This document shows positions 1 through 62,238 of a DNA stretch of 62,238 nucleotides, one piece after another. Source of the stretch: an uncultured Rikenella sp. GTDB lineage: Bacteria > Bacteroidota > Bacteroidia > Bacteroidales > VadinHA17. Positions within the stretch are counted from its first letter, which is position 1, and each line of letters opens with the position of its first letter. The position numbers and the translations under genes are program-made. The notes under the pieces are model-generated. The model ran no database searches, was not told the origin of the DNA, and was given only the letters and a program-made list of their open reading frames with translations. The stretch spans positions 25,942 through 88,179 of the forward strand of contig CAYPKP010000006.1 in assembly GCA_964411345.1 (NCBI GenBank). Direction: 5' to 3'.

Positions 1-26
1 CCAGGGTTCGAGTCCCTGCAACCCGA
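1..26 (+). tRNA. 3' fragment of a tRNA, probably tRNA-Pro (truncated by window start)
   Basis: T-arm CAGGG-TTCGAGT-CCCTG (2-18), acceptor strand CAACCCG (19-25), discriminator A26. G72/A73 fits Pro identity. Anticodon is outside the window; CCA is not encoded. Confidence 0.7.
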
Positions 27-32
27 TCACGG

Positions 33-60
33 AATACCGCCGATAGATGCGGTATTTTTT
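33..60 (+). terminator. Rho-independent terminator after the tRNA
   Basis: AATACCGC-8nt-GCGGTATT followed by a T run. Confidence 0.75.
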
Positions 61-103
61 CATATATTTATATCAACCTCTTTAAGCAATTAATTCTGAA
101 ATC

Positions 104-988
104 ATGATAAGACCAATCATCCTGTTATTATTAATTCTGACCACTGCAGCCATGTCAGCCCAGGATAACGCACCCGCACTGCCATGCCAGCTCGAAGAGC
201 TCACCTCTCCACAGTTTGCTGAAGCGATGGAGCTTTCGGGAGGAGTATGCATAATTCCTCTCGGCATTATCGAAAAGCATTCCAGGCATCTGCCTCTCGG
301 TACCGATCTCTATGAGGCACGTGCCGCCGTCATCTCGGCAGCCCGAAAAGAGTATGCAGTCGTTTTCCCGCCCTACTATGCAGGACAGATATTCGAGGCG
401 AAGCATCAGCCGGGAACCATTGCCTACAGCAATGACCTGATATGGCAGATGCTGGAGGAGAGCTGCGAGGAGCTGTCACGAAACGGAATGAAAAAGATCA
501 TCCTCTTCAACGGACACGGCGGGAGCACCTATTTCCTGCAATATTTCTGCCAGTCGCAACTGGCAGAGAGAAAGGACTATGTGGTTGTTCTCTTCCAACC
601 GGGAGCCGATCCCGATTATGACAAGGAGATAAACGCGATGAAGAAGGCGAAGCTGGATGGCCATGCCGGAGAGGAGGAGACGGCGATGATGTCATATATC
701 AGGCCTGACCTGGTTCATCCTGATGTCATCGGCCAGGAATCGGGTGCTGACCTCAGAAGGCTGTCGCAGATGCCCAACGCCTTTACAGGCATTCACTGGT
801 ATGCAAGGTATCCCAACCATTTCGCAGGAGACTTCATGGAACCCAACACCAGGCTCGGAGAGCTACTTATTGAAAAGGATGCCGAACAGCTGGCCGCCCT
901 TATACGTTATCTCAAGAACAACAATGACATAGAGCAACTACAGGATGAGTTCTTTGACCTGAGCGAGGCTCCTGTTAAAGCCAGGTGA
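104..988 (+). CDS. Creatininase-family amidohydrolase with Sec signal peptide
   Basis: PLGIIEKHSRHLPLGTD, NGHGG and HAGEEET motifs; hydrophobic N-terminus ending AMSA|Q. Confidence 0.85.
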   Translation: MIRPIILLLLILTTAAMSAQDNAPALPCQLEELTSPQFAEAMELSGGVCIIPLGIIEKHSRHLPLGTDLYEARAAVISAARKEYAVVFPPYYAGQIFEAKHQPGTIAYSNDLIWQMLEESCEELSRNGMKKIILFNGHGGSTYFLQYFCQSQLAERKDYVVVLFQPGADPDYDKEINAMKKAKLDGHAGEEETAMMSYIRPDLVHPDVIGQESGADLRRLSQMPNAFTGIHWYARYPNHFAGDFMEPNTRLGELLIEKDAEQLAALIRYLKNNNDIEQLQDEFFDLSEAPVKAR

Positions 989-1081
989 GAATAAACCTGT
1001 CTGAGCAGGAACCAGGTAAAGATTTTAATCAGACCATTTTTTGCAAGTGCTACTCCACCGGAAAAATAAAAACTCAATCGG

Positions 1082-2035
1082 ATGAAAAGAAGAAGGTTTA
1101 TTGCTGCTGCAGCTGCTGCCGTACCGGCCATCACCCTGTTCCCCGCGGATCTGTCGGGAATATCCAGGCAGACGGTACCGGGAAAGCTTGAGAAAAGATC
1201 CCTTGGCAGGACCGGAGAGATGCTCTCCGTAATAGGGTTCGGAGGGATCGTGGTTATGAATGCGACCCATGCAGAAGCCTCTGAGCGGGTCAGGAAGGCA
1301 ATAGATTCCGGGGTCAACTATTTTGATGTGGCCCCCTCATACGGTGATGCGGAACTAAAGCTGGGTCCTGCTCTTGAACCCTACCGGAAAGATGTTTTCC
1401 TGGCTTGCAAGACCACCATGAGAACAAGGGCCGAAGCCCGGAAGGAGCTGGAACAATCGCTCCAGAACATGCGCACAGATCACTTCGATCTTTACCAGCA
1501 TCATGCGGTGACGGAGCTGAAGGATGTTGACACCCTGCTTGGTCCGGGAGGTGCTATGGAAGCTTTCCTGGAGGCAAGAGAAGCCGGAAAGATACGGTTT
1601 ATAGGGTTCTCGGCACACTCCGTTGAGGCTGCCATGGCTCTGATGGAGAGGTTTGACTTTGACACCATACTCTTTCCGTTCAATTATACCGCTTGGCATG
1701 CCGGCAACTTCGGGCCGCAGGTGATGCAGAAAGCCAGGGAGAAGAACATGGGTATCCTGGCCCTGAAGGCAATGGCAAGAGGCCCGTGGCCTGAGGGTGC
1801 GGACCGGTCGGCCTGGCCCAAATGCTGGTATGAGCCTCTTCATACAGAAGAAGATATTATCATGGGGTTGCGGTTTACCCTCTCGCATCCGGTGACAGCA
1901 GCTATCCCACCGGGAGATGAAACCCTCTTCATGCAGGCACTGGGTCTTGCTGACAGGCTGAAGCCCCTGGACAGTTCAGAGGTGCTCGAAATAAAAGAGA
2001 AGGCCCTCAGGGGAATCCCGCTCTTCAGGGCCTGA
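1082..2035 (+). CDS. Aldo/keto reductase with twin-arginine-like leader
   Basis: LGRTG..LSVIGFGG, YFDVAPSYG, LACKT, DLYQHH, IGFSAHS; N-terminal KRRRFI plus hydrophobic stretch. Confidence 0.9.
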   Translation: MKRRRFIAAAAAAVPAITLFPADLSGISRQTVPGKLEKRSLGRTGEMLSVIGFGGIVVMNATHAEASERVRKAIDSGVNYFDVAPSYGDAELKLGPALEPYRKDVFLACKTTMRTRAEARKELEQSLQNMRTDHFDLYQHHAVTELKDVDTLLGPGGAMEAFLEAREAGKIRFIGFSAHSVEAAMALMERFDFDTILFPFNYTAWHAGNFGPQVMQKAREKNMGILALKAMARGPWPEGADRSAWPKCWYEPLHTEEDIIMGLRFTLSHPVTAAIPPGDETLFMQALGLADRLKPLDSSEVLEIKEKALRGIPLFRA

Positions 2036-2225
2036 GCCATACATGCCGTGGCCGCACCTGGCCGCAATCCGGCCTGGCAAAGCGCCGCCTCACGGTCTCT
2101 TCCTGATCAAAGTTTAACTGACCGTAAGATACGGCTTGCTATTTGACACGATTCTGCCGGTCATCGGTTAAGAAGACCTCAATTTATGATACTGATATGC
2201 CGGTTTGTTGCTGAGTGTCACTCTG

Positions 2226-3287
2226 CTATTTCTGGAAATCGAGTTTGCCCTGCATAGCCTTGCTGAAAAAGATGCCACCGTCGGTCAGCTCATAATTCCA
2301 CGACTTCAGCATCTGCGGCCACCATTCGGGATCGTATATCCAGCACATCCAGCTTATGCCGCGCTCTTCGAGGAATCGGATGATGCGATTGCCATAATCC
2401 TGGTAATCAGGCGATGCCATATCCGTATGCAGCCCGAACTCCGTGGCTACCACAGGCACAAAAGCGGCAGCAAATGCGAAGTTCTCCTCCCACCTGGGCT
2501 CCCACGGCTGACCTCGTTTAAAGGCATAAGGGTGTGTCACATAGCCTATGCCTTCGGCATTTACCGGGTCATCGCGGAGAGGGGAGAGGTCATAGGCCCA
2601 GTCGAGCCCAGCCACCAGCGGTATGGTCTCATTGTCATAAGCCCTTATAAGGCTTATCATCTGCTCATTAAGCTTTTTCCACTCCGTCCAGGGCAGTGAA
2701 CCCAGTTCACCTCTGTAGATGGTGGGCTCATTGAAGAGCTCGTAGAAGGCAACGGTATTATGCCCGGCGAAGTTGCGTGCAATGGTTCTCCAGAATTCGA
2801 AGGTCTCGGTTTTGGTTGTGTTGTACATCGGATCCTGGAAGAGCTCCATCCATAGATTCCCGATGGAATGCCAGTCGATTATCACATACATGCCCAGGTC
2901 GGTGCACCACTCCACCGCTTCCCGCAGAAGTGCAACGTATTCTTCGGGAGTACGTTCGCGCCAGGCAACGGGGTGTACAGGGATGCGGACGATCATGGCG
3001 CCGGTCTTCCTGACCTGCTCGAAATGAGCCTTGCTCCAGTGTCCCTGCCGTTCGATCTTGTCGGGGTCGGAGATCGACACTCCGCGGAACAGCACATTCT
3101 CTCCGTCCGGAGTGACGAATTTGTTGCCCTGCACCTTTATCAGGGGGAGGTTCTTTGCCTTCGGGTCAGGATCCGGACGTGACGTCGGGTCACCGAAATA
3201 CCATGGTTTGGCGTCCTGGGCGGCCAGAACCGTTGATGCAATGAATGTTATAAGCAGAAAAACAGGGAAAAGCAGTTTTGTTTTCAT
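2226..3287 (-). CDS. Glycoside hydrolase family 5 (cellulase family), exported
   Basis: VRIPVHP, IDWH, YELFNEP (acid/base), VATEFG (nucleophile); signal peptide VLAA|Q. Confidence 0.9.
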   Translation of the reverse strand: MKTKLLFPVFLLITFIASTVLAAQDAKPWYFGDPTSRPDPDPKAKNLPLIKVQGNKFVTPDGENVLFRGVSISDPDKIERQGHWSKAHFEQVRKTGAMIVRIPVHPVAWRERTPEEYVALLREAVEWCTDLGMYVIIDWHSIGNLWMELFQDPMYNTTKTETFEFWRTIARNFAGHNTVAFYELFNEPTIYRGELGSLPWTEWKKLNEQMISLIRAYDNETIPLVAGLDWAYDLSPLRDDPVNAEGIGYVTHPYAFKRGQPWEPRWEENFAFAAAFVPVVATEFGLHTDMASPDYQDYGNRIIRFLEERGISWMCWIYDPEWWPQMLKSWNYELTDGGIFFSKAMQGKLDFQK

Positions 3288-3437
3288 CTTGTTATCTGGT
3301 GTTGTTGATACATCAGTGAATTACAGGATATGAAAATAGCAAATCCGCTATTGCAATCAAAATGCCCGGCTAAAGGAACAAGCACCTTAAAACAAAAATC
3401 AACCGTCAGTGTTATCCTTATAACGCAATATAAAGTC

Positions 3438-4451
3438 ATGAAAAACATTAAGATCGCTTTTTTTGATGCCAAACCTTATGATATCGAATCATTCAACGAG
3501 GTTAATCTTGCTTACGGTTTTACAGTCAAATATTTCAAATTCCATCTGACCTCTGACAACGTTGTGCTTGCGCAGGGGTATGATGCGGTGGTCATCTTTG
3601 TGAATGACACCGTTGACTCCGGAATGATCATGAAGCTTAAGGAATACGGTGTGAAGCTCATAGCCCTCCGTTCGGCAGGATTCAACAACGTCGACCTTAA
3701 AGCGGCGCTGAACAATATCACTGTCGCACGGGTGCCTGCATATTCGCCCCACGCCATTGCGGAGCATACAGTGGCACTCATGCTGACGCTGAACCGTAAG
3801 GTTCACAGGGCATACTTCCGTACAAGGGATACCAACTTTGCCCTGAACGGGCTCCTGGGCTTTGATATGTATGGCAAGAGTGCAGGTGTGATAGGCACCG
3901 GAAGGATTGGAAGGGCGCTGGTAAAGATCCTGCGGGGGTTCGGTATGGAGGTGCTGCTCACCGACAACTACCCGGACGCCTCTTTTGCTGCGGAGACTGA
4001 AAGCAGTTATGTAAGCCTGGAGGAGCTTTACAGGAGGTCAGATATAATTTCGCTCAACTGCCCGCTGACGAAGGAAACTGAGTACATGATCAACACCTCG
4101 TCAATTGGCATGATGAAGAGAGGAGTGATGCTCATCAATACCGGTCGCGGCAAGCTGATCAGGACTGCCGACCTGATAGAGGGGCTAAAGAGCGGGCAGA
4201 TAGGGTCTGCCGGGCTTGATGTCTACGAGGAGGAGAGCCAGTTCTTCTTCGAGGATCTCTCCGACAGGGTGCTGGCTGATGATGTGCTGGCGCGGCTTCT
4301 GACATTCAACAATGTGATAATCACCTCGCACCAGGGCTTCTTCACCCGCGAGGCCATCCGCAACATCGCAGAGACCACACTTAAGAACATTGATGATTTC
4401 TTCGCAGGTCGCAAGCTGTTAAACGAGGTCTGCTACAACTGCCCTAACTGA
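3438..4451 (+). CDS. ldhA: D-lactate / D-2-hydroxyacid dehydrogenase (NAD-dependent)
   Basis: RSAGFNNVD, RVPAYSP, GTGRIG, NTGRG, DVYEEE, TSHQG. Start moved from 3330 to the ATG at 3438 (MKNIKIAFFD). Confidence 0.9.
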   Translation: MKNIKIAFFDAKPYDIESFNEVNLAYGFTVKYFKFHLTSDNVVLAQGYDAVVIFVNDTVDSGMIMKLKEYGVKLIALRSAGFNNVDLKAALNNITVARVPAYSPHAIAEHTVALMLTLNRKVHRAYFRTRDTNFALNGLLGFDMYGKSAGVIGTGRIGRALVKILRGFGMEVLLTDNYPDASFAAETESSYVSLEELYRRSDIISLNCPLTKETEYMINTSSIGMMKRGVMLINTGRGKLIRTADLIEGLKSGQIGSAGLDVYEEESQFFFEDLSDRVLADDVLARLLTFNNVIITSHQGFFTREAIRNIAETTLKNIDDFFAGRKLLNEVCYNCPN

Positions 4452-4563
4452 TCCGACTGGCAGAGGTGATGCTGTGCCGTCTGCGATGGGTCAGTATCCG
4501 GACAGACATTGGAAGAGACGCCTCGCCTCAGAAGTTCCCCCTTATATCGTTTAGCAAAACAAC

Positions 4564-4596
4564 AGAGGGGGTCACGCTGTCAACGTGTCCCCCTCT
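4564..4596. terminator. Likely bidirectional terminator hairpin between convergent ldhA and sod
   Basis: AGAGGGGGTCACG-7nt-CGTGTCCCCCTCT, 13-bp stem with one mismatch. Confidence 0.65.
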
Positions 4597-4623
4597 TTAA
4601 TCAATCGTCTTACCAGGTAACTG

Positions 4624-5307
4624 CTACTTCACGGCTTCCTTGTAGAGCTCAGCCACCTTGTTCCAGTTTACCACGTTCCAGAAGTTGCCTGCATATTCAG
4701 CCCTGCGGTTCTGATACTTCAGATAGTAAGCATGCTCCCACACATCGAGCCCGAGGATCGGTGTGCCGCGCTTGGCAGCCACGTCCATAAGCGGATTATC
4801 CTGGTTTGGGGTCTGGGAGATGAAGAGTTTGCCGTCTGCATCAACTGCCAGCCATGCCCATCCGCTTCCGAACTGTGTCTTGGCGGCATTTTCGAATTCG
4901 GCTTTGAACCTGTCAAATGATCCGAAGGTTTTGTTTATCGCATCCATCAGGGCGCCCTCAGGCTGTCCGCCTGCATCGGGGCCCATCACCTGCCAGAAAA
5001 GCATATGGTTAAAATATCCGCCTCCGTTGTTTCGGATAGCTGCCGGAAATGAACTCACCTTTGCAAAAATGTCTTCCAGCGAAAGATGATCAATCTTGTT
5101 TTCCGTTGCTGCCTTTACAAAGTTGTCGAAATATGCCCGGTGATGCTTTGTATAATGAATCTCCATCGTCTGGGCGTCAATGTAGGGCTCCAGCGCACTG
5201 TATCCGTACGGGAGCTCCGGGAATGTGTATCCTTGTGCCATAGTTCTGTTGTTTACTGTTATGAGACTGAAAATTAAAGTGATTAATAAAAGCGCTTTTG
5301 TTTTCAT
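4624..5307 (-). CDS. sodA: Mn-type superoxide dismutase with signal peptide
   Basis: [36 protein letters not shown]; leader ending TMA|Q. Confidence 0.9.
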
Positions 5308-5346
5308 TGTTTTGTTGTTTTATTTGATAAACATTGTCATTGAAGA

Positions 5347-5377
5347 TTTGTTCACAACCTCACTTTTAATAAATTTG
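5347..5377 (+). promoter_or_regulatory. Bacteroidota sigma-A promoter (-33 TTTG / -7 TAnnTTTG)
   Basis: TTTG (5347-50), 19-nt spacer, TAAATTTG (5370-77), 55 nt upstream of ATG 5433. Confidence 0.65.
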
Positions 5378-5432
5378 AAAAGATTTAGACAGCCTGATAA
5401 GGTAAAGTTACGAAATACTAAAAACTAATATC

Positions 5433-6272
5433 ATGAAATGGCAGGGACGTCGCGGCAGTGACAACATTGAAGACCGCAGGGGCATGAGTACCGGCACCAA
5501 AGTCGTTGGCGGAGGTATTGGCACGCTGGTGATTGTATTGCTGGTAATGCTTCTGGGAGGTGATCCGCAGAGTGTTATTGAGCAGATGGACCCCGGCATG
5601 GCCACCGGTCCTTATGAATCTTCAGAGGCTGAAGACCAGATGGCGCAGTTTGTCTCAGTGGTGCTGGCTGATGTTGAGGATGTCTGGGCTGAGATCTTCA
5701 GGCAGTCCGGGGCTACTTACCGCGAACCCACGCTGGTGCTTTTCCGTGACCAGGTGCAGTCGGCCTGCGGATACGCCACCGCCGCCAGCGGACCTTTTTA
5801 CTGTCCCGCTGACATGAAGATATACATAGACCTGAGTTTCTGTGATGATCTGGCAAACAAATACGGTGCACAGGGTGATTTTGCCATCGCCTACGTTATT
5901 GCTCACGAGGTGGGGCATCACGTACAGAATCTTCTCGGCATTCTGGATGAGGTCTCCAGGGAGCGCCAGCGTCTGAGCGAGGTGAGGGCCAACCAGCTTA
6001 CCGTCAGGCTCGAGCTGCAGGCCGACTTCTTTGCAGGTGTATGGGCACACCATGCCAGCAGGATGTTCAACAGCCTCGAGGAGGGAGACATAGAAGAGGC
6101 ACTCAACGCCGCGGCCTCCATCGGTGATGACGTTCTGCAGAAAAAATACCAGGGCCGGGTGATTCCCGACACCTTCACCCACGGCACTGCCGCCCAGCGT
6201 TCAAGCTGGCTCCGCAAGGGATGGGTGACAGGTGATGTTTCCCAGGGGGACACCTTTTCAGCCGCCATTTAA
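5433..6272 (+). CDS. Neutral zinc metallopeptidase (YpfJ family)
   Basis: MKWQGRRGSDNIEDRRG, SGPFYCPAD, AHEVGHHVQ, ELQADFFAG, FTHGTAAQR. Confidence 0.9.
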   Translation: MKWQGRRGSDNIEDRRGMSTGTKVVGGGIGTLVIVLLVMLLGGDPQSVIEQMDPGMATGPYESSEAEDQMAQFVSVVLADVEDVWAEIFRQSGATYREPTLVLFRDQVQSACGYATAASGPFYCPADMKIYIDLSFCDDLANKYGAQGDFAIAYVIAHEVGHHVQNLLGILDEVSRERQRLSEVRANQLTVRLELQADFFAGVWAHHASRMFNSLEEGDIEEALNAAASIGDDVLQKKYQGRVIPDTFTHGTAAQRSSWLRKGWVTGDVSQGDTFSAAI

Positions 6273-6395
6273 GTTGCGTCGAACCACCTCAATGAATAGT
6301 GGCTGAACCTTTAGTCCGGGATCAGACACCTTCAGACTTAACGTTAAACTATGCTCTGCTTCTTCTACCCGGAAGGAAAGAGCTAATCTTTTCTG

Positions 6396-8225
6396 ATGAA
6401 AATTATCTGGAAGTATCTCAAACCGTTCAAGGGCCTGCTGTTTCTTTCGATGGGTCTCGCAGCCATATCGCAGGTTCTTGAGCTTATCGACCCCATCATC
6501 TTTGGGAAGATTATTGACCTCTATGCTGTAAACACCGACGGCCGGACAGAAAGTGAGCTTATCACAGGTGCCCTCAGGTTGCTGGCCCTTGCCGTAGGCA
6601 TAGCCCTTGCCGCAAGGCTCGCACGGGCTTTTAAAGAGTATGTCACCCGGCTGGTAGTCCAGAAATTTGGCTTGTCGGTATTCGATGAGGGCCTGAAGCA
6701 CACGCTGAGGCTGCCATATCACGAATTCGAGGAGACCAGCAGCGGTCACGTGCTCTCTGTACTGCAGAAAGTCAGAAATGATAACGAGAGGTTTATAACA
6801 TCTTTCATCTCCACCCTCTTTACCACCTTCGTTGGCATTGCATTCCTGATATGGTATTCAGTCACTAAAAGCTGGATGCTGATACCTGTTTTTCTGATTG
6901 GAGTCGTGGTTCTTGGAGGGATGACCGGACTTCTGAGCAGCAAGATCAAAACGATACAACGCTCCGTCGTTCGGGAAACCAACAAGATGGGTGGCTCAAT
7001 AACGGAATCGCTGAGGAATATCGAACTGGTCAAGAGCCTGGGACTGACCTACCCGGAGATCAGGAGGCTGAAGGGATTCACCAGGAATATTTTCGACCTG
7101 GAGATAAGCAAGGTTAAGAAGATCCGTACACTTACCTTTCTTCAGAGTTCAGTATTGCTATTACTGAAAGAATCCATTCTTTTCATACTGCTGTGGCTTA
7201 TATTCCGCGATTTGCTTACCACAGGCGAACTGATATCCATGCAATTCATCTCCACCCGGATCCTCTTCCCTTTGCAGGACCTCGGAAGTATTATCCTTGC
7301 ATACCGTGAAGCTGAGGCCTCGCTGCAGATCTTCGGCGACCTCATGAAGAAGGAGCCTGAGTACCGGCCGGAAGAACCCGTCGAAATAGGAGATATTGAA
7401 AACCTCAGCTTTGACCGGGTAACATTCCGTTATAAAAACGCCGTTACTGATGCCATTGAGGACCTCTCATTCAGTGCCCGCAGAGGCGATTCCATAGCCT
7501 TCGTAGGACCGTCAGGCTGCGGCAAGTCGACGCTGGTGAAGCTTCTGGTAGGACTATATACTCCGACAGAAGGCACCATCTTTTATGACGGAGTACCTGC
7601 CCGGGATATAAGGTACAACAGGATGCGCCGGCAGCTGGGATTTGTGACGCAGGACACGCAGCTCTTTTCGGGCACCATCAGGGAGAACCTTCAGTTTGTC
7701 AAGCCGGATGCAACGGATGAGGAGATCTGTGAAGCATTGAGGAGAGCATCGGCCCTGAAGCTGGTGGAGAGCTCCCCGAACGGTCTTGACACCCTTCTCG
7801 GCGAGGGAGGTAAGATGGTCTCGGGAGGTGAGAAGCAACGGTTGGCCATCGCCAGGGCGCTGATCCGCAATCCCCGTATCCTGATCTTTGACGAGGCCAC
7901 TTCGGCGCTCGATTCCATTACAGAGGAGGAGATCACCGGTACACTGAGAGAGGTGTCAGCCGGAAAACAGCAGATCACCCTGCTGATAGCTCACCGGCTC
8001 TCCACCATCATGCATGCTGACCGCATTTATGTCCTGGAAAAGGGAAAGATAATCGAGGAGGGGACTCATGATATCCTGCTGAGCAAAAAGGGCCTCTACT
8101 ATGCCATGTGGAGGCAGCAGATAGGGGAGAGGATCACTGTTCCGGCAGCCGCCCCCGGGAGGGAAAATTTTGTCACGGAGAAATTTACAGACGGGCTGCA
8201 GGATTTTGACGGCCGCGGTCAATGA
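6396..8225 (+). CDS. ABC exporter, fused permease/ATPase
   Basis: Six-TM N-domain; Walker A GPSGCGKS, signature VSGGEKQ, Walker B ILIFDEATS. Confidence 0.92.
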   Translation: MKIIWKYLKPFKGLLFLSMGLAAISQVLELIDPIIFGKIIDLYAVNTDGRTESELITGALRLLALAVGIALAARLARAFKEYVTRLVVQKFGLSVFDEGLKHTLRLPYHEFEETSSGHVLSVLQKVRNDNERFITSFISTLFTTFVGIAFLIWYSVTKSWMLIPVFLIGVVVLGGMTGLLSSKIKTIQRSVVRETNKMGGSITESLRNIELVKSLGLTYPEIRRLKGFTRNIFDLEISKVKKIRTLTFLQSSVLLLLKESILFILLWLIFRDLLTTGELISMQFISTRILFPLQDLGSIILAYREAEASLQIFGDLMKKEPEYRPEEPVEIGDIENLSFDRVTFRYKNAVTDAIEDLSFSARRGDSIAFVGPSGCGKSTLVKLLVGLYTPTEGTIFYDGVPARDIRYNRMRRQLGFVTQDTQLFSGTIRENLQFVKPDATDEEICEALRRASALKLVESSPNGLDTLLGEGGKMVSGGEKQRLAIARALIRNPRILIFDEATSALDSITEEEITGTLREVSAGKQQITLLIAHRLSTIMHADRIYVLEKGKIIEEGTHDILLSKKGLYYAMWRQQIGERITVPAAAPGRENFVTEKFTDGLQDFDGRGQ

Positions 8226-8248
8226 GCCTCCCGCTGCCGGGGCGGTGA

Positions 8249-9571
8249 TCAGTTCTTCATGCTCACAGGTTGCCCGGTAGCTTCAAGGACATTCCACCAG
8301 AGCTCACCGCCGATATCTATCTTTTTTCGTTTTGCCACTGTGACAGGGATAGGTACAAGTGTAAACCTGTCATTCCAGAATCCCGCCACGAAATCAGTCT
8401 TGCCGGCCATGGCGGCATGGACGGCATTCTGTGCCAGCAGGCTGCAGAACTTGCTGTCGTTGGCGATGGCAGGTGCACTGCGGATAATATAGCTCGGGTC
8501 AATATATTTTATTGAATGGGGGAAGCCTGCAGCCGTGAATTCCTCCTTTATCTTCTGCTTGAGAAAGACGCCTATGTCCCTGAACCTGAGATTACCGGAA
8601 GCATCTTTCTCATTGTTCTCCTGACCGAACAGATCCTGACCAGCCCCCTCGGCCACAACCACCACTGCATGATGCCTCTCCTCCAGCCGTTTTCGCAGCA
8701 CACTCAGGAATCCCATAGGACCATGCAGGTCAAAGGGAAGCTCAGGCACCAGGACGAAATTAACCTCCTGGATGGCCAGCGCAGCACTGGCGGCTATAAA
8801 TCCCGACTCCCGGCCCATCAGCTTGACCAGGGCTATGCCGTTATAGGCCCCGGCAGCTTCATTGTGGGCGTGCCTGATGACATCATTGGCGATTGAGAAG
8901 GCCGTCTCAAATCCGAATGACTTCTGTATCAGGTCGATATCATTGTCAATTGTCTTCGGGATGCCTGCCACGGCTATCTTCAGCTTCCTCTTTTTTATCT
9001 CCTCATGTATGGCATGAGCTCCGCGCAGGGTGCCGTCACCGCCTATGCAGAAGAGGATGTTGAGGTTCATTATCTCTATGGTGTCTACCATCTTGCTAAC
9101 CTCCTGGTGACCGCGCGAGGTGCCGAGGATGGTCCCGCCGGTGAGGTGGATATAGTTTACCAGAGAAGGTGTAAGTTCAATCACCGGATGGTTGTAGTCG
9201 CAGTTAAGACCTTCATAGCCATAACGTATCCCTACTATCCTGTTTACCCCGTACCTGTAGTAGAGCTGGTTGAAGAGACTGCGGATGACGTTGTTCAGCC
9301 CGGGACACAGACCGCCGCAGGTGACAATGCCAACCTTTGTCTTGGCCGGTTCGAAGAAGATCTTCTCCTTCGGTCCGGCCTTCTCAAACGAAATGGGTGT
9401 CTGGTCGTTCCCGCGGTACCTGTTGAAGCTCTCCAGGGAGACATCGTAGAGAACCCTCTCGTCCTCGCCGACGAATTTATATACCGGGCTTCCGGGCTTC
9501 CGGTTCTGCTTCAGGGGAGAGGTCACATTGCCCCTGCCGAGGGTGGAAACGATGAAATCTTCGTATTTCAT
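8249..9571 (-). CDS. pfkA: ATP-dependent 6-phosphofructokinase (long, group X-like)
   Basis: TCGGLCPGLN, GGTILGTSRG, GGDGT, PKTIDND, LMGRESG, YIDPSYIIRS. Confidence 0.9.
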   Translation of the reverse strand: MKYEDFIVSTLGRGNVTSPLKQNRKPGSPVYKFVGEDERVLYDVSLESFNRYRGNDQTPISFEKAGPKEKIFFEPAKTKVGIVTCGGLCPGLNNVIRSLFNQLYYRYGVNRIVGIRYGYEGLNCDYNHPVIELTPSLVNYIHLTGGTILGTSRGHQEVSKMVDTIEIMNLNILFCIGGDGTLRGAHAIHEEIKKRKLKIAVAGIPKTIDNDIDLIQKSFGFETAFSIANDVIRHAHNEAAGAYNGIALVKLMGRESGFIAASAALAIQEVNFVLVPELPFDLHGPMGFLSVLRKRLEERHHAVVVVAEGAGQDLFGQENNEKDASGNLRFRDIGVFLKQKIKEEFTAAGFPHSIKYIDPSYIIRSAPAIANDSKFCSLLAQNAVHAAMAGKTDFVAGFWNDRFTLVPIPVTVAKRKKIDIGGELWWNVLEATGQPVSMKN

Positions 9572-9630
9572 GGCTGTCTGGAAAAATCGGATTTATTGAC
9601 CGGCAGCTTGTCAGAGTCTGCAGGCAACCT

Positions 9631-9638
9631 CAAATATA
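9631..9638 (-). promoter_or_regulatory. -7 element (TATATTTG) upstream of pfkA
   Basis: CAAATATA on + strand, 60 nt upstream of the start; no clear -33. Confidence 0.4.
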
Positions 9639-9893
9639 GTGAAATTTCCCGACGGCAGGGGCGGAACGCTCCGGCTGCATTGCAGGCACAAGAGGCGCTG
9701 ATGCCGGGTTTTTGCGAAAATATTCTGCCGCATCAGGGATAATTGACCGTCGACTCATTCATCAATCATTGCCCCGTCCGTAAAATTTGATATTTTTCGA
9801 CGCGAAACCCGGAGCTCTGTCACCCCCGTTATGAATGACGATCCGGAAGTGAGAAATGGCAGTAATTGAAACAATAGATCAAACGGCTATTGC

Positions 9894-11417
9894 ATGGAAA
9901 GAATATTGGCTAATTCATTGAACAGATTCATAAGCATTGTGGAGAGGGGAGGCAACGCGCTTCCTCATCCTGCCGCCCTGTTCGGAATCCTGGCTCTCCT
10001 GGTCCTTGTCATCTCATTTGTCGGGCACCTGCTGAACTGGCACGGGATAAATCCCGCAAACGGAGAAACGGTAACTGTCATTAACCTGATATCGGTGGAA
10101 GGATTGCACCGCATACTTCTCGATATGGTGGAAAACTACGTAGGTTTTGCCCCTCTCGGAATAGTGATGGTTGCCATGCTGGGGATCGGGGTGGCCGAAA
10201 GCAGCGGGCTGATCAAATCTGCGATCAACGCCCTGCTGATACGGGCTCCCCGTCACTGGGTAACCTTCATCGTAGTTTTTTCAGGCATTATGTCCAATAT
10301 AGCCTCCGACCTGGGGTACCTGGTCATAATCCCACTGGCAGGAGTAATATTTCATTCCCTGGGCCGTCATCCCGTTGCAGGGATGTCAGCTGCTTTTGCC
10401 GGCGTCAGCGGAGGTTTCAGCGCCAACCTGCTGATCGGGACCATTGACCCGTTGCTGGGCGGCCTCTCTACCGAGGCAGCAAGGATAATAGACCCGCAGT
10501 ACTATGTGATGCCTACGGCCAATTACTACTTCATGGCCGTATCGACTGTCGTTATTACCCTGGCAGGCACCTGGGTCAACAATGCATTCGTAGAACCGCG
10601 ACTGGGGAAGTACACCGGCGACGTGATATCCGAACCCATAACCAGGCTCACCCCGGACGAGAAAAAGGGACTTAAAAGGGTTTTGATCACTTTGCTTCTA
10701 TGGATAGTTCTCTTTGCTGCCGGGCTTATACCCGATCACGGCTTCCTGCGCGGAGAAGACAACTCTGTCCTGCACTCACCGCTTCTCAAGGGCTTCATTG
10801 CCGTTCTCTTCCTGGTGGCCGTCAGCTGTGGCATTGTATACGGGTACACAACCAAGACCTTCAGGAAGCATGATGATGTGATAAATGGCATGAGTGCCAG
10901 TTTCAAATCTCTTGTCGCCTTCCTGATACTTGTTTTTTTTGCATCTCAGTTTGTCGCCTGGTTCAAATGGAGCAACCTCGGGTTGATACTCGCAGTCAAG
11001 GGTGCCCATATCCTTCAAAACATGGATATAGGCCTGATTCCCCTGGTCATTCTGTTTACTCTGTTCAGTGGTTTCATCAATCTGTTTATGGGCAGCGCCT
11101 CCGCGAAATGGGCAATACTTGGCCCGGTATTTATCCCGATGTTCATGCTGCTCGGGTATTCGCCGGAACTTACACAGGCAGTATTCCGCGTAGGTGACAG
11201 CATTACGAACATAATCTCACCCATGATGAGCTTCTTTGCCCTGATTATCGTCTATTATCAGAAATACGACTCCAGGGCAGGCATCGGCAGCCTTATCGGA
11301 ACCATGCTTCCCTATTCATTCGTGTTCTTCATAGCATGGACATTATTGCTGATACTGTGGATCGTGGCAGGATTGCCACTGGGGCCCGAGGCAGGTCTTT
11401 TCTATCAGGCAGGTTAG
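9894..11417 (+). CDS. abgT: AbgT-family transporter
   Basis: ERGGNALPHPA, FAPLG, GRHPVAG..AAFAGVSGGFSAN, SASAKWA, RVGDSITNIISP, GLPLGP. Confidence 0.92.
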   Translation: MERILANSLNRFISIVERGGNALPHPAALFGILALLVLVISFVGHLLNWHGINPANGETVTVINLISVEGLHRILLDMVENYVGFAPLGIVMVAMLGIGVAESSGLIKSAINALLIRAPRHWVTFIVVFSGIMSNIASDLGYLVIIPLAGVIFHSLGRHPVAGMSAAFAGVSGGFSANLLIGTIDPLLGGLSTEAARIIDPQYYVMPTANYYFMAVSTVVITLAGTWVNNAFVEPRLGKYTGDVISEPITRLTPDEKKGLKRVLITLLLWIVLFAAGLIPDHGFLRGEDNSVLHSPLLKGFIAVLFLVAVSCGIVYGYTTKTFRKHDDVINGMSASFKSLVAFLILVFFASQFVAWFKWSNLGLILAVKGAHILQNMDIGLIPLVILFTLFSGFINLFMGSASAKWAILGPVFIPMFMLLGYSPELTQAVFRVGDSITNIISPMMSFFALIIVYYQKYDSRAGIGSLIGTMLPYSFVFFIAWTLLLILWIVAGLPLGPEAGLFYQAG

Positions 11418-11627
11418 GGGGAGAGTAAACTGTAAGGGGAGTGAATCCATTGCCCTCCTGATATCTGGAAATCTTTGCCGAGAATCGAATAGTTTTTATA
11501 ATCTAAGGCCTTTGCGCCAGGAATTTGACATAAATTTACATTCTGTTTTGGAGGCAGCTGAGTTCTTTTTCGGACAGTAGCATAATAATGCCTCATCACT
11601 TTGGGTATCCGTTAATAGGAGGGGATT

Positions 11628-12647
11628 ATGATTAAGAATTCGTTCAGATGGATTGCCTCGCATCAGGTAGCATCTTTCTTCATTATCACATTCCTGATAA
11701 CATGGGGTCTGGGATTCTCATACATAGCGGTGATGCGCGAAAAGTATCTCTTCCTGCCATTGATGTTTCTTGCAACATGCGGACCCGGACTTGCCGGAAT
11801 TATAGTTGCATGTATCACACACTCAGGGACGGAGCCGGAGAGGAAACGTTTTTCGTGGCTTGCTTTTCTCATCTCATGGATTGTTGTGACTACGGTCTTT
11901 ATTGCAAATCAGTATTTCGTCAACAAGGGGCCCGTGTCCGCACCACTTGTGGTCCTGGTAGTTGTCTCAGCGCTTCCGGTTGCATTCATAGTGAATCTTG
12001 TCTATACCCGTTACCCGGTGGTGCAGGGTTTCAGGCTGAAGTCACACACATCCGGTGTCAGGATACTCTGGGTCACAGTTGCGTTCCTGGTTTTTCCTCT
12101 TCTGACAATAATTACGGCTCTGACGGGTAAGTTGCTGGGCCACGAGTCCCCGTCACTTTCCTCTCTGCCGGCAACAGGTTTTGGCCTGGTCCTGTTGTTT
12201 AGTGTGAAATTCCTGTCACAGTTCTTTTACTTCAACGGAACCGGTGAAGAAGTTGGATGGCGGGGGTTCGTGCTTCCAAGGCTACAGTCCCGGACCAGTC
12301 CTCTTATTGCGGGCCTGTTATTGGCTCTGTTTTGGGTGCCCTGGCATCTTTTTCTCTGGATCGGGGAGGGAAGAGATGTGATGACCTTTTCATTCTGGAT
12401 CAGTTCATACCTGCTTCACGTACCTTCAGGGATAATTCTCTGCTGGTGTTATAACCGGAGTCGTGGCAGCGTACTTGCAGCAGGTGTTGCCCATGCATCT
12501 GCAAACACAGTTGTCGCGTTTGTTCAGCCCGTTGAGCCGAATATCATGATTATAGTTTTCTTTGTATTCACTGCAGCAATAGTCATGGTTGACAGGATGT
12601 GGAGACGGCTACCCGAAGAACATCCTGCAGTGCAAAAAACGATTTAA
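11628..12647 (+). CDS. CPBP/CAAX-family intramembrane glutamic protease
   Basis: GEEVGWRG, WVPWH, HASAN motifs in a multi-TM protein; preceded by an AGGAGGGG SD. Confidence 0.88.
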   Translation: MIKNSFRWIASHQVASFFIITFLITWGLGFSYIAVMREKYLFLPLMFLATCGPGLAGIIVACITHSGTEPERKRFSWLAFLISWIVVTTVFIANQYFVNKGPVSAPLVVLVVVSALPVAFIVNLVYTRYPVVQGFRLKSHTSGVRILWVTVAFLVFPLLTIITALTGKLLGHESPSLSSLPATGFGLVLLFSVKFLSQFFYFNGTGEEVGWRGFVLPRLQSRTSPLIAGLLLALFWVPWHLFLWIGEGRDVMTFSFWISSYLLHVPSGIILCWCYNRSRGSVLAAGVAHASANTVVAFVQPVEPNIMIIVFFVFTAAIVMVDRMWRRLPEEHPAVQKTI

Positions 12648-12648
12648 T

Positions 12649-13002
12649 ATGGATACACAAAGTCAGCGTATAGCCAAAATGACCTTTTCGTCTGTCTGGC
12701 CTATGTACCTGGCGAAGGTGCAGAAAAAAGGCAGGACGAAGGAAGAGTTGCACCGGGTAATAGAATGGTTAACAGGCTTTGACGGCATCAGGCTGCAGGA
12801 TCTCATAGATGAAAATGTAACCTTTGAGACTTTCTTTCAGAGAGCCTCACTGAACCGAAATGCACATCTCATCACCGGGTTGATTTGCGGTTACCGGATT
12901 GAGGAGATAGAGGATCCCCTGATCCGCCAGGTAAGGTATCTTGACAAGCTGGTTGATGAGCTGGCAAGAGGGAGAAAGATGGAGAAGATCCTGCGGCAAT
13001 AA
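12649..13002 (+). CDS. DUF2200-family protein
   Basis: MTFSSVWPMY..KVQKKGRTKEEL..VIEWLTG, ITGLICGYRIEEIED, YLDKLVDELA; start placed at ATG 12649. Confidence 0.85.
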   Translation: MDTQSQRIAKMTFSSVWPMYLAKVQKKGRTKEELHRVIEWLTGFDGIRLQDLIDENVTFETFFQRASLNRNAHLITGLICGYRIEEIEDPLIRQVRYLDKLVDELARGRKMEKILRQ

Positions 13003-13255
13003 AACAATGAATCTCAAAGAGACAACCTTTATCATAGCTTTCTCCCTCAACACTTTCACACCTGCCTTGAATAGCGTTGATGATGGACGATTGATTCTGC
13101 TGATGGGTTTCCCGGCGGCCTGTACACTCTTGACTTTGGTATAATATTGGATTAACTTTGATGTCAATGCGGGCAAATGACCTGCATTAAAATGCACTGA
13201 CCATTTTCCCCTTTGTTCTTATCATGCCGGGGTTGTTGACATAAGCCTTCATCCA

Positions 13256-14110
13256 GTGAAACGAGCATGTTTCATTTTGTCGTCTGTAAAGGTGATTTTG
13301 CTCTCGGCAATCCTTCACCTGGCAAATCCGTATACACGGGATATTTCAGCACAGGAGGACGTAAAAACACATCGTTTCTTTTTTATTCCTGGTGGAGCCT
13401 ATTTCAGCAAATACTCTCCGAATGCATTTACCCTGACTTACTGCAGTATTATGAATGAATTTCTGGGTGAGGATTTTACGATCATTGATGAACCTGTCAG
13501 CAAGTCAAGTATCAATAATGTGGTATGGGCACTCAGCAGGGGACAGAAACCTATGAGGAAGCCCGAAAAGAACAAGAAATCAGGGATTGCTTTCGTGAAG
13601 ATAATGGAGGGTCTTCATGATGATACTTCAGATATCAGCATTGTGTCATCAAGTTTCAGTACCGCCCTGACAGCACAGGTTGGGATCATGCTGGCGGACT
13701 TTTTCAGCAGGACCGGCAAGGAAGGTCCTGGTATTAACCTGGTTATGGGTGCGAGTATGGTCTCAAAGTCATCAGAGCTTTACTGGAGGCTTGAAGAACT
13801 GCAGAACGAGGGAAGGATTACCTCCATTGTGTACGATGAATTGCAGGATCCGGGGGACAACGTTACGGGAATGTGTGGTAAATCGAGGGTGGGTGCATTC
13901 GCACGGGGATTGAGGATGAGCTTTGTGATCTTCGGCAAGTATAAAGGCCAGCCCTCGATTCTGAATAACAATCCCCAGACCGGGCACCTCCATTTACAGC
14001 GCGCTCAGTCCGCAGAAAAGGCCGAAAGATATCTGGAAGTAACACTTATAGAGTACGCACTGGCAGGGGAAGAGATAAGGGAGAAGGCCATGGAAATGCT
14101 TATGAAATAG
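13256..14110 (+). CDS. Hypothetical exported protein, possibly alpha/beta-hydrolase-like
   Basis: 284-aa ORF with GTG start, leader ending DISA|Q; FFIPGG and IVSSSFS segments. Confidence 0.55.
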   Translation: MKRACFILSSVKVILLSAILHLANPYTRDISAQEDVKTHRFFFIPGGAYFSKYSPNAFTLTYCSIMNEFLGEDFTIIDEPVSKSSINNVVWALSRGQKPMRKPEKNKKSGIAFVKIMEGLHDDTSDISIVSSSFSTALTAQVGIMLADFFSRTGKEGPGINLVMGASMVSKSSELYWRLEELQNEGRITSIVYDELQDPGDNVTGMCGKSRVGAFARGLRMSFVIFGKYKGQPSILNNNPQTGHLHLQRAQSAEKAERYLEVTLIEYALAGEEIREKAMEMLMK

Positions 14111-14209
14111 CATACAGTTCTGCTTAGGCTCCGTAATTCAATGTTACGGCCCGGCCTTCATAGCTGTAAAACCTTCAGTGCACAGCTGTCAGAATAATCT
14201 CGCAGATAT

Positions 14210-14217
14210 TATATTTG
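14210..14217 (+). promoter_or_regulatory. -7 element (TATATTTG) upstream of carbonic anhydrase
   Basis: Exact TAnnTTTG 35 nt before ATG 14253. Confidence 0.45.
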
Positions 14218-14252
14218 ACCCTGGTAATAATCCTTAAAACAAACCGGGCCGC

Positions 14253-14795
14253 ATGTACAGACTGGCAGAAGTATCAACCGTTGGGGATATTTTCCCGGAA
14301 TACAGGCAGACACCGGTCGGACTGCTGCTGGAATATCATAATCTTGACAGGCCGTTCGACAGGTATGAGAGGGCAGAGATACTGGTTGGTATGTGCATGG
14401 ATAACAGAAAACACCTTCACATCCCTGACAATTTTGCCTATATCATCCGGTCAGGTGGAGCCAACCTTCGTTTCAGCGAATTCAAGGTTTCATATGCAAT
14501 CGGAGTGGGGCGGGTGCAGCAAATTGCACTTATTGCTCATAATAACTGTGCGATGGTTAACCTGGCTTCGAGGAAAGAGCAGTTTGTAAAGGGACTGGTG
14601 GAGAACGCCGGATGGACGGAGGAGCAGGCTGAGGAGCACTTCATGAGCTACGCCCCGTTGTTCGAGATCGGGAATGAGATTGATTTCGTGGTCAGTGAAT
14701 CAAAGCGTCTTTCAACGAAATACCCGAAGCTGGTAATCGCTCCCATGATGTATAAGGTTGAAGACAACCGTTTATACCTTATCAGGGAGCATTGA
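14253..14795 (+). CDS. Beta-class carbonic anhydrase
   Basis: Zn ligands CMDNR (CxDxR) and HNNC (HxxC); IRSGGAN. Confidence 0.85.
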   Translation: MYRLAEVSTVGDIFPEYRQTPVGLLLEYHNLDRPFDRYERAEILVGMCMDNRKHLHIPDNFAYIIRSGGANLRFSEFKVSYAIGVGRVQQIALIAHNNCAMVNLASRKEQFVKGLVENAGWTEEQAEEHFMSYAPLFEIGNEIDFVVSESKRLSTKYPKLVIAPMMYKVEDNRLYLIREH

Positions 14796-14817
14796 GCAGT
14801 CTCTTTTCTTCATGGAT

Positions 14818-14833
14818 GGGCAGGATCCTGCCC
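14818..14833. other. Perfect 16-bp palindrome between convergent genes
   Basis: GGGCAGGATCCTGCCC; a second small hairpin GCAGG-AAAAG-CCTGC follows. Confidence 0.6.
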
Positions 14834-14884
14834 TGAGATGGTCATCCGGGAAACATGCAGCAGGAAAAGCCTGCAATTGCCCGA

Positions 14885-15706
14885 TTACATTTTGTCAGCA
14901 GCCCTGTTGTAGTAGTCCGTGCTTTCGAAAATCTTGTCAGCATTGGCTGCAATGAATCCCGGATACTGCGTCCCGTCAGGCCGGTCGTACCTGAGGGTGA
15001 ACTCATAGAAGCACGAGGGTATCTCATGTATCCCGTCACTGAATTCAACGGGTTGGATCTCAGCCAAGGTAGCGGACTGCTCGAGAAGTTCCTCCGGCGT
15101 CCCATAGATCTCTCCTCCGACGGTTGTCAGCAGGTAACCGTTTCCTTTGATAAATTCATTGACCTCCTGCAAGGTTGAGAACTGTTTCAGTTCATTGACC
15201 TTGACGGCAAAATGGTTGGCGCGGTAGCCGTAGACCAGCAGCCATGCCGCGTATTCCGATTCTTCACGCAGTCTGTTATAGGTGGTAAATGGTATCTTGC
15301 CCCAGATGCTGCCTCCGTAGACCAGGTCGGGATCAGCATATGCGCTGTCATCCAGGCTGTTCAGGTACCCGCGGACGGTTGTCTGCAGGTATTCGCTGAA
15401 CTGATCCGTCAGCAACTCACTGATGAACACCTTTGGTGCTTTTGGATCGCTGGTGTGTTCAAAATGCATCCCCCTGAGCTTTTTGGCCTTGAATGCATAG
15501 TTCCCGCGTGCCTCATAGCCGTTTTCAGTAAACACCCGTGATATGACGTCAATGTTCATTCTCGGGTCATCGAATGTTCTGAGAGCTATATGGTCATGTA
15601 CAACCTTCTCGCCGCGGGCCGTAAAAAGATCATAGATCCGCTTTGCACCCCTGTTCTCCGTAGTATAGCGATCCCAGAACCGCTCAAATATCATTGCTGA
15701 TTCCAT
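14885..15706 (-). CDS. DUF1338 protein (2-oxoadipate dioxygenase/decarboxylase HglS-like)
   Basis: HDHIALRTF, SEYAAW...GYRANHF, EQSAT, FYEFTLR, GFIAANADKIFEST. Confidence 0.85.
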   Translation of the reverse strand: MESAMIFERFWDRYTTENRGAKRIYDLFTARGEKVVHDHIALRTFDDPRMNIDVISRVFTENGYEARGNYAFKAKKLRGMHFEHTSDPKAPKVFISELLTDQFSEYLQTTVRGYLNSLDDSAYADPDLVYGGSIWGKIPFTTYNRLREESEYAAWLLVYGYRANHFAVKVNELKQFSTLQEVNEFIKGNGYLLTTVGGEIYGTPEELLEQSATLAEIQPVEFSDGIHEIPSCFYEFTLRYDRPDGTQYPGFIAANADKIFESTDYYNRAADKM

Positions 15707-15733
15707 GGTTCATTGGTTTATCAACCGTTAAGG

Positions 15734-15741
15734 CAAATCTA
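15734..15741 (-). promoter_or_regulatory. -7 element (TAGATTTG) upstream of DUF1338 gene
   Basis: CAAATCTA on + strand, 27 nt from the start codon. Confidence 0.4.
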
Positions 15742-15912
15742 AAAGATTTCCTGACAAACAAGTGCAAACCGTGATTAATATCTTATTGTACCAGGAAGGA
15801 ATAATGGATTGATTTCATCCGGAGAGAGTGATTACTCCCCCGACAGCTCAGGGGCGGTCATTTTTTGTTGCTATTTCACTTATAAATGCAAGCATCTAAC
15901 GTTCAGACCAAC

Positions 15913-15944
15913 AAAAAAATCGCCCTCGGTTTCCCGGGGGCGAT
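15913..15944 (-). terminator. Rho-independent terminator of tRNA-Pro
   Basis: ATCGCCCTCGG-TTTC-CCGGGGGCGAT stem; A run on + strand gives a U tract on -. Confidence 0.75.
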
Positions 15945-15957
15945 CATTCTTCTTTTG

Positions 15958-16032
15958 TCGGGGTAGCAAGATTCGAACTTGCGGCCCTCTGGTCCCAAAC
16001 CAGATGCGCTAACCGGACTGCGCTATACCCCG
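15958..16032 (-). tRNA. tRNA-Pro(TGG)
   Basis: Reverse complement CGGGGTATAGCGCAGTCCGGTTAGCGCATCTGGTTTGGGACCAGAGGGCCGCAAGTTCGAATCTTGCTACCCCGA folds as a full cloverleaf; anticodon loop TTTGGGA. Confidence 0.97.
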
Positions 16033-16043
16033 AAAACGATCTG

Positions 16044-16051
16044 CAAAAGTA
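16044..16051 (-). promoter_or_regulatory. -7 element (TACTTTTG) of the tRNA-Pro promoter
   Basis: CAAAAGTA on + strand, 11 nt upstream of the mature 5' end. Confidence 0.5.
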
Positions 16052-16077
16052 GAAAAAATAATTATTACATTTCGGGT

Positions 16078-17580
16078 ATGCTAAAGATAAATGTCATCTC
16101 TGACGGTCGGACCGAAACAGTGACAGGGGAGAGGGGCTCATCCTTGCTCGATATCCTGAGGCAGAGCGGCTATGAGATATATGCCGCCTGCGGAGGCAAC
16201 GGCAGATGCGGCAAGTGCACCGTGCAGGTGAAGGGAGAGGGAACAATGCTCTCATGCTCCTGTTATCCTAACCGGGATATTGAGGTCATACTTCCCGACA
16301 GCAGAGAGACCAACATACTGACCAGTCAGACCGAATACCTCTCTGACCTTCCGTATGATGGGGAAGGGCGCCGTAACCTAACCCCGCAGCCCTACGGTAT
16401 AGCAGTGGACATAGGCACAACCACGGTGGTACTCTATTTTGTCGACCTGCTCACGGGGCAACTTGCAGGCATTGCATCACTGCTCAATCCACAGGCAGCA
16501 TACGGAGCAGACGTCATCTCAAGGATAACATGGTGCCAGACGCATGAAAAAGGAGTGCAGGAATTGCAACAGGCTATTGTGGCAGCACTGAACGGGGAGA
16601 TACGGAAGTTTGTTGCGGCAAGGAAGCTGGCAGAGGAAAACATTGAAAGGGCAGTGATTGCCGGAAACACCACCATGTTGCACATGCTGCTTGGTGAAGA
16701 TCCCGTACCCATTGCACTCGCACCCTTCAAGCCACGGTTCACAGAGAGCCAGAGGCGGACGGGCGCCGCCACCGGACTGGCAGTGAACGAGGAGGCTGAG
16801 GTGGTGACACTGCCATCGCTCTCCGCATATGTCGGTGCTGACATTATTGCCGGACTGGCAGCACTCAGCGTCAGAGAGAAGAATTACCTCTTCCTGGATA
16901 TAGGTACCAACGGCGAGATGGCCATTGTAACCGGCGATGAGATATTTGCATGTGCTGCCGCTGCCGGTCCGGCATTTGAGGGCGCAAACCTCACATGCGG
17001 CATGAACGCCTCTGAGGGTGCCATATCATCATTTACGAGCCCCGGAGAGTACAGGGTCATTGGCAACACAGGGCCCACGGGCATATGCGGATCGGGAATA
17101 GTGGATATAGTAGCCTGGCTTACGGCAAACGGCATCGTGGATGAGACGGGATTCATGCGCGACGACTTTGTGATAGACGATGCAAAGAATATCCGGGTGA
17201 CCCAGCGGGATATCCGTGAGATCCAGCTGGCCAAATCAGCCATCTATTCAGGAATGAAAATATTGACAATGAGGAGAGGCCTGAAATTCAGTGATATTGA
17301 TGCCCTTTTTCTTGCGGGGGGCTTTGGCAACTATATCAGCATTGACTCTGCCCTCCAGACAGGAGTCCTGCCGTATGAGCTTGCTGGCAGAATATACCCG
17401 GTTGGCAACAGCGCCGGCATTGGAGCCCTGCAGTATCTCAGATCGAAGGAATTTGTCACGAGAACAGATGAAATCGCTGCAAGAGCCCGTTATCTGGAGT
17501 TGTCTGATGATGAGGAGTTTCCGGTTGAGTTTGCAATGAACATGGAGTTCAGTAACCCCGGCCAACACTCCTTTGACTGA
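16078..17580 (+). CDS. ASKHA/DUF4445 ATPase with N-terminal [2Fe-2S] domain (RACo/RamA-like corrinoid reductive activator)
   Basis: CGGNGRCGKC...C, VDIGTTT, NPQAAYGADVISRI, YVGADI, LDIGTNGE, AGPAFEG, GICGSG, LAGGFG, GNSA. Start moved to 16078 because 15979 overlaps the tRNA. Confidence 0.88.
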   Translation: MLKINVISDGRTETVTGERGSSLLDILRQSGYEIYAACGGNGRCGKCTVQVKGEGTMLSCSCYPNRDIEVILPDSRETNILTSQTEYLSDLPYDGEGRRNLTPQPYGIAVDIGTTTVVLYFVDLLTGQLAGIASLLNPQAAYGADVISRITWCQTHEKGVQELQQAIVAALNGEIRKFVAARKLAEENIERAVIAGNTTMLHMLLGEDPVPIALAPFKPRFTESQRRTGAATGLAVNEEAEVVTLPSLSAYVGADIIAGLAALSVREKNYLFLDIGTNGEMAIVTGDEIFACAAAAGPAFEGANLTCGMNASEGAISSFTSPGEYRVIGNTGPTGICGSGIVDIVAWLTANGIVDETGFMRDDFVIDDAKNIRVTQRDIREIQLAKSAIYSGMKILTMRRGLKFSDIDALFLAGGFGNYISIDSALQTGVLPYELAGRIYPVGNSAGIGALQYLRSKEFVTRTDEIAARARYLELSDDEEFPVEFAMNMEFSNPGQHSFD

Positions 17581-17765
17581 CCATGGAATTTGTTGAACCA
17601 GAAAGAGATCAGAGCTGAACATGTATCCTCTTCTCCGCCGCCGGAGATTCACTTGCTGCATCTTGTTTGGACAAATTATAAATAAGCATATCCGAAATAT
17701 TATTTTGTTCCGGAACTCTTTGGCACCGGGTTTGTTATTACATTAGACACAAAACAGTAATTAAA

Positions 17766-18326
17766 ATGAAAAAGAGATTAATAACCGTTGCAGCCCTGGT
17801 GGCTTTCATTGTCGCTCCGGCATTTTCACAGGCTTCATTCTATGATTTTACCGTTGAGACCATAGACGGGGAGCAGTTCAGCTTCGCTGACCTCAGGGGC
17901 AAGAAGGTGATGATAGTAAACACGGCCTCAAAGTGCGGTCATACTCCCCAGTACAAGGATCTGGAGCTGCTTCACAAGGCATATAAGAGCAAGGTTGTGA
18001 TCCTGGGTTTTCCTGCCAACAATTTCATGAACCAGGAGCCCGGCACAAATGAGGATATCAAGGAGTTCTGTAACAGCAAGTACGGCGTCACCTTCCCGAT
18101 GATGGCAAAGATATCTGTCAAGGGGAACGACATGCACCCGCTCTACAAATGGCTGACCAGCAAGTCGGCAAACGGAGTGCTGGACTCCGATGTGGCCTGG
18201 AACTTCCAGAAATACCTCATTGATGAGAACGGTAATCTTGTCGGATTCCTGAAACCTGCCGTCAAGCCTCTCTCCGACGAGGTGGTGATGTGGGTTACCA
18301 AGGGACAGTTCACCCAGGCGAAGTAG
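17766..18326 (+). CDS. Cys-type glutathione peroxidase family protein, exported
   Basis: VNTASKCGHTPQY, GFPANNF, QEPG, WNFQKYLI; leader ending AFS|Q. Confidence 0.92.
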   Translation: MKKRLITVAALVAFIVAPAFSQASFYDFTVETIDGEQFSFADLRGKKVMIVNTASKCGHTPQYKDLELLHKAYKSKVVILGFPANNFMNQEPGTNEDIKEFCNSKYGVTFPMMAKISVKGNDMHPLYKWLTSKSANGVLDSDVAWNFQKYLIDENGNLVGFLKPAVKPLSDEVVMWVTKGQFTQAK

Positions 18327-18337
18327 GCGAGGCGGCT

Positions 18338-18487
18338 TTACCGGACCGGGGACAGTTATCCCGGGCCGGGCAGGCGAAAAGTTGATGCCGTATTCCGGAA
18401 GACAGTTCTGCCGGACCAGGAAGACGGGAAGTTGATGCCTGGAACCAGGAGACAATCCTGCCGGGCCAGGCAGCCGAGGCGTCGATG
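18338..18487 (+). repeat. Three degenerate 50-bp tandem units
   Basis: Units at 18338, 18388 and 18438 share GACA(G/A)T, CCGG(G/A)CC(G/A)GG and G(T)(T/C)GATG in register. Confidence 0.75.
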
Positions 18488-18542
18488 TGGGTAGCCGGGG
18501 TCAGCCTATACAGTTGAAGCAGAAACGAAACAGCAGTCAGAT

Positions 18543-18571
18543 ACCGGCCGGAAACACCGGCCGGTTGTTTT
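18543..18571 (+). terminator. Terminator-like hairpin
   Basis: ACCGGCCGG-AAACA-CCGGCCGGT then TGTTTT. Confidence 0.65.
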
Positions 18572-18660
18572 CGTGAAACTTGGAATCCCCGCTGTTAAAA
18601 ATGTTCATGGAGTGCAGAACTTTTTGTTTAACTGTTTGTTCTACATAAAAACCAAAAGTC

Positions 18661-19683
18661 ATGGCAGATCTGAGAACGAATTACATGGGTCTTGAACTGA
18701 AGAACCCGATTATTGCAGGTGCAAGCAACCTGGTGACTGAGATTCAGAACCTGAAAAAACTTGAGGATTCCGGTGTTGCCGCAGTGGTTTACAAATCACT
18801 TTTCGAGGAGCAGGTGCAGCTTGAGAACCTTGAATTGTTTGAGCTTAAGACCGAGTATGAGGACAGGCATGCCGAGCAGGTCACCCTCTTCCCCAACTCC
18901 CATTCGGTGCCCGAATCGCCTGACGATTATCTTCTCAATCTCAAGAAGGCCAGGGAGGCCCTTTCAATACCGCTTATTGCCAGCCTGAATGCAGTCAGCG
19001 ACGAGATCTGGCTCGAATATGCCGTTAAGGCAGCTGAGACGGGCGTTGACGGGCTTGAACTCAACTTCTACACATTGCCCAATGAACAGGCTAAGGATAG
19101 GGAGACAATAGAGAAGAAGCAGATTGAGACACTGCGCAAGGTCAAGGCGGCAGTGAAAATACCCGTTTCGGTGAAGCTCAGTCCTTTTTACACAAACCCC
19201 CTCAGTTTCATTGCAGGACTCGACAGGGCAGGAGCTGACGGAATAGTGATATTCAACAGGCTGCTCCAGCCTGACATTGACATCTATACCGAGACTCATT
19301 CCATGCCATACAACCTAAGCAATACCGAAGACAACAGGCTGCCGCTGAGGTTTGCGGGAATGCTTTACGGCAATATTGAGGCGTCGGTATCTGCCTCCAC
19401 CGGAATTTACACGGGCAATGATGTGGTGAAGATGCTGCTCGCCGGTGCCGACACGGTTCAGGTTGTCAGCACACTTTACAGGAACGGCATTGAGGTGGTT
19501 AAGTCGATGATTGAAGAGACAGGCAAGTGGATGGATGCTCACGGCTACGACACAGTAGGAAAGTTCCGTGGCAAACTGTCGCTGAAGGAGAGCGACAACA
19601 AGAAAGCCTACCAGCGTGCCCAGTACATAGACGTGATCATGAATGCCTCCGAAATCCTAAAAAAATACAAGTCACTTCAATAG
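18661..19683 (+). CDS. Dihydroorotate dehydrogenase-like flavoprotein (non-canonical subfamily)
   Basis: YMGLELKNPIIAGAS, VVYKSLFEEQ, IPLIASLN, PVSVKLSP, FNRLLQPDID; ELNFYTLP instead of ELNxSCP. Confidence 0.8.
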   Translation: MADLRTNYMGLELKNPIIAGASNLVTEIQNLKKLEDSGVAAVVYKSLFEEQVQLENLELFELKTEYEDRHAEQVTLFPNSHSVPESPDDYLLNLKKAREALSIPLIASLNAVSDEIWLEYAVKAAETGVDGLELNFYTLPNEQAKDRETIEKKQIETLRKVKAAVKIPVSVKLSPFYTNPLSFIAGLDRAGADGIVIFNRLLQPDIDIYTETHSMPYNLSNTEDNRLPLRFAGMLYGNIEASVSASTGIYTGNDVVKMLLAGADTVQVVSTLYRNGIEVVKSMIEETGKWMDAHGYDTVGKFRGKLSLKESDNKKAYQRAQYIDVIMNASEILKKYKSLQ

Positions 19684-19816
19684 TGTCAGGAACACACGAA
19701 CGCCTGCGGTGCCCCTGAAGCTGCAAAACGGTCATTAAGAAAATACAAGTCCCTGCAGTAGCAGGAGGAGCAAAAGGATGCCCGTGTGATGCCCATGAAT
19801 CTTCAGGGCAGTCATT
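19657..19816 (+). repeat. Diverged ~78-bp tandem duplication that includes the gene's 3' end
   Basis: CTAAAAAAATACAAGTCACTTCAATAG (19657-83) vs TTAAGAAAATACAAGTCCCTGCAGTAG (19735-61); the downstream ~53 nt are also similar. Confidence 0.75.
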
Positions 19817-19827
19817 GAATCAATGAA

Positions 19828-20418
19828 TTACGTTGCCGGCTGATCCTTGGGGGAGGTACCCCTGATGAAGAGCTCGGTACCCAGGAGTGTAATACGCAGG
19901 GCCTCCATATGTCCGTTTTCGCGGGTCAGAATCTTATCTGTGCCCCGTAAGATGTTAATAAAGACTATGGCATAAGCTGCCGCTTCATGATGAGACCCCG
20001 TCTCTTTCAGATATTTTCTGAAGAGCGGTGTGATGAGCTTTATCTCATCGCTGTTGAGTCGCTCCCTCAGCTTCTCAACGCGGCTGTGCCCCTGGGCAAA
20101 ATCCTTCAGCAGCAGCGGATTTCGCTCTCTCAGGTTCCAGAGCTGGGAGAGTCTCTCCGTGGCATAGTTGCGAAGCATTGTGTCAAAGTTGCAGTCTGAT
20201 CTGACTACCTCACGCAGAGGGTCCGTTATACGGCCTATTTCTCTCTCAACCACGGCTTCGTAGATATCTGCCTTATTGCTGAAATACATGTACACCGTAC
20301 GCCTGCCGCGGCTTGCTTCTGCCGCGATGGACTCCATCGTTGTCCGCCGCAATCCTTTTGTGGCAAAGAGCCTGGACGCAACGTCAACGATCATATTCCG
20401 TGTACTTTTCCTTGCCAT
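19828..20418 (-). CDS. TetR/AcrR-family transcriptional regulator
   Basis: HTH: ASRLFATKGLRRTTMESIAAEASRGRRTVYMYFSNK. Confidence 0.9.
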   Translation of the reverse strand: MARKSTRNMIVDVASRLFATKGLRRTTMESIAAEASRGRRTVYMYFSNKADIYEAVVEREIGRITDPLREVVRSDCNFDTMLRNYATERLSQLWNLRERNPLLLKDFAQGHSRVEKLRERLNSDEIKLITPLFRKYLKETGSHHEAAAYAIVFINILRGTDKILTRENGHMEALRITLLGTELFIRGTSPKDQPAT

Positions 20419-20443
20419 TGCACATTTTGGAAATTATGTGCAA
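20418..20443. promoter_or_regulatory. Candidate TetR operator overlapping the tetR start and -7 element
   Basis: TTGCACAT-N10-ATGTGCAA; -7 TAACTTTG on - strand at 20441-20448. Confidence 0.5.
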
Positions 20444-20503
20444 AGTTAGCAAACGCAATATATTATGGCTTATTTTTACGGGTTATTCAATACCTGAAAG
20501 CTG

Positions 20504-22981
20504 ATGAAACGATTTTTAATTGCCGTTTGCCTCATTATGCCCCTGGCCCTGTCAGGGCAGATAGTTGTCAACGCTCCGCTGAGCGACCGGCTGACAGGGT
20601 ATGACATGGATGTTGCCCTCGATCCTGAAACACATGCTGTCAGCGGAGACATGACAGCATTGTCCGTCCAGTTGCCTTGCGATATGCCTTCAAGGGTTTT
20701 TTCGCAGTCGAAGCAGCCAGTCCTCAAAGGCACAGACAGGGTTGCAATGTTCAGCGCCCAGGCTGAAATGAGGGCTTCTTCGCCGTATAAGGAGATGCAC
20801 TGGCAGTATATCGGCCCCACCAATATCAGCGGAAGATGCACTGATGTGGAGGCCGTCTCTCCGAGGGGAGAACAGTATGTTATCTGGGTGGGGTCAGCCA
20901 CCGGCGGAGTATGGAAGTCGGTCAATGAGGGCACCACCTTCGAGCCGGTATTTGATGATATGCCCACGGCCTCAGTCGGGGACATCGCAATTGATCCGAA
21001 GAACCCCGACGTTGTATGGGTCGGCACCGGCGAGGCCAATATCTTTCGCAGTTCCAACGCCGGGTGCGGAGTCTTCAAGACCACTGACGGCGGTCAGACA
21101 TGGAGTCTTGCAGGTCTTGAGAACACGCATACCATCGGCAGGATAAGGATAAACCCTGATAATACGGATATTGTTTATGTCGCATCCCCCGGTCATGAGT
21201 GGACGCTGAATGAGGAGAGGGGTCTTTACAAGACTGTCGACGGCGGCAGGAGCTGGACAAAGATCCTCTCAGTAAATCAGAGTACCGGTGTCTTTGATGT
21301 CGTTCTTGACCCGCGCGATCCCAACACCATTTATGCAACCACATGGGAGCGGATCAGGCTCAAGTGGAATGATCCCCGCACCACGCCCGACACCCGTCAC
21401 TGCGGGGTCTGGAAGTCGGTTGACGCCGGCAAAAGCTGGAAGGAGATAAACGTTGGGCTTCCGGCTCCGGAGTATCGCGGACGCATAGGCATTGACATTT
21501 CGCTCTCCAATCCTGATGTGCTCTACCTGTTGCTTGACAACTACGAGACAGCCTACAAGGCCGCCCCCGGTGAGCTCGATTCCTACGGGAGGCAGAAGCA
21601 GGATGTCATCAGAGGGGCCACCGTCTACCGCAGTGATGATGCCGGAGCCTCATGGCGGCAGGTCAGCGGACTCACTGAAGAGACGAAGGTTTACATGGAG
21701 CGCCACTCGGCTACCTACGGCTGGGTGTTCGGTCAGATCAGGGTTGACCCGCAGGATGAGAATACAGTCTACTCGATGGGCATCCAGCTCCACCAGTCTG
21801 TCGACGGCGGTGCCACCTTCAAGCCTCTGCGTGGTCCTCATGCCGACCATCACGGTCTCTGGATCGATCCGGACAACCCCGATTACCTGCTCAACGTACA
21901 GGACGGCGGCCTTACCATCTCATACGACAGAGGTGCAACATGGAAGTATCCCATTGATGTGCTTCCCCTTGCACAGTTTTACAACATAGCCTATGACTTC
22001 AGCGTGCCTTTCAGGGTCTTTGGCTCAATCCAGGATCATCACAGCTTCTACGGCAGCGTAGATCTGTCACGCGGACGCGACAGGGTGATGCCGGTGGAGT
22101 TCACCAATACCCTGGGGGCTGAGGGCAGCTCCCATGCCGTAGACCCGCGAGATAACAACACAGTCTACTCCAGCACATTCTACGGAGCTCTTGCGCGGGC
22201 TGAGATAGACAACTACCCTGCCAGCCGCAAGGATCTGCTTCCGTTGAGGTATGCTGACGAGCCGAGGCTGAGAGGTCAGTGGGTAGCCCCCACGCTGCTC
22301 TCACCCCATAATCCCGATGTCGTTTATCACGGCATGCAGTATGTGATGATGTCACGCGACAGGGGAAACACCTGGGAATTCATCAGTCCTGACCTTACCT
22401 TCAATGACCCGAAGAAGAGTGGCGACATCAACTACCAGACAATCCAGACGCTCGATGAGTCGCCGCTCAGGGCGGGACTGCTCTATGCGGGGACGGATGA
22501 CGGCCGGATCTGGCGTACCAGGGACGGGGGCAAGGTCTGGACAGAGCTGAAGCCGAAAAACGTTCCGGTCAGATGGGTGTCACGTCTCGTGGCATCGAAA
22601 TATAACCTCGGCACGGTCTATATGACTCAAACGGGAAGGCGCGATGACGATTTCCAGGTCTATATCTGGAAATCAACCGATTTCGGGGAGACGTGGAACG
22701 ATATTTCCGGCAACATACCCGTGGGACCGGTTAACGTGATAAGGGAGGACCCCGTGAGGGAAGATATTCTTTATGTTGGCACGGATGCTTCAGTTTATGT
22801 CAGTAAGGACGGCGGAGCGGTATGGGACGTGCTCGGCGACCTGCCTTTTGCCTATGTACATGACCTGCAGGTGCACCCCCGTGACAACATGATAATCATT
22901 GCCACTCACGGACGCGGCATGTTCGTCCTTGACGCCAACCCGATAAACGAAAAGGACAAGATGAGGAGGCCTCGCTGGTAG
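20504..22981 (+). CDS. VPS10/BNR (Asp-box) repeat beta-propeller protein with an apparently chimeric N-terminus
   Basis: WQYIGPTNISGR; about 11 S/TxDxGxTW boxes (KTTDGGQTW, KSVDAGKSW, RSDDAGASW, KSTDFGETW...); ATHGRG end motif. Confidence 0.85.
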   Translation: MKRFLIAVCLIMPLALSGQIVVNAPLSDRLTGYDMDVALDPETHAVSGDMTALSVQLPCDMPSRVFSQSKQPVLKGTDRVAMFSAQAEMRASSPYKEMHWQYIGPTNISGRCTDVEAVSPRGEQYVIWVGSATGGVWKSVNEGTTFEPVFDDMPTASVGDIAIDPKNPDVVWVGTGEANIFRSSNAGCGVFKTTDGGQTWSLAGLENTHTIGRIRINPDNTDIVYVASPGHEWTLNEERGLYKTVDGGRSWTKILSVNQSTGVFDVVLDPRDPNTIYATTWERIRLKWNDPRTTPDTRHCGVWKSVDAGKSWKEINVGLPAPEYRGRIGIDISLSNPDVLYLLLDNYETAYKAAPGELDSYGRQKQDVIRGATVYRSDDAGASWRQVSGLTEETKVYMERHSATYGWVFGQIRVDPQDENTVYSMGIQLHQSVDGGATFKPLRGPHADHHGLWIDPDNPDYLLNVQDGGLTISYDRGATWKYPIDVLPLAQFYNIAYDFSVPFRVFGSIQDHHSFYGSVDLSRGRDRVMPVEFTNTLGAEGSSHAVDPRDNNTVYSSTFYGALARAEIDNYPASRKDLLPLRYADEPRLRGQWVAPTLLSPHNPDVVYHGMQYVMMSRDRGNTWEFISPDLTFNDPKKSGDINYQTIQTLDESPLRAGLLYAGTDDGRIWRTRDGGKVWTELKPKNVPVRWVSRLVASKYNLGTVYMTQTGRRDDDFQVYIWKSTDFGETWNDISGNIPVGPVNVIREDPVREDILYVGTDASVYVSKDGGAVWDVLGDLPFAYVHDLQVHPRDNMIIIATHGRGMFVLDANPINEKDKMRRPRW

Positions 22982-23100
22982 CCGGCACCGGGGCGGGGAG
23001 AGCGGTCGTGAAGCCCGGCTTTCAGCCATAGACGGCACCGGAGCGGTAACCGTTGTTGCGAAGCCCGGCTTTCAGCCATAGCCGGTACCGGGGCGCAAGA
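22979..23100 (+). repeat. ~2.4 tandem 50-bp units starting at the stop codon
   Basis: TAG(C/A)CGG(C/T)ACCGG-18 variable nt-GAAGCCCGGCTTTCAGCCA at 22979, 23029 and partial 23079. Confidence 0.85.
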
Positions 23101-23153
23101 ATTACCCGTTAAGCTGTGGTTGCCGTCTGCCGGCAGGGGGCTGTTCCGCTATG

Positions 23154-24752
23154 TTACCATTGAGGTGATAGGTAATAAAATGAGGTCAGCGAGAAGCTGA
23201 CGGTGGTTTTTACCCAGTGCCACATCTCGAGGTCGGCTTTCAGTGATTCTCCGAACGGTATTGCATCCAGGAGGCGATACCTCATGTTGACGCTCATGCC
23301 GGGATGAAAGTTGCCGTAACCTGCAGGCTGAGCAATCAGCGGGTGGTCAAAACGCTCGGGACGGCACCAGGCATAGCCGAAATAGTCCTCCGTTCCGGTT
23401 CCGAACGAGGAGGGGAATGACTCGCCGTCGACATATATCTTTTCGTCGCCTTCGCCCCACCAGGCGTCGGCACTGTTGAATATTGTCATTGCATCACCGG
23501 CATAGACTCCCCGTCCGCTGAGCTCAGTCATGTTAACATCCCGGTGCAACCCGGTACCCCCGGTGCGCACTGCCCCGGCAGTCTCAAAATCCGGATACTC
23601 CCGCCACGATGCTCCGAAGTGCATTGAGGATTCATCCCACAGGTACGGTGTCAGGCTCACTTCAGCCTTTATGCCGAGGCTGTCACGGGTTCCGTTGCAG
23701 ATGCTGACCGTGCAGCTGTCACGGAAGGGCATGAGCCGGGATGTGCACATTATGCCGTCTGCACCGGCGGATGTGAAGAGCGTCCGGTAGCTGTTGAAGG
23801 CATAACCTGTGCCGAAGAAGTTACCGGCAGGTACCTCGGCAGTTATGCGGCCGTCGAAGGAGAGGCGGATGACTGCCCCTCTCAGCGCCGCTGCCGTGTC
23901 CGCGGCTGAGAGCGACAGTGTCAGGCTGCCTATGGCGAGGTCTTTACCGGAGATCCTGAAGGAGCAGTCACTGCCGGGAGCAAAGATGCCTTCAGCGGAT
24001 CTTGTCATCTCATCATTCGTGCCGTTGCCGCAGCTGCCATGAGAGAGAAGCGAGGATGCACATTCCGATATCGCCAGGGTATCTGACAGAAAAGTCTCAT
24101 GCCTGGCAGACTCGACCCTTGTCCCCTCCCCGTAAAGCCTCGTGCCTATATTGTAATATATTGAAGGGGTTCGTCTTTCAGGTGTAATAACAATAGAATC
24201 GTTTTCCAGGGTAATCCTGCATTTTTCAGCAAAGGGAATTGGGAGATAGAGGTTGTATCCCCGGCGCTGCGGTTCGGTCAGGGGTGAGACGGAACCGCTC
24301 AGCGGCCAGGGTGCCAGGAGGCCCTCGCCCAGCAGGGCCGGGGCCATGCCTTCAATGACAGGCTCAGTCGCGTCATCGATATAGACCCTGATATATGAGT
24401 TCAGGGCGTTGGCGTTGCCAAAGGTCATCCACCACCGGACTACTGCACCCGGACCCTCGGCCTCAAGCATGACATACTCGCGCCGGCCGTCGGTGACCTC
24501 CTCCCTGATGAAGTGCGTAAAATCATTGTTTGCAAACCAGCCGGTGCTGTCAGGGTGAATGCTGAGCCTGTCATAGGAACTGAACTGCACCAGCCGGTAG
24601 TCCGGATCGGGGAGGCGGGTTATGGCCTCCGGGTCCGCCATCTCCTTCAGGAGCGACCTGAAAGTAATCACCCTGTCATTTCTGCACGAGGCAGTTGCCA
24701 GCAGGCAAAACATACCCGCAGCGATCACGGTTACCGGTATTCTCTTTTTCAT
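23154..24752 (-). CDS. DUF2961 / GH172-like glycoside hydrolase, lipoprotein
   Basis: GPGAVVRWW, WWGEGDEKIYVDGE, GTGTEDYFGYAW, LDAIPF; lipobox TASC. Confidence 0.85.
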   Translation of the reverse strand: MKKRIPVTVIAAGMFCLLATASCRNDRVITFRSLLKEMADPEAITRLPDPDYRLVQFSSYDRLSIHPDSTGWFANNDFTHFIREEVTDGRREYVMLEAEGPGAVVRWWMTFGNANALNSYIRVYIDDATEPVIEGMAPALLGEGLLAPWPLSGSVSPLTEPQRRGYNLYLPIPFAEKCRITLENDSIVITPERRTPSIYYNIGTRLYGEGTRVESARHETFLSDTLAISECASSLLSHGSCGNGTNDEMTRSAEGIFAPGSDCSFRISGKDLAIGSLTLSLSAADTAAALRGAVIRLSFDGRITAEVPAGNFFGTGYAFNSYRTLFTSAGADGIMCTSRLMPFRDSCTVSICNGTRDSLGIKAEVSLTPYLWDESSMHFGASWREYPDFETAGAVRTGGTGLHRDVNMTELSGRGVYAGDAMTIFNSADAWWGEGDEKIYVDGESFPSSFGTGTEDYFGYAWCRPERFDHPLIAQPAGYGNFHPGMSVNMRYRLLDAIPFGESLKADLEMWHWVKTTVSFSLTSFYYLSPQW

Positions 24753-25002
24753 ATGATTAATTACTATTTTATTGGTCTGAAGGAATTTACATAAAATAAA
24801 ACAATCATTCGCTTTTGTGATTTTCTGCTCCTGTAAGGTCTTTTCACCTGCTCTGTTTGCAGGATGGAACTTGTATTATGAACATTGATCATATCCCTGT
24901 CTGAGTGGCTGCTGATGAAGGCATCCCCGGGCATGCTCCGGGACTAAAGTTACACATTCGGGCAAAATATTTAAATTGCAATCCGGATTTAAAGCAGCAG
25001 AG

Positions 25003-26205
25003 ATGAAAAAAGCAGTGGTATTGCTGGCAGTTGTCGGCATGATGGTCTCATGCAGGCCCTCATCAGAAGGATTCCTTCATTCGGATGGCAGGCATATGGT
25101 AAACGGAGAAGGTGAATTTGTTTTATTGAGGGGAATTGGCCTGGGAGGCTGGATGCTGCAGGAGCCTTACATGCTCAGGCTCTCCGGGGTGGCTTCCGCG
25201 CAGTATGATATCAGGAAGAGGATAGCCGCCCTGACGGGAGAGGAGAGATGTGCGGAGTTTTACGATGCCTGGCTGGCCAACATGGTCACGCGCAGGGATA
25301 TCGACTCCCTTAAGGCATGGGGATTTAATTCGGTGAGGCTTGCCATGCACTACAACCTGTTTACCCCGCCGGTTGAGGAGGAGCCCGTGGCAGGAGAGAA
25401 CAGCTGGCTGGAGAAGGGCTTTTTGATGACTGATTCCCTTCTGAGCTGGTGCGCGGCGAATGAGATCTACCTGATTCTCGATCTCCATGCGGCACCGGGA
25501 GGACAGGGGAATGACATTCCCATTGCCGATGTCGACACCACAAAGGCAAATCTGTGGGAGAGTGAGCTGAACCGGAAGAAGACCGTTGCCCTCTGGGGCA
25601 AGCTTGCAGGGAGGTACAGTGATGAACCGTGGATTGGAGGCTATGACCTGATAAATGAAACAAATTATCCTCTTGAGGACAATGTTGAGCTCCGCCGGCT
25701 CTTTCTCGAAATCACCGAGGCAATACGGGCCGTTGACACCAACCACATCATTTTCATCGAAGGCAATCATTTTGCCACTGATTTCAGGGGCGTGACCCCT
25801 CCGTGGGATAACAATATGGTCTATAGCTTTCACAAGTACTGGAACCCCACAACTGTTGAAACCATTCAGAAGTATCTTGATATCAGGGATGAGTACAATG
25901 TCCCCCTCTGGATGGGCGAGTCAGGCGAGAACAACAACGAATGGTACCGGTCAGCCGTGGAGCTTTTTGAAGCTGACAGCATAGGGTGGGCGTGGTGGAC
26001 GCTCAAGAAGCTTGATTCCGAAAGCGGCATCATGAATGTCACTCCGCCTGAAGGTTACCGGCAGATCATCGATTACTGGAAGGGCCACGGCCCGGCCCCT
26101 GAACCTGACGAGGCACACCGTACGCTGATGCAACTCACTGAGAACATACGTATTGAGAACTGCGATGTCAACTACGGAGTGCTGAATGCATTGTTAGCAC
26201 GGTAG
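25003..26205 (+). CDS. Glycoside hydrolase family 5, lipoprotein
   Basis: GIGLGGWMLQEPYM, GFNSVRLAMHY, LDLHAAPGGQ, GYDLINE, LWMGESGEN; lipobox MVSC; start at 25003. Confidence 0.9.
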   Translation: MKKAVVLLAVVGMMVSCRPSSEGFLHSDGRHMVNGEGEFVLLRGIGLGGWMLQEPYMLRLSGVASAQYDIRKRIAALTGEERCAEFYDAWLANMVTRRDIDSLKAWGFNSVRLAMHYNLFTPPVEEEPVAGENSWLEKGFLMTDSLLSWCAANEIYLILDLHAAPGGQGNDIPIADVDTTKANLWESELNRKKTVALWGKLAGRYSDEPWIGGYDLINETNYPLEDNVELRRLFLEITEAIRAVDTNHIIFIEGNHFATDFRGVTPPWDNNMVYSFHKYWNPTTVETIQKYLDIRDEYNVPLWMGESGENNNEWYRSAVELFEADSIGWAWWTLKKLDSESGIMNVTPPEGYRQIIDYWKGHGPAPEPDEAHRTLMQLTENIRIENCDVNYGVLNALLAR

Positions 26206-26215
26206 TCTCCATATT

Positions 26216-26403
26216 CAGTCTACAGTCTTCAGTCTCCAGCCGGCAGTCAGCACTCAGCAGCCGGCAGTCAGCAATCAGCAGCCGCCAGCCGGCAGTCAGC
26301 ACTCAGCATCTTGCCAACCTAAGTACCCGATTATGAATTCTTAATTCTTATTTCTTAATTCCTCTCACTACTGCCTATTGCCTATTCGCTACTCCCTGAT
26401 TCC
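26216..26403. repeat. Heptanucleotide-period tandem repeat tract
   Basis: 14 in-register CA-initial heptamers (cagtcta, cagtctt, cagtctc, cagccgg, cagtcag, cactcag...) at 26216-26313, then 10 T-rich heptamers (ttaattc, ttatttc, tactgcc, tattgcc...) at 26334-26403. Confidence 0.9.
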
Positions 26404-26503
26404 TAAGTATAAATACTAATGGAAAAATAGGCTAAAAGCCCGTTCCCGCCCTCCCCGGTCATTGTTAATTTTGAACTTCCCAAAAAGGGCAACTACGGAA
26501 CTT

Positions 26504-27253
26504 ATGGAAGATCTCTATTCGAGGCTAATGCAGGATGTCCGTTTCGAGGAGGGGCTGAACGCATGCATGAACTGCGGCATCTGCACCGGCATCTGTCCGG
26601 CAGCCGAATATTACAGCTATGACCCGCGCAGGGTGGTGGATCTTGTTCAGACACGCAACAATGACGTTATCAGGGAGTTGCTGAAGAGCGAAACCATTTG
26701 GTACTGCGGGCAGTGCATGAGCTGCAAAACCCGCTGTCCCAGGGGCAACACCCCCGGCATGGTTATCATGGCACTGCGCAAACTGTCGCAGGAGCTGGGA
26801 TACTTTACCGACTCCGAGAAGGGGAGACAGCAGTTTGCCATCAAGAGAACGGTGGGCGACAATGTGCTTAAGCACGGATACTGTGTCGTCTCCTATGACG
26901 TTGACCCGGCCACGCACCCGGAGCAGGGCCCGGCATGGGAGCATTACTATAACCATCTCGACGATTCGCTTGCGAGGCTGGGCGGTGAGCTCAACGGCAA
27001 GGAGGGGCCCACGCGCAAGATAGCCGATGATGTGCTTGACGAACTCAGAAGCATTTTTGAGGTGACGGGCGGCAAGGATCTCTATGATGCCATCGAGGAG
27101 GCTTCGGAACAGAAGGCAGAGGAGATGGGCATGGAGTTTAAGAAGGAGGGCCGGGACTTTGAATACTTCAGGCATGTGGTGTCTGCAGACAACGGCACTC
27201 ATCAGTGCGAAACGGTAGACGTGAGGAGGGACATATATGAAACCAGAGGGTAA
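26504..27253 (+). CDS. hdrC: HdrC-like 2x[4Fe-4S] protein with long C-terminal extension
   Basis: CMNCGICTGICP and IWYCGQCMSCKTRCP; start at ATG 26504. Confidence 0.8.
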   Translation: MEDLYSRLMQDVRFEEGLNACMNCGICTGICPAAEYYSYDPRRVVDLVQTRNNDVIRELLKSETIWYCGQCMSCKTRCPRGNTPGMVIMALRKLSQELGYFTDSEKGRQQFAIKRTVGDNVLKHGYCVVSYDVDPATHPEQGPAWEHYYNHLDDSLARLGGELNGKEGPTRKIADDVLDELRSIFEVTGGKDLYDAIEEASEQKAEEMGMEFKKEGRDFEYFRHVVSADNGTHQCETVDVRRDIYETRG

Positions 27254-28298
27254 GAAGCGCATCTGGGCCGAGTACCAGAAGGAGATACCGGACGACCACT
27301 TCTTCTACGTCAGGTCTTGCATCCGGCAGACATTCTATGCCGGGTCGGAACAGTATTTCCTGAAGATCCTCCGGGAGGACCTGGGCAAGGATGTCTTCGA
27401 GGACCCGCGTCACACCACCTGCACCGGCATCGGGTATCACGGTGACGTGGTGCCCTTTGAGACTATCCAGACGGTGGTGGCGCGTCATTTTGCGCTGGCC
27501 ACCGAGGCCGGGTACAGGCATATTGCCATCTCGTGCGTCACCTCTTTCGGCATCTACTCTGAGATACTGGAGACCTGGAAACACTTTCCTGAAACCCTGG
27601 CCCGCACGCGTGAGGATCTCTACAAAGCCACGGGCCGCACCTTTGAGGTGCCTGAGACCATTTCGCATACCAGTGACATAATATATAAATTCAGGGATGA
27701 GATAGCCCGCAAGGCGAAGTACAACCTTGTCGACATCAAAACCGGCAAACCCCTGAAGGTGGTGGAGCACATCGGCTGTCACTATTCAAAGATGTTTCCG
27801 AAGTACGGCGTCGGCGGGGCCGAATTCCCCCATGTCCTGATAGGCATGATAGAGGCATGGGGCGGAGATGTCATTGACTACCCGGAGCGGCGTCACTGCT
27901 GCGGCTTCGGCTTCAGGCAGTACCTGGTGCAGGCCAACAGGGGATATTCCCTCTTTGCCTCACGCAAGAAGTTCGAGTCGATGGAGCCATATCAGCCTGA
28001 TCTCATCATTGCCAACTGTCCGGGATGCACCATGTTCATGGACCGCTGGCAGTATACAATAAAGGAGATTGACGGCATCACTTACGGTGCTGACGGCCAG
28101 GGAATACCAGTCCTGACCTATGAGGAGGTAGCCGGGCTGGTGCTTGGCTACGATCCCTGGGATATGGGTCTCCAGTACCACAATGTGCAGTCGTTGCCTC
28201 TGCTTCGCAGGATGGGTATCAAGGCTGATCCGGCACGTCGTTTTTTGGCAAAGGACGGCACTCCGTTGCCCGAGCCTGCCAATCTTATCAACGGATGA
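27237..28298 (+). CDS. hdrB: HdrB-like CCG-domain protein
   Basis: C-terminal HIGC-X39-CCG-...-CPGC, PVLTYEEVAGLVLG; N-terminal CCG motif degenerate. Confidence 0.82.
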   Translation: MKPEGKKRIWAEYQKEIPDDHFFYVRSCIRQTFYAGSEQYFLKILREDLGKDVFEDPRHTTCTGIGYHGDVVPFETIQTVVARHFALATEAGYRHIAISCVTSFGIYSEILETWKHFPETLARTREDLYKATGRTFEVPETISHTSDIIYKFRDEIARKAKYNLVDIKTGKPLKVVEHIGCHYSKMFPKYGVGGAEFPHVLIGMIEAWGGDVIDYPERRHCCGFGFRQYLVQANRGYSLFASRKKFESMEPYQPDLIIANCPGCTMFMDRWQYTIKEIDGITYGADGQGIPVLTYEEVAGLVLGYDPWDMGLQYHNVQSLPLLRRMGIKADPARRFLAKDGTPLPEPANLING

Positions 28299-29326
28299 AG
28301 GAGAAGAAAAAGCATGTAATTGTAGCCGGTGGCGGTGTGGCTGGCATGGAAGCCGCAGGGTCGCTGGCAGAGATGGGCATCAGGGTTACCCTTGTTGAAA
28401 GGGGGGAGGATCCCGGCGGCCACGTCCTGCAGTGGCACGCGCTGTTCCCCGGACGCAGGCCGGCGGAGGAGGTAAGGAAGTATCTCCGGAAGAGGATCGC
28501 CCATGAGAACATAAATGTAATCACCAGGACCACAGTTGAAAAAGTCAGGCATCATGGCCATGAGATAATAGCAGATCTCTCCGGTGGCACACAGGAGAGG
28601 GCTGATGCCCTCATCGTGGCAACCGGCTTTGACCTCTTTGATGCCCACCGTAAGGAGGAGTACGGATACGGTATATATGACAACGTAATCACCTCGGCTG
28701 ATCTCGAGGAGATGTTCAACAGGAAGAGGGTTGTCAGGGCTGACGGCTCCGTCCCCTCGCGTATCGGCTTCATTCACTGCGTGGGCTCGCGCGATGAGAA
28801 GGTAAACAACAATCACTGCTCGAAAGTATGCTGCGTCACGGCCGTCAAGCAGGCCATAGAGGTGCGCAAGCTTCTTCCGGAATCTGAGGTCTTCTGTTTC
28901 TACATGGACATGAGGATGTTTGGTCCGTATTATGAAGAGCTCTACCGTGAATCACAGGAGAAGCATAACGTCAACTACATCAGGGGCAAGGTCTCCGAAG
29001 CCTCTGTAAACATTAACAACAGGCTGGTTATCAAGGTTGAAGACACCCTTGCGGGGCGGCCCCTGAAGATGGAGCTCGACCTGATGGTGCTGATGGTGGG
29101 CATGGAAATGTCGAAGCCGGGGGCACGGCTGGCGGAGGCGTCGGGACTGGTCACAGGCATCAACAGGTTCCTTGAGTCTGCTGACCATCACTACGGAAGC
29201 AACAGGAGTGGCGTGTCAGGTATTTTTTATGCCGGCACATGCACTGCTCCCATGAACATCACGGACACAATTTCACATTCGCGTGCGGCTGTGGAAGAAA
29301 CGATAAGATATCTCGCCGGCAAATGA
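28295..29326 (+). CDS. hdrA: Short HdrA-like FAD/[4Fe-4S] protein
   Basis: VAGGGVAG, ATGFDLFDA..KEEYGYG.YDNVIT, HCVGSRD, HCSKVCC, MDMRMFG..YEELY, YIRGK. Confidence 0.85.
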   Translation: MKEKKKHVIVAGGGVAGMEAAGSLAEMGIRVTLVERGEDPGGHVLQWHALFPGRRPAEEVRKYLRKRIAHENINVITRTTVEKVRHHGHEIIADLSGGTQERADALIVATGFDLFDAHRKEEYGYGIYDNVITSADLEEMFNRKRVVRADGSVPSRIGFIHCVGSRDEKVNNNHCSKVCCVTAVKQAIEVRKLLPESEVFCFYMDMRMFGPYYEELYRESQEKHNVNYIRGKVSEASVNINNRLVIKVEDTLAGRPLKMELDLMVLMVGMEMSKPGARLAEASGLVTGINRFLESADHHYGSNRSGVSGIFYAGTCTAPMNITDTISHSRAAVEETIRYLAGK

Positions 29327-29682
29327 GTGAACAAAGTGCAAACAGGTTCGGATTCGCCATTAACCGCAGCAGGGCCATCAACTATGACACCTCTGACCGA
29401 AAGGTCAGGGAGTATGTCACCAGGCGGGAGCCGAGCTTCAGGCTCTGTTTTGCCTGCGGAGGATGCACGGCCGCCTGTACTGCCGGGCAGCATGCCCCCT
29501 TCAACCTGAGAAGGATGAATACCTTAATCCGCCGTGGCGAGATAGACTCCCTTCGTGAGGAGGTGACGCGATGCATGCTGTGCGGCAAATGCCTGCTCGT
29601 CTGTCCTCGCGGTGTCAACACCCGGAATGTGGTTGCGGCGACAGCCGAAGCGTTACGAAAACTGGACAGAAATGAACTCTGA
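29323..29682 (+). CDS. Small HdrC-like 2x[4Fe-4S] protein
   Basis: CFACGGCTAAC and CMLCGKCLLVCPRGVNTR; ATGA overlap with hdrA. Confidence 0.8.
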   Translation: MSEQSANRFGFAINRSRAINYDTSDRKVREYVTRREPSFRLCFACGGCTAACTAGQHAPFNLRRMNTLIRRGEIDSLREEVTRCMLCGKCLLVCPRGVNTRNVVAATAEALRKLDRNEL

Positions 29683-31567
29683 AATATTTATCTGGCCGTT
29701 TAATCTGGGTCTCTATTTCATACTTATCTACAGTGTCGTAAGGAGCACCATATGGTTCCGTACCCTGTCGCGGGCAGACAAGCTGCGGCTGCAGCGCGGT
29801 TTCTTCGGCATGCCCTTCATGCAGAGCATCAGGGAGATATTCATGGAGAGCCTGCTGCATCGCCGGATCTTCAAAAAGAATCCTGTACTGGGTTACATGC
29901 ACATGAGTCTCGCTTTCGGCTGGTTCCTGCTGATAGTATTCGGTACCATTGAAGCAGACTTTTTCGGGGAGCGGCATCTTAATCCGCCCTCCCATGCCAT
30001 CTTCTTCCGCTGGTTCAATCCCGGACACGGCACATCCGGTCTGGCTGCCGTCTACGGTCACTGGATGGATTTCCTACTTGCCTTCATCCTGTCAGGACTG
30101 CTGCTGGCGATAGTCAAGAGGTTTATCCCCGGCATGATGGGCATGAAGAAGACTACCAGGCATACCTGGAGTGACCGCATAGCACTCACGAGCCTCTGGC
30201 TCATCTTCCCCTCGCGGCTGCTGGCGGAGAGCTTCACCTGCGGAGCCCACGGCAGCGGTGGCTTCCTCACCGGCAATCTCGGGGCTGCACTGGCATCCTT
30301 TCTTCCGGCAGCTGACATTGCCCCCTGGTTCTGGTGGCTCTACTCCCTCTCACTGGGAACTTTTTTCTTCCTTCTGCCGGTAACGCGCTACTTTCACATA
30401 CCCGTGGAGCTGCTCCTCATATTCATGCGCAACTCCGGCATCACCACAGCTGACCGGTGGTCTGCCTATACCGAGGTGCAGACCCACGCCTGTTCGTCAT
30501 GCGGCGTCTGCATCAGCGTCTGCCAGATGAGCCGGGCGGCAGGCATAAACGACATGCAGTCAGCTTACTTTATCAAAGGCCTGAGAAATGAAAGGGATAT
30601 AGCTGCAATAACGGCCAACTGCCTGATGTGCGGGCGTTGTGATGAGGTATGTCCCGTAGGTATTGAACTCGGCCCGCTGCGTCTTATTGAGAGGCGCCAG
30701 GGGGAGAGAGCGGCATCCAGGCTGAAATTCTTTGACAGATACGGGCTTATGCGGCAAAAGGAGCACATTGAGAGAGAGCCGACACAGTCATACTGCTACC
30801 TGAAGCCCGAGGAGGAACAGCCGGCAGATGTTCTCTTCTTTGCAGGCTGCATGACCCATCTGACCCCTTCGGTCATCGTTGCCATGAAAAAGATAATGGA
30901 CAGTGCAGGGGTGAGGTACCGTTTTATGGATGAGCAGGGCGGAGTCTGCTGCGGCAGGCCTCTGATGCTTGCCGGCAGGGACAGGGAGGCGCGGGAGCTT
31001 ATCAACCATAACTCCGACATCATCTGGAAGTCGGGAGCAAAGACCCTTGTTACCTCATGCCCCATCTGCTACAAGGTATTCAGGGAGAGCTATTACCTCG
31101 AGGCAGAGGTGATGCATCACTCCGAATTCATCAACCTCCTCATTGAGGAGGGGTCGTTGAGGCTGGGATACCTTCATCGCAGGGTAGTCTATCATGATCC
31201 CTGTGACCTTGGCCGCGGATCGGGCATATACGAGGAGCCGAGGTCCGTCATCAGTTATGTGGCGGAGCTTCAGCCGGTCCCGGAGGAGAAATCCATGTCG
31301 CTCTGCTGCGGAGGCAGCCTGGGAAACCTTACCCTCTCATCGGGAAAACGTTCCCTGATAGCTGCTGATGCTGCCGGAATCCTCACACGGTCGGATCCTG
31401 ACGCACTTATAACTGCCTGTCCCCTCTGCAAGAAAACCTTTGCGCAGGCCACTGAGACCAGGGTCAGTGATATCGCCGAACTGGTTGCCGCAGCCCTCCC
31501 TAAGCCAGCCAGGAAGAGCAGTAACCGGGCCTCACTCGCCGCCGTCAGGACGCTGGCTGGCAGTTGA
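29672..31567 (+). CDS. Membrane-bound HdrF/HdrED-like protein: TM domain + 2x[4Fe-4S] + two CCG domains
   Basis: About 6 hydrophobic helices with His residues; CSSCGVCISVC, CLMCGRCDEVCP; AGC..VCCG..SCPIC and HDPC..LCCGG..ACPLC. Confidence 0.82.
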   Translation: MNSEIFIWPFNLGLYFILIYSVVRSTIWFRTLSRADKLRLQRGFFGMPFMQSIREIFMESLLHRRIFKKNPVLGYMHMSLAFGWFLLIVFGTIEADFFGERHLNPPSHAIFFRWFNPGHGTSGLAAVYGHWMDFLLAFILSGLLLAIVKRFIPGMMGMKKTTRHTWSDRIALTSLWLIFPSRLLAESFTCGAHGSGGFLTGNLGAALASFLPAADIAPWFWWLYSLSLGTFFFLLPVTRYFHIPVELLLIFMRNSGITTADRWSAYTEVQTHACSSCGVCISVCQMSRAAGINDMQSAYFIKGLRNERDIAAITANCLMCGRCDEVCPVGIELGPLRLIERRQGERAASRLKFFDRYGLMRQKEHIEREPTQSYCYLKPEEEQPADVLFFAGCMTHLTPSVIVAMKKIMDSAGVRYRFMDEQGGVCCGRPLMLAGRDREARELINHNSDIIWKSGAKTLVTSCPICYKVFRESYYLEAEVMHHSEFINLLIEEGSLRLGYLHRRVVYHDPCDLGRGSGIYEEPRSVISYVAELQPVPEEKSMSLCCGGSLGNLTLSSGKRSLIAADAAGILTRSDPDALITACPLCKKTFAQATETRVSDIAELVAAALPKPARKSSNRASLAAVRTLAGS

Positions 31568-31707
31568 TAACTTTTTCTCACTTTTAATTAATTGATTATT
31601 TGACGTTTCATATATCAGGAAATTACATTTACTTTGAGGCTGTCTTTTCCGATTGAACATTGGAATGGTTTTTGTTGTTTTTTTTATGTTTCAAAAGGAC
31701 CCGTAGG

Positions 31708-32262
31708 ATGAAATCAATTATCAGGATAACAGGCGTATTTGCCTTTGCTGTGCTTATAGGCATGACCTCCTGCAACCAGGGGGGGTCATCGGCCGATGCC
31801 GGCAAACAGGGCAGGAGTGACAAGATAGCCCTGAACGACGGTGGGGTAGTTCTCAGGATAGAAGATGCTGATCTGCTCCAGGTAGATTACAATCCACAGT
31901 ATAACACTGCTGAGTGGCAGTTCACCGTTGAGGAACCCGGACGTTATGACGTCTGGCTCTCCAGTCTAACCTGCGACACTTCGCATCTCAGCTATGAGGA
32001 CAATGTCATCATCACAGCCGGAGACACCAGGCTGGCCAAGATGCCGGTGGGCGATCAGATCGTGAAGGATGACAAGAGTGTCACCAAGCCCTGGTACAGG
32101 GCCGATTCACATATGGGATCAATTTTTTTCAGCCAGCCGGGTGAATACCAGGTACAGGTTATCAGCGACAGGGTGGAGCCGCATCCCTCGGATGTATCCA
32201 GGCTGAGTGTCGACAAGCACACGCTTATAAGCTCAGTGATCCTGAAACCGAAAGTCAACTGA
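31708..32262 (+). CDS. Hypothetical lipoprotein, possible beta-sandwich/CBM-like
   Basis: Lipobox GMTSC; AEWQFTVEEPGRYDVWL segment; start at 31708. Confidence 0.6.
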   Translation: MKSIIRITGVFAFAVLIGMTSCNQGGSSADAGKQGRSDKIALNDGGVVLRIEDADLLQVDYNPQYNTAEWQFTVEEPGRYDVWLSSLTCDTSHLSYEDNVIITAGDTRLAKMPVGDQIVKDDKSVTKPWYRADSHMGSIFFSQPGEYQVQVISDRVEPHPSDVSRLSVDKHTLISSVILKPKVN

Positions 32263-32297
32263 CCGGATCCGGGGTCACCTGCTGGTAGCAGAAAATC

Positions 32298-35200
32298 CTA
32301 TCTTGCCACATCGGTTTTTTCTTCCACCCATTTCCTTGCATTGATAAAGGCCTGCATCCATGGTGTGACCTGGTCATTGAGTCTCTCTGACGGGTAGTAT
32401 GCGCACTGCCACGGAAAATATGCCCTTTCGAGGTGAGGCATCATGGCCAGGTGCCTGCCATCAGGCGAGCAGATTCCTGCTGTATCGTACATTGAGCCGT
32501 TAGGGTTGGCGGGATAGACGCTGCTGTTATACTTCATGGCTATGTTGTAGCTCTCCTCAGCTCCCGGAAAAACAAACCGTCCCTCTCCGTGCGCCACCCA
32601 AATGCCGAGCTGCATTCCCTCAAGCCCGGCGAGCATGACAGAGGCTGACGGAAGAATTCTCACCCCCAGGAAGTCAGATTCAAACTTGTGTGAGGCATTA
32701 TGATCCAGGCGCGGCATCTGACCTTCATCAGGGACAATAAGTCCCAGTTCAGCCATCAGCTGGCAGCCGTTGCAGACTCCGAGCGACAGGGTATCGTCCC
32801 TGCTGTAGAATTTCTCAAGTGCCAGGCGGGCCTTCTCATTGTACCTGAAGGCTCCGGCCCACCCTTTTGCTGATCCAAGCACGTCGGAGTTGGAAAACCC
32901 TCCCACGAAGACAATCATGTTGATCTCTTCCAGGGTCTCGCGCCCAGAGATCAGGTCAGTCATGTGCACATCCTTCACATCAAAACCGGCGAGCCAGAGT
33001 GCATAAGCCATCTCCCTGTCTCCGTTGACACCCTTCTCCCTGATAATGGCAGCTCTGACGCCGCTGACAGGCTTGCGGTCAGGTGTTATGCCCAGTGATG
33101 AGAAGCTGCCGCCAAAATCCTTGAGATCAAATTCAACTCTCTTGTTTCCGTGGTTCTCAAATCTCTCTCTTGCCAGCTCGTTGCCGCTCTGCCTCCTGTC
33201 GAGCAGGTATGAGCTGCGGTACCATGATGACCGGCATCCGTCAATGTCAAACTCAAAACGTGATTCACCGTTGGCTACAAAGATCTTCCTCTCTGCTACC
33301 GGGTGGCCTATGGAGAAAAAGCTGATCATCCTTTCGTACAGATACTCCTCTGCATCCATCTCATCAGATACCTGGATTATAACACCGGGGTTCTGGCTGT
33401 AGAGCATCCGAACAGTATCACGCTCACCGATCTCTGTCAGGTTCACTGCCAGGCCTCCTTCACGGTTTGCGAAGCACATCTCCAGAAGGGTGGTGATCAT
33501 TCCTCCGGCTGAGATATCATGGCCGGCGATGATCATTTTCCTGTCGATCATATCCTGCAGCGTCTCAAAGACCGTTGCGAAGTATTCCGGATCACTCACC
33601 CCGGGTGCGGTGGTGCCCGGGCTTCCCAGGATCTGTGACAGCGAGCTGCCGCCCAGGGCCGGACTCATCCTGCTCATGTCGATATAGAAGAGGGCTGTTG
33701 AGGGGTCATTACGCAGCACCGGTTCAACGATGCCGCGAATATCCTTCACCCCGGCGGCAGAGGTTATGATGACCGTCCCCGGACTGTAGACCACGCCATC
33801 AGGGTATTTCTGTGTCATGGAGAGGCTGTCCTTGCCCGTGGGGATATTTATGCCGAGGGCTATGGCAAAGTCGCTTGCCGCCCTGACGGCTTCATAGAGT
33901 CTGGCATCTTCGCCGGGGTTTTTGCATGGCCACATCCAGTTGGCTGAGAGGGAGACGCTCCTCAGTCCGTCGGCCAGCGGAGCCCATACAATGTTGGTAA
34001 GAGCTTCTGCTATTGAGAGCACGGAGCCTGCCGCCGCGCTGACAAGACCTGCTGCCGGCGCATGTCCCAGTGCCGTGGCCATGCCTCTTGTGCCGCGGTA
34101 GTCAAGTGCTATTGCTCCCAGATTGTTCAGTGGCAGCTGCAGCTCGCCGGCGCACTGCTGTTTTGCTATGCGGCCCGTGACGGAGCGGTCGACCTTATTG
34201 GTCAGCCAGTCCTTGCAGGCCACCTCCTCAAGCTGCAGCACGGCATCTATATACCTGACGGGATCTGACGGGTCATATGCCAGTTCACTGAACTGTATTT
34301 TCGTAGCGGTGTCCGTCATGACCGTCCGTGGCGGCTCTCCGAAGAAGTCGCTCAGCTGCAGGTCTATAGGCTTCTCTCCGGTGGCGGCGTTAAAGAATGT
34401 AAACTGGTTGTCGCCGGTCACCTCCCCGATGATATAGAGGGGGGCACGTTCACGTGCAGCAACTCCTGACAGTGTGTCCACATCGCCGGGTTTAATCACC
34501 AGGCCCATTCTCTCCTGGGATTCGTTGCCTATTATCTCCCGCGCCGAGAGGGTTGGGTCGCCCACCGGCAGCCTGGCGATGTCAACCTTGCCGCCTGTCT
34601 CCTCGACAAGCTCAGAGAGGCAGTTGAGGTGGCCGCCGGCACCGTGGTCGTGCAGCGATATCACCGGGTTGCCGTCGCTCTCCGTCATGGCGCGCAGTGC
34701 GTTGTAGACTCTCTTCTGCATTTCGGGGTTGGCGCGCTGTACTGCATTGAGTTCAATGGCGCTCTCGTAGGCGCCGGTATCTACTGACGATACTGCTCCG
34801 CCGCCCATTCCTATGCGGTAGTTGTCGCCACCCAGAAGCACTATCAGGTCACCCTTCCGAGGCCGGTCCTTTGTGCTGTCTCTCTTTTTCCCCAGCCCTA
34901 TGCCGCCGGCGAGCATGATAACCTTGTCATAACCGTAGCGTCGCATCTCTCCGAAGTGTTCAAAGGTCAGCAGTGACCCGCAGATGAGCGGCTGGCCGAA
35001 CTTGTTCCCGAAGTCGCTGGCTCCGTTGGAGGCTTTGATGAGTATCTCTTCCGGTGTCTGGTAGAGCCATTGACGGGGCTCTGTATGCCGTTCCCACTCC
35101 CTCGGCCCGTCAGGCCTGGGATAGGAGGTCATGTATACTGCCGTACCGGCTATGGGCATGGCCCCCTTGCCTCCTGCAATACGGTCGCGTATCTCACCGC

Positions 35201-36008
35201 CGGTGCCGGTGGAGGCCCCGTTGAAGGGCTCAACTGTCGTGGGGAAGTTATGGGTCTCGGCCTTGAGCGAGAGAACAGCATCGAAATCGCTCACCGCAAA
35301 CCAGTCAGGTTTATCCTGTGTGGCCGGCGCAAACTGCTCGGCATGCGGCCCGTCAAGAAAGGCACAGTTGTCACGGTAGGCCGAGGCTACATGGTTGGGA
35401 TTCTCCCGGGTGGTCTTTTTGATCAGGCTGAAGAGCGAGTGGGGATGCTCCTTCCCGTCAATGATGAAGGTGCCGTTGAATATCTTGTGCCGGCAGTGCT
35501 CGGAGTTGACCTGGGAGAAGCCGAAGACTTCACTGTCAGTAAGCTTTCTGCCAAGCCTCCGGCTCAGTTGCCGGAGATACTCTATCTCTTCGGTGCTTAA
35601 CGCCAGACCCTCACGGAGATTGTAGGCGGCAATGTCATCTATTTCCGTCACTGGCTCCGGTTCATGGTGAACGGTGAATATCTCCCGGTCAAGGCCGTGG
35701 TAGACCCTCTGCAGCATAGGATCGTGAAGGGGATTCTCCTCCTCTGCAGCAATGAACTCTTCCATCCGTGAGATGCCTGTTATGGCCATGTTCTGGGTTA
35801 TCTCCACGGCGTTGGTACTCCAGGGGGTTATCATCTCCCGCCGCGGGCCGATGAAGGTGCCCTCAACCGTGTCCATGCCTGTCGGGCTGGCATTGCCCAA
35901 CAGCCATGAGAGCCTGTCGGTCTCTCCGGCAGAGAGCTGCCTGTCTGCCTCGACGGCGACAATGTTTCCCGCGGAGGTTCTGAAGAAAAGTAGAGTCTTG
36001 CTGGTCAT
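32298..36008 (-). CDS. purL: Phosphoribosylformylglycinamidine synthase (large fused PurL)
   Basis: NSEHCRHKIFN, KAETHNFPT, GTGGEIRD, DHGAGG, GNESQERM, GVNGDREMA, GVCNGCQ, AHGEGR, MMPHLER. Confidence 0.97.
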   Translation of the reverse strand: MTSKTLLFFRTSAGNIVAVEADRQLSAGETDRLSWLLGNASPTGMDTVEGTFIGPRREMITPWSTNAVEITQNMAITGISRMEEFIAAEEENPLHDPMLQRVYHGLDREIFTVHHEPEPVTEIDDIAAYNLREGLALSTEEIEYLRQLSRRLGRKLTDSEVFGFSQVNSEHCRHKIFNGTFIIDGKEHPHSLFSLIKKTTRENPNHVASAYRDNCAFLDGPHAEQFAPATQDKPDWFAVSDFDAVLSLKAETHNFPTTVEPFNGASTGTGGEIRDRIAGGKGAMPIAGTAVYMTSYPRPDGPREWERHTEPRQWLYQTPEEILIKASNGASDFGNKFGQPLICGSLLTFEHFGEMRRYGYDKVIMLAGGIGLGKKRDSTKDRPRKGDLIVLLGGDNYRIGMGGGAVSSVDTGAYESAIELNAVQRANPEMQKRVYNALRAMTESDGNPVISLHDHGAGGHLNCLSELVEETGGKVDIARLPVGDPTLSAREIIGNESQERMGLVIKPGDVDTLSGVAARERAPLYIIGEVTGDNQFTFFNAATGEKPIDLQLSDFFGEPPRTVMTDTATKIQFSELAYDPSDPVRYIDAVLQLEEVACKDWLTNKVDRSVTGRIAKQQCAGELQLPLNNLGAIALDYRGTRGMATALGHAPAAGLVSAAAGSVLSIAEALTNIVWAPLADGLRSVSLSANWMWPCKNPGEDARLYEAVRAASDFAIALGINIPTGKDSLSMTQKYPDGVVYSPGTVIITSAAGVKDIRGIVEPVLRNDPSTALFYIDMSRMSPALGGSSLSQILGSPGTTAPGVSDPEYFATVFETLQDMIDRKMIIAGHDISAGGMITTLLEMCFANREGGLAVNLTEIGERDTVRMLYSQNPGVIIQVSDEMDAEEYLYERMISFFSIGHPVAERKIFVANGESRFEFDIDGCRSSWYRSSYLLDRRQSGNELARERFENHGNKRVEFDLKDFGGSFSSLGITPDRKPVSGVRAAIIREKGVNGDREMAYALWLAGFDVKDVHMTDLISGRETLEEINMIVFVGGFSNSDVLGSAKGWAGAFRYNEKARLALEKFYSRDDTLSLGVCNGCQLMAELGLIVPDEGQMPRLDHNASHKFESDFLGVRILPSASVMLAGLEGMQLGIWVAHGEGRFVFPGAEESYNIAMKYNSSVYPANPNGSMYDTAGICSPDGRHLAMMPHLERAYFPWQCAYYPSERLNDQVTPWMQAFINARKWVEEKTDVAR

Positions 36009-36063
36009 AATATGCTGATGGATAGGGTTATGGCGATTCAAGTGCTGCTTCTGCCGTCACCAT

Positions 36064-36071
36064 CAAAGATA
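36064..36071 (-). promoter_or_regulatory. -7 element (TATCTTTG) upstream of purL
   Basis: CAAAGATA on + strand, 55 nt upstream of the start. Confidence 0.45.
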
Positions 36072-36096
36072 ATAAAACAACTGTTGCGGCTTCGCC

Positions 36097-36141
36097 GAAA
36101 CAAGCACCTGGGGCAGAAACAATCACCTGGGGCAGAAACAA
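36097..36141. repeat. 19-bp-period direct repeat (~2.4 copies) upstream of the purL promoter
   Basis: CACCTGGGGCAGAAACAA at 36105 and 36124; GAAACAA also at 36097. Confidence 0.85.
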
Positions 36142-36203
36142 AACCTCCCTCATGATAAATGCTATCCGCCGGGTGACACAGTGACGCTCCTCACTGCTCA
36201 GAT

Positions 36204-37532
36204 TCAGTTACCGAATCTGGGATTGACAATGTTGTTGTAGATTGAACCGAAAGTATAGGATAGTCCTATTCCGGTTTCAATCTGATAACCCGTTGCCTGT
36301 TCCCTCAGTCTCAGGAGTCTTTCGGCTTCTGACAGATCTCCCTTGCGCAGGCTGAGCTGGTCATTTATGCGGGCAGCCTCCACGTTCAGTGTGAGAGAGA
36401 GTCCCTTGAATACCCTTATGCGGGTGAAGAGGTCTGCGGCTATCATGTTTTTGGTGAAGTCATGGAAGTAATTAAGTCCCCGGAGAGAAAAGTAGATAGA
36501 ACCCCATTTCTTCTGCACCTGGTATGCGACTCTGAGCTGATGTCCGAAAAGATTCTCGCTGGTCTTGTTGTAGATGGTGGTGTCTGCGTAATTACTGTAT
36601 TGGTAGCCAATGCTGTAGAGGAACCTGAGCTGACGGTGGGTTGCCTCGGCGTAGGGAAAGAGGTCATACTCTATTGAGGGCATGATCGTAGTATTGAAAT
36701 CGTAGTTCTCGGATGTCGAAGAATTCATCTCCCAGATCAGTCCGGCAGACCAGTGGTCACCAAGACTCTTTACAATGAGGTTCTCCAGTCTTTCGTAACT
36801 TCTGAGGTAGGTCGTGTCGAGGTCATCCTCGATGAATCTCTGTTTCGTGTATCTCTGATCGAAATCGATTTCAAGCTTGATATCCGGGGTGATTTTTGTG
36901 ATCCGGAGTGAATTCTCAAGTTCCAGCCGCTTATAGGATTCTTCAGAATTATACTGCGGGCTTGTTGAGATCTCAAACACCCAGTTTCTCCATTTGTCGG
37001 TGACCTCCTCCTGCTCAATGGCACTGCCGTGTGTTATATCTATCTCATGAATGACCGGTGTCCTGCTGGCGAACCTCAGCAGTCCGGCCTTCAGAAGATT
37101 GGTGCGCCGCTCCCTGATCTCCGTTGAGGTTTCGTACGGGTTGCTGATGTAGGTCAGCGTATCGTCCATACCTGCAAAAATGTCCATGCCGTGAAACACA
37201 TAGGTATAAAGGTTGCCGCCATTGCCGGAATTCTGTCTGGTGACAAGCACGTATACCTGCGCTTCCCGGACATCCCTGACATAATTTATCCACGGGATCT
37301 CCTGACGTGTAAAACTCATGTCGCAGCTGCTGCAATCGATAAATACCCTGGCGGCATCCTGTCTCAGTTTGATGGCAGGTTGGGGAGCCTGCTCCGCGGG
37401 GATGCCCGTTTCCGGAGAGTCATTTTGCCTCAGGTTTCTGCCAGTGGCAGGATTATCCTGTGAGGCTGCGGTGAATGTAAGGAGGGTTGTAAGCAGAAAA
37501 ATAAGCAGCAGTCTGATGTTGTTTTGGATCAT
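36204..37532 (-). CDS. Conserved hypothetical, probable outer-membrane beta-barrel protein
   Basis: Leader TAAS|Q; alternating aromatic strands; C-terminal GLSYTFGSIYNNIVNPRF. Confidence 0.6.
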   Translation of the reverse strand: MIQNNIRLLLIFLLTTLLTFTAASQDNPATGRNLRQNDSPETGIPAEQAPQPAIKLRQDAARVFIDCSSCDMSFTRQEIPWINYVRDVREAQVYVLVTRQNSGNGGNLYTYVFHGMDIFAGMDDTLTYISNPYETSTEIRERRTNLLKAGLLRFASRTPVIHEIDITHGSAIEQEEVTDKWRNWVFEISTSPQYNSEESYKRLELENSLRITKITPDIKLEIDFDQRYTKQRFIEDDLDTTYLRSYERLENLIVKSLGDHWSAGLIWEMNSSTSENYDFNTTIMPSIEYDLFPYAEATHRQLRFLYSIGYQYSNYADTTIYNKTSENLFGHQLRVAYQVQKKWGSIYFSLRGLNYFHDFTKNMIAADLFTRIRVFKGLSLTLNVEAARINDQLSLRKGDLSEAERLLRLREQATGYQIETGIGLSYTFGSIYNNIVNPRFGN

Positions 37533-37807
37533 AAGGTGTTGTGGCTGAATTTAGCAGCCGCAAATATATTCAAAAGAAAAGAGCAGGGAGATGTTTTATG
37601 GCAAATGCATCAGTTGAATGCTGCCGGTGCGGTTTGAGCAAGCCCGGCAAAAGGCGCATATGGTTTTGAAATGAACACTTTTAGCAGGTTGTAGCTCTCT
37701 GCACGGTTTAATATTTTTTAACATAGTGCGGGTGTCCTCGTAGCGGTAACCATAGCTGAGCGGGGTGTATGTAAATCAGGCAAGAGTATTTCCGGGGGTT
37801 GCAGTCG

Positions 37808-38785
37808 TCAGCGTGGCATAAGAGTGGCACTGTCGCCGAAGATCTCGATGCTTCCGTTCCTTCCCTTGCCGCTGAAGATGACGCGGTCTGTGCCTCTCTC
37901 GGTGAGTGTCAGGCTGATGACCGAGGTCATGCTCTCCTCTATGCGGCCGTCCATCAGTCCCCTGACGGGGGCTGCCAGTCCTGTTGCAGCATCAACGGGG
38001 GCAGTAACGCTCAGTGTGCCTAACCTGTTGCTGAACCGGATTTCAACTTCAGAGCCGTCAAATGAAAGTCTGCTGAGCCGCGACCTGTTGTATTCAGTAA
38101 AGCGGTACAGCCGGTTTTCGAGCCAGAAACCGGCAATAAATCCCGTGAAGTTGCCTGTAACCCACGGGATACGTGCAACGGAAGCCTTGAATGAGATACC
38201 GGGCCTCTCAAAGTGGTTAGACTGCATCCATATGTATGCTGAAGGAAAGGAGTGCCCCCAGTCTTTTTCAATATAACCTCTGCCACCGGAAAAGTCAATC
38301 TCCTCGCCGTTGATGACCAGGGAACCGGTGATACCGTGGTCCATGCTTACGATGCCGTGATTGCACTCCATGAAGGGTGCGAAGGTATAGGGGCCCATGA
38401 TGCCGGGAGAGTACCACCGCGATGGCCACGGAACAGTGTCAGAGAAGTGGAGTGTTCCCCTGGCATCCGGCAGGTCAAGTGTCATGCTGCAGGCGGAAAA
38501 ACTGTTGCCGGCCAGAGTAAGCCCGAACTTTCTGTCAGAGGGGGTGAACAGTGCTGCATCAAAGGAATGGTACCGTGATTTTTTTTCTGTACCGTCGAGA
38601 AGCTGTACGAAGGCATGGCTCTTCCCTTCTTCGTCCATTGCTATTCCCGGGATGAAGGCATATGCTCTTGATCCTGAGGCATTCACCACCTTGAAGTACC
38701 AACCTTCAAAGTATTTCCTCCTGTTGCCCCAGCCCTGGTACATGGCTGGATCAAAGAGTGATCTGATTTTGGCGGTCAGGTTCAT
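37808..38785 (-). CDS. Tocopherol cyclase-like protein
   Basis: YFEGWYFK, GIMGPYTF.PFMECNHG, GRGYIEKDWG.SFP..YIW.QSN, SVARIPW. Confidence 0.85.
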   Translation of the reverse strand: MNLTAKIRSLFDPAMYQGWGNRRKYFEGWYFKVVNASGSRAYAFIPGIAMDEEGKSHAFVQLLDGTEKKSRYHSFDAALFTPSDRKFGLTLAGNSFSACSMTLDLPDARGTLHFSDTVPWPSRWYSPGIMGPYTFAPFMECNHGIVSMDHGITGSLVINGEEIDFSGGRGYIEKDWGHSFPSAYIWMQSNHFERPGISFKASVARIPWVTGNFTGFIAGFWLENRLYRFTEYNRSRLSRLSFDGSEVEIRFSNRLGTLSVTAPVDAATGLAAPVRGLMDGRIEESMTSVISLTLTERGTDRVIFSGKGRNGSIEIFGDSATLMPR

Positions 38786-38810
38786 AGGCCTGTCTGTGGA
38801 GGTTGAAGTT

Positions 38811-38818
38811 CAAACATA
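38811..38818 (-). promoter_or_regulatory. -7 element (TATGTTTG) upstream of the tocopherol cyclase-like gene
   Basis: CAAACATA on + strand, 25 nt upstream of the start. Confidence 0.45.
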
Positions 38819-38921
38819 CAAATTTCAGCTGATCGTAGATATGAAAAAACAAGGGCTGTCCCTTTTTCCCCATCCGTCAGGGAAACAACCGTGACGGAGA
38901 AAGGTTGTCGGGTTGCCGAAA

Positions 38922-40232
38922 TTACCGAAGACCCTCTTTATAGGTTTTCAGGGCTCTCTCCCTTGCCAGGGCATGTTCAACGATAACCCCCGGGTATTCG
39001 GGGGTTTCAAGTTCGGGCACCCATCTCCTGACATATGCCATGTCGGGGTCAAACTTCCTTGTCTGTTCCGAAGGGTTAAAGACCCTGAAGTACGGGGCGG
39101 CGTCGCATCCGGATCCTGCCGCCCACTGCCAGTTGCCGTTGTTTGATGAGAGCTCGTAGTCGAGAAGCCTGGACGCGAACCAGGCCTCTCCCCAGCGCCA
39201 GTCGGTGAGCAGGTGTTTGGCAAGAAAGCTGGCTGTGATCATTCTCACCCTGTTATGCATGAAGCCGGTGGCGTTGAGCTCGCGCATGCCGGCATCAACA
39301 ATCGGGTATCCGGTCATCCCGTTGCACCAGCGCTCAAACTCCTCCTCGTTATTGCGCCAGATGATGTTGTCATACTTTATTCTGAAGGAGTTGTCGACTA
39401 CACGGGGGAAGTGCCACAGTATGCTCATGAAGAACTCCCGCCATATCAGTTCATTGAGCCATGCCTCACTCAGCGGTACGGCGGCAGCGACCAGCCTGCG
39501 GATGCTGACCGTGCCGAAACGGAGGTGTATTCCCAGTCGTGTTGTGCCTTCGATTGACGGAATATTGCGTGTTGTGTGATAGCCGGCAATGATGCCGGTA
39601 TCGATAACAGGTGGTTTGAACTGCATGTCCGTCGCGGCAAAGCCTGTCTCTTCAAGTGACGGCAACGGGAAAGGACCGGTTTTTACAAGTTTGTCCATCA
39701 GTTGCTCCGACGGGCTGACAGTCAGATCATCCTGTGTGAGCTTCTTCTTCCAGGCTTTGGAATAGGGAGTGAAAACGGTATAGGGTGTCCCGTCCGACTT
39801 CACCACCTCGTTTTTTTCGAATATAACCTGGTCTTTGAAAGAGTGGAACGGGACTCCGGATTTTTCGAGCATCGTCCTGATCTGCCGGTCGCGCTCCAGG
39901 GCATAGGGTTCATAGTCGCTGTTGGCATAGAGAGCCCTGACATCATATTCTGCAAGCAGTTGGCGTATGGCCTGTTCCGGTGTGCCGTGCATCACCCGCA
40001 GTGAGGATCCTGCTGCAGTGATTTCTTGCTGCAGTGCTTCAAGGGCACCATGGATGAAGGAGATCCGGCGGTCTCGCCTCTCTTCAAGTTTTCCGAGGAT
40101 ATTCTTGTCAAAAATGAATACCGGCAGCACACTGTATCCCGACTTCAGGGCATGGGCAAGTCCCACGTTGTCATCCAGCCGCAGGTCGCGCCTTAACCAG
40201 AAGAGGGCTACAGGTTCTTTACTCCTTGTCAT
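38922..40232 (-). CDS. phr: Deoxyribodipyrimidine (CPD) photolyase
   Basis: WLRRDLRLDDN, HLRFGTVS, WREFF, TGYPIVDAGMREL..TGFMHNRVRM, DWRWGE, NNGNWQW, PYFRVFNP. Confidence 0.93.
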   Translation of the reverse strand: MTRSKEPVALFWLRRDLRLDDNVGLAHALKSGYSVLPVFIFDKNILGKLEERRDRRISFIHGALEALQQEITAAGSSLRVMHGTPEQAIRQLLAEYDVRALYANSDYEPYALERDRQIRTMLEKSGVPFHSFKDQVIFEKNEVVKSDGTPYTVFTPYSKAWKKKLTQDDLTVSPSEQLMDKLVKTGPFPLPSLEETGFAATDMQFKPPVIDTGIIAGYHTTRNIPSIEGTTRLGIHLRFGTVSIRRLVAAAVPLSEAWLNELIWREFFMSILWHFPRVVDNSFRIKYDNIIWRNNEEEFERWCNGMTGYPIVDAGMRELNATGFMHNRVRMITASFLAKHLLTDWRWGEAWFASRLLDYELSSNNGNWQWAAGSGCDAAPYFRVFNPSEQTRKFDPDMAYVRRWVPELETPEYPGVIVEHALARERALKTYKEGLR

Positions 40233-40824
40233 ACATGTCAGCTCTTGCCTCCTTTTGCGTCTGTTTTTTTCTGAGCTTACGCCGTATACGGGTGAAGACG
40301 AAGAGAATCAGAAGCAGGAAGACGGCAATAACAAAGAATGGTATTACAAGCGAGAGGAGGGAGGTGCCTGTGGCGGCGACATTCTCGACGGTAGCCACCA
40401 CGGGATTTCCTAATCCGGCTGTCAGTTTGGTGGAGGTGAGCCTGGTCAGGGCGCTGCCGCTCTGGACGACGGCGGCACTGCCACCGCCCACGGCAGCACC
40501 GGTGATCCACCTCATCAGCTCACTGTCAATAGGCAAAACGCTGGTCAGGAGCAGCGTCCCGGCAACGACAGCCAGTGGAGTGGCAATGGTATCAAGCAGG
40601 TTGTCGACCACGGGGATGTAATAGGCAATGATCTCCACCAGGGTGGCTGTGGCAAGTATGACAATGGAGGTCCATGATGCAAGCCACATGAAGCTCTCAT
40701 TCAGCGGCAGGAAGCCTGCCTTTGCCGCCACGGCGGCAACGAGCATCGGAACGAAGACCCGGAAGCCGGTGCTGGCAGCCAGCCCGATACCTATTGCCAC
40801 TGCCGTGATTAACTCAGCACTCAT
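40219..40824 (-). CDS. DUF4126 membrane protein
   Basis: GIGLAASTGFRVFVP, YYIPVVDNLLD, GLGNPVVATVE. Confidence 0.85.
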   Translation of the reverse strand: MSAELITAVAIGIGLAASTGFRVFVPMLVAAVAAKAGFLPLNESFMWLASWTSIVILATATLVEIIAYYIPVVDNLLDTIATPLAVVAGTLLLTSVLPIDSELMRWITGAAVGGGSAAVVQSGSALTRLTSTKLTAGLGNPVVATVENVAATGTSLLSLVIPFFVIAVFLLLILFVFTRIRRKLRKKQTQKEARADMYDKE

Positions 40825-40870
40825 AGTACGTGTATCTTTTTATACTGGTTGTTCATATACAATTGTCATT

Positions 40871-42133
40871 TTACCTGCAAGGGAGAAGAGAGTTCTCGCG
40901 GAGAGCTTTCAGGACTGCCTCCTGAAAATCATAAAATGAGTGTGAGGGCTTTTTGAACACCCCGTCGCGTATGCCGTTCATTATTATGATGAATCCGTAT
41001 TTTCCTGCGGGATCAAAAAAGAGGGCCGAAAATAATCCGTATGCAGAACCAGTATGCCCGATCATCCGTACTCCTTCAGGCAGGGGTTCATCGGATGCCG
41101 GTTCGGGAAGTATGTGAACACTGAGGCCCCGGCTGAAGCTCCGTGCCTCTTCAGCTTCACCGTTGCTTCCGTCGGATGTCCACTGGGGTTTCTGCATCAT
41201 TTTTATGCTTTTGCGGGAGACGATCCGCTCGCCGCCGTACTTGCCTCCGTCAATGTGGAGAATCATAATCCGCGCCAGCTCTGCTGCGGAGATCCTCAGT
41301 CCTCCCTGCGGGGAGAAGACCGCACCGTTGGTGCCTGTTTTATATCCTGAGAAATCACGCGGGGAACTCATCACCCCCCTGAAGTCATCTGTCTGGGGGG
41401 TCCATGCACCGTCAATGTACCTGTAAATCACTGCCATGTTGTTTATGTCAGTCACTCCCTCGGGAATGTAGGAACCGGTTATACCAAGAGGAACAAAAAG
41501 GTTCTGTTGGATGAAATCTTCAAACCTCTGACCCGTGATCCTCTCAATGATGGTACCTGCCAGTCCGAAATTGGCGTTGCAGTAGGAGTAGTAGACACCC
41601 GGAGCCTCTTTTCTCCACATGTCTTCAGTGTAGTAGCTGCCTCCGGGCGACAGCATCTCAGTAAAGGAGGGAGGATTGCTGACATTTTCATAAGTATACA
41701 TGAGGAACGGATCATATCCGCTGCCCTCATTGATGGAGCTTGTATGCAGCAGGAGCATCCTGACGGTTATGGGTTTGTCGGGGTGGTTGGGGTTTCTGAC
41801 GGGGAACCCCAGGTATGTGCCTATGTCCTCATCCAGGTTCAGCATCCTGCTGTCACGCAGCTTCATCATGGCGGTGGTCATGACGAACTTCGAGATTGAG
41901 GCGATGCGGTATTTGGTGCTCTCGTTAACCGGCAGGTTCCTTTCATAGTCCCTGAGCCCTGCATGCCATGTTCCGGTCAGCTTCCCGTCACAGACCACGG
42001 CAACGGATAGTCCCATTATGTTGAAATCGTCCCTGATACTTTCCACTGCCGTCTGCATCTGTGCGTTCAGGCTCTGCATCAGGCCGCCAAACAGCACTAC
42101 TGACACAATAGTTTTAACTGCTGTGTTTATCAT
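40871..42133 (-). CDS. Serine hydrolase, beta-lactamase/PBP (class C-like) family, exported
   Basis: SxxK (IASISK), YxN-like (YSYCNANF), HTG triad; leader SLNA|Q. Confidence 0.85.
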   Translation of the reverse strand: MINTAVKTIVSVVLFGGLMQSLNAQMQTAVESIRDDFNIMGLSVAVVCDGKLTGTWHAGLRDYERNLPVNESTKYRIASISKFVMTTAMMKLRDSRMLNLDEDIGTYLGFPVRNPNHPDKPITVRMLLLHTSSINEGSGYDPFLMYTYENVSNPPSFTEMLSPGGSYYTEDMWRKEAPGVYYSYCNANFGLAGTIIERITGQRFEDFIQQNLFVPLGITGSYIPEGVTDINNMAVIYRYIDGAWTPQTDDFRGVMSSPRDFSGYKTGTNGAVFSPQGGLRISAAELARIMILHIDGGKYGGERIVSRKSIKMMQKPQWTSDGSNGEAEEARSFSRGLSVHILPEPASDEPLPEGVRMIGHTGSAYGLFSALFFDPAGKYGFIIIMNGIRDGVFKKPSHSFYDFQEAVLKALRENSLLPCR

Positions 42134-43686
42134 CTTCCTGTTATTACTGCAAATTTACATACTGATCGCCCGGTTTCGGTCTGCAGCACGCAGAAATATA
42201 TCCCCGGGGGGTAGTCACCGGCATAAAGTGTTATGCTGTAGATTCCCGGTTGCATAATCCCGTCTGCCAGTGAGGCGACGAGTCTGCCGTCAGTGCCGTA
42301 GACCTGCATGACTGCACGTGATCTGCGGAGGATGCGGTAATCGATTACTGCGATGTCACTTACCGGGCTGGGAGTAACGGTGATGATCTGACCCTCATCA
42401 TCTGTGAATGTTCCCTCATCTGAAGAGGTAGTTCCCGTGATGGCTGCTTTCAGGCCGTTCCACAGCTCGTCGCGGCCTGCCTCATAGCTCAGGGCCCATA
42501 TGCCTATCCCTGCCAGGTGGAGGTCCATAGCCAGATTGTTCTTTATCTGGAGGCTGAGGCTGTCATCGTACCACATCTGCCGCCATTGCCCGGAGCTCTG
42601 GTAGCTTATCCACGGCACGCCGGTTGTCTGATCAAAGATTACAGTGTGACTGGCTGCCAGGTTGAGGGCGTTGTTGTAGAGTCGCGATGTACCCGTGCCG
42701 GTGGTGGCGGCTTTTCTGTTGCTGCTGGTCACGGGCCAGTCGTAGCCGTACCATGGCACCCCGAGCAGCAGTTTGCCGGGGGGCACGCCGTCGTTGATAT
42801 AATCCTCATTCAGGCTTCGGGTGATGTTGTAGTTCTCACCGGAAACGGGGGCTACCGGTCCGGCAGTGGAAGACCCGCTCCAGTAATAGTTGTAGCCCAT
42901 CATTATAAGATAGTCGCATATCCCTGCCAGTGCTGCAAGGTCCCATCCGTCAGACCAGTTTACTGCCGGCGTTGCGAGTGATATCTCGGCAGAGGGCAGG
43001 GCACTCCTGATGCCTCTTACGGCCCGGCGGCAGAAGCTTACCATATTGGCCTTCTGGGCTGAAGGCACGCTCTCGAAGTCGAAATTGACACCGTCACCGT
43101 TGCGTGACTGCAGCTGAAAAGCCAGGTTGTTGATGAGGTTCCACTGCTTGACGGTGTCGGTGAGCAGCGCGGTGTTGCGTGCAGAGCCGAAGTTGGTTAC
43201 AGTGAGAATCACCTTAACGCCTCTCTGGTGTGCGTAGCTGATGACTGAGGTGGTGTCCCACCCTCTCAGTGTTGTATATCCCCCGGTGGCTGTATCTACC
43301 TCGTAACTGAAGTAAGCTATGTGTGTCAGCACATCGTAATCATAATGTGTAAACGCAGCCGGAGAGGCCCAGTAGGGATGCCATCCGAAGACCATGGTAT
43401 TTTCGCCTCCGTTCTTGATGACGGTCAGCGGTGCAGGCTTCTCGCCGGCTTTTAAAGAGTATTGCCGACTGTGGACTGTGGTCCCGACGAACTGCGTAGT
43501 CGGGATTGAGTCTCCCCCGATGTCGGAGCCCCAAACTGCTGATTGGTACAGGGAGTCATATTTCTTGCCATAGTATTCGTTCTCAACCTGATGTATGCCT
43601 TTGACATCAGGCACAGGATCCTGGCCGGCAGCATTCACCATGATGAATGCGGAGAGTATCAGGGCCGGTATGATCTTGACGGGCAT
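42130..43686 (-). CDS. GH18 glycoside hydrolase with T9SS C-terminal sorting domain
   Basis: DGVNFDFE (DxDxE), MGYNY, LGVPWYG, GIGIWALSYE; C-terminal TPSPV...VYGTDGRLV...PPGIYFC..KF; start moved to 43686. Confidence 0.85.
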   Translation of the reverse strand: MPVKIIPALILSAFIMVNAAGQDPVPDVKGIHQVENEYYGKKYDSLYQSAVWGSDIGGDSIPTTQFVGTTVHSRQYSLKAGEKPAPLTVIKNGGENTMVFGWHPYWASPAAFTHYDYDVLTHIAYFSYEVDTATGGYTTLRGWDTTSVISYAHQRGVKVILTVTNFGSARNTALLTDTVKQWNLINNLAFQLQSRNGDGVNFDFESVPSAQKANMVSFCRRAVRGIRSALPSAEISLATPAVNWSDGWDLAALAGICDYLIMMGYNYYWSGSSTAGPVAPVSGENYNITRSLNEDYINDGVPPGKLLLGVPWYGYDWPVTSSNRKAATTGTGTSRLYNNALNLAASHTVIFDQTTGVPWISYQSSGQWRQMWYDDSLSLQIKNNLAMDLHLAGIGIWALSYEAGRDELWNGLKAAITGTTSSDEGTFTDDEGQIITVTPSPVSDIAVIDYRILRRSRAVMQVYGTDGRLVASLADGIMQPGIYSITLYAGDYPPGIYFCVLQTETGRSVCKFAVITGR

Positions 43687-43708
43687 GCGGGCAGGGAGGA
43701 GGCAATTG

Positions 43709-44434
43709 TCAGGTTGCCTTGAAATACTTCTTATAAATCTCCATATTGCGCTCAAGCAGGGTTACGGAGACCTCATAAGCCTTCTGGCTGTCCTGTTTCC
43801 TGAGGGCATCAAGGAGCTCTCTCTGGTACTTCATGGTGTACTCCTTCTCACCTTCAATATTTCCGTAGATGAGGTTTCTCATGCGGGGGAGGAGTGAATA
43901 GACGGGTTCCAGGCTTATTATGACGATGGGATTTCCGGTAGCCTTTGAGAGGTTCATATGGAACCGGTTGATGAGGTCGACCTCAAGCTGGGTGTTGTCA
44001 GGATTGCATTTTTCAAGATCCGCCTGGTTTTTCTGGAGGGTACGTATGTCCTCGTCACGCCTGTTGCGTGCAGCGAGCCTTGCCACCTCTGGCTCAAAGA
44101 GCCTGCGCACCTCTATGATCTGCAGTATGAGGTCCGAGTTGAACCTGAGGTCATAGAAGAGATGGAGCGAGTTGATTGCATCCTCTATCTTCAGCTCCGT
44201 GATATACATGCCGCTTCCTTTTCGGATATCGATAAGTCCGCGTGCACTCAGGCGTCGCAATGCCTCACGCAGGGCGGTGCGGCTAACCGCAAACTGGGCG
44301 CATAACTCCTTTTCCGTGGGAAGCTTCGATCCGGGCAGCAACTTCTTCTGCCTTATAGCTTCTTCAATTCTCCTCTCTATTTTCTGGCTGAGAGTGAGTC
44401 CCGAGCCGATTTTACTGAAGACGTCTTCTGCCAT
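43709..44434 (-). CDS. GntR/FadR-family transcriptional regulator
   Basis: PGSKLPTEKEL..FAVSRTALREAL..L.ARGLI..RKGSG plus an FCD-like domain. Confidence 0.92.
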   Translation of the reverse strand: MAEDVFSKIGSGLTLSQKIERRIEEAIRQKKLLPGSKLPTEKELCAQFAVSRTALREALRRLSARGLIDIRKGSGMYITELKIEDAINSLHLFYDLRFNSDLILQIIEVRRLFEPEVARLAARNRRDEDIRTLQKNQADLEKCNPDNTQLEVDLINRFHMNLSKATGNPIVIISLEPVYSLLPRMRNLIYGNIEGEKEYTMKYQRELLDALRKQDSQKAYEVSVTLLERNMEIYKKYFKAT

Positions 44435-44445
44435 GTCAGTGGTTG

Positions 44446-44464
44446 TTTGTCAGATCAGGACAAA
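44446..44464. promoter_or_regulatory. Candidate GntR operator directly upstream of gntR
   Basis: TTTGTC-AGATCAG-GACAAA inverted repeat. Confidence 0.45.
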
Positions 44465-44488
44465 GATGTTTTGTCCCGGTCATTATGT

Positions 44489-45343
44489 TTATTTATAGTG
44501 TTCCCTGTAAAACTCCAGGGCTTTTTTCACCGATCCCTGCTCCATCAGAAGTATGCGGGCTGCCTCCCTCTGGATGTCAAGCTCCTCAACTATCATCCTG
44601 GTGCCGCGCTCTATCAGCTTCTTGTTGGTGAGCTGCATGTTGACCATCTTGTTGCCTTTTACCCTGCCAAGCTTGATCATGAGCGTTGTGGTTATCATGT
44701 TCAGCACCATCTTCTGTGCGGTACCGGCCTTAAGCCGTGTGCTTCCCGTTAAAAACTCGGGTCCGACAACCACCACGACGGGGTGTTCAGCTACCTTCAC
44801 TATCGGGCTGTCAGGGTTGCATGTGATGCACCCGGTCAGGATGCCGTTCTCCCTTGCTCTCTGTACCCCTCCGATGACATATGGCGTTGTGCCGGAGGCA
44901 GCAATTCCGATAACCGAATCCTTGGTGTTGATGTTGAAAATCTCCAGCTCGCTCCACGCCTTGGCGGGGTCATCCTCGGCAGACTCCACAGCCTTGCGAA
45001 GCGCGGTCTCTCCTCCGGCAATCAGCCCGATAACCACGGTATCGGGCACACCAAAGGATGGAGGCACCTCTGAGGCGTCCAGCACCCCCAGCCTGCCGCT
45101 GGTGCCTGCCCCGAGATAGAAGAGCCTGCCGCCCTTCTGCATCCTTCCGTAAATCTGGTTGATGAGAGTCTCAATCTGAGGTATCGCCTCCCTGACGGCA
45201 AGGTGTACCTTTGCATCTTCCTGATTTATGTTGGTCAGCAACTCATTGACTGTCATCTTGTCAATATCCTCAAAGTTGGAGGGCGACTCGGTAATGCTTA
45301 GCTGTTGTCTTGTGAGACCTGCTTTACTGGTGCTTCGGTACAT
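44489..45343 (-). CDS. murQ: N-acetylmuramic acid 6-phosphate etherase
   Basis: GRLFYLGAGTSGRLGVLDASEVPPSFG, GPEFLTGSTRLKAGTAQKMVLNM, GNKMV. Confidence 0.95.
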   Translation of the reverse strand: MYRSTSKAGLTRQQLSITESPSNFEDIDKMTVNELLTNINQEDAKVHLAVREAIPQIETLINQIYGRMQKGGRLFYLGAGTSGRLGVLDASEVPPSFGVPDTVVIGLIAGGETALRKAVESAEDDPAKAWSELEIFNINTKDSVIGIAASGTTPYVIGGVQRARENGILTGCITCNPDSPIVKVAEHPVVVVVGPEFLTGSTRLKAGTAQKMVLNMITTTLMIKLGRVKGNKMVNMQLTNKKLIERGTRMIVEELDIQREAARILLMEQGSVKKALEFYREHYK

Positions 45344-46184
45344 CTGGATTCTGAATATGATATTTAACGAGGTTGTCCATCGGAGAGAGGGAGAAAATTC
45401 CCGGCTGCAACCTGTGCTCTATAAGCAGCTTCTCGAGAAATGGCCTGAAATGATATGCAATACTGCCTGTAAAATGGACAGGGAAATCCCTGGCCTCCGG
45501 ATAGGAGAGCACATTCCTTACGATGAACTCATCAAAACTGGATGTTATTATCGCCTGCAGTTCCGGTACATGCAGGTTGTCAGCGATGAAGCGCGAAAAC
45601 TGACCAAGAAATTTATTTGGGAAAGGCATGTTGTACACTCTCTCAAGTATCTGTGCGGGAGTATAGTTGTAAGTCCTGAAGAAGGTATCTATCACCTCAT
45701 CCGGGAACTGCTTCTTCAGTATGCCTGATACCAGTTTCCTGCCTATGACGGCACCGCCTCCCTCGTCGCCAAGGATATAACCAAGCGGAGAGACATTCTC
45801 GACAATATTTCTTCCGTCATAGTAGCATGAGTTGGACCCTGTGCCAATTATGCATGCAATACCTGGCTTGTCCATGCAGAGCGACCTCGCTGCACCCAGC
45901 AGGTCACTGCCGATAAACAGGTCTTCAATGCCAAAAAAGGAGGTCAGAGCTCCCTTTACCACGTCAACCTTTGAGGCGTTGCTGACCCCGGTACAGTAAA
46001 AAAAGAGTTTGCTGACACCCGCATTTGCAAGCTCAGGTATCTCCCTGCCCAGCAAACCGGTAATCTCCTCACGGTTAACAAAAAAAGGATTTATACCGGA
46101 AGATGTGTATGACTTCCCGTTACCGGTCTCTGCAACCTCTCTCCATTCAGTCTTGGTGGAGCCACTGTCAGCGATCAGTATCAT
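45324..46184 (-). CDS. BadF/BadG/BcrA/BcrD-type amino-sugar kinase (MurK/GlcNAc kinase-like)
   Basis: ILIADSGSTKTEW, SDLLGAARS, ACIIGTGSNSC, LGYILGDEGGG; directly upstream of murQ. Confidence 0.85.
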   Translation of the reverse strand: MILIADSGSTKTEWREVAETGNGKSYTSSGINPFFVNREEITGLLGREIPELANAGVSKLFFYCTGVSNASKVDVVKGALTSFFGIEDLFIGSDLLGAARSLCMDKPGIACIIGTGSNSCYYDGRNIVENVSPLGYILGDEGGGAVIGRKLVSGILKKQFPDEVIDTFFRTYNYTPAQILERVYNMPFPNKFLGQFSRFIADNLHVPELQAIITSSFDEFIVRNVLSYPEARDFPVHFTGSIAYHFRPFLEKLLIEHRLQPGIFSLSPMDNLVKYHIQNPDVPKHQ

Positions 46185-46308
46185 GTCCGGATAATGATGT
46201 CTATTTCCCTGTTAACCAATTTATTATACACCATGCACAAATGTGACCTGTTAAACCTGATCCCTGTTTTGTTACAGGTGTATGTAAATATACCGAAATA
46301 TACAGATT

Positions 46309-46326
46309 TTTGTCAGATGTATGACA
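46309..46326. promoter_or_regulatory. Candidate GntR operator in the divergent promoter region
   Basis: TGTCAGAT|GTATGACA pseudo-palindrome; shares TTTGTCAGAT with the 44446 site. Confidence 0.5.
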
Positions 46327-46388
46327 CATTTATAAAAACTTTCTATTTTTGAATCATATTTACTAATTTAAACAAAAAAATACCAGAG

Positions 46389-49300
46389 ATGCGAAGATCC
46401 AGTCTCCTCTTTTCTCTCCTCTTATTCCTTGTTGCGCCCGTAATGTTTCAGCCTCTGTCGGGGCAGAAGCCCGGCAGGATGCAGCGAATAGCCGAATCAA
46501 GGCTGAGTGAGTGGGTCACCCCCATCCCGGAGTGGCTTTTCCCGGAAGAGATGAGGATCGATTCCGTGAGTGTTGATGACGGGCAGCGGGAGGTCAGCAT
46601 CTGGCTGCCGGCCGAGGCAGCGCAGAATCCGGTCAGGGAAGAGACTCACGCCCGGCTTGTCAACTCTGTGAGGGAGAGCCTGGGAAGGAGGTTCTCCGGG
46701 TACGGTATCACAGTCCTGTGCGGTGTACAGCCTCTTGAGGAGCTCATACCGAACTACTTCAGGTATGAGCTTCCCCGTGACGCCGGGAGGATACTTCCCG
46801 CACCGGAGTTGAGGCCCCGGCTGGTAGAGCGGATCGGGTCGCCTGAGTCTCCGGAAGGTCTTGACGGCAGGTATATTGCCCTGTGGCACAGTCACGGATA
46901 CTATTTCGACATGACCCTCGACCGCTGGGAGTGGCAGCGTGCGAAGCTCTTCGGCAGTGTGGAGGATCTTTCGGTCATGGCCTACGTAATTCCATACCTT
47001 GTACCCATGCTTGAGAATTCCGGAGCAACGGTATTTCTGCCGCGCGAAAGAGACATACAGGTCAATGAAGTTATCGTTGACAACGACGGTTCTACTGGCA
47101 ACTCCGAGTTTGTATTGCAGGTATCCGAACCTCCTGCTGAGGCGGGATCCGGTTTCACGGTCAGGGATACGCTCTTCAGCGGTGACAATCCCTTCCTCAT
47201 GGGCACTGCCCTGACCATCAGCGACGGCTCAGCGCTGTTCGTTCCCGAGATACCCGAAAGGGGATCATACGGTGTCACGGTCTCCTGGCCGCGTCTCACT
47301 GACGGAGCGGGCAAGGTGCTTTTCAGGGTAGCTCACACCGGCGGGGTGACTGAATTTATTGCAGACCAGTCGGTGGGAGGCGGCACCTGGGTCTGGCTTG
47401 GCTCCTTCATATTCGATAAGGGTCTTGACCGCGACAGAGGCTCTGTCACCATCACCTCTGCCGACGGTTCACCGGTGGCCGTTGATGTTGTCCGTTTCGG
47501 AGGCGGCATGGGCAACGTAGCCCGCCGCCCCTCAGCAACGGTGATAGCCAACCAGTGGTCGCTCAATGCCGGCGAACAGGCTGCTGACGACGAGAGCCAC
47601 GCCTCCGCCGAAAGCTTCAGATGGAAACTGAGCGGCAAGCCGCGGTATCTTGAGGCCGCCCGCTACTGGCTTCAGTTTGCAGGCATGCCTGACACCCTGG
47701 TTTATACGGTCAATCATGGGAGAAACGATTACAATGACGACTACATGTCGCGGTCCGAATGGGTCAACTACCTGCACCGCAAGCCTGACAGTACCGGCGG
47801 CAACGGCATGGGTATCCCCGTGGACCTCTCCTTTGCATTTCATACTGATGCCGGCATCACACCGGATGATTCCATCATCGGCACGCTCGGCATCTATTCA
47901 ACGGCAACCAACGAAGGCAGATTCCCCGACGGCACCAGTCGTCTTGCCAGCCGTGACCTTACTGATATTGTCCAGACCCAGATCGTAGAAGACATATATG
48001 TTATCTTCAATCCCGACTGGACCAGGCGTGCCATGTGGGACCGTTCCTATTATGAGGCACGCAAGCCCGATGTGCCTGCCATGCTCCTGGAACTGCTCTC
48101 TCATCAGAACCTTGCCGACCAGCGTTACGGGTTTGACCCACGCTTTCGCTTCCATGTGAGCCGTGCCGTCTACAAGGGTATCCTCCGCTATCTGGCCACC
48201 GCCTCTGGCACGGAGTATACCGTTCATCCGCTGCCCGTCTCTCACCTGGAGCTTGCTCCCCTGGGCACCAAGAGCATCAGGCTGAAATGGACGCCGGTAA
48301 CTGATCCCCTGGAGTCGACCGCTGACCCGCTCTCATACAAGGTCTACATGGCTGTCGGCGACAACGGCTTTGACAACGGCAGGGAGGTGACCGGCACCAC
48401 CCTTGACATCGAGCTTCCGTCATTCAACATGCTCTACCGGTTCAGGGTCACCGCACTGAATGAAGGGGGAGAGAGCTTCCCCTCGGAGACGCTGTCGACA
48501 GGCTTTGTAGCGGACTCCGGGGAGACCGTGCTTGTTGTCAACGGTTTTGACCGTATCTCCGGTCCCTCGTGGTTTGACCGCGGCGGCATGGGCGGCGTGG
48601 CATGGTGGGATGACCGCGGGGTGGCTGACGGCTACAATTTTTCGAGCATAGGCGACCAGTATGACTTTAACCGCAGGTCGCCCTGGACCGATGATGACAA
48701 TCCGGGATGGGGCGCTTCATGGTCTGACGGCGAGGGAAAGATCATCCCTGGTAACACATTCGACTTTTCTGCGATCCACGGCAGTTCAATCATGGCCGCC
48801 GGCAGGTCGTTCATCTCGGTCAGCGATGAGGTATTCAACAGTGCCGGATTCGATCTCAGACCATACGCTGCCGTTGACCTGCTCTTCGGTGAAGAGAAGA
48901 GCATCCCTTCAGTTTATGATCCGGAAAAGAAGGAGTTTCAGATATACACTCCTGAGTTCGTGCGGAGCCTGGAGAGACTCTCCGAGGCTTCCATGCCACT
49001 GTTCATGTCCGGGGCCTACGTCGGCACCGATCTTGTGATCGCGGCTGACAGTGCCGTCACTGCAAAGGTGATGCAGATCCTTCATTTCAAACCCCGTACC
49101 AACCACGCCGTAAGAACAGGTGAATTCTACGCCACCGACATCGCAGGGCCTGACCTCTCAGGCAGGTTTTCATTCAACACCGGATCCTGTACTGGTATCT
49201 ACGCAGCCGAATCACCCGATGCCATCGAGCCGGCCGACAGGAGATCGCACACAGCATTCCGCTATTCGGAGAACAATACGTCAGCTGCCGTCAGGCATAA

Positions 49301-49409
49301 TGGAGAGGTGAGAACCGTTGTCACCGGCTTCCCGTTTGAAACTGTAACCTCGCAGGAAGAGAGAGACAGTCTGATGAAGCAGATACTGGATTTCATCCTG
49401 AAGAAATAA
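46389..49409 (+). CDS. Multidomain Zn amidase (Amidase_3-like) + golvesin/Xly-CBD-like + fibronectin III protein
   Basis: IALWHSHG, VEDL, FHTDAG, LLELLSHQN; GGTWVWLGSF..AVDVVRFGGG; FN3 KWTP..SYKVY..YRFRVTALNEGGES. Confidence 0.75.
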   Translation: MRRSSLLFSLLLFLVAPVMFQPLSGQKPGRMQRIAESRLSEWVTPIPEWLFPEEMRIDSVSVDDGQREVSIWLPAEAAQNPVREETHARLVNSVRESLGRRFSGYGITVLCGVQPLEELIPNYFRYELPRDAGRILPAPELRPRLVERIGSPESPEGLDGRYIALWHSHGYYFDMTLDRWEWQRAKLFGSVEDLSVMAYVIPYLVPMLENSGATVFLPRERDIQVNEVIVDNDGSTGNSEFVLQVSEPPAEAGSGFTVRDTLFSGDNPFLMGTALTISDGSALFVPEIPERGSYGVTVSWPRLTDGAGKVLFRVAHTGGVTEFIADQSVGGGTWVWLGSFIFDKGLDRDRGSVTITSADGSPVAVDVVRFGGGMGNVARRPSATVIANQWSLNAGEQAADDESHASAESFRWKLSGKPRYLEAARYWLQFAGMPDTLVYTVNHGRNDYNDDYMSRSEWVNYLHRKPDSTGGNGMGIPVDLSFAFHTDAGITPDDSIIGTLGIYSTATNEGRFPDGTSRLASRDLTDIVQTQIVEDIYVIFNPDWTRRAMWDRSYYEARKPDVPAMLLELLSHQNLADQRYGFDPRFRFHVSRAVYKGILRYLATASGTEYTVHPLPVSHLELAPLGTKSIRLKWTPVTDPLESTADPLSYKVYMAVGDNGFDNGREVTGTTLDIELPSFNMLYRFRVTALNEGGESFPSETLSTGFVADSGETVLVVNGFDRISGPSWFDRGGMGGVAWWDDRGVADGYNFSSIGDQYDFNRRSPWTDDDNPGWGASWSDGEGKIIPGNTFDFSAIHGSSIMAAGRSFISVSDEVFNSAGFDLRPYAAVDLLFGEEKSIPSVYDPEKKEFQIYTPEFVRSLERLSEASMPLFMSGAYVGTDLVIAADSAVTAKVMQILHFKPRTNHAVRTGEFYATDIAGPDLSGRFSFNTGSCTGIYAAESPDAIEPADRRSHTAFRYSENNTSAAVRHNGEVRTVVTGFPFETVTSQEERDSLMKQILDFILKK

Positions 49410-49418
49410 TCCGACATC

Positions 49419-50891
49419 ATGGAGAGAAAAATAACATGCTTTTTGCCCTGGTCTGACTCCGGCTCAGTGGCAGCAACAGTAAGATCACTCAGGAGTTCAG
49501 AAGCAGTCAGCAGGATCTTCATCGTAGTACCCCCTGACCATACTGGTGATATCGGGATACAGGAGACACAGATTCTTCGGTCAGCAGGATTTGCATCCAC
49601 CGACGCCCTGAAGAAAATGGCAGCGGTGACTGACACCGATTTTGTATTGATATACAGCAAGGGCTTCCCGCTCGATCCGGGGAGATTTGCCTTCGAGCGG
49701 CTGATACAGGTTTGCGAAGGCACAGGTGCCGGCATGGTCTACTCAGACTACTTCGAGAAAAAGAGTGAGAAGCTCTCACCCCATCCTCTGATAGATTACC
49801 AGGAGGGCAGCCTTCGCGACGACTTCAATTTCGGCTCGGTCATCCTTTACAGTGCCGACGCCTTCAGGAAAGCCTGCAGCGCCATGAACGAAGATTACAG
49901 CTTTGCCGGGCAGTACGATCTGAGGCTCAGGGTCTCGCAGTCCTATCCCGTGGTCCATATCCCGGAGATGCTCTATACAGAGGTGGAGACGGACACCCGC
50001 AGGTCGGGTGAGAAGATGTTTGATTATGTCGATCCGCGCAACAGGGAGGTTCAGAAGGAGATGGAGAGAGCCTGTACGGATCACCTCAGGGAGGTCGGCG
50101 CCTGGCTTGGACCGCAGTTCAGGGAGATGGCATTCGATGATGAGACCTTTGAATACGATGCCTCTGTCATCATTCCTGTGCGAAACAGGGTCAAAACCAT
50201 AGGTGATGCCATCGAATCGGTGCTGAGCCAGAAATCGCACTACAGCTTTAACCTGATACTCGTTGACAACCACTCCACCGACGGTACAACTGACGTTGTC
50301 AGGTCGTTTGCAGGCGACAGCAGGGTGGTGCATATCATACCGGAAAGAGATGATCTGGGGATCGGAGGATGCTGGAACGAGGCTATTTTCAGTGATAAGT
50401 GCGGCAAGTTTGCCATACAGCTTGACAGTGACGACCTTTATATCGACGACTCGGTGGTGACAAGGATCGTTGACGCCTTTCATGAGCAGCAGTGCGGCAT
50501 GGTGGTAGGCTCCTACAGGATGGTCAACTTTGAGCTGAAGGATATCCCTCCGGGGCTTATAGACCACAGGGAGTGGACTCCCGACAACGGCAGGAACAAT
50601 GCGTTGAGGATCAACGGCCTCGGGGCTCCCCGGGCCTTCTACACGCCTCTCCTGCGCAGTGTCAGGGTCCCCAACGTCAGCTACGGCGAAGATTATGCCG
50701 TCGGCCTCGCAATAAGCCGGCACTACAGGATAGGACGGATATATGAACCCCTTTATCTCTGCCGCCGCTGGGATGAAAACTCAGATGCCCTTCTGGATGT
50801 CGGAAGGATGAATGCACATAATCTCTATAAGGACAGGATACGCACGATGGAGCTTCTTGCCAGGAGACGTTTGATCAGCAGCGGAAGGTGA
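49419..50891 (+). CDS. Glycosyltransferase family 2 protein (two GT-A-like domains)
   Basis: SVIIPVRNR, LVDNHSTDGT, QLDSDD, YGEDY; N-domain with VYSDY..PLIDYQ.GSLRDDF. Confidence 0.88.
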   Translation: MERKITCFLPWSDSGSVAATVRSLRSSEAVSRIFIVVPPDHTGDIGIQETQILRSAGFASTDALKKMAAVTDTDFVLIYSKGFPLDPGRFAFERLIQVCEGTGAGMVYSDYFEKKSEKLSPHPLIDYQEGSLRDDFNFGSVILYSADAFRKACSAMNEDYSFAGQYDLRLRVSQSYPVVHIPEMLYTEVETDTRRSGEKMFDYVDPRNREVQKEMERACTDHLREVGAWLGPQFREMAFDDETFEYDASVIIPVRNRVKTIGDAIESVLSQKSHYSFNLILVDNHSTDGTTDVVRSFAGDSRVVHIIPERDDLGIGGCWNEAIFSDKCGKFAIQLDSDDLYIDDSVVTRIVDAFHEQQCGMVVGSYRMVNFELKDIPPGLIDHREWTPDNGRNNALRINGLGAPRAFYTPLLRSVRVPNVSYGEDYAVGLAISRHYRIGRIYEPLYLCRRWDENSDALLDVGRMNAHNLYKDRIRTMELLARRRLISSGR

Positions 50892-51032
50892 AACCGGAAA
50901 GCATAGGCAATAAGGACTGAGGAACATATTCGCCCTGAAAATTATTCGCAGGTAAAACTGAAAACCAGATGCTGGGTAAGCTGAAGAGCAGATTTAAGCT
51001 GAGGAGTATTCACAGGGGAAATTGAAAATCAT

Positions 51033-51971
51033 ATGCACGATCACTCAAATATGGTAAATGATCTCTTCGAGAGTCAGTTCATGGAGTGGCCTCTGGCGCG
51101 CGACAACTATGGTCAGCTTGACGGTGTGAGGGTAAGGAAGATACCTTTCCCGGGCTACGAGATCGCCGTGCAGTTTAATCCCGGGAGGATCGTCTCATCA
51201 GCGGCGAAGGTGGATGCCGGCTCCATCAAAGCGAGACCCTGCTTCCTCTGTGAGGATAACAGGCCGCCGGAGCAGAGGGGAGTGCCCTTTGGCAGCGACT
51301 ACATCATACTGATCAATCCCTTTCCGATATTCAGGCGTCATCTTACCATCGTTAACAGGGCACATACACCGCAGCAGATTGAAGGCAACTTTGCCTCAAT
51401 GCTCTCTCTGGCAGAGGCACTGCCCGATTTTGTCATCTTCTACAACGGCCCGCAATGCGGAGCCTCAGCTCCCGACCACCTCCATTTCCAGGCCGGCAAC
51501 AGGGGTTTTCTGCCGGTGGAGAAAGATTTCGGCAAACCTGACCTCGGCACTGCCGCGGTCTCCTCAGAAGGTGTTGAACTACGTCTGTGGAGCGGCTATG
51601 GCAGGGGGATGCTGACTCTTGCGGGGAGTGACAGCAGGGCTATCGACAATGCCTTTTCCCGTTTTTACGGTACGTTTGCCGCCACACAGCCTGAACGGCC
51701 GGAACCCATGCTTAACATGCTTGCTTACCACTCCGCGGGCAGATGGACAGTGCATATAGTACCCCGAAGGGTTCACAGGCCGTCGTGCTACTTTGCCGCG
51801 GAGCAGGAAAGGATTCTGCTGAGCCCGGCGTCAGTTGACATGGGAGGGGTGTTCATCACCCCCAGGGAAGAGGATTACAACAAGATCACCGCCGCTGATA
51901 TCAGCAGCATCCTCGGAGAGGTATGCCTTAGCGACGGTGAGATGAAATCATTAACGGAAGTACTATTATGA
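51033..51971 (+). CDS. DUF4922 protein (HIT/GalT-like HxHxQ nucleotidyl transferase/phosphorylase)
   Basis: QFNPGRIVSS.AKVD, RPCFLC, NPFPIF..HLTI, FYNGPQCGASAPDHLHFQAG. Confidence 0.82.
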   Translation: MHDHSNMVNDLFESQFMEWPLARDNYGQLDGVRVRKIPFPGYEIAVQFNPGRIVSSAAKVDAGSIKARPCFLCEDNRPPEQRGVPFGSDYIILINPFPIFRRHLTIVNRAHTPQQIEGNFASMLSLAEALPDFVIFYNGPQCGASAPDHLHFQAGNRGFLPVEKDFGKPDLGTAAVSSEGVELRLWSGYGRGMLTLAGSDSRAIDNAFSRFYGTFAATQPERPEPMLNMLAYHSAGRWTVHIVPRRVHRPSCYFAAEQERILLSPASVDMGGVFITPREEDYNKITAADISSILGEVCLSDGEMKSLTEVLL

Positions 51972-53311
51972 AGGAGAGAAGCTTTCCCGAAATAAGCGTG
52001 GGCATAGTGTCAGGCAAGGCACTGACGGTCACTCTCAACGGAGAGTATAATGTCTCAGGGGCTGAGCGAAGCATTCAAGGCCAGTGGACTGCAGCATTCA
52101 GTGAAGGCAGAGTCGTGCTCACAGGTGACGGAGCCCCCGTACAGGCAGGCCGGGAGCTGATACTGGTGCCGGCAGATCACCGGCGCTGCAGCTTCACCCT
52201 CCATGCCGTGACCATAGGCGTAGCCTTTCACTGGGAGCGCAACGAAGACCAGACCTTCGTGGGCAAGCTGAAGTTCATGATCATTGAAGAGCGGGTTACG
52301 GCAGTAAATCTGGTGCCTGTTGAGGATTACCTTGCCAGTGTGATCTCCTCGGAGATGAGTGCCACATCATCGGTGGAGCTGCTGAAGGCGCACGCCGTGA
52401 TATCAAGGAGCTGGCTGCTGGCGCAGATCGACAAAACCGCACGCCTCGAAGCAGGAGGAAAGCGGCATGCTGCAAACCAGGTTACCGCAGGTGAAATCAT
52501 CCGTTGGTATGACCGGGAAGACCACAGGGAGTATGATGTTTGCGCTGATGATCACTGCCAGCGTTACCAGGGGATCACCAGGGCAACAACTCCGGAGGTG
52601 GAGAGCGCTGTGCGGGAGACAGCCGGAGAGGTGCTCATGTCAGGCGATGCACTGTGTGATGCACGTTACTCCAAGTGCTGCGGCGGCATCACTGAACTGT
52701 TTGAAAACGTTTGGGAGCCGGTAAGCCACGACTGTCTGCAGAGCGTCACGGATGCTGTCCGTCCGCCCGAGGGCTTCAACACGGATCTCACCACAGAGGA
52801 GAATGCTGTCAGATGGATAAAAGGTAATCCAGGAGCCTTCTGCAACAGCAATGACAGGGCGGTCCTGTCGCAGGTGCTCAACAGCTATGACCAGGAGACC
52901 AACGACTTCTTCCGTTGGAAGGTGGCATACAGGCAGGAGGAGCTCAGTGCCCTGGTGAGGGAGCGCACCGGCATCGATTTTGGCTTGATAACGGCCATGG
53001 AACCGCTGGAACGCGGCACCTCCGGGCGCATCATAAAACTGAAGATCACGGGTGACAGGAAGAGTATGATAATTGGCAAGGAGCTGGAGATCAGAAAGGC
53101 ACTCTCAACGTCGCATCTTTACAGCTCGGCCTTCTTTGTAGAGACAGAAGATGACGAACAGGGCAGATCCTTTATACTTCACGGCGCCGGATGGGGCCAC
53201 GGGGTGGGACTCTGCCAGATAGGAGCCGCGGTTATGGGCTCTCTGGGCTTCGGGTACACGGAGATCCTCTCGCACTATTTTGTACATTCAGTGCTTCAAA
53301 AGATATACTAA
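51968..53311 (+). CDS. SpoIID/LytB-domain protein (putative lytic transglycosylase)
   Basis: EDYLASVISSEM, KAHAVISRS, DDHCQRYQG, GAGWGHGVGLCQIGA, ILSHYF. Confidence 0.9.
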   Translation: MKERSFPEISVGIVSGKALTVTLNGEYNVSGAERSIQGQWTAAFSEGRVVLTGDGAPVQAGRELILVPADHRRCSFTLHAVTIGVAFHWERNEDQTFVGKLKFMIIEERVTAVNLVPVEDYLASVISSEMSATSSVELLKAHAVISRSWLLAQIDKTARLEAGGKRHAANQVTAGEIIRWYDREDHREYDVCADDHCQRYQGITRATTPEVESAVRETAGEVLMSGDALCDARYSKCCGGITELFENVWEPVSHDCLQSVTDAVRPPEGFNTDLTTEENAVRWIKGNPGAFCNSNDRAVLSQVLNSYDQETNDFFRWKVAYRQEELSALVRERTGIDFGLITAMEPLERGTSGRIIKLKITGDRKSMIIGKELEIRKALSTSHLYSSAFFVETEDDEQGRSFILHGAGWGHGVGLCQIGAAVMGSLGFGYTEILSHYFVHSVLQKIY

Positions 53312-53312
53312 G

Positions 53313-55781
53313 ATGAAAAGCATTATTTCACTTGCATTGCTGTTATGCCTGCCTTTTTTTACCGCAGAGGCAGACTCATGGATAAGGATCAACCAGCTGG
53401 GATACCTTCCGCAGTCGGTGAAGGTGGCAGTATACATCTCGCAGGAGCCGGGGGCCAAACCTACATTCACGGTCTGTGATGCCCTGACGGGAAAGAGGGT
53501 ATTCACCGGCAAGGCATCCCTATATGACGGTTCGGCATGGGGTATGGGTGCCGCAGCCAGGCTTGACTTCTCGGCACTGACATCTCCGGGAGGCTATTAT
53601 ATCAGGTACGGAAACACCATCTCGGAGACATTTCGCATAGGCCATGGGGTCTATGACGGTACGGCTGACTTCATTCTGAACTATATCAGGCAGCAGCGTT
53701 GCGGGTACAATCCCTTCCTGGCCGACACATGTCATGCCCATGACGGGGTCATTGTGGATCATCCTGCCCTTACAGGAACGGTCATTGATGTCAGGGGAGG
53801 GTATCATGATGCCAGTGATCACCTGAGATACACAGCCACCACATCCACTTCGGTCTACCAGATGATGTTCGCCTGGGAGAGATCGCCGGAGATCTACGGC
53901 GACAGCCATGATGCTGCCGGTATGCCCGGCAGCAACGGTATTCCCGATATCCTTGATGAGGCAAGGTGGGGCCTGGAGTGGCTGCTGAAGATGAACCCCG
54001 ACAGCGGGATGATGTTCAACCAGGTGGCTGACGACCGTGACCACCGGGGATTCAGGCTGCCGAACCTCGACAGGGCCGACTACGGGCTGGGGCCCTACAG
54101 GCCGGTTTACTTTGTCACAGGCAAGCCGCAGGGACTGGCCAGGTTCAAGAACCGCACCGAGGGAGTAGCCTCCACGGCAGGCAAATTTGCCTCGGTCTTT
54201 GCCATGGGGGCACGCATCTTTGCCGGCAGTGATCCCTCATTTGCCGCTCTAATGAAGTCAAGGGCTGCCGATGCCCTGGAGTATGCCCGTACTGACCCCG
54301 GTGCCACACAGACAGCCTGCAACGTCTCTCCCTATTTCTATGAGGAGGACAACTATGTTGATGACATGCAGCTGGCAGCATGGGAACTGTGGTCCCTCAC
54401 CGGTGATCAGGAGCTCCTGGCCGAGGCCGACTACTGGGGGACGCTCGAACCATTCACTCCGTGGATAGAGAAAGACACGGCACGCCATTACCAGTTTTAC
54501 CCGTTTGTTAACCTGGGGCACGCCCGGCTCGCCATGTCAGACACGCAGTATTCCCAAAAATATATTGACTTCATGCGGAAGGGGCTCGACCTTATCAACG
54601 CCCGCGATCAGCATGATGTCTTCCAGGTGAAGATACCCTTTGTGTGGTGCTCCAACAACTATGTGGCCGCAGCCCTGACACAGTGCAGGCTCTACCGCGA
54701 AATTACGGGAGACGGCAGGTTTGATCATATGGAGGCGGCGATGCGCGACTGGCTCTTCGGGTGCAACCCGTGGGGGACATCGATGATATGCGGGCTGCCG
54801 TCCGGAGGCGACTACCCCCTATATCCCCACTCGGCCGTTACAGTATACCTTGGCCAGACGACAACGGGAGGACTGGTTGACGGGCCGGTATACAGGGGCA
54901 TCTATGAGAGCCGCAAAGGGATCACCTTGCTAAATCCGGATCCCTATGCCGCCTTCCAGAACGGTCCTGTAGTCTATCACGATGACATCGGCGACTACAG
55001 CACGAACGAGCCTACGCTCGACGGTACTGCCAGCCTCAGCTATTACCTCTCCACGCTGGAGAAGGAGGGAAGGCAGGGTCGCGACCTGGCTTCGGGCGAT
55101 ATCCGGGATGATCACGGCGCCCTCATCAGGAAGAGCTCCGGAGAAAAGGCAATATACCTGCTCTTCTCCGCTGATGAGTATGGAGAAGGGTTTGATCACA
55201 TACTCAATGTGCTTGACCGCAAGATGATCAAAGGCTCTTTCTTTCTGACAGGCAATTTTCTCAGGAACAAACAGTTTGCGTCTGTAATTAAACGGCTGAT
55301 TTCCGGTGGTCACTACCTCGGGCCACACTCGGACGGACACCTTCTGTATATACCCTGGGAGAACCGCGATACCCTGCTGGTCACCAAGGATCAGTTCAAC
55401 CAGGATATGAGAAAGAACATCATTGAGCTGGGACGGGCAGGAGTCAGGGAGAAACCCCGCTGGTTCCTGGCGCCCTATGAATGGTACAACAGTGCCATCA
55501 GCCGGTGGAGTGAAGAGCTGGGGCTTACACTGGTGAACATCACTCCGGGCACCGGTACAGGCGCAGACTACACCACACCCGGGATGGCGAACTACAGGTC
55601 ATCGGAGTTTCTGATTGAGAGGCTTGCCAGGTTTGAGGAGAACTCACCCCTGGGACTGAACGGGGCGCTGCTGCTGATCCACCCGGGCACTGATCCGGCG
55701 CGGGAGGACAAGCTCTACCTGAAGCTGGAAGAGCTGATTGAATATTATCAGGAAAAAGGTTACACATTCAAAAAGTTATAA
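53313..55781 (+). CDS. GH9 (Ig-like + catalytic) fused to a C-terminal CE4 polysaccharide deacetylase
   Basis: IRINQLGY, DVRGGYHDASD, STNEPTLDG; then LLFSADE, GPHSDGHL, FLAPYE, LLIHPG; start at 53313. Confidence 0.82.
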   Translation: MKSIISLALLLCLPFFTAEADSWIRINQLGYLPQSVKVAVYISQEPGAKPTFTVCDALTGKRVFTGKASLYDGSAWGMGAAARLDFSALTSPGGYYIRYGNTISETFRIGHGVYDGTADFILNYIRQQRCGYNPFLADTCHAHDGVIVDHPALTGTVIDVRGGYHDASDHLRYTATTSTSVYQMMFAWERSPEIYGDSHDAAGMPGSNGIPDILDEARWGLEWLLKMNPDSGMMFNQVADDRDHRGFRLPNLDRADYGLGPYRPVYFVTGKPQGLARFKNRTEGVASTAGKFASVFAMGARIFAGSDPSFAALMKSRAADALEYARTDPGATQTACNVSPYFYEEDNYVDDMQLAAWELWSLTGDQELLAEADYWGTLEPFTPWIEKDTARHYQFYPFVNLGHARLAMSDTQYSQKYIDFMRKGLDLINARDQHDVFQVKIPFVWCSNNYVAAALTQCRLYREITGDGRFDHMEAAMRDWLFGCNPWGTSMICGLPSGGDYPLYPHSAVTVYLGQTTTGGLVDGPVYRGIYESRKGITLLNPDPYAAFQNGPVVYHDDIGDYSTNEPTLDGTASLSYYLSTLEKEGRQGRDLASGDIRDDHGALIRKSSGEKAIYLLFSADEYGEGFDHILNVLDRKMIKGSFFLTGNFLRNKQFASVIKRLISGGHYLGPHSDGHLLYIPWENRDTLLVTKDQFNQDMRKNIIELGRAGVREKPRWFLAPYEWYNSAISRWSEELGLTLVNITPGTGTGADYTTPGMANYRSSEFLIERLARFEENSPLGLNGALLLIHPGTDPAREDKLYLKLEELIEYYQEKGYTFKKL

Positions 55782-55783
55782 GC

Positions 55784-57454
55784 ATGGCAGGCAAGAATGC
55801 CAACCGCTCCCCGTGGGCATGGGTTCCTTCGCTCTATTTCTACCAGGGTATTCCCTACAGCATAGTGATGACCACCTCCGGGCTCATTTACAAGACCATG
55901 GGTGTCTCTGTGGCTTCGTTTGCCTTCTGGACGAGCATCCTCTATCTGCCCTGGGCGCTGAAGCCACTCTGGAGTCCCTATATAGATGTCGTATCGACAA
56001 AGCGCAACTGGGTGGTATGGACACAGCTGCTGATAGCGGCCACCTTCATCGGCGCAGGCCTGGCGATGCAGCTGCCGATGTTCTATCCCATCACCATAGC
56101 GATCTTTGCCATCATCGCTATCTCCTCTGCGAGCCATGATATTGCCGCCGACGGTTTCTACATGTATGCCCTCAACCAGCACAAGCAGGCCTATTTTGTA
56201 GGTATACGAAGCACCTTCTACCGTTTTGCCATGCTCACGGCGCTGGGCCTTATCCCGCTGGTTGCCGGGATAGTACAGAAGAACACCGGTCTTGAGCCTC
56301 TCGCTTTTGAGGCGAGATCAGTAAGCCTGGCCGACTATCAGCCTTTTGATCCTGCAACCATAGAGATCAAGGAAGAACCGGGAGAACCCCGGCTGCTTCT
56401 GTACCCTGAAGAGATTACCGTGCCGATGTGGGAGGCAGGGGTCTCCGAGCTCGACTCGGCAGTTGTCTTCATAGCCCTCTCCGCTCCCCCGGAAGAGGGG
56501 GAGACCATCGTTGTCAACATCGCCCGCGAAGGCGGAAGCAAGGATATCGATATACCCAGGAACCAGGTAAGCAGGTTCGAGTTCACCGGCAGCAACTGGG
56601 ACGTTCCTGCCGCCGTTTCGCTGAAAACGCACCATAACCTCAAGGAGGCCACAACGGCGGAGTTTGGCATCACCGCCGGGAATATAGCCTTCAGCTGGAC
56701 AGTCTCGCTGGGGGTGCTGGGGCTGCTGCTCCTCCTGCTGGCGCTCTACAACCGCTATATTCTTCCCCGGCCTGCGGAGAATGACATCCGTGAGAAGGTG
56801 AGCCTGAAGGTCTTTGTTGAGGTCTTCGTCTCCTTCTTCACCAAGCCTGGTGTTGTCGCCGCCCTGGCCTTCTTCCTGCTTTACAGGCTTGGCGAGGCAC
56901 AGCTGGTGAAGATTGCCACACCCTTCCTGGTCGATTCCAGAAGCATGGGAGGCATAGGTCTTACCTCGGCACAGTACGGCATCATCTACGGCACCCTGGG
57001 CATGGTCTGCCTGACCATAGGGGGCATCCTGGGCGGCATCCTGGCGGCGAAATACGGACTGAAGAAGCTGATCTGGTACATGGCTGTGGCAATGAACCTT
57101 CCCAACCTTGTATATGTCTATCTTGCCTATGCTCAGCCGATGCCCGGCGACCTGGGTGTCTATCTCTCCGTCGCCACCGAGCAGCTGGGTTACGGTTTCG
57201 GGTTCACGGCCTATTCTCTCTTCATGCTCTATTATGTGGGCGAGAGCAAATACAAGACCGCCGAGTTCGCCATAGGTACGTCACTGATGGCCCTGGGAAT
57301 GATGCTGCCGGGCATGGTGTCGGGAAAGATATTCGAGGCGATAGGCTATGAACACTTCTTTATCTGGGTGTTGATATGCACCATTCCGGGGATGCTCTCA
57401 ATACTGTTCCTGAAGATCGATCCCGGGTTTGGACTCAAGAAGAACGAAGGATAA
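55784..57454 (+). CDS. ampG: AmpG-family muropeptide MFS permease with ~129-aa insertion
   Basis: PWAWVPSLYF.QGIPY, LPWALKPLWSP, SASHDIAADGFY, GIRSTFYR, YRLGEAQL, EQLGYGFG, MMLPGMVSG. Confidence 0.88.
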   Translation: MAGKNANRSPWAWVPSLYFYQGIPYSIVMTTSGLIYKTMGVSVASFAFWTSILYLPWALKPLWSPYIDVVSTKRNWVVWTQLLIAATFIGAGLAMQLPMFYPITIAIFAIIAISSASHDIAADGFYMYALNQHKQAYFVGIRSTFYRFAMLTALGLIPLVAGIVQKNTGLEPLAFEARSVSLADYQPFDPATIEIKEEPGEPRLLLYPEEITVPMWEAGVSELDSAVVFIALSAPPEEGETIVVNIAREGGSKDIDIPRNQVSRFEFTGSNWDVPAAVSLKTHHNLKEATTAEFGITAGNIAFSWTVSLGVLGLLLLLLALYNRYILPRPAENDIREKVSLKVFVEVFVSFFTKPGVVAALAFFLLYRLGEAQLVKIATPFLVDSRSMGGIGLTSAQYGIIYGTLGMVCLTIGGILGGILAAKYGLKKLIWYMAVAMNLPNLVYVYLAYAQPMPGDLGVYLSVATEQLGYGFGFTAYSLFMLYYVGESKYKTAEFAIGTSLMALGMMLPGMVSGKIFEAIGYEHFFIWVLICTIPGMLSILFLKIDPGFGLKKNEG

Positions 57455-57471
57455 CAGTATCGGGGAGCGAC

Positions 57472-60400
57472 ATGGTAACGGAAGAGAAGTTCAGAAAGCT
57501 TGCGGAAGAGATCACCGGTGATCTCTATACTGACATTACACAGCGTATACTCTATGCCACGGATGCCTCGGCATACAGGGAGGTGCCCCTGGCAGTGACC
57601 AGGCCTGCCGGCCGTGATGATATAAAAAAGATAATTGCCTTTGCCCGTCGCGAGGGCACATCGGTCATCCCCCGCGGGGCCGGCACCTCGCTGGCAGGCC
57701 AGGTGGTGGGGCCGGGGATCGTCATGGACATCTCAAAACATCTGAACCGTATCCTTGAGTTCAACCCGGGGGAGCGCTGGGTTACGGTGGAACCCGGCGT
57801 GGTACTGGCGGAGCTGAACCGGTATGTGGCTCCTCACCGCCTGCAGTTCGGTCCCGAGACATCCACCGCAAACCGCTGCTGCATGGGAGGCATGCTGGGC
57901 AACAACTCATGCGGTGCTCACTCCATCATCCATGGCAGCGTGAGAGACCACATCCTCGAGGTTGATGCCGTTCTGTCCGACGGGTCAGAGGTCCATTTTG
58001 GCGCTCTCACCAGGGAGGAGTTCAACGCAAAGTGCGACGGTGACCCCGGACTGCTGGAGACGCAGATTTACAGAAATCTCCGAGACATCCTCTCCGATCA
58101 GCGAAATGCGGAGGAGATAGAGAGGGAGTTCCCTCATCCGGAGCTGCGGCGGCGAAACAACGGTTATGCCCTCGACATAATGCTGAGGACGGATCCATTT
58201 ACCGGTAACGGTGAGAAGATAAACGTTTGCAGGCTCCTGGCAGGTTCGGAAGGTACCCTGGCCTTCACCACGGTCATGAAGCTGAACCTGGTACCAGTCA
58301 CTGAACAGAAGACCGGGTTGCTCTGCGCCCACTTCAACAGCCTGCAGGATGCCGTCAGGGCTAACATTATCGTGCTTAAGCACTCGCCTGCCGCCGTGGA
58401 GCTGATAGATGACTATATCGTCAACTGCACCGGCGACAACATTGAGCAGAGCAAAAACCGCTTCTTCATCAAGGGCGATCCGAAGGCAATACTGCTGATT
58501 GAGATCATCCGGCCGACTTTTCAGGAGATAGAGAAGACAGCTTCGGCTATGGAGAGGGATATGATTGCTGCAGGCTACGGCTACCATTTTCCGCTTTATA
58601 CCGGTGCCGAAGAGATGGCGAGGGTGTGGGAGCTGCGCAGGGCCGGCCTGGGGGTGCTGCTCAATATCCCCGGCAGGAAGAAGAGCGTTCAGGTCATAGA
58701 GGATACCGCCGTGCTGCCGGAGCTCTTTCCCGGTTACCTGGAGGATGTCACTACCGTACTTGAGAAATACGGGCTGAGCTGCGCATACTACGCACATATT
58801 GCCACCGGAGAGCTGCATCTCAGTCCCCTGCTTGACCTGAAAGACCCTGCCGACATAGAGATATTTCACGGTCTGGCCAGGGATATAGCCCTTCTTGTAA
58901 AGAAGTACCGCGGTTCGCTCAGCGGCGAGCACGGCGACGGCAGGCTGAGGGGTGAGTTTATCCCCCTGATGCTCGGGGAGCATAACTACGAGCTGCTGAA
59001 GGCGATAAAGAAAACGTGGGATCCGGCTTCTGTATTCAATCCGGGAAAAATTACCGACACTCCCCCCATAACCGGCAACCTGAGGTATCCGGCAGGAGTC
59101 AGGATGAAGGTGCCGGGGATAGTCTTTGACTTTCCGGAGGAGGAGGGGCTGCTCTATGCCACGGAGAAGTGCAGCGGCTCGGCCGACTGCCGCAAGAGCG
59201 CCCTTGTGGGAGGCGCCATGTGCCCGACTTTCATGGCAACGGGCGACGAGGATAAGTCGACACGCGCCAGGGCAAATATCCTGAGGGAGTTCCTGACGAG
59301 ATCGGAAAAAACGAACCGGTTTGACCATGAGGAGATATACCGGGTGATGGATCTCTGCCTCTCATGCAAGGCATGCAAGGCCGAGTGTCCTTCAAACGTC
59401 GATGTGGCCAAGCTCAAGGCCGAGTTCCTGCAGCATTATTATGATATCCACCACGTGCCTTTCCGTGCATGGCTCATAGCATGGCTGCCACGGCTGTACA
59501 TCCCCGGCATGATGGTTCGTCCGCTTACCAACCTGGTGACCTCAACGGCTCTCTTCAAGCGCATCATTGGCTTCTCGGTGAAACGACCCATCCCTGCCCT
59601 CTCGCCCGTCACGTTAAGAGCATGGCAGAGACGTCACATCAGAAATAGCGTCGGATTTAATGGCAGTGCGGATGGAGCCGGGAGAAAATCGGTCACTGCT
59701 GCTACCGTCGGTTCCGGCACTGAAGATCACCTGCTGGGCAGCAGAGACCATCTCATATCGAAAGGCACCGTCTGCCTCTTTGCCGATGAGTTCACCAACT
59801 ACAACGAGAGCGACATTGGCATCAAGGCGGTGATGCTGCTTGAGAGACTGGGATACAATGTCATCATCCCGCGCCACAGGGAGAGCGGACGCACCTTCCT
59901 CTCCAAGGGACTGATACGGTCGGCACGCAGGCTGGCCCTGAAAAATATACTGATGCTGAAGGATGTTGTCTCCGAAGAACGGCCGCTGATAGGCATCGAG
60001 CCGTCAGCGCTCCTGACCTTCCGGGACGAGTATCCTGACATGGCAGGAGAGTCACTGGCTGAAGATGCGCGTAACATTGCGCGCAACGCACTCCTCTTTG
60101 AGGAATTCATCTCCCGCGAGGCGGACAGGGGTAATATCACGCCGGACCAGTTTACGGACCGGTCCCTGAAGATACTGCTGCACGGCCACTGCCAGCAGAA
60201 GGCGGTGGCATCGACTGCTCCCACCGTCACGATGCTGTCGCTGCCCCGCAACTACAGCGTTGAGGAGATAAATGACGGCTGCTGCGGCATGGCAGGAGCC
60301 TTCGGCTACGAAAAGGAGCACTATGACCTGAGCATGAAGATAGGCGAAATGGTGCTCTTTCCGGCTGTGCGGGCTGCAGAGGCTGAGACTGTAATAGCTG

Positions 60401-60501
60401 CACCGGGCACATCCTGCCGGCACCACATCGCTGACGGCACGGGACGCCGGGCGCTGCATCCGGTTGAGATAATGTATGACGCTCTTGAGAAACAGGATTG
60501 A
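57472..60501 (+). CDS. FAD-linked oxidase + [4Fe-4S] + CCG protein (YdiJ/GlcD-like D-2-hydroxyacid dehydrogenase)
   Basis: YATDASAY, PRGAGTSLAGQ, GGMLGNNSCG, GSEGTL, SGEHGDG, CSGSADC, CLSCKACKAECP, HGHCQQKA, CCGMAGAFG. Confidence 0.9.
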   Translation: MVTEEKFRKLAEEITGDLYTDITQRILYATDASAYREVPLAVTRPAGRDDIKKIIAFARREGTSVIPRGAGTSLAGQVVGPGIVMDISKHLNRILEFNPGERWVTVEPGVVLAELNRYVAPHRLQFGPETSTANRCCMGGMLGNNSCGAHSIIHGSVRDHILEVDAVLSDGSEVHFGALTREEFNAKCDGDPGLLETQIYRNLRDILSDQRNAEEIEREFPHPELRRRNNGYALDIMLRTDPFTGNGEKINVCRLLAGSEGTLAFTTVMKLNLVPVTEQKTGLLCAHFNSLQDAVRANIIVLKHSPAAVELIDDYIVNCTGDNIEQSKNRFFIKGDPKAILLIEIIRPTFQEIEKTASAMERDMIAAGYGYHFPLYTGAEEMARVWELRRAGLGVLLNIPGRKKSVQVIEDTAVLPELFPGYLEDVTTVLEKYGLSCAYYAHIATGELHLSPLLDLKDPADIEIFHGLARDIALLVKKYRGSLSGEHGDGRLRGEFIPLMLGEHNYELLKAIKKTWDPASVFNPGKITDTPPITGNLRYPAGVRMKVPGIVFDFPEEEGLLYATEKCSGSADCRKSALVGGAMCPTFMATGDEDKSTRARANILREFLTRSEKTNRFDHEEIYRVMDLCLSCKACKAECPSNVDVAKLKAEFLQHYYDIHHVPFRAWLIAWLPRLYIPGMMVRPLTNLVTSTALFKRIIGFSVKRPIPALSPVTLRAWQRRHIRNSVGFNGSADGAGRKSVTAATVGSGTEDHLLGSRDHLISKGTVCLFADEFTNYNESDIGIKAVMLLERLGYNVIIPRHRESGRTFLSKGLIRSARRLALKNILMLKDVVSEERPLIGIEPSALLTFRDEYPDMAGESLAEDARNIARNALLFEEFISREADRGNITPDQFTDRSLKILLHGHCQQKAVASTAPTVTMLSLPRNYSVEEINDGCCGMAGAFGYEKEHYDLSMKIGEMVLFPAVRAAEAETVIAAPGTSCRHHIADGTGRRALHPVEIMYDALEKQD

Positions 60502-60659
60502 CATGATTAATTGAGGATTGCAGCTTCCCGGAAAAGAGTCTGCATAAACAAACAGAGGGGATCGATGAAACCTGCCTGAGAGTAACCTCACAGGATCGAA
60601 TGATTATAATTTTTCATTCAGGTTGCATTCGAACAATGAAACAAAAACAAACCAATAGT

Positions 60660-62238
60660 ATGAAAACTGCAGTTTTGAGCAAGGTGGAACAGTCGTTCTT
60701 CGAACGGTCGGGCAGGAGAGAGCCAACGACAAAACTGCCATACGTGGTGGTCCCCAATTTTCCGGGTCTTGGCCTGCTGACGGCGCTGAGATTCCTGGAA
60801 TGGGTCGCCGCCAACCCTGACGGGGTGATAAGCCTCCCCACCGGCAAGACGCCGGAGTACTTCATCAAGTGGACGCAGTACCTGCTGAAGAACTGGAGTA
60901 AGGCTGAAGCCGTAAAGATACGTGAGGAGAACGGACTTTTCCTGGATGAGAAGCCTTCACTGCGAGGCCTTCACTTCGTGCAGATAGATGAGTTTTATCC
61001 CATTGACCCGCGCCAGCACAACAGCTTCTTTGATTATGTGAGCAAATATTACATAAAGGGCTTTGAGCTCGATCCTTCCAAAGCACTGCTGATCAACAGC
61101 GAAGAGATACCACTGGCAGAGGGCAGGCACTATTCGGAGGTTTTTCCTGACAGCCTTATAGACCTGAGCCTGAGGAACAGGGAGCCGCTCAGCCCGCTGG
61201 AGAGGCTGCAGCAGGCATCGATCTTCAGCATTGACAACTGGTGCACCAGATACGAGAAGAAGATCCGCGATCTTGGAGGGATAGGCTTCTTCCTGGGAGG
61301 AATAGGGCCTGACGGACATATAGCGTTCAACACACGGGGCAGTGACCATAACTCTGCCACCAGGCTCACGGCAACCAACTTCGAAACGCAGGCGGCATCG
61401 GCCGGCGACCTGGGAGGGATAGAGGTCTCCCGTACCAGGCTGGTGATCACAATAGGACTGGGGACGATTACCTGTGATCCGGATGCGGTATCGATTATAT
61501 TCGCCGCCGGCGATGCCAAGGCACATGTAGTCAGGGATGCTCTTGAGAACGGACCTGACAACCTTTATCCCGCCACCGTGCTCCAGGGACAGAAGAATGC
61601 ACGCTTTTACATCACTGACGGTGCTTCCGTTCAGCTTCACGATACCGTTGAGAGATACTACAGGGAGGGCGAGTGGACCTTCGAAAAGACCGAGAGAGCC
61701 ATCCATGACCTCTGCCGGAAGATCGACAAATATGCGCATAAGCTGGTTCTGGAAGATCTGCAGAACGATGAATACTGCTCGCTGATACCTGACCTTAGCC
61801 TGGACAGGGTCAGTGATGTGATAGAATCGACCAAAAGCAAGATTGAGTCGGGACTGAAGCGGGAGCGCAATGCCACGTTCTTCCATACCGGGCCGCACCA
61901 TGACGACATCATGCTCGGCATCTTTCCTGCAATCATACCACAACTGAGAGAGATAACCAACAAATTTCATTTTTCGGTTCTGACATCAGGATTCACCGCC
62001 GTTACCAACAGCATGCTGCTCGGACTGCTTGAGGAGACCCGGAGGCTGATAGGAATTGGCAAGGTGCAGATGCTGGAATACCCTGATTTCTTTGACCAGG
62101 GCTACAGGTTCAAGTGGGACAAGGATGTCAGCCACTATCTCGACAAGGTGGCTGACAAGGATGAGGCCGGCAAGCTGAGGGGAGTATGCCACCGGATTGT
62201 GAGGGCGATGGTAGATATTTACCGGCTGAAGTCGAAGG
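60660..62238 (+). CDS. nagB: Long glucosamine-6-phosphate deaminase (NagB) fused to a PIG-L/LmbE-like domain; truncated by window end and absent from the ORF track
   Basis: Hand translation: SLPTGKTP, VQIDEFYP, FLGGIGPDGHIAFN, ITIGLGTI, then HTGPHHDDIMLG (61893-61907) and SVLTSGFTAV; no stop before 62238. Confidence 0.85.
   Translation, partial: MKTAVLSKVEQSFFERSGRREPTTKLPYVVVPNFPGLGLLTALRFLEWVAANPDGVISLPTGKTPEYFIKWTQYLLKNWSKAEAVKIREENGLFLDEKPSLRGLHFVQIDEFYPIDPRQHNSFFDYVSKYYIKGFELDPSKALLINSEEIPLAEGRHYSEVFPDSLIDLSLRNREPLSPLERLQQASIFSIDNWCTRYEKKIRDLGGIGFFLGGIGPDGHIAFNTRGSDHNSATRLTATNFETQAASAGDLGGIEVSRTRLVITIGLGTITCDPDAVSIIFAAGDAKAHVVRDALENGPDNLYPATVLQGQKNARFYITDGASVQLHDTVERYYREGEWTFEKTERAIHDLCRKIDKYAHKLVLEDLQNDEYCSLIPDLSLDRVSDVIESTKSKIESGLKRERNATFFHTGPHHDDIMLGIFPAIIPQLREITNKFHFSVLTSGFTAVTNSMLLGLLEETRRLIGIGKVQMLEYPDFFDQGYRFKWDKDVSHYLDKVADKDEAGKLRGVCHRIVRAMVDIYRLKSK

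What the first reader, a model, noticed from the sequence alone, without database searches (positions are those of the whole stretch)
26216..26403. ~190-bp tract with strict 7-bp periodicity but changing unit sequence, upstream of the Hdr-like operon
Seen: 14 CA-led heptamers with a higher-order 21-mer (CAGCCGG CAGTCAG CACTCAG, three near-copies), then 10 T/C-rich heptamers of different sequence with the phase shifted by 1 nt. Period is conserved while sequence is not. Known: heptameric STRR repeats are described in filamentous cyanobacteria. Inference: footprint of a mobile or expanding element, or a structural/regulatory DNA tract. I recall similar tracts flanking four-helix-bundle genes in Bacteroidota, but none is present here and that link is unverified.
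Basis: partly seen in the sequence, partly recalled or inferred. Interest (0 to 1): 0.55.

Follow-up and report, generated by a model that had tools for sequence, protein, structure and literature searches.

The report
Gene-less heptamer-repeat composite between two genes
The 190-base stretch is a real run of 7-base repeats, one of about 44 such sites in this Bacteroidales-like genome, built from the same repeat types that bracket small "four-helix-bundle" genes in related species, and it changes completely between species while the promoter next to it stays fixed.

Summary
Window 26216-26403 is 27 consecutive heptamers readable in one 7-nt frame: 14 CAGTCNN-type units with a 21-nt higher-order repeat, a 21-nt linker, 4 AATTCTT units, a CACTA junction and about 5 YTGCCTA units. 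It fills the whole gap between the GH5 stop codon and a conserved promoter region of the Hdr-like operon.

It is not a lone oddity. The genome has 53 period-7 tracts at 44 sites, against 0-7 tracts for other non-harmonic periods.

In 19 same-genus genomes the spacer upstream of the Hdr gene is different in every species, and none carries an ORF in it.

All three unit types are the arms that bracket PF05635 four-helix-bundle genes in this genus, with the same polarity. Arm type tracks protein subtype (28 of 28). Genomes carrying a subtype hold more of its arrays.

The tract does not fold and is not a terminator.

Best reading (0.55): a gene-less composite of cassette-arm arrays that turns over fast and has no locus-specific function.

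This scan has noted the same heptamer/four-helix-bundle theme about 215 times on other DNA. No paper in the held library makes the link.

The parts
24976..26205 (+). GH5 glycoside hydrolase gene (upstream neighbour). Its stop codon is 10 nt before the first clean heptamer.
   Evidence: Pfam PF00150, E 1.7e-27. Relatives' GH5 genes stop at the same position, so the tract has not truncated the gene.
26206..26215 (+). 10-nt stub between the stop codon and the first clean unit. Read with the stop codon it resembles a degenerate CAGTC-type unit.
   Evidence: Sequence. Elsewhere in this genome, arms of this polarity start within 15 nt of a stop codon at 10 sites.
26216..26313 (+). Left array: 14 heptamers of the CAGTCNN family (CAGTCTA, CAGCCGG, CAGTCAG, CACTCAG and others) in 'left-arm' polarity. 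It includes a 21-nt higher-order repeat at 26237-26301.
   Evidence: The same unit family forms the upstream arm of B-type PF05635 cassettes in the genus. Runs of four CAGTCNN units match 77 times in this genome and 0-301 times in relatives.
26314..26334 (+). 21-nt non-repeat linker, exactly three heptamer lengths, ending in GATTAT.
   Evidence: A GATTAT(G/C)AATTC lead-in is shared with the C13:47977 copy. Similar TGATTAT lead-ins occur in other genomes. The linker is otherwise poorly conserved.
26335..26362 (+). Four AATTCTT-family heptamers in 'right-arm' polarity.
   Evidence: The same unit forms the downstream arm of the genome's own PF05635 gene and of all 9 readable C-type cassettes in the genus.
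26363..26369 (+). Junction heptamer carrying most of the CACTA boundary (CACTA spans 26366-26370) that precedes YTGCCTA arrays.
   Evidence: The junction TAATTC-NNN-TCACTA-YTGCCTA recurs at 17 places in 12 of 61 genus genomes; the reversed control pattern gives 0 (alignment). In A-type cassettes CACTA follows within a few bases of the PF05635 stop codon.
26370..26403 (+). About five YTGCCTA-family heptamers (ACTGCCT, ATTGCCT, then decaying units) in 'right-arm' polarity. They end exactly where cross-species conservation begins.
   Evidence: The same unit forms the downstream arm of A-type PF05635 cassettes. ACTGCC-type units abut the conserved box in 12 of the 19 relatives, and here.
26404..26503 (+). 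Conserved promoter/leader of the Hdr-like operon (context, not part of the repeat). It holds a TAAGTATAAATAC box at 26404-26416 and TAATTTTG at 26466-26473.
   Evidence: In a 10-species alignment (A3) 41 columns are invariant and conservation starts at 26404. TAnnTTTG is the Bacteroidota -7 promoter consensus (my own knowledge).
26504..27253 (+). HdrC-like 4Fe-4S dicluster protein, first gene of the Hdr-like operon (downstream neighbour).
   Evidence: Pfam Fer4_8, E 1.2e-9. The following genes carry CCG and FAD-oxidoreductase domains.

Best explanation
The tract is a gene-less composite of tandem heptamer arrays. These arrays belong to a genus-wide system whose complete form is a small PF05635 four-helix-bundle gene bracketed by two inverted arrays.

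The window copy has one left-polarity arm (CAGTCNN x14), a short linker, and two stacked right-polarity arms (AATTCTT x4, then CACTA plus YTGCCTA x5). That is the order expected if arms from three cassette types had piled up at one intergenic hot spot and no gene remained.

Shown here:
- the unit families, the polarity and the CACTA boundary match cassette arms;
- the right half is a unit copied to other loci and other genomes;
- the spacer is replaced in every related species while the adjacent promoter is conserved;
- arm family and protein subtype go together.

Inferred:
- the arrays arrive as cassette arms or arm-only copies;
- they then grow, shrink and homogenise in place by slippage and unequal exchange; the 21-nt higher-order repeat is a trace of this;
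- at this locus they have no sequence-specific function and occupy the stretch between the GH5 stop codon and the Hdr promoter that selection leaves free;
- the four-helix-bundle proteins may recognise their cognate arrays in trans. This last step is the least certain.
For: 1. Period 7 is a genome-wide property. There are 53 tracts at 44 sites, against 0-7 for other non-harmonic periods and 0 in a shuffle.

2. The only assembled PF05635 gene of this genome lies between (AAGAATT)4 and (AATTCTT)4.

3. In 31 genus loci almost every PF05635 gene has inverted short-period arms. Arm unit follows protein subtype:
- A: TAGGCAG/CTGCCTA, 10 of 10;
- B: GTCGGCA/GACTGCC, 8 of 8;
- C: AAGAATT/AATTCTT, 10 of 10 upstream arms and 9 of 9 readable downstream arms.

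4. At one conserved locus, types A and B are interleaved on trees of both flanks. Sister pairs have support up to 1.0, implying at least 3 switches, and gene and arms switch together.

5. Genome-wide array abundance follows the resident gene type:
- CAGTCNN median 127 in B genomes against 5.5 in A genomes (p 0.005);
- YTGCCTA median 32 against 7.5 (p 0.007);
- the dominant family matches the cassette type in 16 of 17 genomes;
- AATTCTT median 32 with the C gene against 1 without (p 2e-5).

6. Polarity is fixed. Arms abutting a stop codon read CAGT-type in that gene's sense 18 times and the opposite way 0 times. All 9 two-arm gene-less sites run left-type then right-type. The window tract obeys both rules.

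7. The right half has a 58-nt copy at 90% identity at C13:47977. Its junction recurs in 12 of 61 genomes.

8. Across 80 loci from many phyla, period 7 is the best period in 96 of 154 PF05635 flanks, against 21 of 149 control stretches. The arms are inverted in 47 of 77 loci, against 1 of 77 after shuffling.

9. In 19 relatives the spacer differs in every species, while conservation starts exactly at 26404.
Against: - No relative carries a PF05635 ORF at this site, so descent from a cassette here is inferred from vocabulary, polarity and junctions. It was not observed.
- The two halves are not complementary and do not fold, unlike true cassette arms.
- Arrays are plentiful in genomes with no detectable PF05635 gene: G070 has 77 CAGTCNN hits, and G054 and G072 have 46-47 AATTCTT hits. 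A resident gene is therefore not required.
- The gene-array abundance tests use related genomes that are not independent. Only 2 of 3 sister pairs agree.
- ACTGCC-type units abut the promoter box in 12 of the 19 relatives even where the upstream gene differs. This could mean that part is kept by selection.
- PF05635 proteins have no known enzymatic or DNA-mobilising activity.
Confidence: 0.55

Rival explanations
1. The tract is an ordinary simple-sequence repeat. Heptamer arrays arise and change in place by replication slippage, as proposed for the general excess of 7-nt repeats in bacteria. They have nothing to do with four-helix-bundle genes, which merely tend to sit in repeat-rich intergenic DNA.
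For: - A 21-nt higher-order repeat and point-variant units are typical of slippage and unequal exchange.
- Arrays are abundant in genomes without PF05635.
- ACTGCC-type units persist at the same boundary across species with changing unit sequence, which looks like in-place evolution.
- A heptamer excess attributed to polymerase slippage is cited in PMC4679880.
Against: Slippage alone does not predict any of the following:
- the fixed left-then-right polarity (9 of 9) or the 18:0 stop-codon rule;
- a conserved inter-array junction copied to 17 places in 12 genomes;
- a 58-nt composite copy at another locus;
- one-to-one pairing of arm unit with protein subtype through repeated switches;
- the strong enrichment of inverted period-7 arrays next to PF05635 genes across phyla.
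Confidence: 0.2
2. The tract is a functional cis element of the flanking genes: a 3'-UTR or termination/stability structure for GH5, or an upstream insulator or spacer for the Hdr-operon promoter.
For: - It starts 10 nt after the GH5 stop and ends exactly at the conserved promoter region.
- Right-polarity ACTGCC-type units abut the conserved box in 12 of the 19 relatives, even where the upstream neighbour differs.
- In Xanthomonas most heptamer repeats are transcribed and lie within 50 bp of stop codons (PMC4692102).
Against: - There is no stable fold: DNA z -0.95, RNA z +0.22.
- No terminator-like site lies on the + strand within the tract, and there is no Rfam match.
- Sequence, length (about 80 to 370 nt where GH5 is the neighbour) and repeat family differ in every species. 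Some species have no array at all (L008, L011, L020), yet the operon and promoter are conserved.
Confidence: 0.15
3. The tract is a contingency (phase-variation) locus. Changes in heptamer copy number switch or tune expression of the Hdr-like operon.
For: It is a tandem repeat upstream of an operon. Assembly breaks in arrays suggest length heterogeneity.
Against: - The arrays lie at least 60 nt upstream of the -7 box. They are not between promoter elements or inside a reading frame.
- The same arrays occur at about 44 sites, mostly at gene 3' ends and between convergent genes. That pattern does not fit locus-specific switching.
- The read-level test was not possible.
Confidence: 0.05

Closest known systems
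STRR sequences of heterocystous cyanobacteria and the wider class of long heptanucleotide simple-sequence repeats (TAACTGA repeats of Beggiatoaceae, Cyanobacteria and Bacteroidetes, PMC4679880; GGGAATC/GGGGAYT repeats of Xanthomonas and Nostoc, PMC4692102)
   Same: - Tandem 7-nt units, strictly or mostly intergenic, at many dispersed loci, with several unit families per genome and variable copy number.
- They are often within tens of bases of stop codons, and their function is unknown.
- From my memory of Mazel et al. 1990 (not checked here), STRR1 (CCCCAGT) and STRR3 (CAACAGT) are rotations of CAGTCCC and CAGTCAA. That places them in the CAGTCNN family seen here.
   Different: - The host here is a Bacteroidales-like MAG.
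- Several families are concatenated in one frame in a fixed order with a conserved junction.
- Polarity is fixed.
- The units are not G-rich and cannot form the G-quadruplexes proposed for GGGAATC.
- They do not sit immediately before start codons as TAACTGA does in Beggiatoaceae.
- None of those papers links the repeats to PF05635 genes.
REP/REPIN elements and their RAYT transposases (Bertels and Rainey 2011, PMC3116915)
   Same: - Short extragenic repeats dispersed through the genome, usually as inverted doublets.
- A single-copy protein gene is itself flanked by the repeats.
- Each repeat family pairs with its own gene subtype.
- Many gene-less copies occur per gene.
   Different: - The arms here are tandem arrays of 7-9-nt units, not 20-40-nt imperfect palindromes.
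- The associated gene is a four-helix-bundle protein with no known catalytic activity, not an HUH/Y1 transposase.
- No Y1_Tnp gene was found in this genome.
- The window copy does not form a hairpin.
ORF-bearing intervening sequences of 23S rRNA (Coxiella, Leptospira; S23p = PF05635; PMC4990558)
   Same: The same protein family is enclosed by complementary flanks in a small insertion-like unit.
   Different: This tract is not in an rRNA gene, carries no ORF, and its flanks are heptamer arrays rather than a processing stem.
Avd accessory protein of diversity-generating retroelements (PF05635-like; PMC10053308)
   Same: It is a homologous four-helix-bundle protein that acts with nucleic acid in a retroelement. 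This hints that the cassette proteins bind nucleic acid.
   Different: No reverse transcriptase or template/variable repeat pair lies next to the cassettes examined here. This bears on the cassette gene, not on the window tract itself.

Membership tests
Long heptanucleotide simple-sequence repeats (STRR-like class) | Head-to-tail tandem units of 7 nt, several copies | tested here: met
   27 units in one frame. Lag-7 self-match is 0.63. TRF reports period 7 four times.
Long heptanucleotide simple-sequence repeats (STRR-like class) | Many dispersed, mainly intergenic loci, with period 7 in excess over other periods | tested here: met
   53 tracts at 44 sites, against 0-7 for other non-harmonic periods. 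34 of 44 sites overlap no ORF of 110 aa or more by over 25 nt.
Long heptanucleotide simple-sequence repeats (STRR-like class) | Copy-number variation between strains or within populations | not testable with these tools
Only between-species replacement was seen.
PF05635 four-helix-bundle cassette with inverted arrays (defined by this scan; not found in the held literature) | A PF05635 ORF between the two arms | tested here: not met
   No ORF lies in the 21-nt linker. The only PF05635 match in the genome is on another contig. No such ORF lies at this site in any of the 61 sampled genus genomes, which include the 19 whose spacer was read.
PF05635 four-helix-bundle cassette with inverted arrays (defined by this scan; not found in the held literature) | Arms are reverse complements of each other | tested here: not met
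   Left CAGTCNN against right AATTCTT and YTGCCTA. Folding z is -0.95 (DNA) and +0.22 (RNA). Only GGCAGT/ACTGCC hexamers are complementary.
PF05635 four-helix-bundle cassette with inverted arrays (defined by this scan; not found in the held literature) | Arm unit families, inner boundary and left-then-right polarity as in cassettes of the same genus | tested here: met
   CAGTCNN, AATTCTT and CACTA-YTGCCTA are the arms of B-, C- and A-type cassettes. Polarity is left then right, as at all 9 two-arm sites.
REP/REPIN-RAYT | Imperfect palindromic REP unit forming a hairpin | tested here: not met
   The tract has no significant fold. Its units are direct tandem heptamers.
REP/REPIN-RAYT | RAYT (Y1_Tnp, PF01797) gene in the genome, flanked by the repeats | tested here: not met
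   No PF01797 match in G000, which is 90.6% complete. The control search rang in 6 of 14 known genomes.
Intrinsic terminator | G+C-rich stem-loop followed by a T run on the coding strand after the stop codon | tested here: not met
   No + strand terminator-like site in 26100-26560.
Phase-variable (contingency) repeat | Repeat lies within a reading frame or between core promoter elements | tested here: not met
   The tract ends at 26403. The TAnnTTTG box is at 26466-26473 and the ATG at 26504.
CRISPR array | Repeats of 24-48 nt alternating with unique spacers of similar length | tested here: not met
   The units are 7 nt and contiguous, with no spacers.
Known structured RNA (Rfam) | Match to a curated covariance model | tested here: not met
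   No match up to E = 1 in 25900-26800 on either strand.

The most novel reading that the evidence does not exclude
PF05635 four-helix-bundle proteins are the sequence-specific trans-acting partners of bacterial heptamer arrays. Each protein subtype recognises its own 7-nt unit, travels with a pair of cognate arms, and promotes or maintains gene-less arrays of that unit across the genome. This would be a REPIN/RAYT-like relationship built on a non-transposase protein. It would explain the long-noted excess of heptanucleotide repeats in bacteria, including cyanobacterial STRRs. The window tract would then be a stack of three such orphan arrays.
Probability: 0.3. Interest if true: 0.8.

Novelty: new member of a known kind. 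Interest (0 to 1): 0.45.

Why it matters
Heptanucleotide repeats have been noted in cyanobacteria, Xanthomonas, Beggiatoaceae and Bacteroidetes for decades without a mechanism. Four-helix-bundle (23S IVS / Avd-like) genes are abundant and uncharacterised.

This tract by itself is an ordinary member of that repeat class. Its surroundings, however, give unusually clean comparative evidence within one genus:
- arm unit and protein subtype switch together at a fixed locus;
- the genome-wide repeat family follows the resident gene subtype;
- the arrays have a fixed polarity and a copied inter-array junction.

Together these turn a descriptive puzzle into a direct bench test: does each protein bind its cognate repeat? 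They also yield a concrete assembly prediction for this genome. For annotation, such tracts should be read as fast-evolving filler that stops exactly at functional boundaries, which helps to locate promoters.

Tried and rejected
- **Hairpin, terminator or structured RNA.** Folding of 26206-26420 as DNA and RNA was no better than shuffles. There is no + strand terminator and no Rfam hit. Rejected.
- **Hidden ORF or four-helix-bundle gene at this site in relatives.** None was found in the genus genomes searched. Rejected.
- **REP/RAYT system.** There is no Y1_Tnp gene. Rejected as membership and kept as an analogy.
The relatives' GH5 genes end at the same position. Rejected.
- **Assembly chimera.** GH5-Hdr synteny is conserved in 10 relatives, so the junction is real. 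Unit number remains uncertain.
- **Read-level length variation.** Not done.
- **The search for related loci with a too-diverse alignment** failed. It was repeated with a narrower alignment.
- **Literature link between PF05635 and heptamer repeats.** Nothing was found in the held library.
- **Checking the STRR unit sequences in the library** failed. Those sequences are quoted from memory.
- **The reversed-pattern control for AATTCTT** is invalid, because the reversed unit is a rotation of the same repeat.
- **An 18-nt stretch in the GH5 3' end** that is 83% complementary to array units was not pursued. It may be chance.

Full report
**1. What is there**

Window 26216-26403 lies between the stop codon of a GH5 glycoside hydrolase (24976-26205) and the ATG of an HdrC-like iron-sulfur protein (26504). 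That protein is followed by CCG-domain and flavoprotein genes.

Cut into heptamers from 26216, the whole stretch reads in one frame:
- 14 CA-led units (CAGTCTA, CAGTCTT, CAGTCTC, then CAGCCGG/CAGTCAG/CACTCAG in three near-copies);
- three non-repeat heptamers forming a 21-nt linker at 26314-26334;
- four (T/G)AATTCT units at 26335-26362;
- a junction heptamer carrying most of CACTA;
- five ACTGCCT/ATTGCCT-type units that decay towards 26403.

Self-match is 0.63 at lag 7 and 0.15-0.36 at non-multiples of 7. TRF finds period 7 four times and the 21-nt higher-order unit (3.1 copies, 88%).

The second block is two families, and the '1-nt phase shift' only reflects where one starts the unit.

**2. 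More than chance, and not alone**

A whole-genome scan (42-nt windows, at least 70% lag matches, N masked, low-complexity removed) found 53 period-7 tracts totalling 4066 nt.
- Periods 4-6, 8-13 and 15 gave 0-7 tracts each.
- Period 14, a harmonic of 7, gave 35.
- A shuffled genome gave none.

The tracts merge into 44 sites using a small vocabulary: CAGTCNN and its complement GACTGNN, YTGCCTA, AATTCTT, AAATCGC and a few others. Of the 44 sites, 34 overlap no ORF of 110 aa or more by more than 25 nt. Seven contig ends and three scaffold gaps lie in such arrays, so unit numbers in this MAG may be collapsed.

**3. The tract is not a folded element**

As single-stranded DNA or RNA, 26206-26420 folds no better than dinucleotide shuffles (z -0.95 and +0.22). 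There is no + strand terminator-like site and no Rfam match.

**4. Comparative anatomy of the site**

The HdrC-like gene has orthologues (73-97% identity) in same-genus genomes. In 10 of them GH5 is still the upstream neighbour.

Conservation upstream of the ATG begins exactly at window 26404, with a TAAGTATAAATAC box. It runs through a TAnnTTTG box to the ATG, with 41 invariant columns in 10 species.

Everything between the upstream gene and that box differs in every one of 19 species examined:
- other heptamer arrays (CAGTCCA facing GACTGCC in L004 and L009; CCTTAAC/CCTCAGC in L015; AAATCGC plus CTGCCTG in L003; long GACTG-type arrays in L013 and L014);
- a MITE-like element (L003, L007, L010, L017, L022);
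- or no repeat at all (L008, L011, L020).

L018 has the same architecture as the window: a CAGTCNN array, a linker, an AAATCGC array, then a TTGCCGA array. Short ACTGCC-type runs abut the conserved box in 12 of the 19 relatives, as they do here, even where the upstream gene differs. No species has an ORF in the spacer. None of the PF05635 matches in the genus lies at this locus.

**5. The four-helix-bundle connection**

The genome has one assembled PF05635 gene. It lies between (AAGAATT)4 and (AATTCTT)4, which are inverted arms.

In the genus, PF05635 copy number ranges from 0 to 11 per genome. Nearly all of 31 loci examined have inverted short-period arms, mostly of period 7 and some of period 8-9.

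Arm unit follows protein subtype:
- A (N-terminus MESFRELIVWQ) with TAGGCAG upstream and CACTA-CTGCCTA downstream, 10 of 10;
- B (GFKNLIVYQKAF) with GTCGGCA/GACTGCC, 8 of 8;
- C (the genome's own type) with AAGAATT/AATTCTT, 10 of 10 upstream arms and 9 of 9 readable downstream arms.

A and B occupy the same chromosomal locus in different species. On trees of both flanking genes they are interleaved. The sister pairs are L044_A/L051_B (support 1.0 on both flanks), L037_A/L055_B and L034_A/L050_B. Gene and arms have therefore been exchanged together at least three times.

In this genome that locus is a 100-N gap.

The C cassette sits at the 3' end of the same aminotransferase gene in either orientation in different species.

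Across 80 loci from many phyla:
- period 7 is the best period in 96 of 154 flanks, against 21 of 149 control stretches 600 nt away;
- the two flanks are inverted copies in 47 of 77 loci, against 6 for direct comparison and 1 after shuffling;
- arm-unit similarity rises with protein identity (2 of 500 permutations as extreme).

**6. How the window tract maps onto this**

Its three families are exactly the arms of the B, C and A cassette types.

Their polarity is also as in cassettes. CAGTCNN appears as a left arm. AATTCTT and CACTA-YTGCCTA appear as right arms, including the CACTA boundary that in A cassettes follows the gene's stop codon.

Genome-wide, arms that abut a stop codon read CAGT-type in that gene's sense 18 times and never the other way. 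All nine gene-less two-arm sites run left-type then right-type.

The right half of the tract is a copied unit:
- a 58-nt, 90%-identical copy lies at C13:47977-48034;
- the junction TAATTC-NNN-TCACTA-YTGCCTA recurs at 17 places in 12 of 61 genus genomes, with none for the reversed control;
- the core is tightly conserved and the surroundings are variable.

**7. Gene-array coupling at genome level**

Counts of four-unit CAGTCNN runs range from 0 to 301 per genome. Three-unit YTGCCTA runs range from 0 to 149.
- B-type genomes have a CAGTCNN median of 127, against 5.5 in A-type genomes (one-sided Mann-Whitney p 0.005).
- A-type genomes have a YTGCCTA median of 32, against 7.5 (p 0.007).
- The dominant family matches the cassette type in 16 of 17 genomes (Fisher p 4e-4).
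- All 10 genomes with a C-type gene have at least 11 AATTCTT runs (median 32). The 51 without have a median of 1 (p 2e-5).

Caveats:
- The genomes are kin and not independent.
- Only 2 of 3 A/B sister pairs agree.
- Some genomes without any PF05635 match are rich in arrays (G070, G054, G072).

This genome is CAGTCNN-dominant (77 against 14). At the conserved locus it groups with B-type genomes. This predicts a B-type cassette in the gap.

**8. Interpretation**

The best-supported reading is a gene-less composite of cassette-arm arrays at a hot spot. It turns over quickly through replacement, slippage and unequal exchange, and it is bounded only by the GH5 stop codon and the Hdr promoter.

Pure slippage cannot explain polarity, junction copies or arm-protein pairing. 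A cis-regulatory or structural role is not supported by folding or conservation. The recurrent ACTGCC-type units at the promoter boundary keep that possibility alive.

Whether the proteins act on the arrays is inference.

**9. Relation to known systems**

The tract meets the descriptive definition of long heptanucleotide repeats: STRR-like, TAACTGA (PMC4679880) and GGGAATC (PMC4692102).

It works most like REPIN/RAYT (PMC3116915), but it fails that family's defining features: there is no palindromic REP and no Y1 transposase.

The associated protein is related to PDB 2RLD and to DGR Avd (PMC10053308).

No paper in the held library links PF05635 to heptamer arrays. This scan has noted the theme on other DNA about 215 times. 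Those notes were treated as leads, and the link was re-tested here on this genus.

**10. Limits**

- No gene caller, reads or RNA data were available.
The nearest named PF05635 loci are Bacteroidales and Rikenella-like MAGs.

Noticed in passing
window 26404-26503: The promoter/leader of the Hdr-like operon is conserved across at least 10 species. It starts with a TAAGTATAAATAC box containing the inverted repeat GTAT-AA-ATAC, a likely regulator site. It also includes a TAnnTTTG box at 26466-26473. The full box occurs only once in this genome.
   Followed up: partly
G000 C12:31622-31760 (outside the window): In this genome a 100-N scaffold gap sits at the chromosomal locus that holds an A- or B-type four-helix-bundle cassette in 18 related genomes. 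Flank trees and array counts predict a B-type cassette there.
   Followed up: partly
L142-L151 (C-type cassettes in 10 genomes): The same AAGAATT/AATTCTT-armed four-helix-bundle cassette sits at the 3' end of one aminotransferase gene in either orientation in different species. This suggests inversion between its inverted arms, or repeated insertion.
   Followed up: no
L003, L007, L010, L017, L022; G000 C36:19070, C29:15243, C89:5113: A MITE-like element is embedded between heptamer arrays. It starts CCCTGCAATCTGGCT, contains a hairpin and ends TTAACGCTCG. This recalls the small dispersed repeats reported inside cyanobacterial heptamer arrays (from memory).
   Followed up: partly
L033-L061 and L143-L150 (cassette boundaries): Stop codons are often supplied by the first array unit. 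The upstream gene's TAG begins TAGGCAG or TAGTCGG arrays. The four-helix-bundle gene's own TAA begins the TAATTCT array.
   Followed up: no
window 26172-26189: The last 18 nt region of the GH5 coding sequence is 83% complementary to array units at 26243-26260. It could be a remnant arm absorbed into the gene, or chance.
   Followed up: no
L012 (G002), about 120-440 nt upstream of the Hdr ATG: In this species the spacer holds a different tandem repeat of roughly 40-nt period, rich in GAGTAG and CTGAGATAGTA, instead of heptamers.
   Followed up: no
window 36097-36141 and 60408-60440: TRF also reports a 19-nt tandem repeat (2.4 copies, 96%, score 83) and a 17-nt one (2.0 copies). Neither was examined.
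   Followed up: no
G007 (same genus): This genome has about 300 CAGTCNN four-unit runs. It is also the only genome with many matches (42) to the reversed control pattern, so it may hold an additional CTGAC-type array family.
   Followed up: no

What the first reader, a model, noticed from the sequence alone, without database searches (positions are those of the whole stretch)
49419..51971. GT2 + DUF4922: unexplained nucleotide-sugar module inside a catabolic cell-wall operon
Seen: a cytoplasmic two-domain GT2 beside a protein with HLHFQ. Known: HxHxQ marks the GalT/Ap4A-phosphorylase/VTC2 transferase branch of the HIT superfamily, which exchanges NMP between sugar-1-phosphates or phosphate. 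Neither enzyme type is part of the known E. coli (AnmK-MurQ) or Pseudomonas (AmgK-MurU) recycling routes. Inference: a new route, for example GT2 running as a phosphorylase/transglycosylase on imported GlcNAc-anhMurNAc while DUF4922 interconverts the NDP-sugar or sugar-1-P product.
Basis: partly seen in the sequence, partly recalled or inferred. Interest (0 to 1): 0.72.

Follow-up and report, generated by a model that had tools for sequence, protein, structure and literature searches.

The report
Uncharacterised cytoplasmic enzyme trio beside AmpG
A soluble glycosyltransferase, a GalT/GDP-sugar-phosphorylase-like enzyme and a signal-less SpoIID-like enzyme form a conserved, sometimes fused cassette next to the muropeptide importer AmpG in Bacteroidales. 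They are the best candidates for the still-unknown cytoplasmic steps of cell-wall sugar salvage in this group, but their chemistry is untested.

Summary
Window 49419-50891 encodes a soluble 490-aa tandem GT-A protein, of which only the C-terminal half keeps the GT2 catalytic motifs. Window 51033-51971 encodes a 312-aa DUF4922/GDPGP1_C protein with HLHFQ, a GalT-like CFLC motif and an Apa2/GalT-like predicted fold.

Both genes lie in a tight plus-strand operon with AmpG, divergent from murK-like/murQ. The linkage is not chance:
- GT2 lies directly upstream of DUF4922 in 57 of 69 usable genome loci.
- DUF4922 follows GT2 in 47 of 59 GT2-anchored metagenome loci.
- AmpG lies within 8 kb in 53 of 62 loci.

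New here: the downstream SpoIID/LytB-like gene has no signal peptide in any of 63 homologues. DUF4922 also occurs fused to SpoIID, to the GT2, or to a GNAT. The unit is therefore a cytoplasmic GT2 + DUF4922 + SpoIID-like trio.

The association itself is already published. The same gene order is one transcript in Tannerella forsythia (Tanf_08345-08385), whose two "gtf" genes are stated to be of unknown function.

My best guess is an NDP-cycling "split phosphorylase" acting on imported GlcNAc-(anh)MurNAc (confidence about 0.35). It is inferred, not shown, and it faces a thermodynamic objection if the nucleotide is UDP.

The parts
49419..50891 (+). Soluble 490-aa tandem GT-A glycosyltransferase (GT2). 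The N-terminal half (aa 1-190) is a conserved but degenerate GT-A. The C-terminal half (aa 246-460) is catalytic.
   Evidence: - Pfam PF00535 at 71.9 bits.
- AF2 model with pLDDT 80, two GT-A halves.
- Foldseek K4CP 2e-17; also heparosan synthase, LH3, TarP/TarS.
- Profile against PDB hits K4CP at 5e-13.
- Mean column identity is 76% over 50 homologues.
- No TM segment or signal peptide.
50424..50435 (+). DSDD (aa 336-339): the DxD metal/diphosphate motif of the catalytic C-terminal GT-A domain.
   Evidence: D336, S337, D338 and D339 are invariant in 50 homologues. The motif aligns with the K4CP motif QLDSDD.
50685..50696 (+). GEDY (aa 423-426): the ED motif, the presumed catalytic base of GT2 enzymes. 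It is followed at 50760-50771 by an invariant CRRW.
   Evidence: G423, E424, D425, Y426 and C448, R449, R450, W451 are invariant. The catalytic role is inferred from general GT2 knowledge.
49419..49988 (+). N-terminal GT-A-like half of the GT2. It is paralogous to the C-terminal half, but its DxD-equivalent (DTDF, aa 72-75) is not conserved and ED is replaced by GQ/GL. It carries invariant family-specific motifs: YSDY 108-111, RDDFNFG 133-139 and YDLRL 166-170.
   Evidence: The halves align at BLASTP E 0.005.
51033..51971 (+). 312-aa DUF4922 + GDPGP1_C protein: a GalT/Apa2/GDP-hexose-phosphorylase-like HIT-superfamily nucleotidyl transferase or phosphorylase.
   Evidence: - Pfam DUF4922 at 1.5e-62.
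- Precomputed PF26216 is labelled GDPGP1_C.
- AF2 model has pLDDT 86.
- Foldseek hits: Apa2 9e-10, ADP-glucose phosphorylase 5.5e-06, GalT 2e-05.
- Profile against PDB hits Apa2 at E 0.0026.
51477..51491 (+). HLHFQ (aa 149-153): the HxHxQ nucleotidyl-histidine motif. H151 aligns with the catalytic His of Apa2.
   Evidence: It aligns to HKHLQ of 4i5t, which reads HKALQ in the 4i5v chain. HxHxQ is present in 149 of 150 family representatives. H149, H151 and Q153 are invariant.
51240..51251 (+). CFLC (aa 70-73): a CxxC motif resembling the structural zinc site of E. coli GalT.
   Evidence: C70 and C73 are invariant. CxxC is present in 148 of 150 representatives. It is collinear with CFLC of a recalled E. 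coli GalT sequence (weak, E 0.27). The Zn role is from my own knowledge of GalT.
51968..53311 (+). 447-aa SpoIID/LytB-domain protein with no signal peptide: the third cytoplasmic member of the module. Its start codon overlaps the DUF4922 stop codon (ATGA).
   Evidence: - TIGR02669 at 8e-48.
- SSEM with the catalytic Glu (aa 127-130) and GHGVG align with B. anthracis and C. difficile SpoIID.
- None of 63 homologues has a hydrophobic N-terminus.
- It is fused to DUF4922 in 5 loci and in 6 cluster representatives.
55784..57454 (+). AmpG-family MFS muropeptide permease (556 aa), the importer that defines the cassette.
   Evidence: TIGR00901 at 3e-44. It lies within 8 kb of DUF4922 in 53 of 62 loci. 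The T. forsythia orthologue imports GlcNAc-MurNAc and GlcNAc-anhMurNAc (bioRxiv 10.1101/2021.12.02.470905; PMC7670621).
46389..49409 (+). First gene of the operon: a 1006-aa secreted protein (Golvesin_C, fn3, weak Amidase_3). It is the positional equivalent of the T. forsythia 'xanthan lyase' Tanf_08345.
   Evidence: Pfam result. Signal-peptide-like N-terminus. Present in 46 of 80 loci.
53280..55781 (+). Secreted GH9 + CE4 (polysaccharide deacetylase) fusion protein. It is a lineage-specific insert between the SpoIID-like gene and ampG.
   Evidence: Pfam GH9 at 1e-65 and Polysacc_deac_1 at 7e-12. Present in 25 of 80 loci.
44489..46184 (-). Divergently transcribed murQ (44489-45343) and a BadF-type MurK-like kinase (45324-46184).
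   Evidence: NF003915 at 5.7e-111 and a weak BcrAD_BadFG match. They are in the same locus as DUF4922 in 21 (murQ) and 26 (kinase) of the 39 loci with full 10-kb flanks.
57376..60501 (+). Last gene of the operon: an FAD/Fe-S 2-hydroxyacid oxidase (YdiJ/GlcD-like). It is a candidate D-lactate dehydrogenase for the MurQ by-product.
   Evidence: NF049975 at 3.8e-161, below its cutoff. A related gene is present in 29 of 80 loci. The D-lactate role is inferred.

Best explanation
**What it is.** GT2, DUF4922 and the signal-less SpoIID-like protein are a cytoplasmic enzyme module. It acts on the cargo of the AmpG permease, namely peptidoglycan disaccharides such as GlcNAc-beta1,4-MurNAc and GlcNAc-beta1,4-anhMurNAc. 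This is in Bacteroidales, a group in which cytoplasmic NagZ/AnmK-type steps have not been identified.

**Most likely mechanism (inferred).**
- The catalytic C-terminal GT-A domain of the GT2 interconverts the beta-linked disaccharide plus an NDP with NDP-alpha-GlcNAc plus free (anh)MurNAc.
- DUF4922, a GDPGP1/GalT-type enzyme working through a nucleotidyl-histidine, converts NDP-sugar + Pi to sugar-1-phosphate + NDP.
- The NDP therefore cycles catalytically, and the pair amounts to a two-protein glycoside phosphorylase: disaccharide + Pi -> GlcNAc-1-P + MurNAc.
- MurNAc then goes to the adjacent kinase and MurQ, or to AmgK/MurU.
- The SpoIID-like enzyme belongs to the only enzyme class known to make the 1,6-anhydro bond. 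It handles the MurNAc anomeric end. It either opens the anhydro ring or cleaves MurNAc-GlcNAc bonds in imported oligomers.

**Shown here.** Gene content, motifs, folds, cytoplasmic location, conserved linkage and fusions.

**Shown elsewhere.** AmpG import and co-transcription in T. forsythia.

**Inferred.** Every substrate, the direction of each reaction and the identity of the nucleotide.
For: **Family chemistry**
- DUF4922 carries both Pfam domains of the GDP-hexose phosphorylases GDPGP1/VTC2 (PMC7041677 for GDPGP1 activity and its DUF4922 domain).
- It has the Apa2/ADP-glucose phosphorylase/GalT fold.
- HxHxQ and CxxC are kept in at least 148 of 150 representatives.
- The GT2 C-terminal domain keeps DSDD and ED invariant. 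It resembles UDP-sugar-using inverting GT-A enzymes. An inverting enzyme matches the beta-linkage of GlcNAc-MurNAc and an alpha-sugar-1-P.

**Coupling**
- GT2-DUF4922 occurs as a single polypeptide: P0286 at 806 aa, P0317 at 831 aa, and P0378.
- A glycosyltransferase fused to an NDP-sugar phosphorylase gives net phosphorylase stoichiometry whichever way it runs.
- DUF4922-SpoIID fusions occur in 5 genome loci and 6 cluster representatives.

**Compartment**
- None of the three has a signal peptide or TM segment.

**Context**
- The genes are adjacent to AmpG, MurK-like, MurQ, NamZ and MurT in most loci.
- They lie next to AmgK-like/MurU-like genes in L091 and L020.

**The gap it would fill**
- T. 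forsythia imports GlcNAc-anhMurNAc through AmpG and grows on it, yet has no predicted AnmK (PMC7670621).
- The operon's two gtf genes are of unknown function (bioRxiv 10.1101/2021.12.02.470905).
Against: - No biochemical or genetic datum exists for any of the three proteins.
- Physiological reversal of a GT2 is unusual. My estimate from standard free energies is that, with a typical high UDP-GlcNAc/UDP ratio, UDP-dependent cleavage of an ordinary beta-glycoside is uphill by more than 20 kJ/mol. The scheme therefore needs a nucleotide whose GlcNAc conjugate is otherwise absent, or a very strong pull by DUF4922.
- Some lineages have GT2-AmpG or GT2-SpoIID-AmpG cassettes without DUF4922 nearby: L101, L108, L113, L118, L122, L123, L143, L144, L147. 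Others have DUF4922 without GT2: L038, L039, L043, L047. The pair is therefore not obligatorily adjacent.
- GalT-like features (CFLC) fit a sugar-1-P exchange transferase as well as a phosphorylase.
- The role of the highly conserved N-terminal pseudo-GT-A half is unexplained.
- SpoIID-type enzymes are only known to act in the forward (lytic) direction on denuded glycan strands.
Confidence: 0.35

Rival explanations
1. **Anabolic salvage with a GalT-type exchange.** DUF4922 is a uridylyltransferase, not a phosphorylase. It swaps UMP between UDP-GlcNAc (or another UDP-sugar) and MurNAc-1-P or GlcNAc-1-P. This makes UDP-MurNAc or UDP-GlcNAc without UTP. The GT2 runs in its normal forward direction, using such a UDP-sugar on an imported fragment.
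For: - GalT-like CFLC plus HxHxQ are collinear with E. coli GalT, and GalT is among the fold hits.
- The weak NCBIfam hits are all to UDP-glucose--hexose-1-phosphate uridylyltransferase.
- GNAT-DUF4922 fusions recall the acetyltransferase + uridylyltransferase pairing of GlmU.
- GT2 sits next to AmgK-like/MurU-like genes in L091.
- The forward GT direction is thermodynamically natural.
Against: - The closest family by Pfam (DUF4922 + GDPGP1_C) and the best fold match (Apa2) are phosphorylases.
- No sensible acceptor or product for a forward GT reaction is apparent in an import/catabolic operon.
- AmgK/MurU already provide UDP-MurNAc in T. forsythia (PMC7670621).
Confidence: 0.2
2. **Closed ATP-free cycle that turns GlcNAc-anhMurNAc directly into PG precursors.**
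- GT2 + UDP gives UDP-GlcNAc + anhMurNAc.
- The SpoIID-like enzyme opens the anhydro ring with phosphate to give MurNAc-1-P.
- DUF4922 exchanges UMP: UDP-GlcNAc + MurNAc-1-P gives UDP-MurNAc + GlcNAc-1-P.
For: - It uses the family chemistry of all three enzymes.
- It explains why DUF4922 is fused either to the GT2 or to SpoIID.
- It would explain growth of the MurNAc auxotroph T. forsythia on GlcNAc-anhMurNAc without AnmK (PMC7670621).
Against: - Phosphorolytic opening of a 1,6-anhydro sugar by a lytic-transglycosylase fold is unprecedented.
- The stereochemistry is uncertain: alpha-1-P is needed, whereas retention would give beta.
- It faces the same thermodynamic problem for the GT2 step.
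- It is entirely inferential.
Confidence: 0.1
3. **The GT2/DUF4922 genes serve glycan biosynthesis.** Examples are S-layer or protein O-glycosylation, or capsule. This is how the T. forsythia operon was first labelled. On this view they are merely co-regulated with muropeptide uptake because both depend on the amino-sugar supply.
For: The T. forsythia operon was described as 'glycosylation related', and its down-regulation in a gppX mutant accompanied altered glycosylation (as summarised in PMC5388701).
Against: - The cassette is conserved next to ampG across many families with different surface glycans.
- Fusion to a SpoIID-like peptidoglycan enzyme is hard to reconcile with surface-glycan synthesis.
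- No flippase, polymerase or lipid-carrier genes are in the cassette.
- The GT2 is soluble.
Confidence: 0.07
4. **NDP-sugar pool proofreading.** DUF4922, like GDPGP1, only destroys an aberrant NDP-sugar that arises when large amounts of salvaged amino sugars flood the cytoplasm. The GT2 is functionally independent of it.
For: GDPGP1 is described as a GDP-glucose phosphorylase in PMC7041677. [quoted passage not shown] Some loci have DUF4922 without GT2.
Against: - Covalent GT2-DUF4922 and DUF4922-SpoIID fusions argue for direct coupling.
- Adjacency is strict in about 80% of loci.
Confidence: 0.05

Closest known systems
Tannerella forsythia ampG-murTKQ operon (Tanf_08345-Tanf_08385)
   Same: The gene order is the same: large secreted protein ('xanthan lyase'), gtf, gtf, lytB, ampG, then (namZ, murT) murK, murQ. 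Loci L031, L036, L046 and L057-L060 reproduce this order with the window's homologues. The operon is co-transcribed and GppX-regulated (PMC5388701).
   Different: - In the window, murK-like/murQ are divergent on the other strand.
- A GH9+CE4 gene is inserted.
- No namZ or murT is present.
- A GntR regulator and a GH18 are attached.
Equivalence is inferred from position and annotation.
GDP-hexose phosphorylases GDPGP1 / VTC2 (DUF4922 + GDPGP1_C)
   Same: They have the same two Pfam domains and the HxHxQ motif. The chemistry is NDP-sugar + Pi -> sugar-1-P + NDP (PMC7041677).
   Different: - They are eukaryotic, longer and act on GDP-hexoses.
- The bacterial protein sits in a peptidoglycan-salvage cassette, keeps a GalT-like CxxC, and has unknown substrates.
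Yeast Ap4A phosphorylase Apa2, Arabidopsis ADP-glucose phosphorylase, and E. coli/human GalT
   Same: They give the best structural matches (Foldseek E 9e-10 to 2e-05). The catalytic His aligns. The CFLC motif is GalT-like.
   Different: Identity is 10-16%. TM-scores of only 0.3-0.6 suggest that the domain arrangement differs. The choice between transferase and phosphorylase is unresolved.
Tandem GT-A enzymes: K4CP chondroitin polymerase, heparosan synthase PmHS2, and human LH3 with its accessory GT-A domain
   Same: The architecture is two consecutive GT-A domains. The DxD-containing catalytic domain aligns with K4CP.
   Different: Here only the C-terminal domain keeps DxD/ED. That resembles LH3's catalytic-plus-accessory arrangement more than a bifunctional polymerase. 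There is no evidence of polymer synthesis.
Sucrose synthase / TreT-type reversible glycosyltransferases coupled to NDP-sugar (pyro)phosphorylases
   Same: It would work like these if the proposed mechanism is right: NDP-dependent cleavage of a glycoside by a GT, followed by recovery of sugar-1-P (established plant and archaeal biochemistry, from my own knowledge).
   Different: Those enzymes are GT-B (GT4/GT20-type) and act on high-energy disaccharides. No GT2 or peptidoglycan example is known.
Known PG recycling routes: E. coli AmpG-NagZ-AnmK-MurQ and Pseudomonas AmgK-MurU
   Same: They share the importer AmpG and the end enzymes MurQ or AmgK/MurU.
   Different: Neither route contains a GT2, a HIT-type enzyme or a cytoplasmic SpoIID-like protein. 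T. forsythia has no AnmK (PMC7670621).
SpoIID sporulation lytic transglycosylase (PDB 4rwr, 5i1t, 5txu)
   Same: The SpoIID domain is present, with the SxEM catalytic Glu and the GHGVG motif conserved.
   Different: SpoIID and LytB act outside the membrane. The cassette protein has no export signal in 63 of 63 homologues and is fused to a cytoplasmic enzyme.

Membership tests
HIT superfamily, GalT/Apa/GDPGP1 branch | HxHxQ nucleotidyl-histidine motif | tested here: met
   HLHFQ is at aa 149-153. It is invariant in 49 homologues and present in 149 of 150 representatives. It aligns with HKHLQ of Apa2.
HIT superfamily, GalT/Apa/GDPGP1 branch | Two-lobed HIT-like alpha/beta fold | tested here: met
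   The AF2 model has pLDDT 86. Foldseek probability is 1.00 to Apa2, ADP-glucose phosphorylase and GalT, and single-lobe matches to Hint proteins also appear. TM-scores are only 0.3-0.6.
HIT superfamily, GalT/Apa/GDPGP1 branch | Covalent NMP-His intermediate; phosphorolysis or sugar-1-P exchange of an NDP-sugar | not testable with these tools
   This needs an enzyme assay.
GDPGP1/VTC2 family (Pfam DUF4922 + GDPGP1_C) | Both Pfam domains above threshold | tested here: met
   PF16269 scores 210 bits against a cutoff of 23.6. PF26216 is precomputed for the window's protein and most homologues and is labelled GDPGP1_C.
GDPGP1/VTC2 family (Pfam DUF4922 + GDPGP1_C) | Specificity for GDP-hexoses | not testable with these tools
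   The nucleotide and the sugar are unknown.
GalT (Leloir uridylyltransferase) | Match to the curated GalT models above cutoff | tested here: not met
   NCBIfam GalT models score 15-20 bits against cutoffs of 628-1223. The protein is not a GalT orthologue, although it shares the CFLC and HxHxQ motifs.
Glycosyltransferase family 2 (inverting GT-A) | Pfam Glycos_transf_2 domain and GT-A fold | tested here: met
   PF00535 scores 71.9 bits. Foldseek hits K4CP, TarP, TarS and SpsA-type structures.
Glycosyltransferase family 2 (inverting GT-A) | DxD motif and downstream acidic catalytic base | tested here: met
   In the C-terminal domain, DSDD 336-339 and ED 424-425 are invariant. In the N-terminal domain the DxD-equivalent is variable and ED is absent.
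Glycosyltransferase family 2 (inverting GT-A) | NDP-sugar-dependent glycosyl transfer with inversion | not testable with these tools
   This needs an assay.
Processive membrane GT2 synthases (NodC/PgaC/cellulose-synthase type) | Transmembrane channel and QxxRW motif | tested here: not met
   There are no TM segments. The invariant CRRW only resembles QxxRW. NCBIfam scores are far below cutoffs.
SpoIID/LytB lytic transglycosylases | SpoIID domain with the catalytic Glu | tested here: met
   TIGR02669 scores 163.7 bits against a cutoff of 83.3. SSEM aligns with ASEM/AGEM of the solved SpoIID structures.
SpoIID/LytB lytic transglycosylases | Extracytoplasmic location (signal peptide or membrane anchor) | tested here: not met
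   No hydrophobic N-terminus was found in 63 of 63 homologues, even at the longest possible ORF. The protein is fused C-terminally to the cytoplasmic DUF4922.
Bacteroidetes AmpG-centred peptidoglycan salvage operon (T. forsythia type) | Conserved linkage of these genes with ampG, murK and murQ | tested here: met
   Co-transcription is shown only in T. forsythia (PMC5388701), not in this organism.

The most novel reading that the evidence does not exclude
The trio is an ATP-independent salvage machine, possibly a physical complex as the fusions suggest. It would conserve the bond energy of imported GlcNAc-anhMurNAc in three steps. An NDP-dependent reverse glycosyl transfer is carried out by a GT2. 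The NDP-sugar is then phosphorolysed or exchanged by a GDPGP1/GalT-like HIT enzyme. The 1,6-anhydro ring is opened by a cytoplasmic lytic-transglycosylase-fold enzyme. The products would be sugar-1-phosphates or UDP-MurNAc/UDP-GlcNAc, obtained without NagZ, AnmK or AmgK. That would be a third, mechanistically new peptidoglycan recycling route, and the first physiological 'split phosphorylase' built from a GT-A enzyme.
Probability: 0.25. Interest if true: 0.85.

Novelty: new variant of a known kind. Interest (0 to 1): 0.62.

Why it matters
- **An open gap in the pathway.** Peptidoglycan recycling is understood in detail only for the E. coli and Pseudomonas routes. In Bacteroidetes, which include gut commensals and the MurNAc-auxotrophic periodontal pathogen T. 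forsythia, it is not known how AmpG-imported disaccharides are split, or how anhMurNAc is used without AnmK.
- **Concrete candidates.** This analysis narrows the candidates to three co-inherited, sometimes fused, cytoplasmic enzymes. It also gives testable reactions for each.
- **If the split-phosphorylase idea holds.** It would add a new enzymatic logic to cell-wall salvage. It would give the large bacterial DUF4922 family its first function; the profile search found 2079 cluster representatives.
- **If the SpoIID-like enzyme opens the anhydro ring.** That would be a new activity for the lytic transglycosylase fold.

Tried and rejected
- **Single-sequence search against the PDB.** The search with DUF4922 returned only WD40-repeat proteins through summed weak repeats. 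I rejected these as spurious; the profile search and the fold search gave the HIT relatives instead.
- **Plasmid megablast of the pair.** No match.
- **Sigma-70 promoter and intrinsic terminator scan.** Uninformative. The hits lie inside coding regions, terminator-like sites were 20 against 11.8 ± 3.4 in shuffles, and Bacteroidetes promoters are not covered.
- **RNA-seq search.** Only DNA metagenomes (sludge and digesters) hold the sequence, so there is no expression evidence for this organism.
- **A phosphosugar mutase in the cassette.** This would have supported a sugar-1-P product. None was found among the 30 commonest neighbour families.
- **The multi-TM neighbour (NagX/HGSNAT-like) as an N-acetyltransferase clue.** Its position just upstream of murK matches T. 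forsythia MurT, so I dropped it as evidence.
- **N-terminal GT-A half as a second active transferase (K4CP-like bifunctional polymerase).** Rejected as unlikely, because its DxD-equivalent is not conserved and ED is missing.
- **Antisense ORF 49776-50723 (315 aa).** Judged spurious, because it lies wholly inside the strongly conserved GT2 frame.
- **Whole-genome presence or absence of NagZ, AnmK, AmgK and MurU.** This could not be done with the available scans.

Full report
**1. What is at the coordinates**

- The ORF at 49419-50891 (+) encodes 490 aa. The ORF at 51033-51971 (+) encodes 312 aa.
- Pfam places Glycos_transf_2 on residues 249-382 of the first protein (71.9 bits, cutoff 23.3). It places DUF4922 (E 1.5e-62), plus a weaker Ap4A_phos_N match, on the second.
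- HLHFQ is at residues 149-153 of the second protein, nt 51477-51491.
- Neither protein has a hydrophobic N-terminus or a membrane segment.

**2. The neighbourhood**

The plus strand from 46389 to 60501 carries seven tightly spaced or overlapping genes:

| Gene | Coordinates | Notes |
|---|---|---|
| 1006-aa secreted protein | 46389-49409 | Golvesin_C, fn3, weak Amidase_3 |
| GT2 | 49419-50891 | Starts 10 nt after the previous stop |
| DUF4922 | 51033-51971 | 141-nt gap before it |
| SpoIID/LytB-domain gene | 51968-53311 | ATG overlaps the DUF4922 stop |
| Secreted GH9+CE4 protein | 53280-55781 | |
| AmpG-family permease | 55784-57454 | TIGR00901, E 3e-44 |
| FAD/Fe-S 2-hydroxyacid oxidase | 57376-60501 | |

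Divergent from this operon are a BadF-type kinase, murQ (NF003915, 370 bits), a GntR/FCD regulator and a secreted GH18. The rest of the window is unrelated metabolism. The closest genome locus is a Bacteroidales MAG, UBA4772, at 87-98% protein identity. The DNA itself is found in sludge and digester metagenomes.

**3. The GT2**

- Homologues are very conserved, with 67-94% identity among the 50 aligned and a mean column identity of 76%.
- The AlphaFold model (pLDDT 80) has two GT-A-like halves joined by a helix.
- Foldseek's best hits are the tandem GT-A enzymes K4CP (E 2e-17), heparosan synthase and LH3. Single-domain hits include TarP, TarS and others.
- A profile search against the PDB aligns the C-terminal half with K4CP, including QLDSDD.
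- The two halves are paralogous (BLASTP E 0.005).
- Only the C-terminal half keeps an invariant DSDD (336-339) and ED (424-425).
- The N-terminal half has a variable DxD-equivalent and no ED. It does keep its own invariant motifs: YSDY, RDDFNFG and YDLRL.
- I read this as one catalytic GT-A plus a conserved accessory or binding GT-A. It is not a bifunctional polymerase.

**4. The DUF4922 protein**

- The family is large. More than 7500 homologues turned up in the word-indexed search. The exhaustive profile search found 2079 representatives of 50% clusters.
- Precomputed Pfam adds PF26216, which the context tool labels GDPGP1_C. The protein therefore has both domains of the GDP-hexose phosphorylases GDPGP1/VTC2. 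Their DUF4922 domain and phosphorylase activity are described in PMC7041677.
- The model (pLDDT 86) matches, in order:
  - yeast Ap4A phosphorylase Apa2 (E 9e-10);
  - a DUF4931 protein;
  - Arabidopsis ADP-glucose phosphorylase;
  - GalT.
- The profile aligns HLHFQ with Apa2's HKHLQ.
- HxHxQ is present in 149 of 150 representatives. A CxxC, mostly CFLC, is present in 148 of 150.
- The CFLC and the FYNGPQCGASAPDHLHFQ stretch are collinear with CFLC and FENKGAAMGCSNPHPHGQ of E. coli GalT. That GalT sequence was recalled from memory and the alignments are weak.
- Curated GalT models are far below their cutoffs.
- Membership of the GalT/Apa/GDPGP1 branch is established. Whether the enzyme is a phosphorylase or a transferase, and which nucleotide it uses, is not.

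**5. Is the linkage real?**

Genome loci anchored on DUF4922. There are 80, at 41-87% identity, from Rikenellaceae, Muribaculaceae, Paludibacteraceae, Prolixibacteraceae, Porphyromonadaceae, Marinilabiliales and one Cytophagales.

| Neighbour | Loci with it / loci with enough flank |
|---|---|
| GT2 immediately upstream | 57 of 69 |
| SpoIID-like gene downstream | 65 of 75 |
| AmpG within 8 kb | 53 of 62 |

Among the 39 loci with full 10-kb flanks, murQ is present in 21 and the kinase in 26.

Reciprocal test, using metagenome loci anchored on the GT2:

| Neighbour | Loci with it / loci with enough flank |
|---|---|
| DUF4922 follows | 47 of 59 |
| SpoIID-like gene | 40 of 51 |
| AmpG | 28 of 33 |

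Other recurrent neighbours and variants:
- NamZ-like exo-muramidase occurs in about 40 loci, the MurT-like transporter in about 20, and secreted GH3-beta-lactamase fusions and NagB-like genes recur.
- L091 has GT2, an L-Ala-D/L-Glu epimerase, an AmgK-like gene and a MurU-like gene. L020 carries MurT, AmgK and MurU downstream.
- Variant cassettes exist: GT2-SpoIID-AmpG, GT2-AmpG, and DUF4922 without GT2.
- The pair is therefore strongly, but not obligatorily, adjacent.

**6. New observations**

- The SpoIID-like protein has no signal peptide even at its longest ORF. The same holds for all 63 separate homologues examined.
- It keeps the catalytic SxEM glutamate and the GHGVG motif of solved SpoIID structures.
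- In five genome loci DUF4922 and SpoIID are one ORF of 733-859 aa.
- Among 150 family representatives, which are less than 50% identical to each other, the fusions are as follows:
  - six DUF4922-SpoIID;
  - three GT2-DUF4922;
  - three GNAT-DUF4922.
- Two of these fusions were confirmed in their genomic context, each followed by SpoIID and AmpG.
- The fusions show that the three enzymes share a compartment, the cytoplasm, and act together.

**7. What is already known**

- In T. forsythia the order 'xanthan lyase'-gtf-gtf-lytB-ampG-ybbC(namZ1)-murT-murK-murQ is a single GppX-activated transcript (PMC5388701).
- AmpG there imports GlcNAc-MurNAc and GlcNAc-anhMurNAc and is needed for growth on peptidoglycan. 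No AnmK orthologue is predicted (PMC7670621).
- The 2021 NamZ preprint states that the functions of Tanf_08345, 08350 and 08355 are unknown (10.1101/2021.12.02.470905).
- Several loci here reproduce that order with the window's homologues.
- I did not have the Tannerella sequences, so equivalence rests on position and annotation.
- Full-text searches found no paper that assigns a function. The only three papers that mention DUF4922 concern the eukaryotic GGP/GDPGP1 enzymes.

**8. Mechanism**

Shown:
- There are three soluble enzymes with intact catalytic motifs.
- They are co-inherited and sometimes fused.
- They lie next to the importer and the MurNAc catabolic genes.

Inferred:
- A glycosyltransferase covalently fused to an NDP-sugar phosphorylase-type enzyme gives, in either direction, the net reaction glycoside + Pi <-> sugar-1-P + aglycone, with NDP as a catalytic carrier.
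- In an import/catabolic context the sensible direction is phosphorolysis of GlcNAc-beta1,4-(anh)MurNAc.
- An inverting GT-A fits the beta-bond and an alpha-1-phosphate.
- MurNAc would then enter the adjacent kinase/MurQ route, or AmgK/MurU. The D-lactate released by MurQ could be oxidised by the terminal FAD/Fe-S oxidase.
- The SpoIID-like enzyme acts at the MurNAc anomeric centre. It could open the anhydro ring, which would explain anhMurNAc use without AnmK. Alternatively it could trim imported oligomers.

Caveats:
- From standard free energies (my estimate), reversal with UDP against a normal UDP-GlcNAc pool is strongly uphill. A dedicated nucleotide, or a strong pull by DUF4922, is required.
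- The GalT-like features and the GNAT fusions fit an exchange-type, GlmU-like anabolic role equally well.
- Cassettes lacking DUF4922 exist.

I put the split-phosphorylase reading at about 0.35 and the anabolic exchange reading at about 0.2. The closed ATP-free cycle to UDP-MurNAc gets about 0.1. Surface glycosylation or pool proofreading get 0.1 or less together.

**9. Verdict**

The family assignments and the linkage to recycling genes are right. The association is already published as 'function unknown'. The proposed chemistry is untested.
- The finding gains value from the cytoplasmic SpoIID-like third partner and from the fusion evidence. Together they define a concrete, testable module for the missing cytoplasmic steps of Bacteroidetes peptidoglycan salvage.

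Noticed in passing
window 51968-53311; loci L010 10001-12280, L023 9992-12268, L059 4887-7106, L067 7387-9588, L078 9875-12454: The SpoIID/LytB-like protein lacks any export signal in 63 of 63 homologues. In several lineages it is translationally fused to DUF4922. A cytoplasmic lytic-transglycosylase-fold enzyme is unexpected, and it might act on 1,6-anhydroMurNAc.
   Followed up: partly
P0314, P0360, P0365; locus L161 8001-9533: GNAT acetyltransferase-DUF4922 fusion proteins sit in the usual GT2-x-SpoIID-AmpG context. The pairing recalls the acetyltransferase + uridylyltransferase pairing of GlmU, and it hints that hexosamine-1-phosphates are substrates.
   Followed up: partly
window 55784-57454: The AmpG homologue is 556 aa. 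The AmpG model matches it in two stretches, the second covering aa 331-540, so the middle of the protein carries extra sequence. AmpG genes in other cassettes are about 425 aa (L161, L162). tblastn identities split into classes of about 40% and about 70%, which suggests two AmpG subtypes.
   Followed up: no
window 53280-55781: This is a secreted fusion of a GH9 domain (with the CelD_N Ig-like domain) and a CE4 polysaccharide deacetylase. It is inserted between the SpoIID-like gene and ampG in the Rikenellaceae-like subset (25 of 80 loci). It may deacetylate and then remove amino-sugar residues from glycan strands.
   Followed up: no
window 57376-60501: A 1041-aa FAD/Fe-S oxidase (YdiJ/GlcD/GlpC-like) ends the operon. 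It is a plausible D-lactate dehydrogenase for the lactate released by MurQ. More distant relatives (about 25% identity) occupy a similar position in Muribaculaceae and Porphyromonadaceae loci.
   Followed up: no
window 50760-50771 (GT2 aa 448-451) and 50523-50627 (aa 369-403): An invariant CRRW lies 23 residues after the ED motif and resembles the QxxRW acceptor-binding motif of processive GT2 synthases. A 35-residue, almost invariant loop (PPGLIDHREWTPDNGRNNALRINGLGAP) is modelled with very low confidence and may be a substrate lid.
   Followed up: no
locus L091 6001-10449; locus L020 8300-11282: In L091 the GT2 has no DUF4922, SpoIID or AmpG beside it. It is followed by an L-Ala-D/L-Glu epimerase, an AmgK-like kinase and a MurU-like uridylyltransferase. 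L020 has MurT-AmgK-MurU downstream of DUF4922-SpoIID-AmpG. This links the module to the anabolic UDP-MurNAc salvage route.
   Followed up: partly
window 46389-49409: The 1006-aa secreted first gene is the positional equivalent of the T. forsythia 'xanthan lyase'. It has only weak domain matches (Golvesin_C, fn3, sub-threshold Amidase_3) and no NCBIfam match. It may be the amidase that strips peptides from glycan strands.
   Followed up: no
window 50892-51032: A 141-nt non-coding gap separates GT2 and DUF4922, whereas the other operon genes abut or overlap. No terminator-like site or RNA feature was examined there.
   Followed up: no
window 49776-50723 (- strand): A 315-aa antisense ORF lies entirely inside the GT2 gene. 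It is judged spurious because the GT2 frame is strongly conserved.
   Followed up: partly
loci L038, L039, L043, L047: In Prolixibacteraceae-type loci DUF4922 follows the large secreted protein directly, without GT2, SpoIID or AmpG. In L038 it is followed by a NamZ-like gene, an NlpC/P60 endopeptidase and an L-Ala-D/L-Glu epimerase. This is still a peptidoglycan-recycling context.
   Followed up: partly

What the first reader, a model, noticed from the sequence alone, without database searches (positions are those of the whole stretch)
56291..56677. AmpG permease with a ~129-aa periplasmic Ig/Calx-beta-like insertion
Seen: between predicted TM5 and TM6 (aa ~170-298) lies a hydrophilic beta-rich segment including VFIALSAPP...TIVVNI...FEFTGSNWDVPAAVSL, which resembles the FTxxNWxxPQTVTV motif of Calx-beta-like adhesin repeats. 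The protein is 556 aa, longer than a plain 12-TM AmpG core. Inference: a built-in substrate-capture or scaffolding domain that could dock the periplasmic hydrolases and channel muropeptides; this is rare for an MFS.
Basis: partly seen in the sequence, partly recalled or inferred. Interest (0 to 1): 0.65.

Follow-up and report, generated by a model that had tools for sequence, protein, structure and literature searches.

The report
AmpG permease with periplasmic Ig-like domain
The cell-wall-fragment importer AmpG of this uncultured Bacteroidales bacterium has a folded, conserved Ig-like domain in an outward-facing loop; the literature I could search does not describe it for this phylum, and it may dock the enzymes that make the transporter's substrate.

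Summary
ORF 55784-57454 (+) encodes a 556-aa AmpG-family MFS permease. Residues 170-298 (nt 56291-56677) are an extra segment between TM5 and TM6 that E. coli-type AmpG lacks.

- **Folded and periplasmic.** AlphaFold2 models it as an eight-strand beta-sandwich (pLDDT 92). MFS topology and charge (pI 4.3) place it in the periplasm.
- **Conserved.** It has no indels in 120 homologues, and dN/dS is 0.09-0.13. It occurs in at least 103 species genomes, always in a peptidoglycan-salvage operon.
- **Wider family.** Gut Bacteroides and Muribaculaceae AmpG carry a ~200-aa version at the same site, in the operon layout reported for Tannerella forsythia.
- **Origin.** Residues 201-299 are homologous to the "LTFTxxNWxxPQTVT" repeat of giant surface proteins (hhalign 98.5%, E 4e-15). 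That repeat has no Pfam family and is only weakly LapA/Big_9/Ig-like.
- **Not Calx-beta.** Neither Pfam nor Foldseek supports that label.

Function is inferred, not shown. The closest precedent is Acinetobacter baumannii AmpG1 (JBC 2026). Its unrelated Ig-like periplasmic domain sits in a different loop and binds the lytic transglycosylase Slt. By analogy I favour docking of an exported glycan-processing enzyme (NamZ, GH9-CE4). It cannot be the SpoIID/LytB-like neighbour, which has no export signal. I class this as a new variant of a known kind.

The parts
55784..57454 (+). AmpG-family MFS permease, 556 aa, 12 TM helices plus the insert
   Evidence: Best NCBIfam hit is TIGR00901 AmpG family (E 3e-44, 151 bits, below the 350-bit cutoff). 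Best PDB sequence and Foldseek hits are the AmpG cryo-EM structures 8zgz, 9c3f and 9j9z. AF2 gives pLDDT 82 and pTM 0.79.
56192..56287 (+). TM5 (aa 137-168), running from cytoplasm to periplasm
   Evidence: Helix 137-168 in the AF2 model. It aligns with 8zgz up to residue 163.
56285..56299 (+). Junction motif T-G-L-E-P (aa 168-172): the TM5 helix ends and the first strand begins one residue later, with no long linker
   Evidence: T168, G169 and L170 are invariant. The motif is also present in Bacteroides P0362. Strand 170-180 starts one residue after the helix ends at 168.
56291..56677 (+). Periplasmic beta-sandwich insert as reported (aa 170-298)
   Evidence: AF2 alone gives pLDDT 91.9 and 8 strands. 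No indels in 120 homologues. dN/dS 0.09-0.13. pI 4.3, with 23 D+E against 9 K+R over aa 169-300.
56291..56383 (+). Variable N-terminal part of the insert (aa 170-200): first strand plus short helical turns. About 68 residues longer in Bacteroides and Muribaculaceae AmpG.
   Evidence: Mean top-residue frequency is 0.63 here against 0.77 for aa 201-298. The pairwise alignment with P0362 places the extra residues here.
56384..56680 (+). Ig-like core (aa 201-299), homologous to the 'LTFTxxNWxxPQTVT' repeat of giant surface proteins
   Evidence: hhalign probability 98.5%, E 3.9e-15, 88 aligned columns. Invariant residues include R264, F267, N271 and W272.
56675..56758 (+). Junction motif A-G-N-I-A-F-S-W and TM6 (aa 298-325), running from periplasm to cytoplasm
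   Evidence: A298, G299, F303, S304 and W305 are invariant. Helix 301-325. The K/R-rich central loop follows.
53313..55781 (+). GH9 + CE4 (polysaccharide deacetylase) fusion with a signal peptide. Its stop codon is 2 nt before the ampG start. Candidate periplasmic partner.
   Evidence: Pfam Glyco_hydro_9, CelD_N and Polysacc_deac_1. Signal-peptide-like N-terminus MKSIISLALLLCLPFFTAEA. Present upstream of ampG in 56 of 80 related loci.
51968..53311 (+). SpoIID/LytB-like protein without a signal peptide, so predicted cytoplasmic
   Evidence: Pfam SpoIID. The N-terminus MKERSFPEISVGIVSGK has no hydrophobic leader. Syntenic in 69 of 80 loci.
46389..51971 (+). Upstream operon genes: exported 1006-aa Golvesin_C protein, GT2 (490 aa) and DUF4922 (312 aa)
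   Evidence: Pfam assignments. Synteny. Matches the T. forsythia Tanf_08345-08355 layout (PMC5388701).

Best explanation
What the tools show: this is the Bacteroidales form of the muropeptide or disaccharide permease AmpG. Into the periplasmic TM5-TM6 loop of its N-lobe it has acquired one copy of an Ig-like beta-sandwich, from the same repeat family that builds giant surface adhesin-like proteins. The domain's first and last strands begin and end within a residue or two of TM5 and TM6, through conserved TGLEP and AGNIAFSW junctions. It is therefore mounted on the outer face of the transporter and presumably moves with the N-lobe. It is under purifying selection and is ancestral to a large clade. 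The short form is about 130 aa, as here. The long form, about 200 aa, occurs in Bacteroides and Muribaculaceae, and probably in the experimentally studied T. forsythia AmpG.

What is inferred: the domain is a protein-docking platform. It holds an exported peptidoglycan-fragment-producing enzyme next to the permease entrance, so that disaccharide products are imported before they diffuse away. Candidates are the exo-muramidase NamZ, encoded beside or near ampG in both subfamilies, and here the GH9-CE4 enzyme encoded immediately upstream. This would parallel the unrelated Ig-like domain of Acinetobacter baumannii AmpG1, which binds Slt.
For: Identity of the carrier:
- The best family and structure hits are AmpG.
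- Seven of the eight functional residues named in PMC12214514 are kept: K60, D119, D123, Y146, R147, E371 and E466 (alignment, invariance).
- The operon is orthologous to the T. forsythia ampG operon (PMC5388701).

The domain is real:
- pLDDT is 92.
- There are no indels, and dN/dS is 0.09-0.13.
- It is found in 103 species genomes.

Periplasmic side:
- Five helices precede it. Motif A (D68...K73-R74) lies in the TM2-3 loop, as in 8zgz.
- K/R residues sit on the odd (cytoplasmic) loops, and the insert is acidic.

Origin:
- hhalign 98.5%, E 4e-15 against the repeats of giant proteins.
- One of these, P0123, ends in a C-terminal region that resembles an autotransporter beta-barrel on reading the sequence (not tested). 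P0136 starts with a lipoprotein-like N-terminus.

Docking idea:
- AmpG1's periplasmic Ig-like domain binds Slt with Kd about 6 nM, supported by crosslinking and two-hybrid assays (PMC13507758).
- The PepT1/2 Ig-like domains bind trypsin (PMC4597091).
- Exported enzymes are encoded next to ampG: GH9-CE4 in 56/80 loci and NamZ in 5/5 long-form loci. NamZ hits also lie in the downstream flank of 43 of the 80 short-form loci.
Against:
- The core residues conserved in both subfamilies are largely the fold determinants shared with the adhesin repeats. Only R264 and E266 stand out as AmpG-specific surface positions.
- GH9-CE4 is missing from 24/80 short-form loci and from all long-form loci, so it cannot be the universal partner.
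- The near-absence of a linker would suit an intramolecular or gating role equally well.
- The adhesin repeats it derives from are usually structural spacers.
- The AmpG1 domain is in another loop (TM11-12). No AmpG1-like protein appeared in the phmmer search, so the analogy rests on function, not ancestry.
Confidence: 0.45

Rival explanations
1. Intramolecular role. The domain is a fixed cap on the N-lobe. It stabilises the transporter, shapes or gates the periplasmic entrance (for example by touching the conserved, lengthened TM7-TM8 loop DSRSxGGIGLT), or mediates dimerisation. No separate enzyme partner is involved.
For: Strands begin and end within a residue or two of TM5 and TM6, and the junction motifs are invariant. 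Full-length pTM is 0.79, which suggests a defined orientation. The domain is kept whatever enzymes are adjacent. The TM7-8 periplasmic loop is 5 residues longer than in 8zgz and has invariant D384, R386, G390 and G392.
Against: Insert-less AmpG proteins such as E. coli's work without any such cap. The N-terminal half of the insert varies by about 70 residues between subfamilies, which is odd for a precise gate. I had no model coordinates with which to check contacts.
Confidence: 0.25
2. Direct ligand capture. The domain acts like a carbohydrate-binding module. It binds peptidoglycan strands or released disaccharides and muropeptides and feeds them to the outward-open cavity, or it anchors the permease under the sacculus.
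For: There is a conserved aromatic at position 216 within the AmpG-specific loop VPxYxxGxSxLDS of the short form. T. forsythia needs AmpG for growth on intact foreign peptidoglycan (PMC7670621).
Against: There is no hit to any CBM, LysM, SPOR or PG-binding family. The loop with the aromatic is not conserved in the long form. The domain is strongly acidic (pI 4.3). Its relatives are repeats of the kind that usually serve as structural spacers.
Confidence: 0.2
3. Neutral relic. The segment is a recently inserted piece of an adhesin gene with no function, or a cytoplasmic or disordered loop.
For: It is homologous to a repeat that is abundant in other genes. No curated family covers it.
Against: dN/dS is about 0.1, with 15 invariant residues and no indels in 120 homologues. 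It is present in at least 103 species and, in a longer form, across gut Bacteroidales. pLDDT is 92. The topology is periplasmic.
Confidence: 0.03

Closest known systems
Acinetobacter baumannii AmpG1 with its periplasmic Ig-like domain (PPD) (Kim et al., J Biol Chem 2026, PMC13507758)
   Same: An AmpG-family permease carries a folded Ig-like domain in a periplasmic loop. The proposed and partly demonstrated role is to recruit the enzyme that makes the transporter's substrate (Slt), so as to channel it.
   Different: The PPD is about 196 aa and lies between TM11 and TM12 of a 14-TM AmpG, in the C-bundle. It is joined by a ~10-aa linker and is reported as restricted to Acinetobacter. Here the domain is about 130 aa and lies between TM5 and TM6 of a 12-TM AmpG, in the N-lobe, with almost no linker, in another phylum. 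No AmpG1-like protein appeared in the insert's phmmer search. This looks like an independent acquisition. I could not align the two sequences directly.
Tannerella forsythia AmpG (Tanf_08365) and Bacteroides/Muribaculaceae AmpG, e.g. B. cellulosilyticus WP_195352779.1
   Same: These are orthologues by synteny: Golvesin_C-GT2-DUF4922-SpoIID-AmpG. The B. cellulosilyticus protein is 40% identical overall. The Bacteroides and Muribaculaceae proteins have an insert at the same TM5-TM6 site with the same RFEF..NW..P core and GNI junction. T. forsythia AmpG is the functionally tested member (PMC5388701, PMC7670621).
   Different: Their insert is about 200 aa, with an extra, partly helical and charged N-terminal section. 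NamZ follows ampG directly, and there is no GH9-CE4 gene. The papers on T. forsythia AmpG that I read do not mention any insert. I infer, but did not verify, that the T. forsythia protein carries it.
Canonical AmpG (E. coli or Yokenella regensburgei; PDB 9c3f, 8zgz, 9j9z)
   Same: The MFS fold, motif A, and the substrate and proton residues are shared: K62/D125/D129/Y152/R153/D238/E326 correspond to K60/D119/D123/Y146/R147/E371/E466.
   Different: Canonical AmpG has a short TM5-TM6 loop and two extra C-terminal helices, which are absent here. The substrate-binding R365 corresponds to an invariant Met (M506) here.
Mammalian PepT1/PepT2 extracellular domain (Beale et al. 2015, PMC4597091)
   Same: An MFS transporter carries Ig-like domains in an outward-facing loop, and these bind the enzyme (trypsin) that produces the substrate.
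   Different: These are eukaryotic POT-family proteins with two tandem Ig-like domains between TM9 and TM10. They are unrelated in sequence.
'LTFTxxNWxxPQTVT' ~100-aa repeats of giant bacterial surface proteins (e.g. P0123, 2550 aa, 18 copies); weakest links to Pfam LapA (PF20579) and Big_9 (PF17963), and to PDB 6v3p
   Same: The repeat is homologous to insert residues 201-299 (hhalign 98.5%). The strand order and the F-x-x-x-N-W core motif are shared.
   Different: The repeats occur in long tandem arrays. They carry an acidic D-x-D cluster after the NW strand, which looks like a Ca-binding motif (my reading, not tested). The insert has an invariant N285 at the first Asp position. The insert is a single copy with an extra N-terminal strand and an added VPxYxxG loop. 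The repeat has no curated Pfam family.

Membership tests
AmpG muropeptide permease family (TC 2.A.1.25; NCBIfam TIGR00901) | Sequence match to the family model | tested here: inconclusive
   TIGR00901 is the best hit (E 3.1e-44), but its 151 bits are below the 350-bit trusted cutoff. The match is split in two by the insert. The Bacteroides AmpG P0362 behaves the same way, at 169 bits.
AmpG muropeptide permease family (TC 2.A.1.25; NCBIfam TIGR00901) | MFS fold closest to solved AmpG structures | tested here: met
   The top five Foldseek PDB hits are all AmpG: 8zgz, 9j9z, 9c3f, 8zbb and 8zke (E 3e-11 to 6e-9). phmmer against PDB returns only AmpG chains.
AmpG muropeptide permease family (TC 2.A.1.25; NCBIfam TIGR00901) | Substrate and proton residues K62, D125, D129, Y152, R153, D238, E326, R365 (numbering of PMC12214514) | tested here: inconclusive
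   Seven of eight are kept: K60, D119, D123, Y146, R147, E371 (D to E, tolerated in the paper) and E466. All are invariant in 121 sequences. R365 aligns to an invariant M506.
AmpG muropeptide permease family (TC 2.A.1.25; NCBIfam TIGR00901) | Transports GlcNAc-(anh)MurNAc(-peptides) | not testable with these tools
   Inferred from the orthologous operon of T. forsythia, whose AmpG was tested genetically (PMC5388701, PMC7670621).
Calx-beta domain (Pfam PF03160) | Match to the Calx-beta profile | tested here: not met
   The insert has no Pfam hit at E<=10. Calx-beta is not among the 25 listed families of 45 that the 36 sampled repeats match at E<=1. Only two marginal phmmer hits, P0213 and P0240, carry a Calx-beta domain.
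Calx-beta domain (Pfam PF03160) | Structural similarity to solved Calx-beta domains | tested here: not met
   Foldseek against PDB finds no hit with E<0.08 and TM-scores no higher than 0.36. There is no NCX or integrin-beta4 Calx-beta chain in the top 50.
Bacterial Ig-like repeats of giant adhesins (LapA PF20579 / Big_9 PF17963 type) | Profile-level homology to such repeats | tested here: met
   hhalign of the insert alignment against an alignment of 78 repeats gives probability 98.5%, E 3.9e-15 and 88 columns. This shows homology to the uncurated repeat, not to the two Pfam models themselves.
Bacterial Ig-like repeats of giant adhesins (LapA PF20579 / Big_9 PF17963 type) | Match to the curated Pfam models | tested here: inconclusive
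   The insert itself has no hit. Of 36 repeats, 7 hit LapA (best 3.3e-5), 5 hit Big_9 and 3 hit Ig_3. The best PDB match by sequence is 6v3p at E 0.0017.
AmpG1-type enzyme-docking periplasmic domain (A. baumannii) | Ig-like domain in a periplasmic loop of an AmpG | tested here: met
   The loop is different, however: TM5-6 here against TM11-12 in AmpG1 (PMC13507758).
AmpG1-type enzyme-docking periplasmic domain (A. baumannii) | Binds a periplasmic PG hydrolase | not testable with these tools
It needs AF3 multimer prediction or a pull-down.
AmpG1-type enzyme-docking periplasmic domain (A. baumannii) | Sequence homology to the AmpG1 PPD | not tested
No single-stretch hit of about 730-750 aa appeared among the 118 phmmer hits, which argues indirectly against homology.

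The most novel reading that the evidence does not exclude
AmpG permeases have acquired Ig-like periplasmic domains at least twice, independently: in the TM11-12 loop in Acinetobacter and in the TM5-6 loop in Bacteroidota. Both serve the same purpose, which is to tether the glycan-cutting enzyme to the importer. In Bacteroidales, including human gut Bacteroides and oral T. forsythia, the domain would dock the exo-muramidase NamZ, and GH9-CE4 where present. This would form a 'cut-and-import' complex for scavenging other bacteria's cell walls. The lineage-specific N-terminal half of the insert would set partner specificity.
Probability: 0.3. Interest if true: 0.7.

Novelty: new variant of a known kind. 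Interest (0 to 1): 0.55.

Why it matters
AmpG is the gateway for peptidoglycan recycling and, in T. forsythia, for the MurNAc scavenging the organism depends on. A 2026 paper presented a periplasmic Ig-like domain in A. baumannii AmpG1 as a genus-specific device for channelling substrate from a lytic transglycosylase.

This analysis shows that a different Ig-like domain, in a different loop, is the norm across Bacteroidales AmpG, including abundant gut species. It is already present in thousands of deposited sequences that are annotated simply as 'MFS transporter' or 'AmpG'.

If it is also a docking site, enzyme-transporter coupling would be a recurrent solution in cell-wall salvage. It would also give a handle on how gut and oral Bacteroidota harvest foreign peptidoglycan. 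The idea can be tested directly in T. forsythia or B. thetaiotaomicron, which are genetically tractable. Separately, the analysis defines an uncurated ~100-aa repeat family of giant surface proteins.

Tried and rejected
- **Calx-beta assignment.** Rejected by Pfam and Foldseek.
- **Structural classification of the insert.** Foldseek against PDB and BFVD gave no significant neighbour. The best were a siphovirus tail protein (TMq 0.46, E 4e-3) and WSSV VP26/VP37. The fold could not be assigned to a solved family; small beta-sandwiches are hard for this method.
- **Circular permutation.** I tested whether strand 170-180 replaces the last strand of the repeat. Moving it to the C-terminus did not raise the hhalign score (85.6, against 85.2 for the core and 88.5 for a control). 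No support.
- **PDB sequence search with the insert profile.** Only noise.
- **Co-variation of insert type with the neighbouring exported enzyme.** Not clean. NamZ is adjacent in 5/5 long-form loci, but NamZ hits also lie downstream on the opposite strand in 43 of the 80 short-form loci.
- **Raw phmmer list as evidence of homology.** Treated with caution, because repeat-summed scores produced clear false positives: P0156 (plant PPR/DYW) and P0227 (HA repeats). I rely on the hhalign result instead.
- **Verifying that T. forsythia AmpG itself has the insert.** Its length is not given in the papers, and no supplementary text is held.
Full report
**1. The observation**

ORF 55784-57454 (+) encodes a 556-aa protein.

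Its best curated-family match is the AmpG family TIGR00901 (E 3e-44). The match is split into two stretches and falls below the trusted cutoff. phmmer against all PDB chains returns only AmpG cryo-EM structures. The alignment to 8zgz covers residues 17-157 and 317-543, so about 160 residues here correspond to about 20 in canonical AmpG.

AlphaFold2 on a 121-sequence alignment gives pLDDT 82 and pTM 0.79. The model has helices 10-39, 43-63, 74-94, 100-133 and 137-168, then eight strands between 170 and 298, then helix 301-325 and six more TM helices. The five best Foldseek hits in PDB for the whole model are AmpG structures.

**2. Is the insert real, folded and periplasmic?**

- *Conservation.* All of the 120 best homologues are 552-565 aa long. 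Across the insert they show no gaps, a mean top-residue frequency of 0.74 (0.88 in the membrane parts) and 15 invariant positions, including R264, F267, N271 and W272.
- *Selection.* Against the two closest genomes, where dS is unsaturated, dN/dS is 0.09-0.13 for the insert and 0.026 for the TM core.
- *Fold.* Modelled alone with 37 sequences, the insert reaches pLDDT 91.9.
- *Topology.* The insert follows the fifth helix. Motif A (D68...K73-R74) sits in the TM2-3 loop as in 8zgz. K/R residues cluster on the N-terminus and the TM4-5, TM6-7, TM8-9 and TM10-11 loops and the C-terminus. The insert has 23 D+E against 9 K+R, with pI 4.3. This puts it in the periplasm.
- *Composition.* GC content shows no foreign signature.

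**3. Distribution**

A pattern scan of one genome per species (GTDB) found 103 species encoding the insert. The 80 best are all Bacteroidales-type MAGs, labelled Rikenellaceae, Prolixibacteraceae or Mariniphaga. In these loci the gene order GT2-DUF4922-SpoIID-(GH9-CE4)-AmpG is conserved, with SpoIID in 69/80 and GH9-CE4 in 56/80.

The phmmer search of the insert against 1.8 billion representatives also found AmpG-like proteins with a longer insertion. Following these up gave more than 8000 proteins of 615-663 aa. They include Bacteroides cellulosilyticus WP_195352779.1 and Muribaculaceae proteins that NCBI names 'AmpG family muropeptide MFS transporter'.

The Bacteroides protein is 40% identical to ours. 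Its insert is at the same site. It shares the TGLEP junction, the RFEF..NW..P strand and the GNI-F-W junction, and it has about 68 extra residues in the N-terminal half.

Five long-form loci all read Golvesin_C-GT2-DUF4922-SpoIID-AmpG-NamZ-FAD oxidase...MurK-MurQ. This is the layout published for the T. forsythia ampG operon (PMC5388701). That AmpG is reported to be 79% identical to the B. thetaiotaomicron protein. It therefore very probably carries the long insert, though I could not verify this.

A 702-aa AmpG-like protein from an unassigned contig, sitting next to rplM/rpsI, also has the insert. Notes from other windows of this scan report the same short and long inserts in other genomes. 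I treated these as leads only.

**4. What the domain is**

Neither Pfam nor NCBIfam hits the insert at E<=10.

The phmmer search matched residues ~50-114 of the insert to tandem repeats in giant proteins, for example 18 stretches in a 2550-aa protein and 30 stretches in a 5677-aa protein. Summed repeat scores can mislead, and two hits are plainly false: a plant PPR/DYW protein and an HA-repeat protein.

I therefore aligned one repeat from each of 78 proteins and compared profiles. hhalign gives probability 98.5%, E 3.9e-15 and 88 columns, covering AmpG residues 201-299. The repeat consensus is L.V.EG.T....V.L...P...VTV.V.R..GD.D..V.....LTFT..NWN.PQTVT..AA.D.D...G.A.

The repeat has no curated family, however. 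Individual repeats hit only LapA (7/36), Big_9 (5/36) and Ig_3 weakly. Calx-beta is not among the families listed, and the nearest solved sequence is 6v3p at E 0.0017. Foldseek with the isolated domain finds nothing significant in PDB or BFVD. 'Ig-like beta-sandwich of an adhesin-repeat family' is justified. 'Calx-beta' is not.

Relative to the repeats, the AmpG copy has three differences:
- It has lost the acidic D-x-D cluster; N285 is invariant at the first Asp position.
- It has gained a VPxYxxGxS loop.
- It has AmpG-specific conserved surface residues R264 and E266 on the FxF strand.

A circular-permutation origin for the first strand found no support.

**5. How it probably works**

The following is established: a folded, selected domain is mounted, with almost no linker, on TM5/TM6 at the periplasmic face of a peptidoglycan-fragment importer. 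Its function is inferred.

The literature search found one directly relevant precedent, Kim et al. 2026 (PMC13507758). A. baumannii AmpG1 has a ~196-aa Ig-like periplasmic domain between TM11 and TM12. It binds the lytic transglycosylase Slt (MST Kd about 6 nM, supported by crosslinking and two-hybrid assays). The authors propose that it channels anhydromuropeptides, call it genus-specific, and draw the parallel with PepT1/2 (PMC4597091).

The Bacteroidales domain lies in another loop and another lobe. No AmpG1-like protein appeared among the phmmer hits. I read this as an independent acquisition, and I adopt the same mechanism as the leading hypothesis (confidence 0.45).

Candidate partners must be exported:
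- The SpoIID/LytB-like neighbour, GT2 and DUF4922 have no signal peptides.
- GH9-CE4 has a signal peptide and its stop codon is 2 nt before the ampG start. It is absent from 24/80 short-form and 5/5 long-form loci.
- NamZ has a signal or lipoprotein leader. It is adjacent in every long-form locus, and NamZ hits lie downstream in 43 of the 80 short-form loci. That makes it the best universal candidate.

The rivals are an intramolecular cap, gate or dimerisation element (0.25) and direct glycan capture (0.2). A neutral relic is effectively excluded.

**6. Comparison and novelty**

The MFS core passes most AmpG tests. Seven of the eight functional residues from PMC12214514 are conserved. The substrate-binding R365 is an invariant Met here, which may relate to the different substrate range reported for T. 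forsythia AmpG (PMC7670621, PMC12214514).

The papers on T. forsythia AmpG that I read, and full-text searches pairing 'AmpG' with 'periplasmic domain' plus 'Bacteroidetes', and with 'Ig-like', turned up no description of this domain in Bacteroidota. The 2025 structural paper modelled T. forsythia AmpG with AlphaFold2, but its text comments only on the absence of extra helices.

The feature is thus present in thousands of database entries but, as far as I could find, undescribed. Its general kind, an AmpG with a periplasmic Ig-like domain, was published in 2026 for another phylum. I rate it a new variant of a known kind, with interest 0.55.

Noticed in passing
window 57299-57301 (codon for M506 of AmpG): The substrate-binding Arg365 of canonical AmpG (PMC12214514) aligns to Met506. 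This Met is invariant in all 121 aligned Bacteroidales sequences and also present in Bacteroides P0362. The other seven key residues are conserved. It may underlie a different substrate preference.
   Followed up: partly
window 51968-53311: The SpoIID/LytB-like protein has no signal peptide or TM segment. It sits with the leaderless GT2 and DUF4922 proteins, so the trio is predicted to be cytoplasmic. That is odd for a peptidoglycan-cleaving enzyme family. An earlier follow-up note (e1-2325041) made the same point for another genome.
   Followed up: partly
window 53313-55781: This is a GH9 + CE4 fusion with a signal peptide, and its stop codon is 2 nt before the ampG start. It is an optional operon member: present in 56/80 short-insert loci and absent from all 5 long-insert (Bacteroides-type) loci.
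   Followed up: partly
window 60600-62237 (runs off the window end): A long NagB-like protein carries the GGIGPDGHIAFN motif. NCBIfam matches 'glucosamine-6-phosphate deaminase-like protein' only below cutoff, and there is no Pfam hit at 1e-5. It is conserved downstream of ampG in 58/80 loci.
   Followed up: partly
window 57376-60501: The FAD-linked oxidase/4Fe-4S ORF, read from its first ATG, overlaps the ampG 3' end by 79 nt. An internal Met (MVTEEKF, about nt 57472) 18 nt after the ampG stop is a more likely start. Homologues of this gene follow NamZ in the Bacteroides-type loci.
   Followed up: no
proteins P0123, P0124, P0136 and about 75 others: A ~100-aa repeat with consensus ...LTFTxxNWxxPQTVTxxAAxDxD... 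builds giant surface proteins of up to 7018 aa. One has a C-terminal region that looks like an autotransporter barrel, and others have a lipoprotein start or a dockerin. No individually significant Pfam domain covers the repeat, so it appears to be an uncurated family.
   Followed up: partly
one search hit list (P0156, P0227): The phmmer whole-sequence E-values of 3e-8 and 4e-4 for a plant PPR/DYW protein and an HA-repeat protein are artefacts of summing many weak matches over tandem repeats. This is a caution for reading such lists.
   Followed up: yes
window 40871-46184, minus strand: Divergently transcribed from the ampG operon are a MurK-like kinase (286 aa), MurQ (SIS etherase), a GntR/FCD regulator, an exported GH18 and an exported beta-lactamase-family protein. 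This looks like a second peptidoglycan or amino-sugar salvage unit with its own regulator.
   Followed up: no
L086 228-2336 (protein P0220): A 702-aa AmpG-like protein on an unassigned metagenome contig carries the same TM5-6 insert plus a second ~100-aa insertion after TM6. It lies beside rplM/rpsI, not in a salvage operon.
   Followed up: partly
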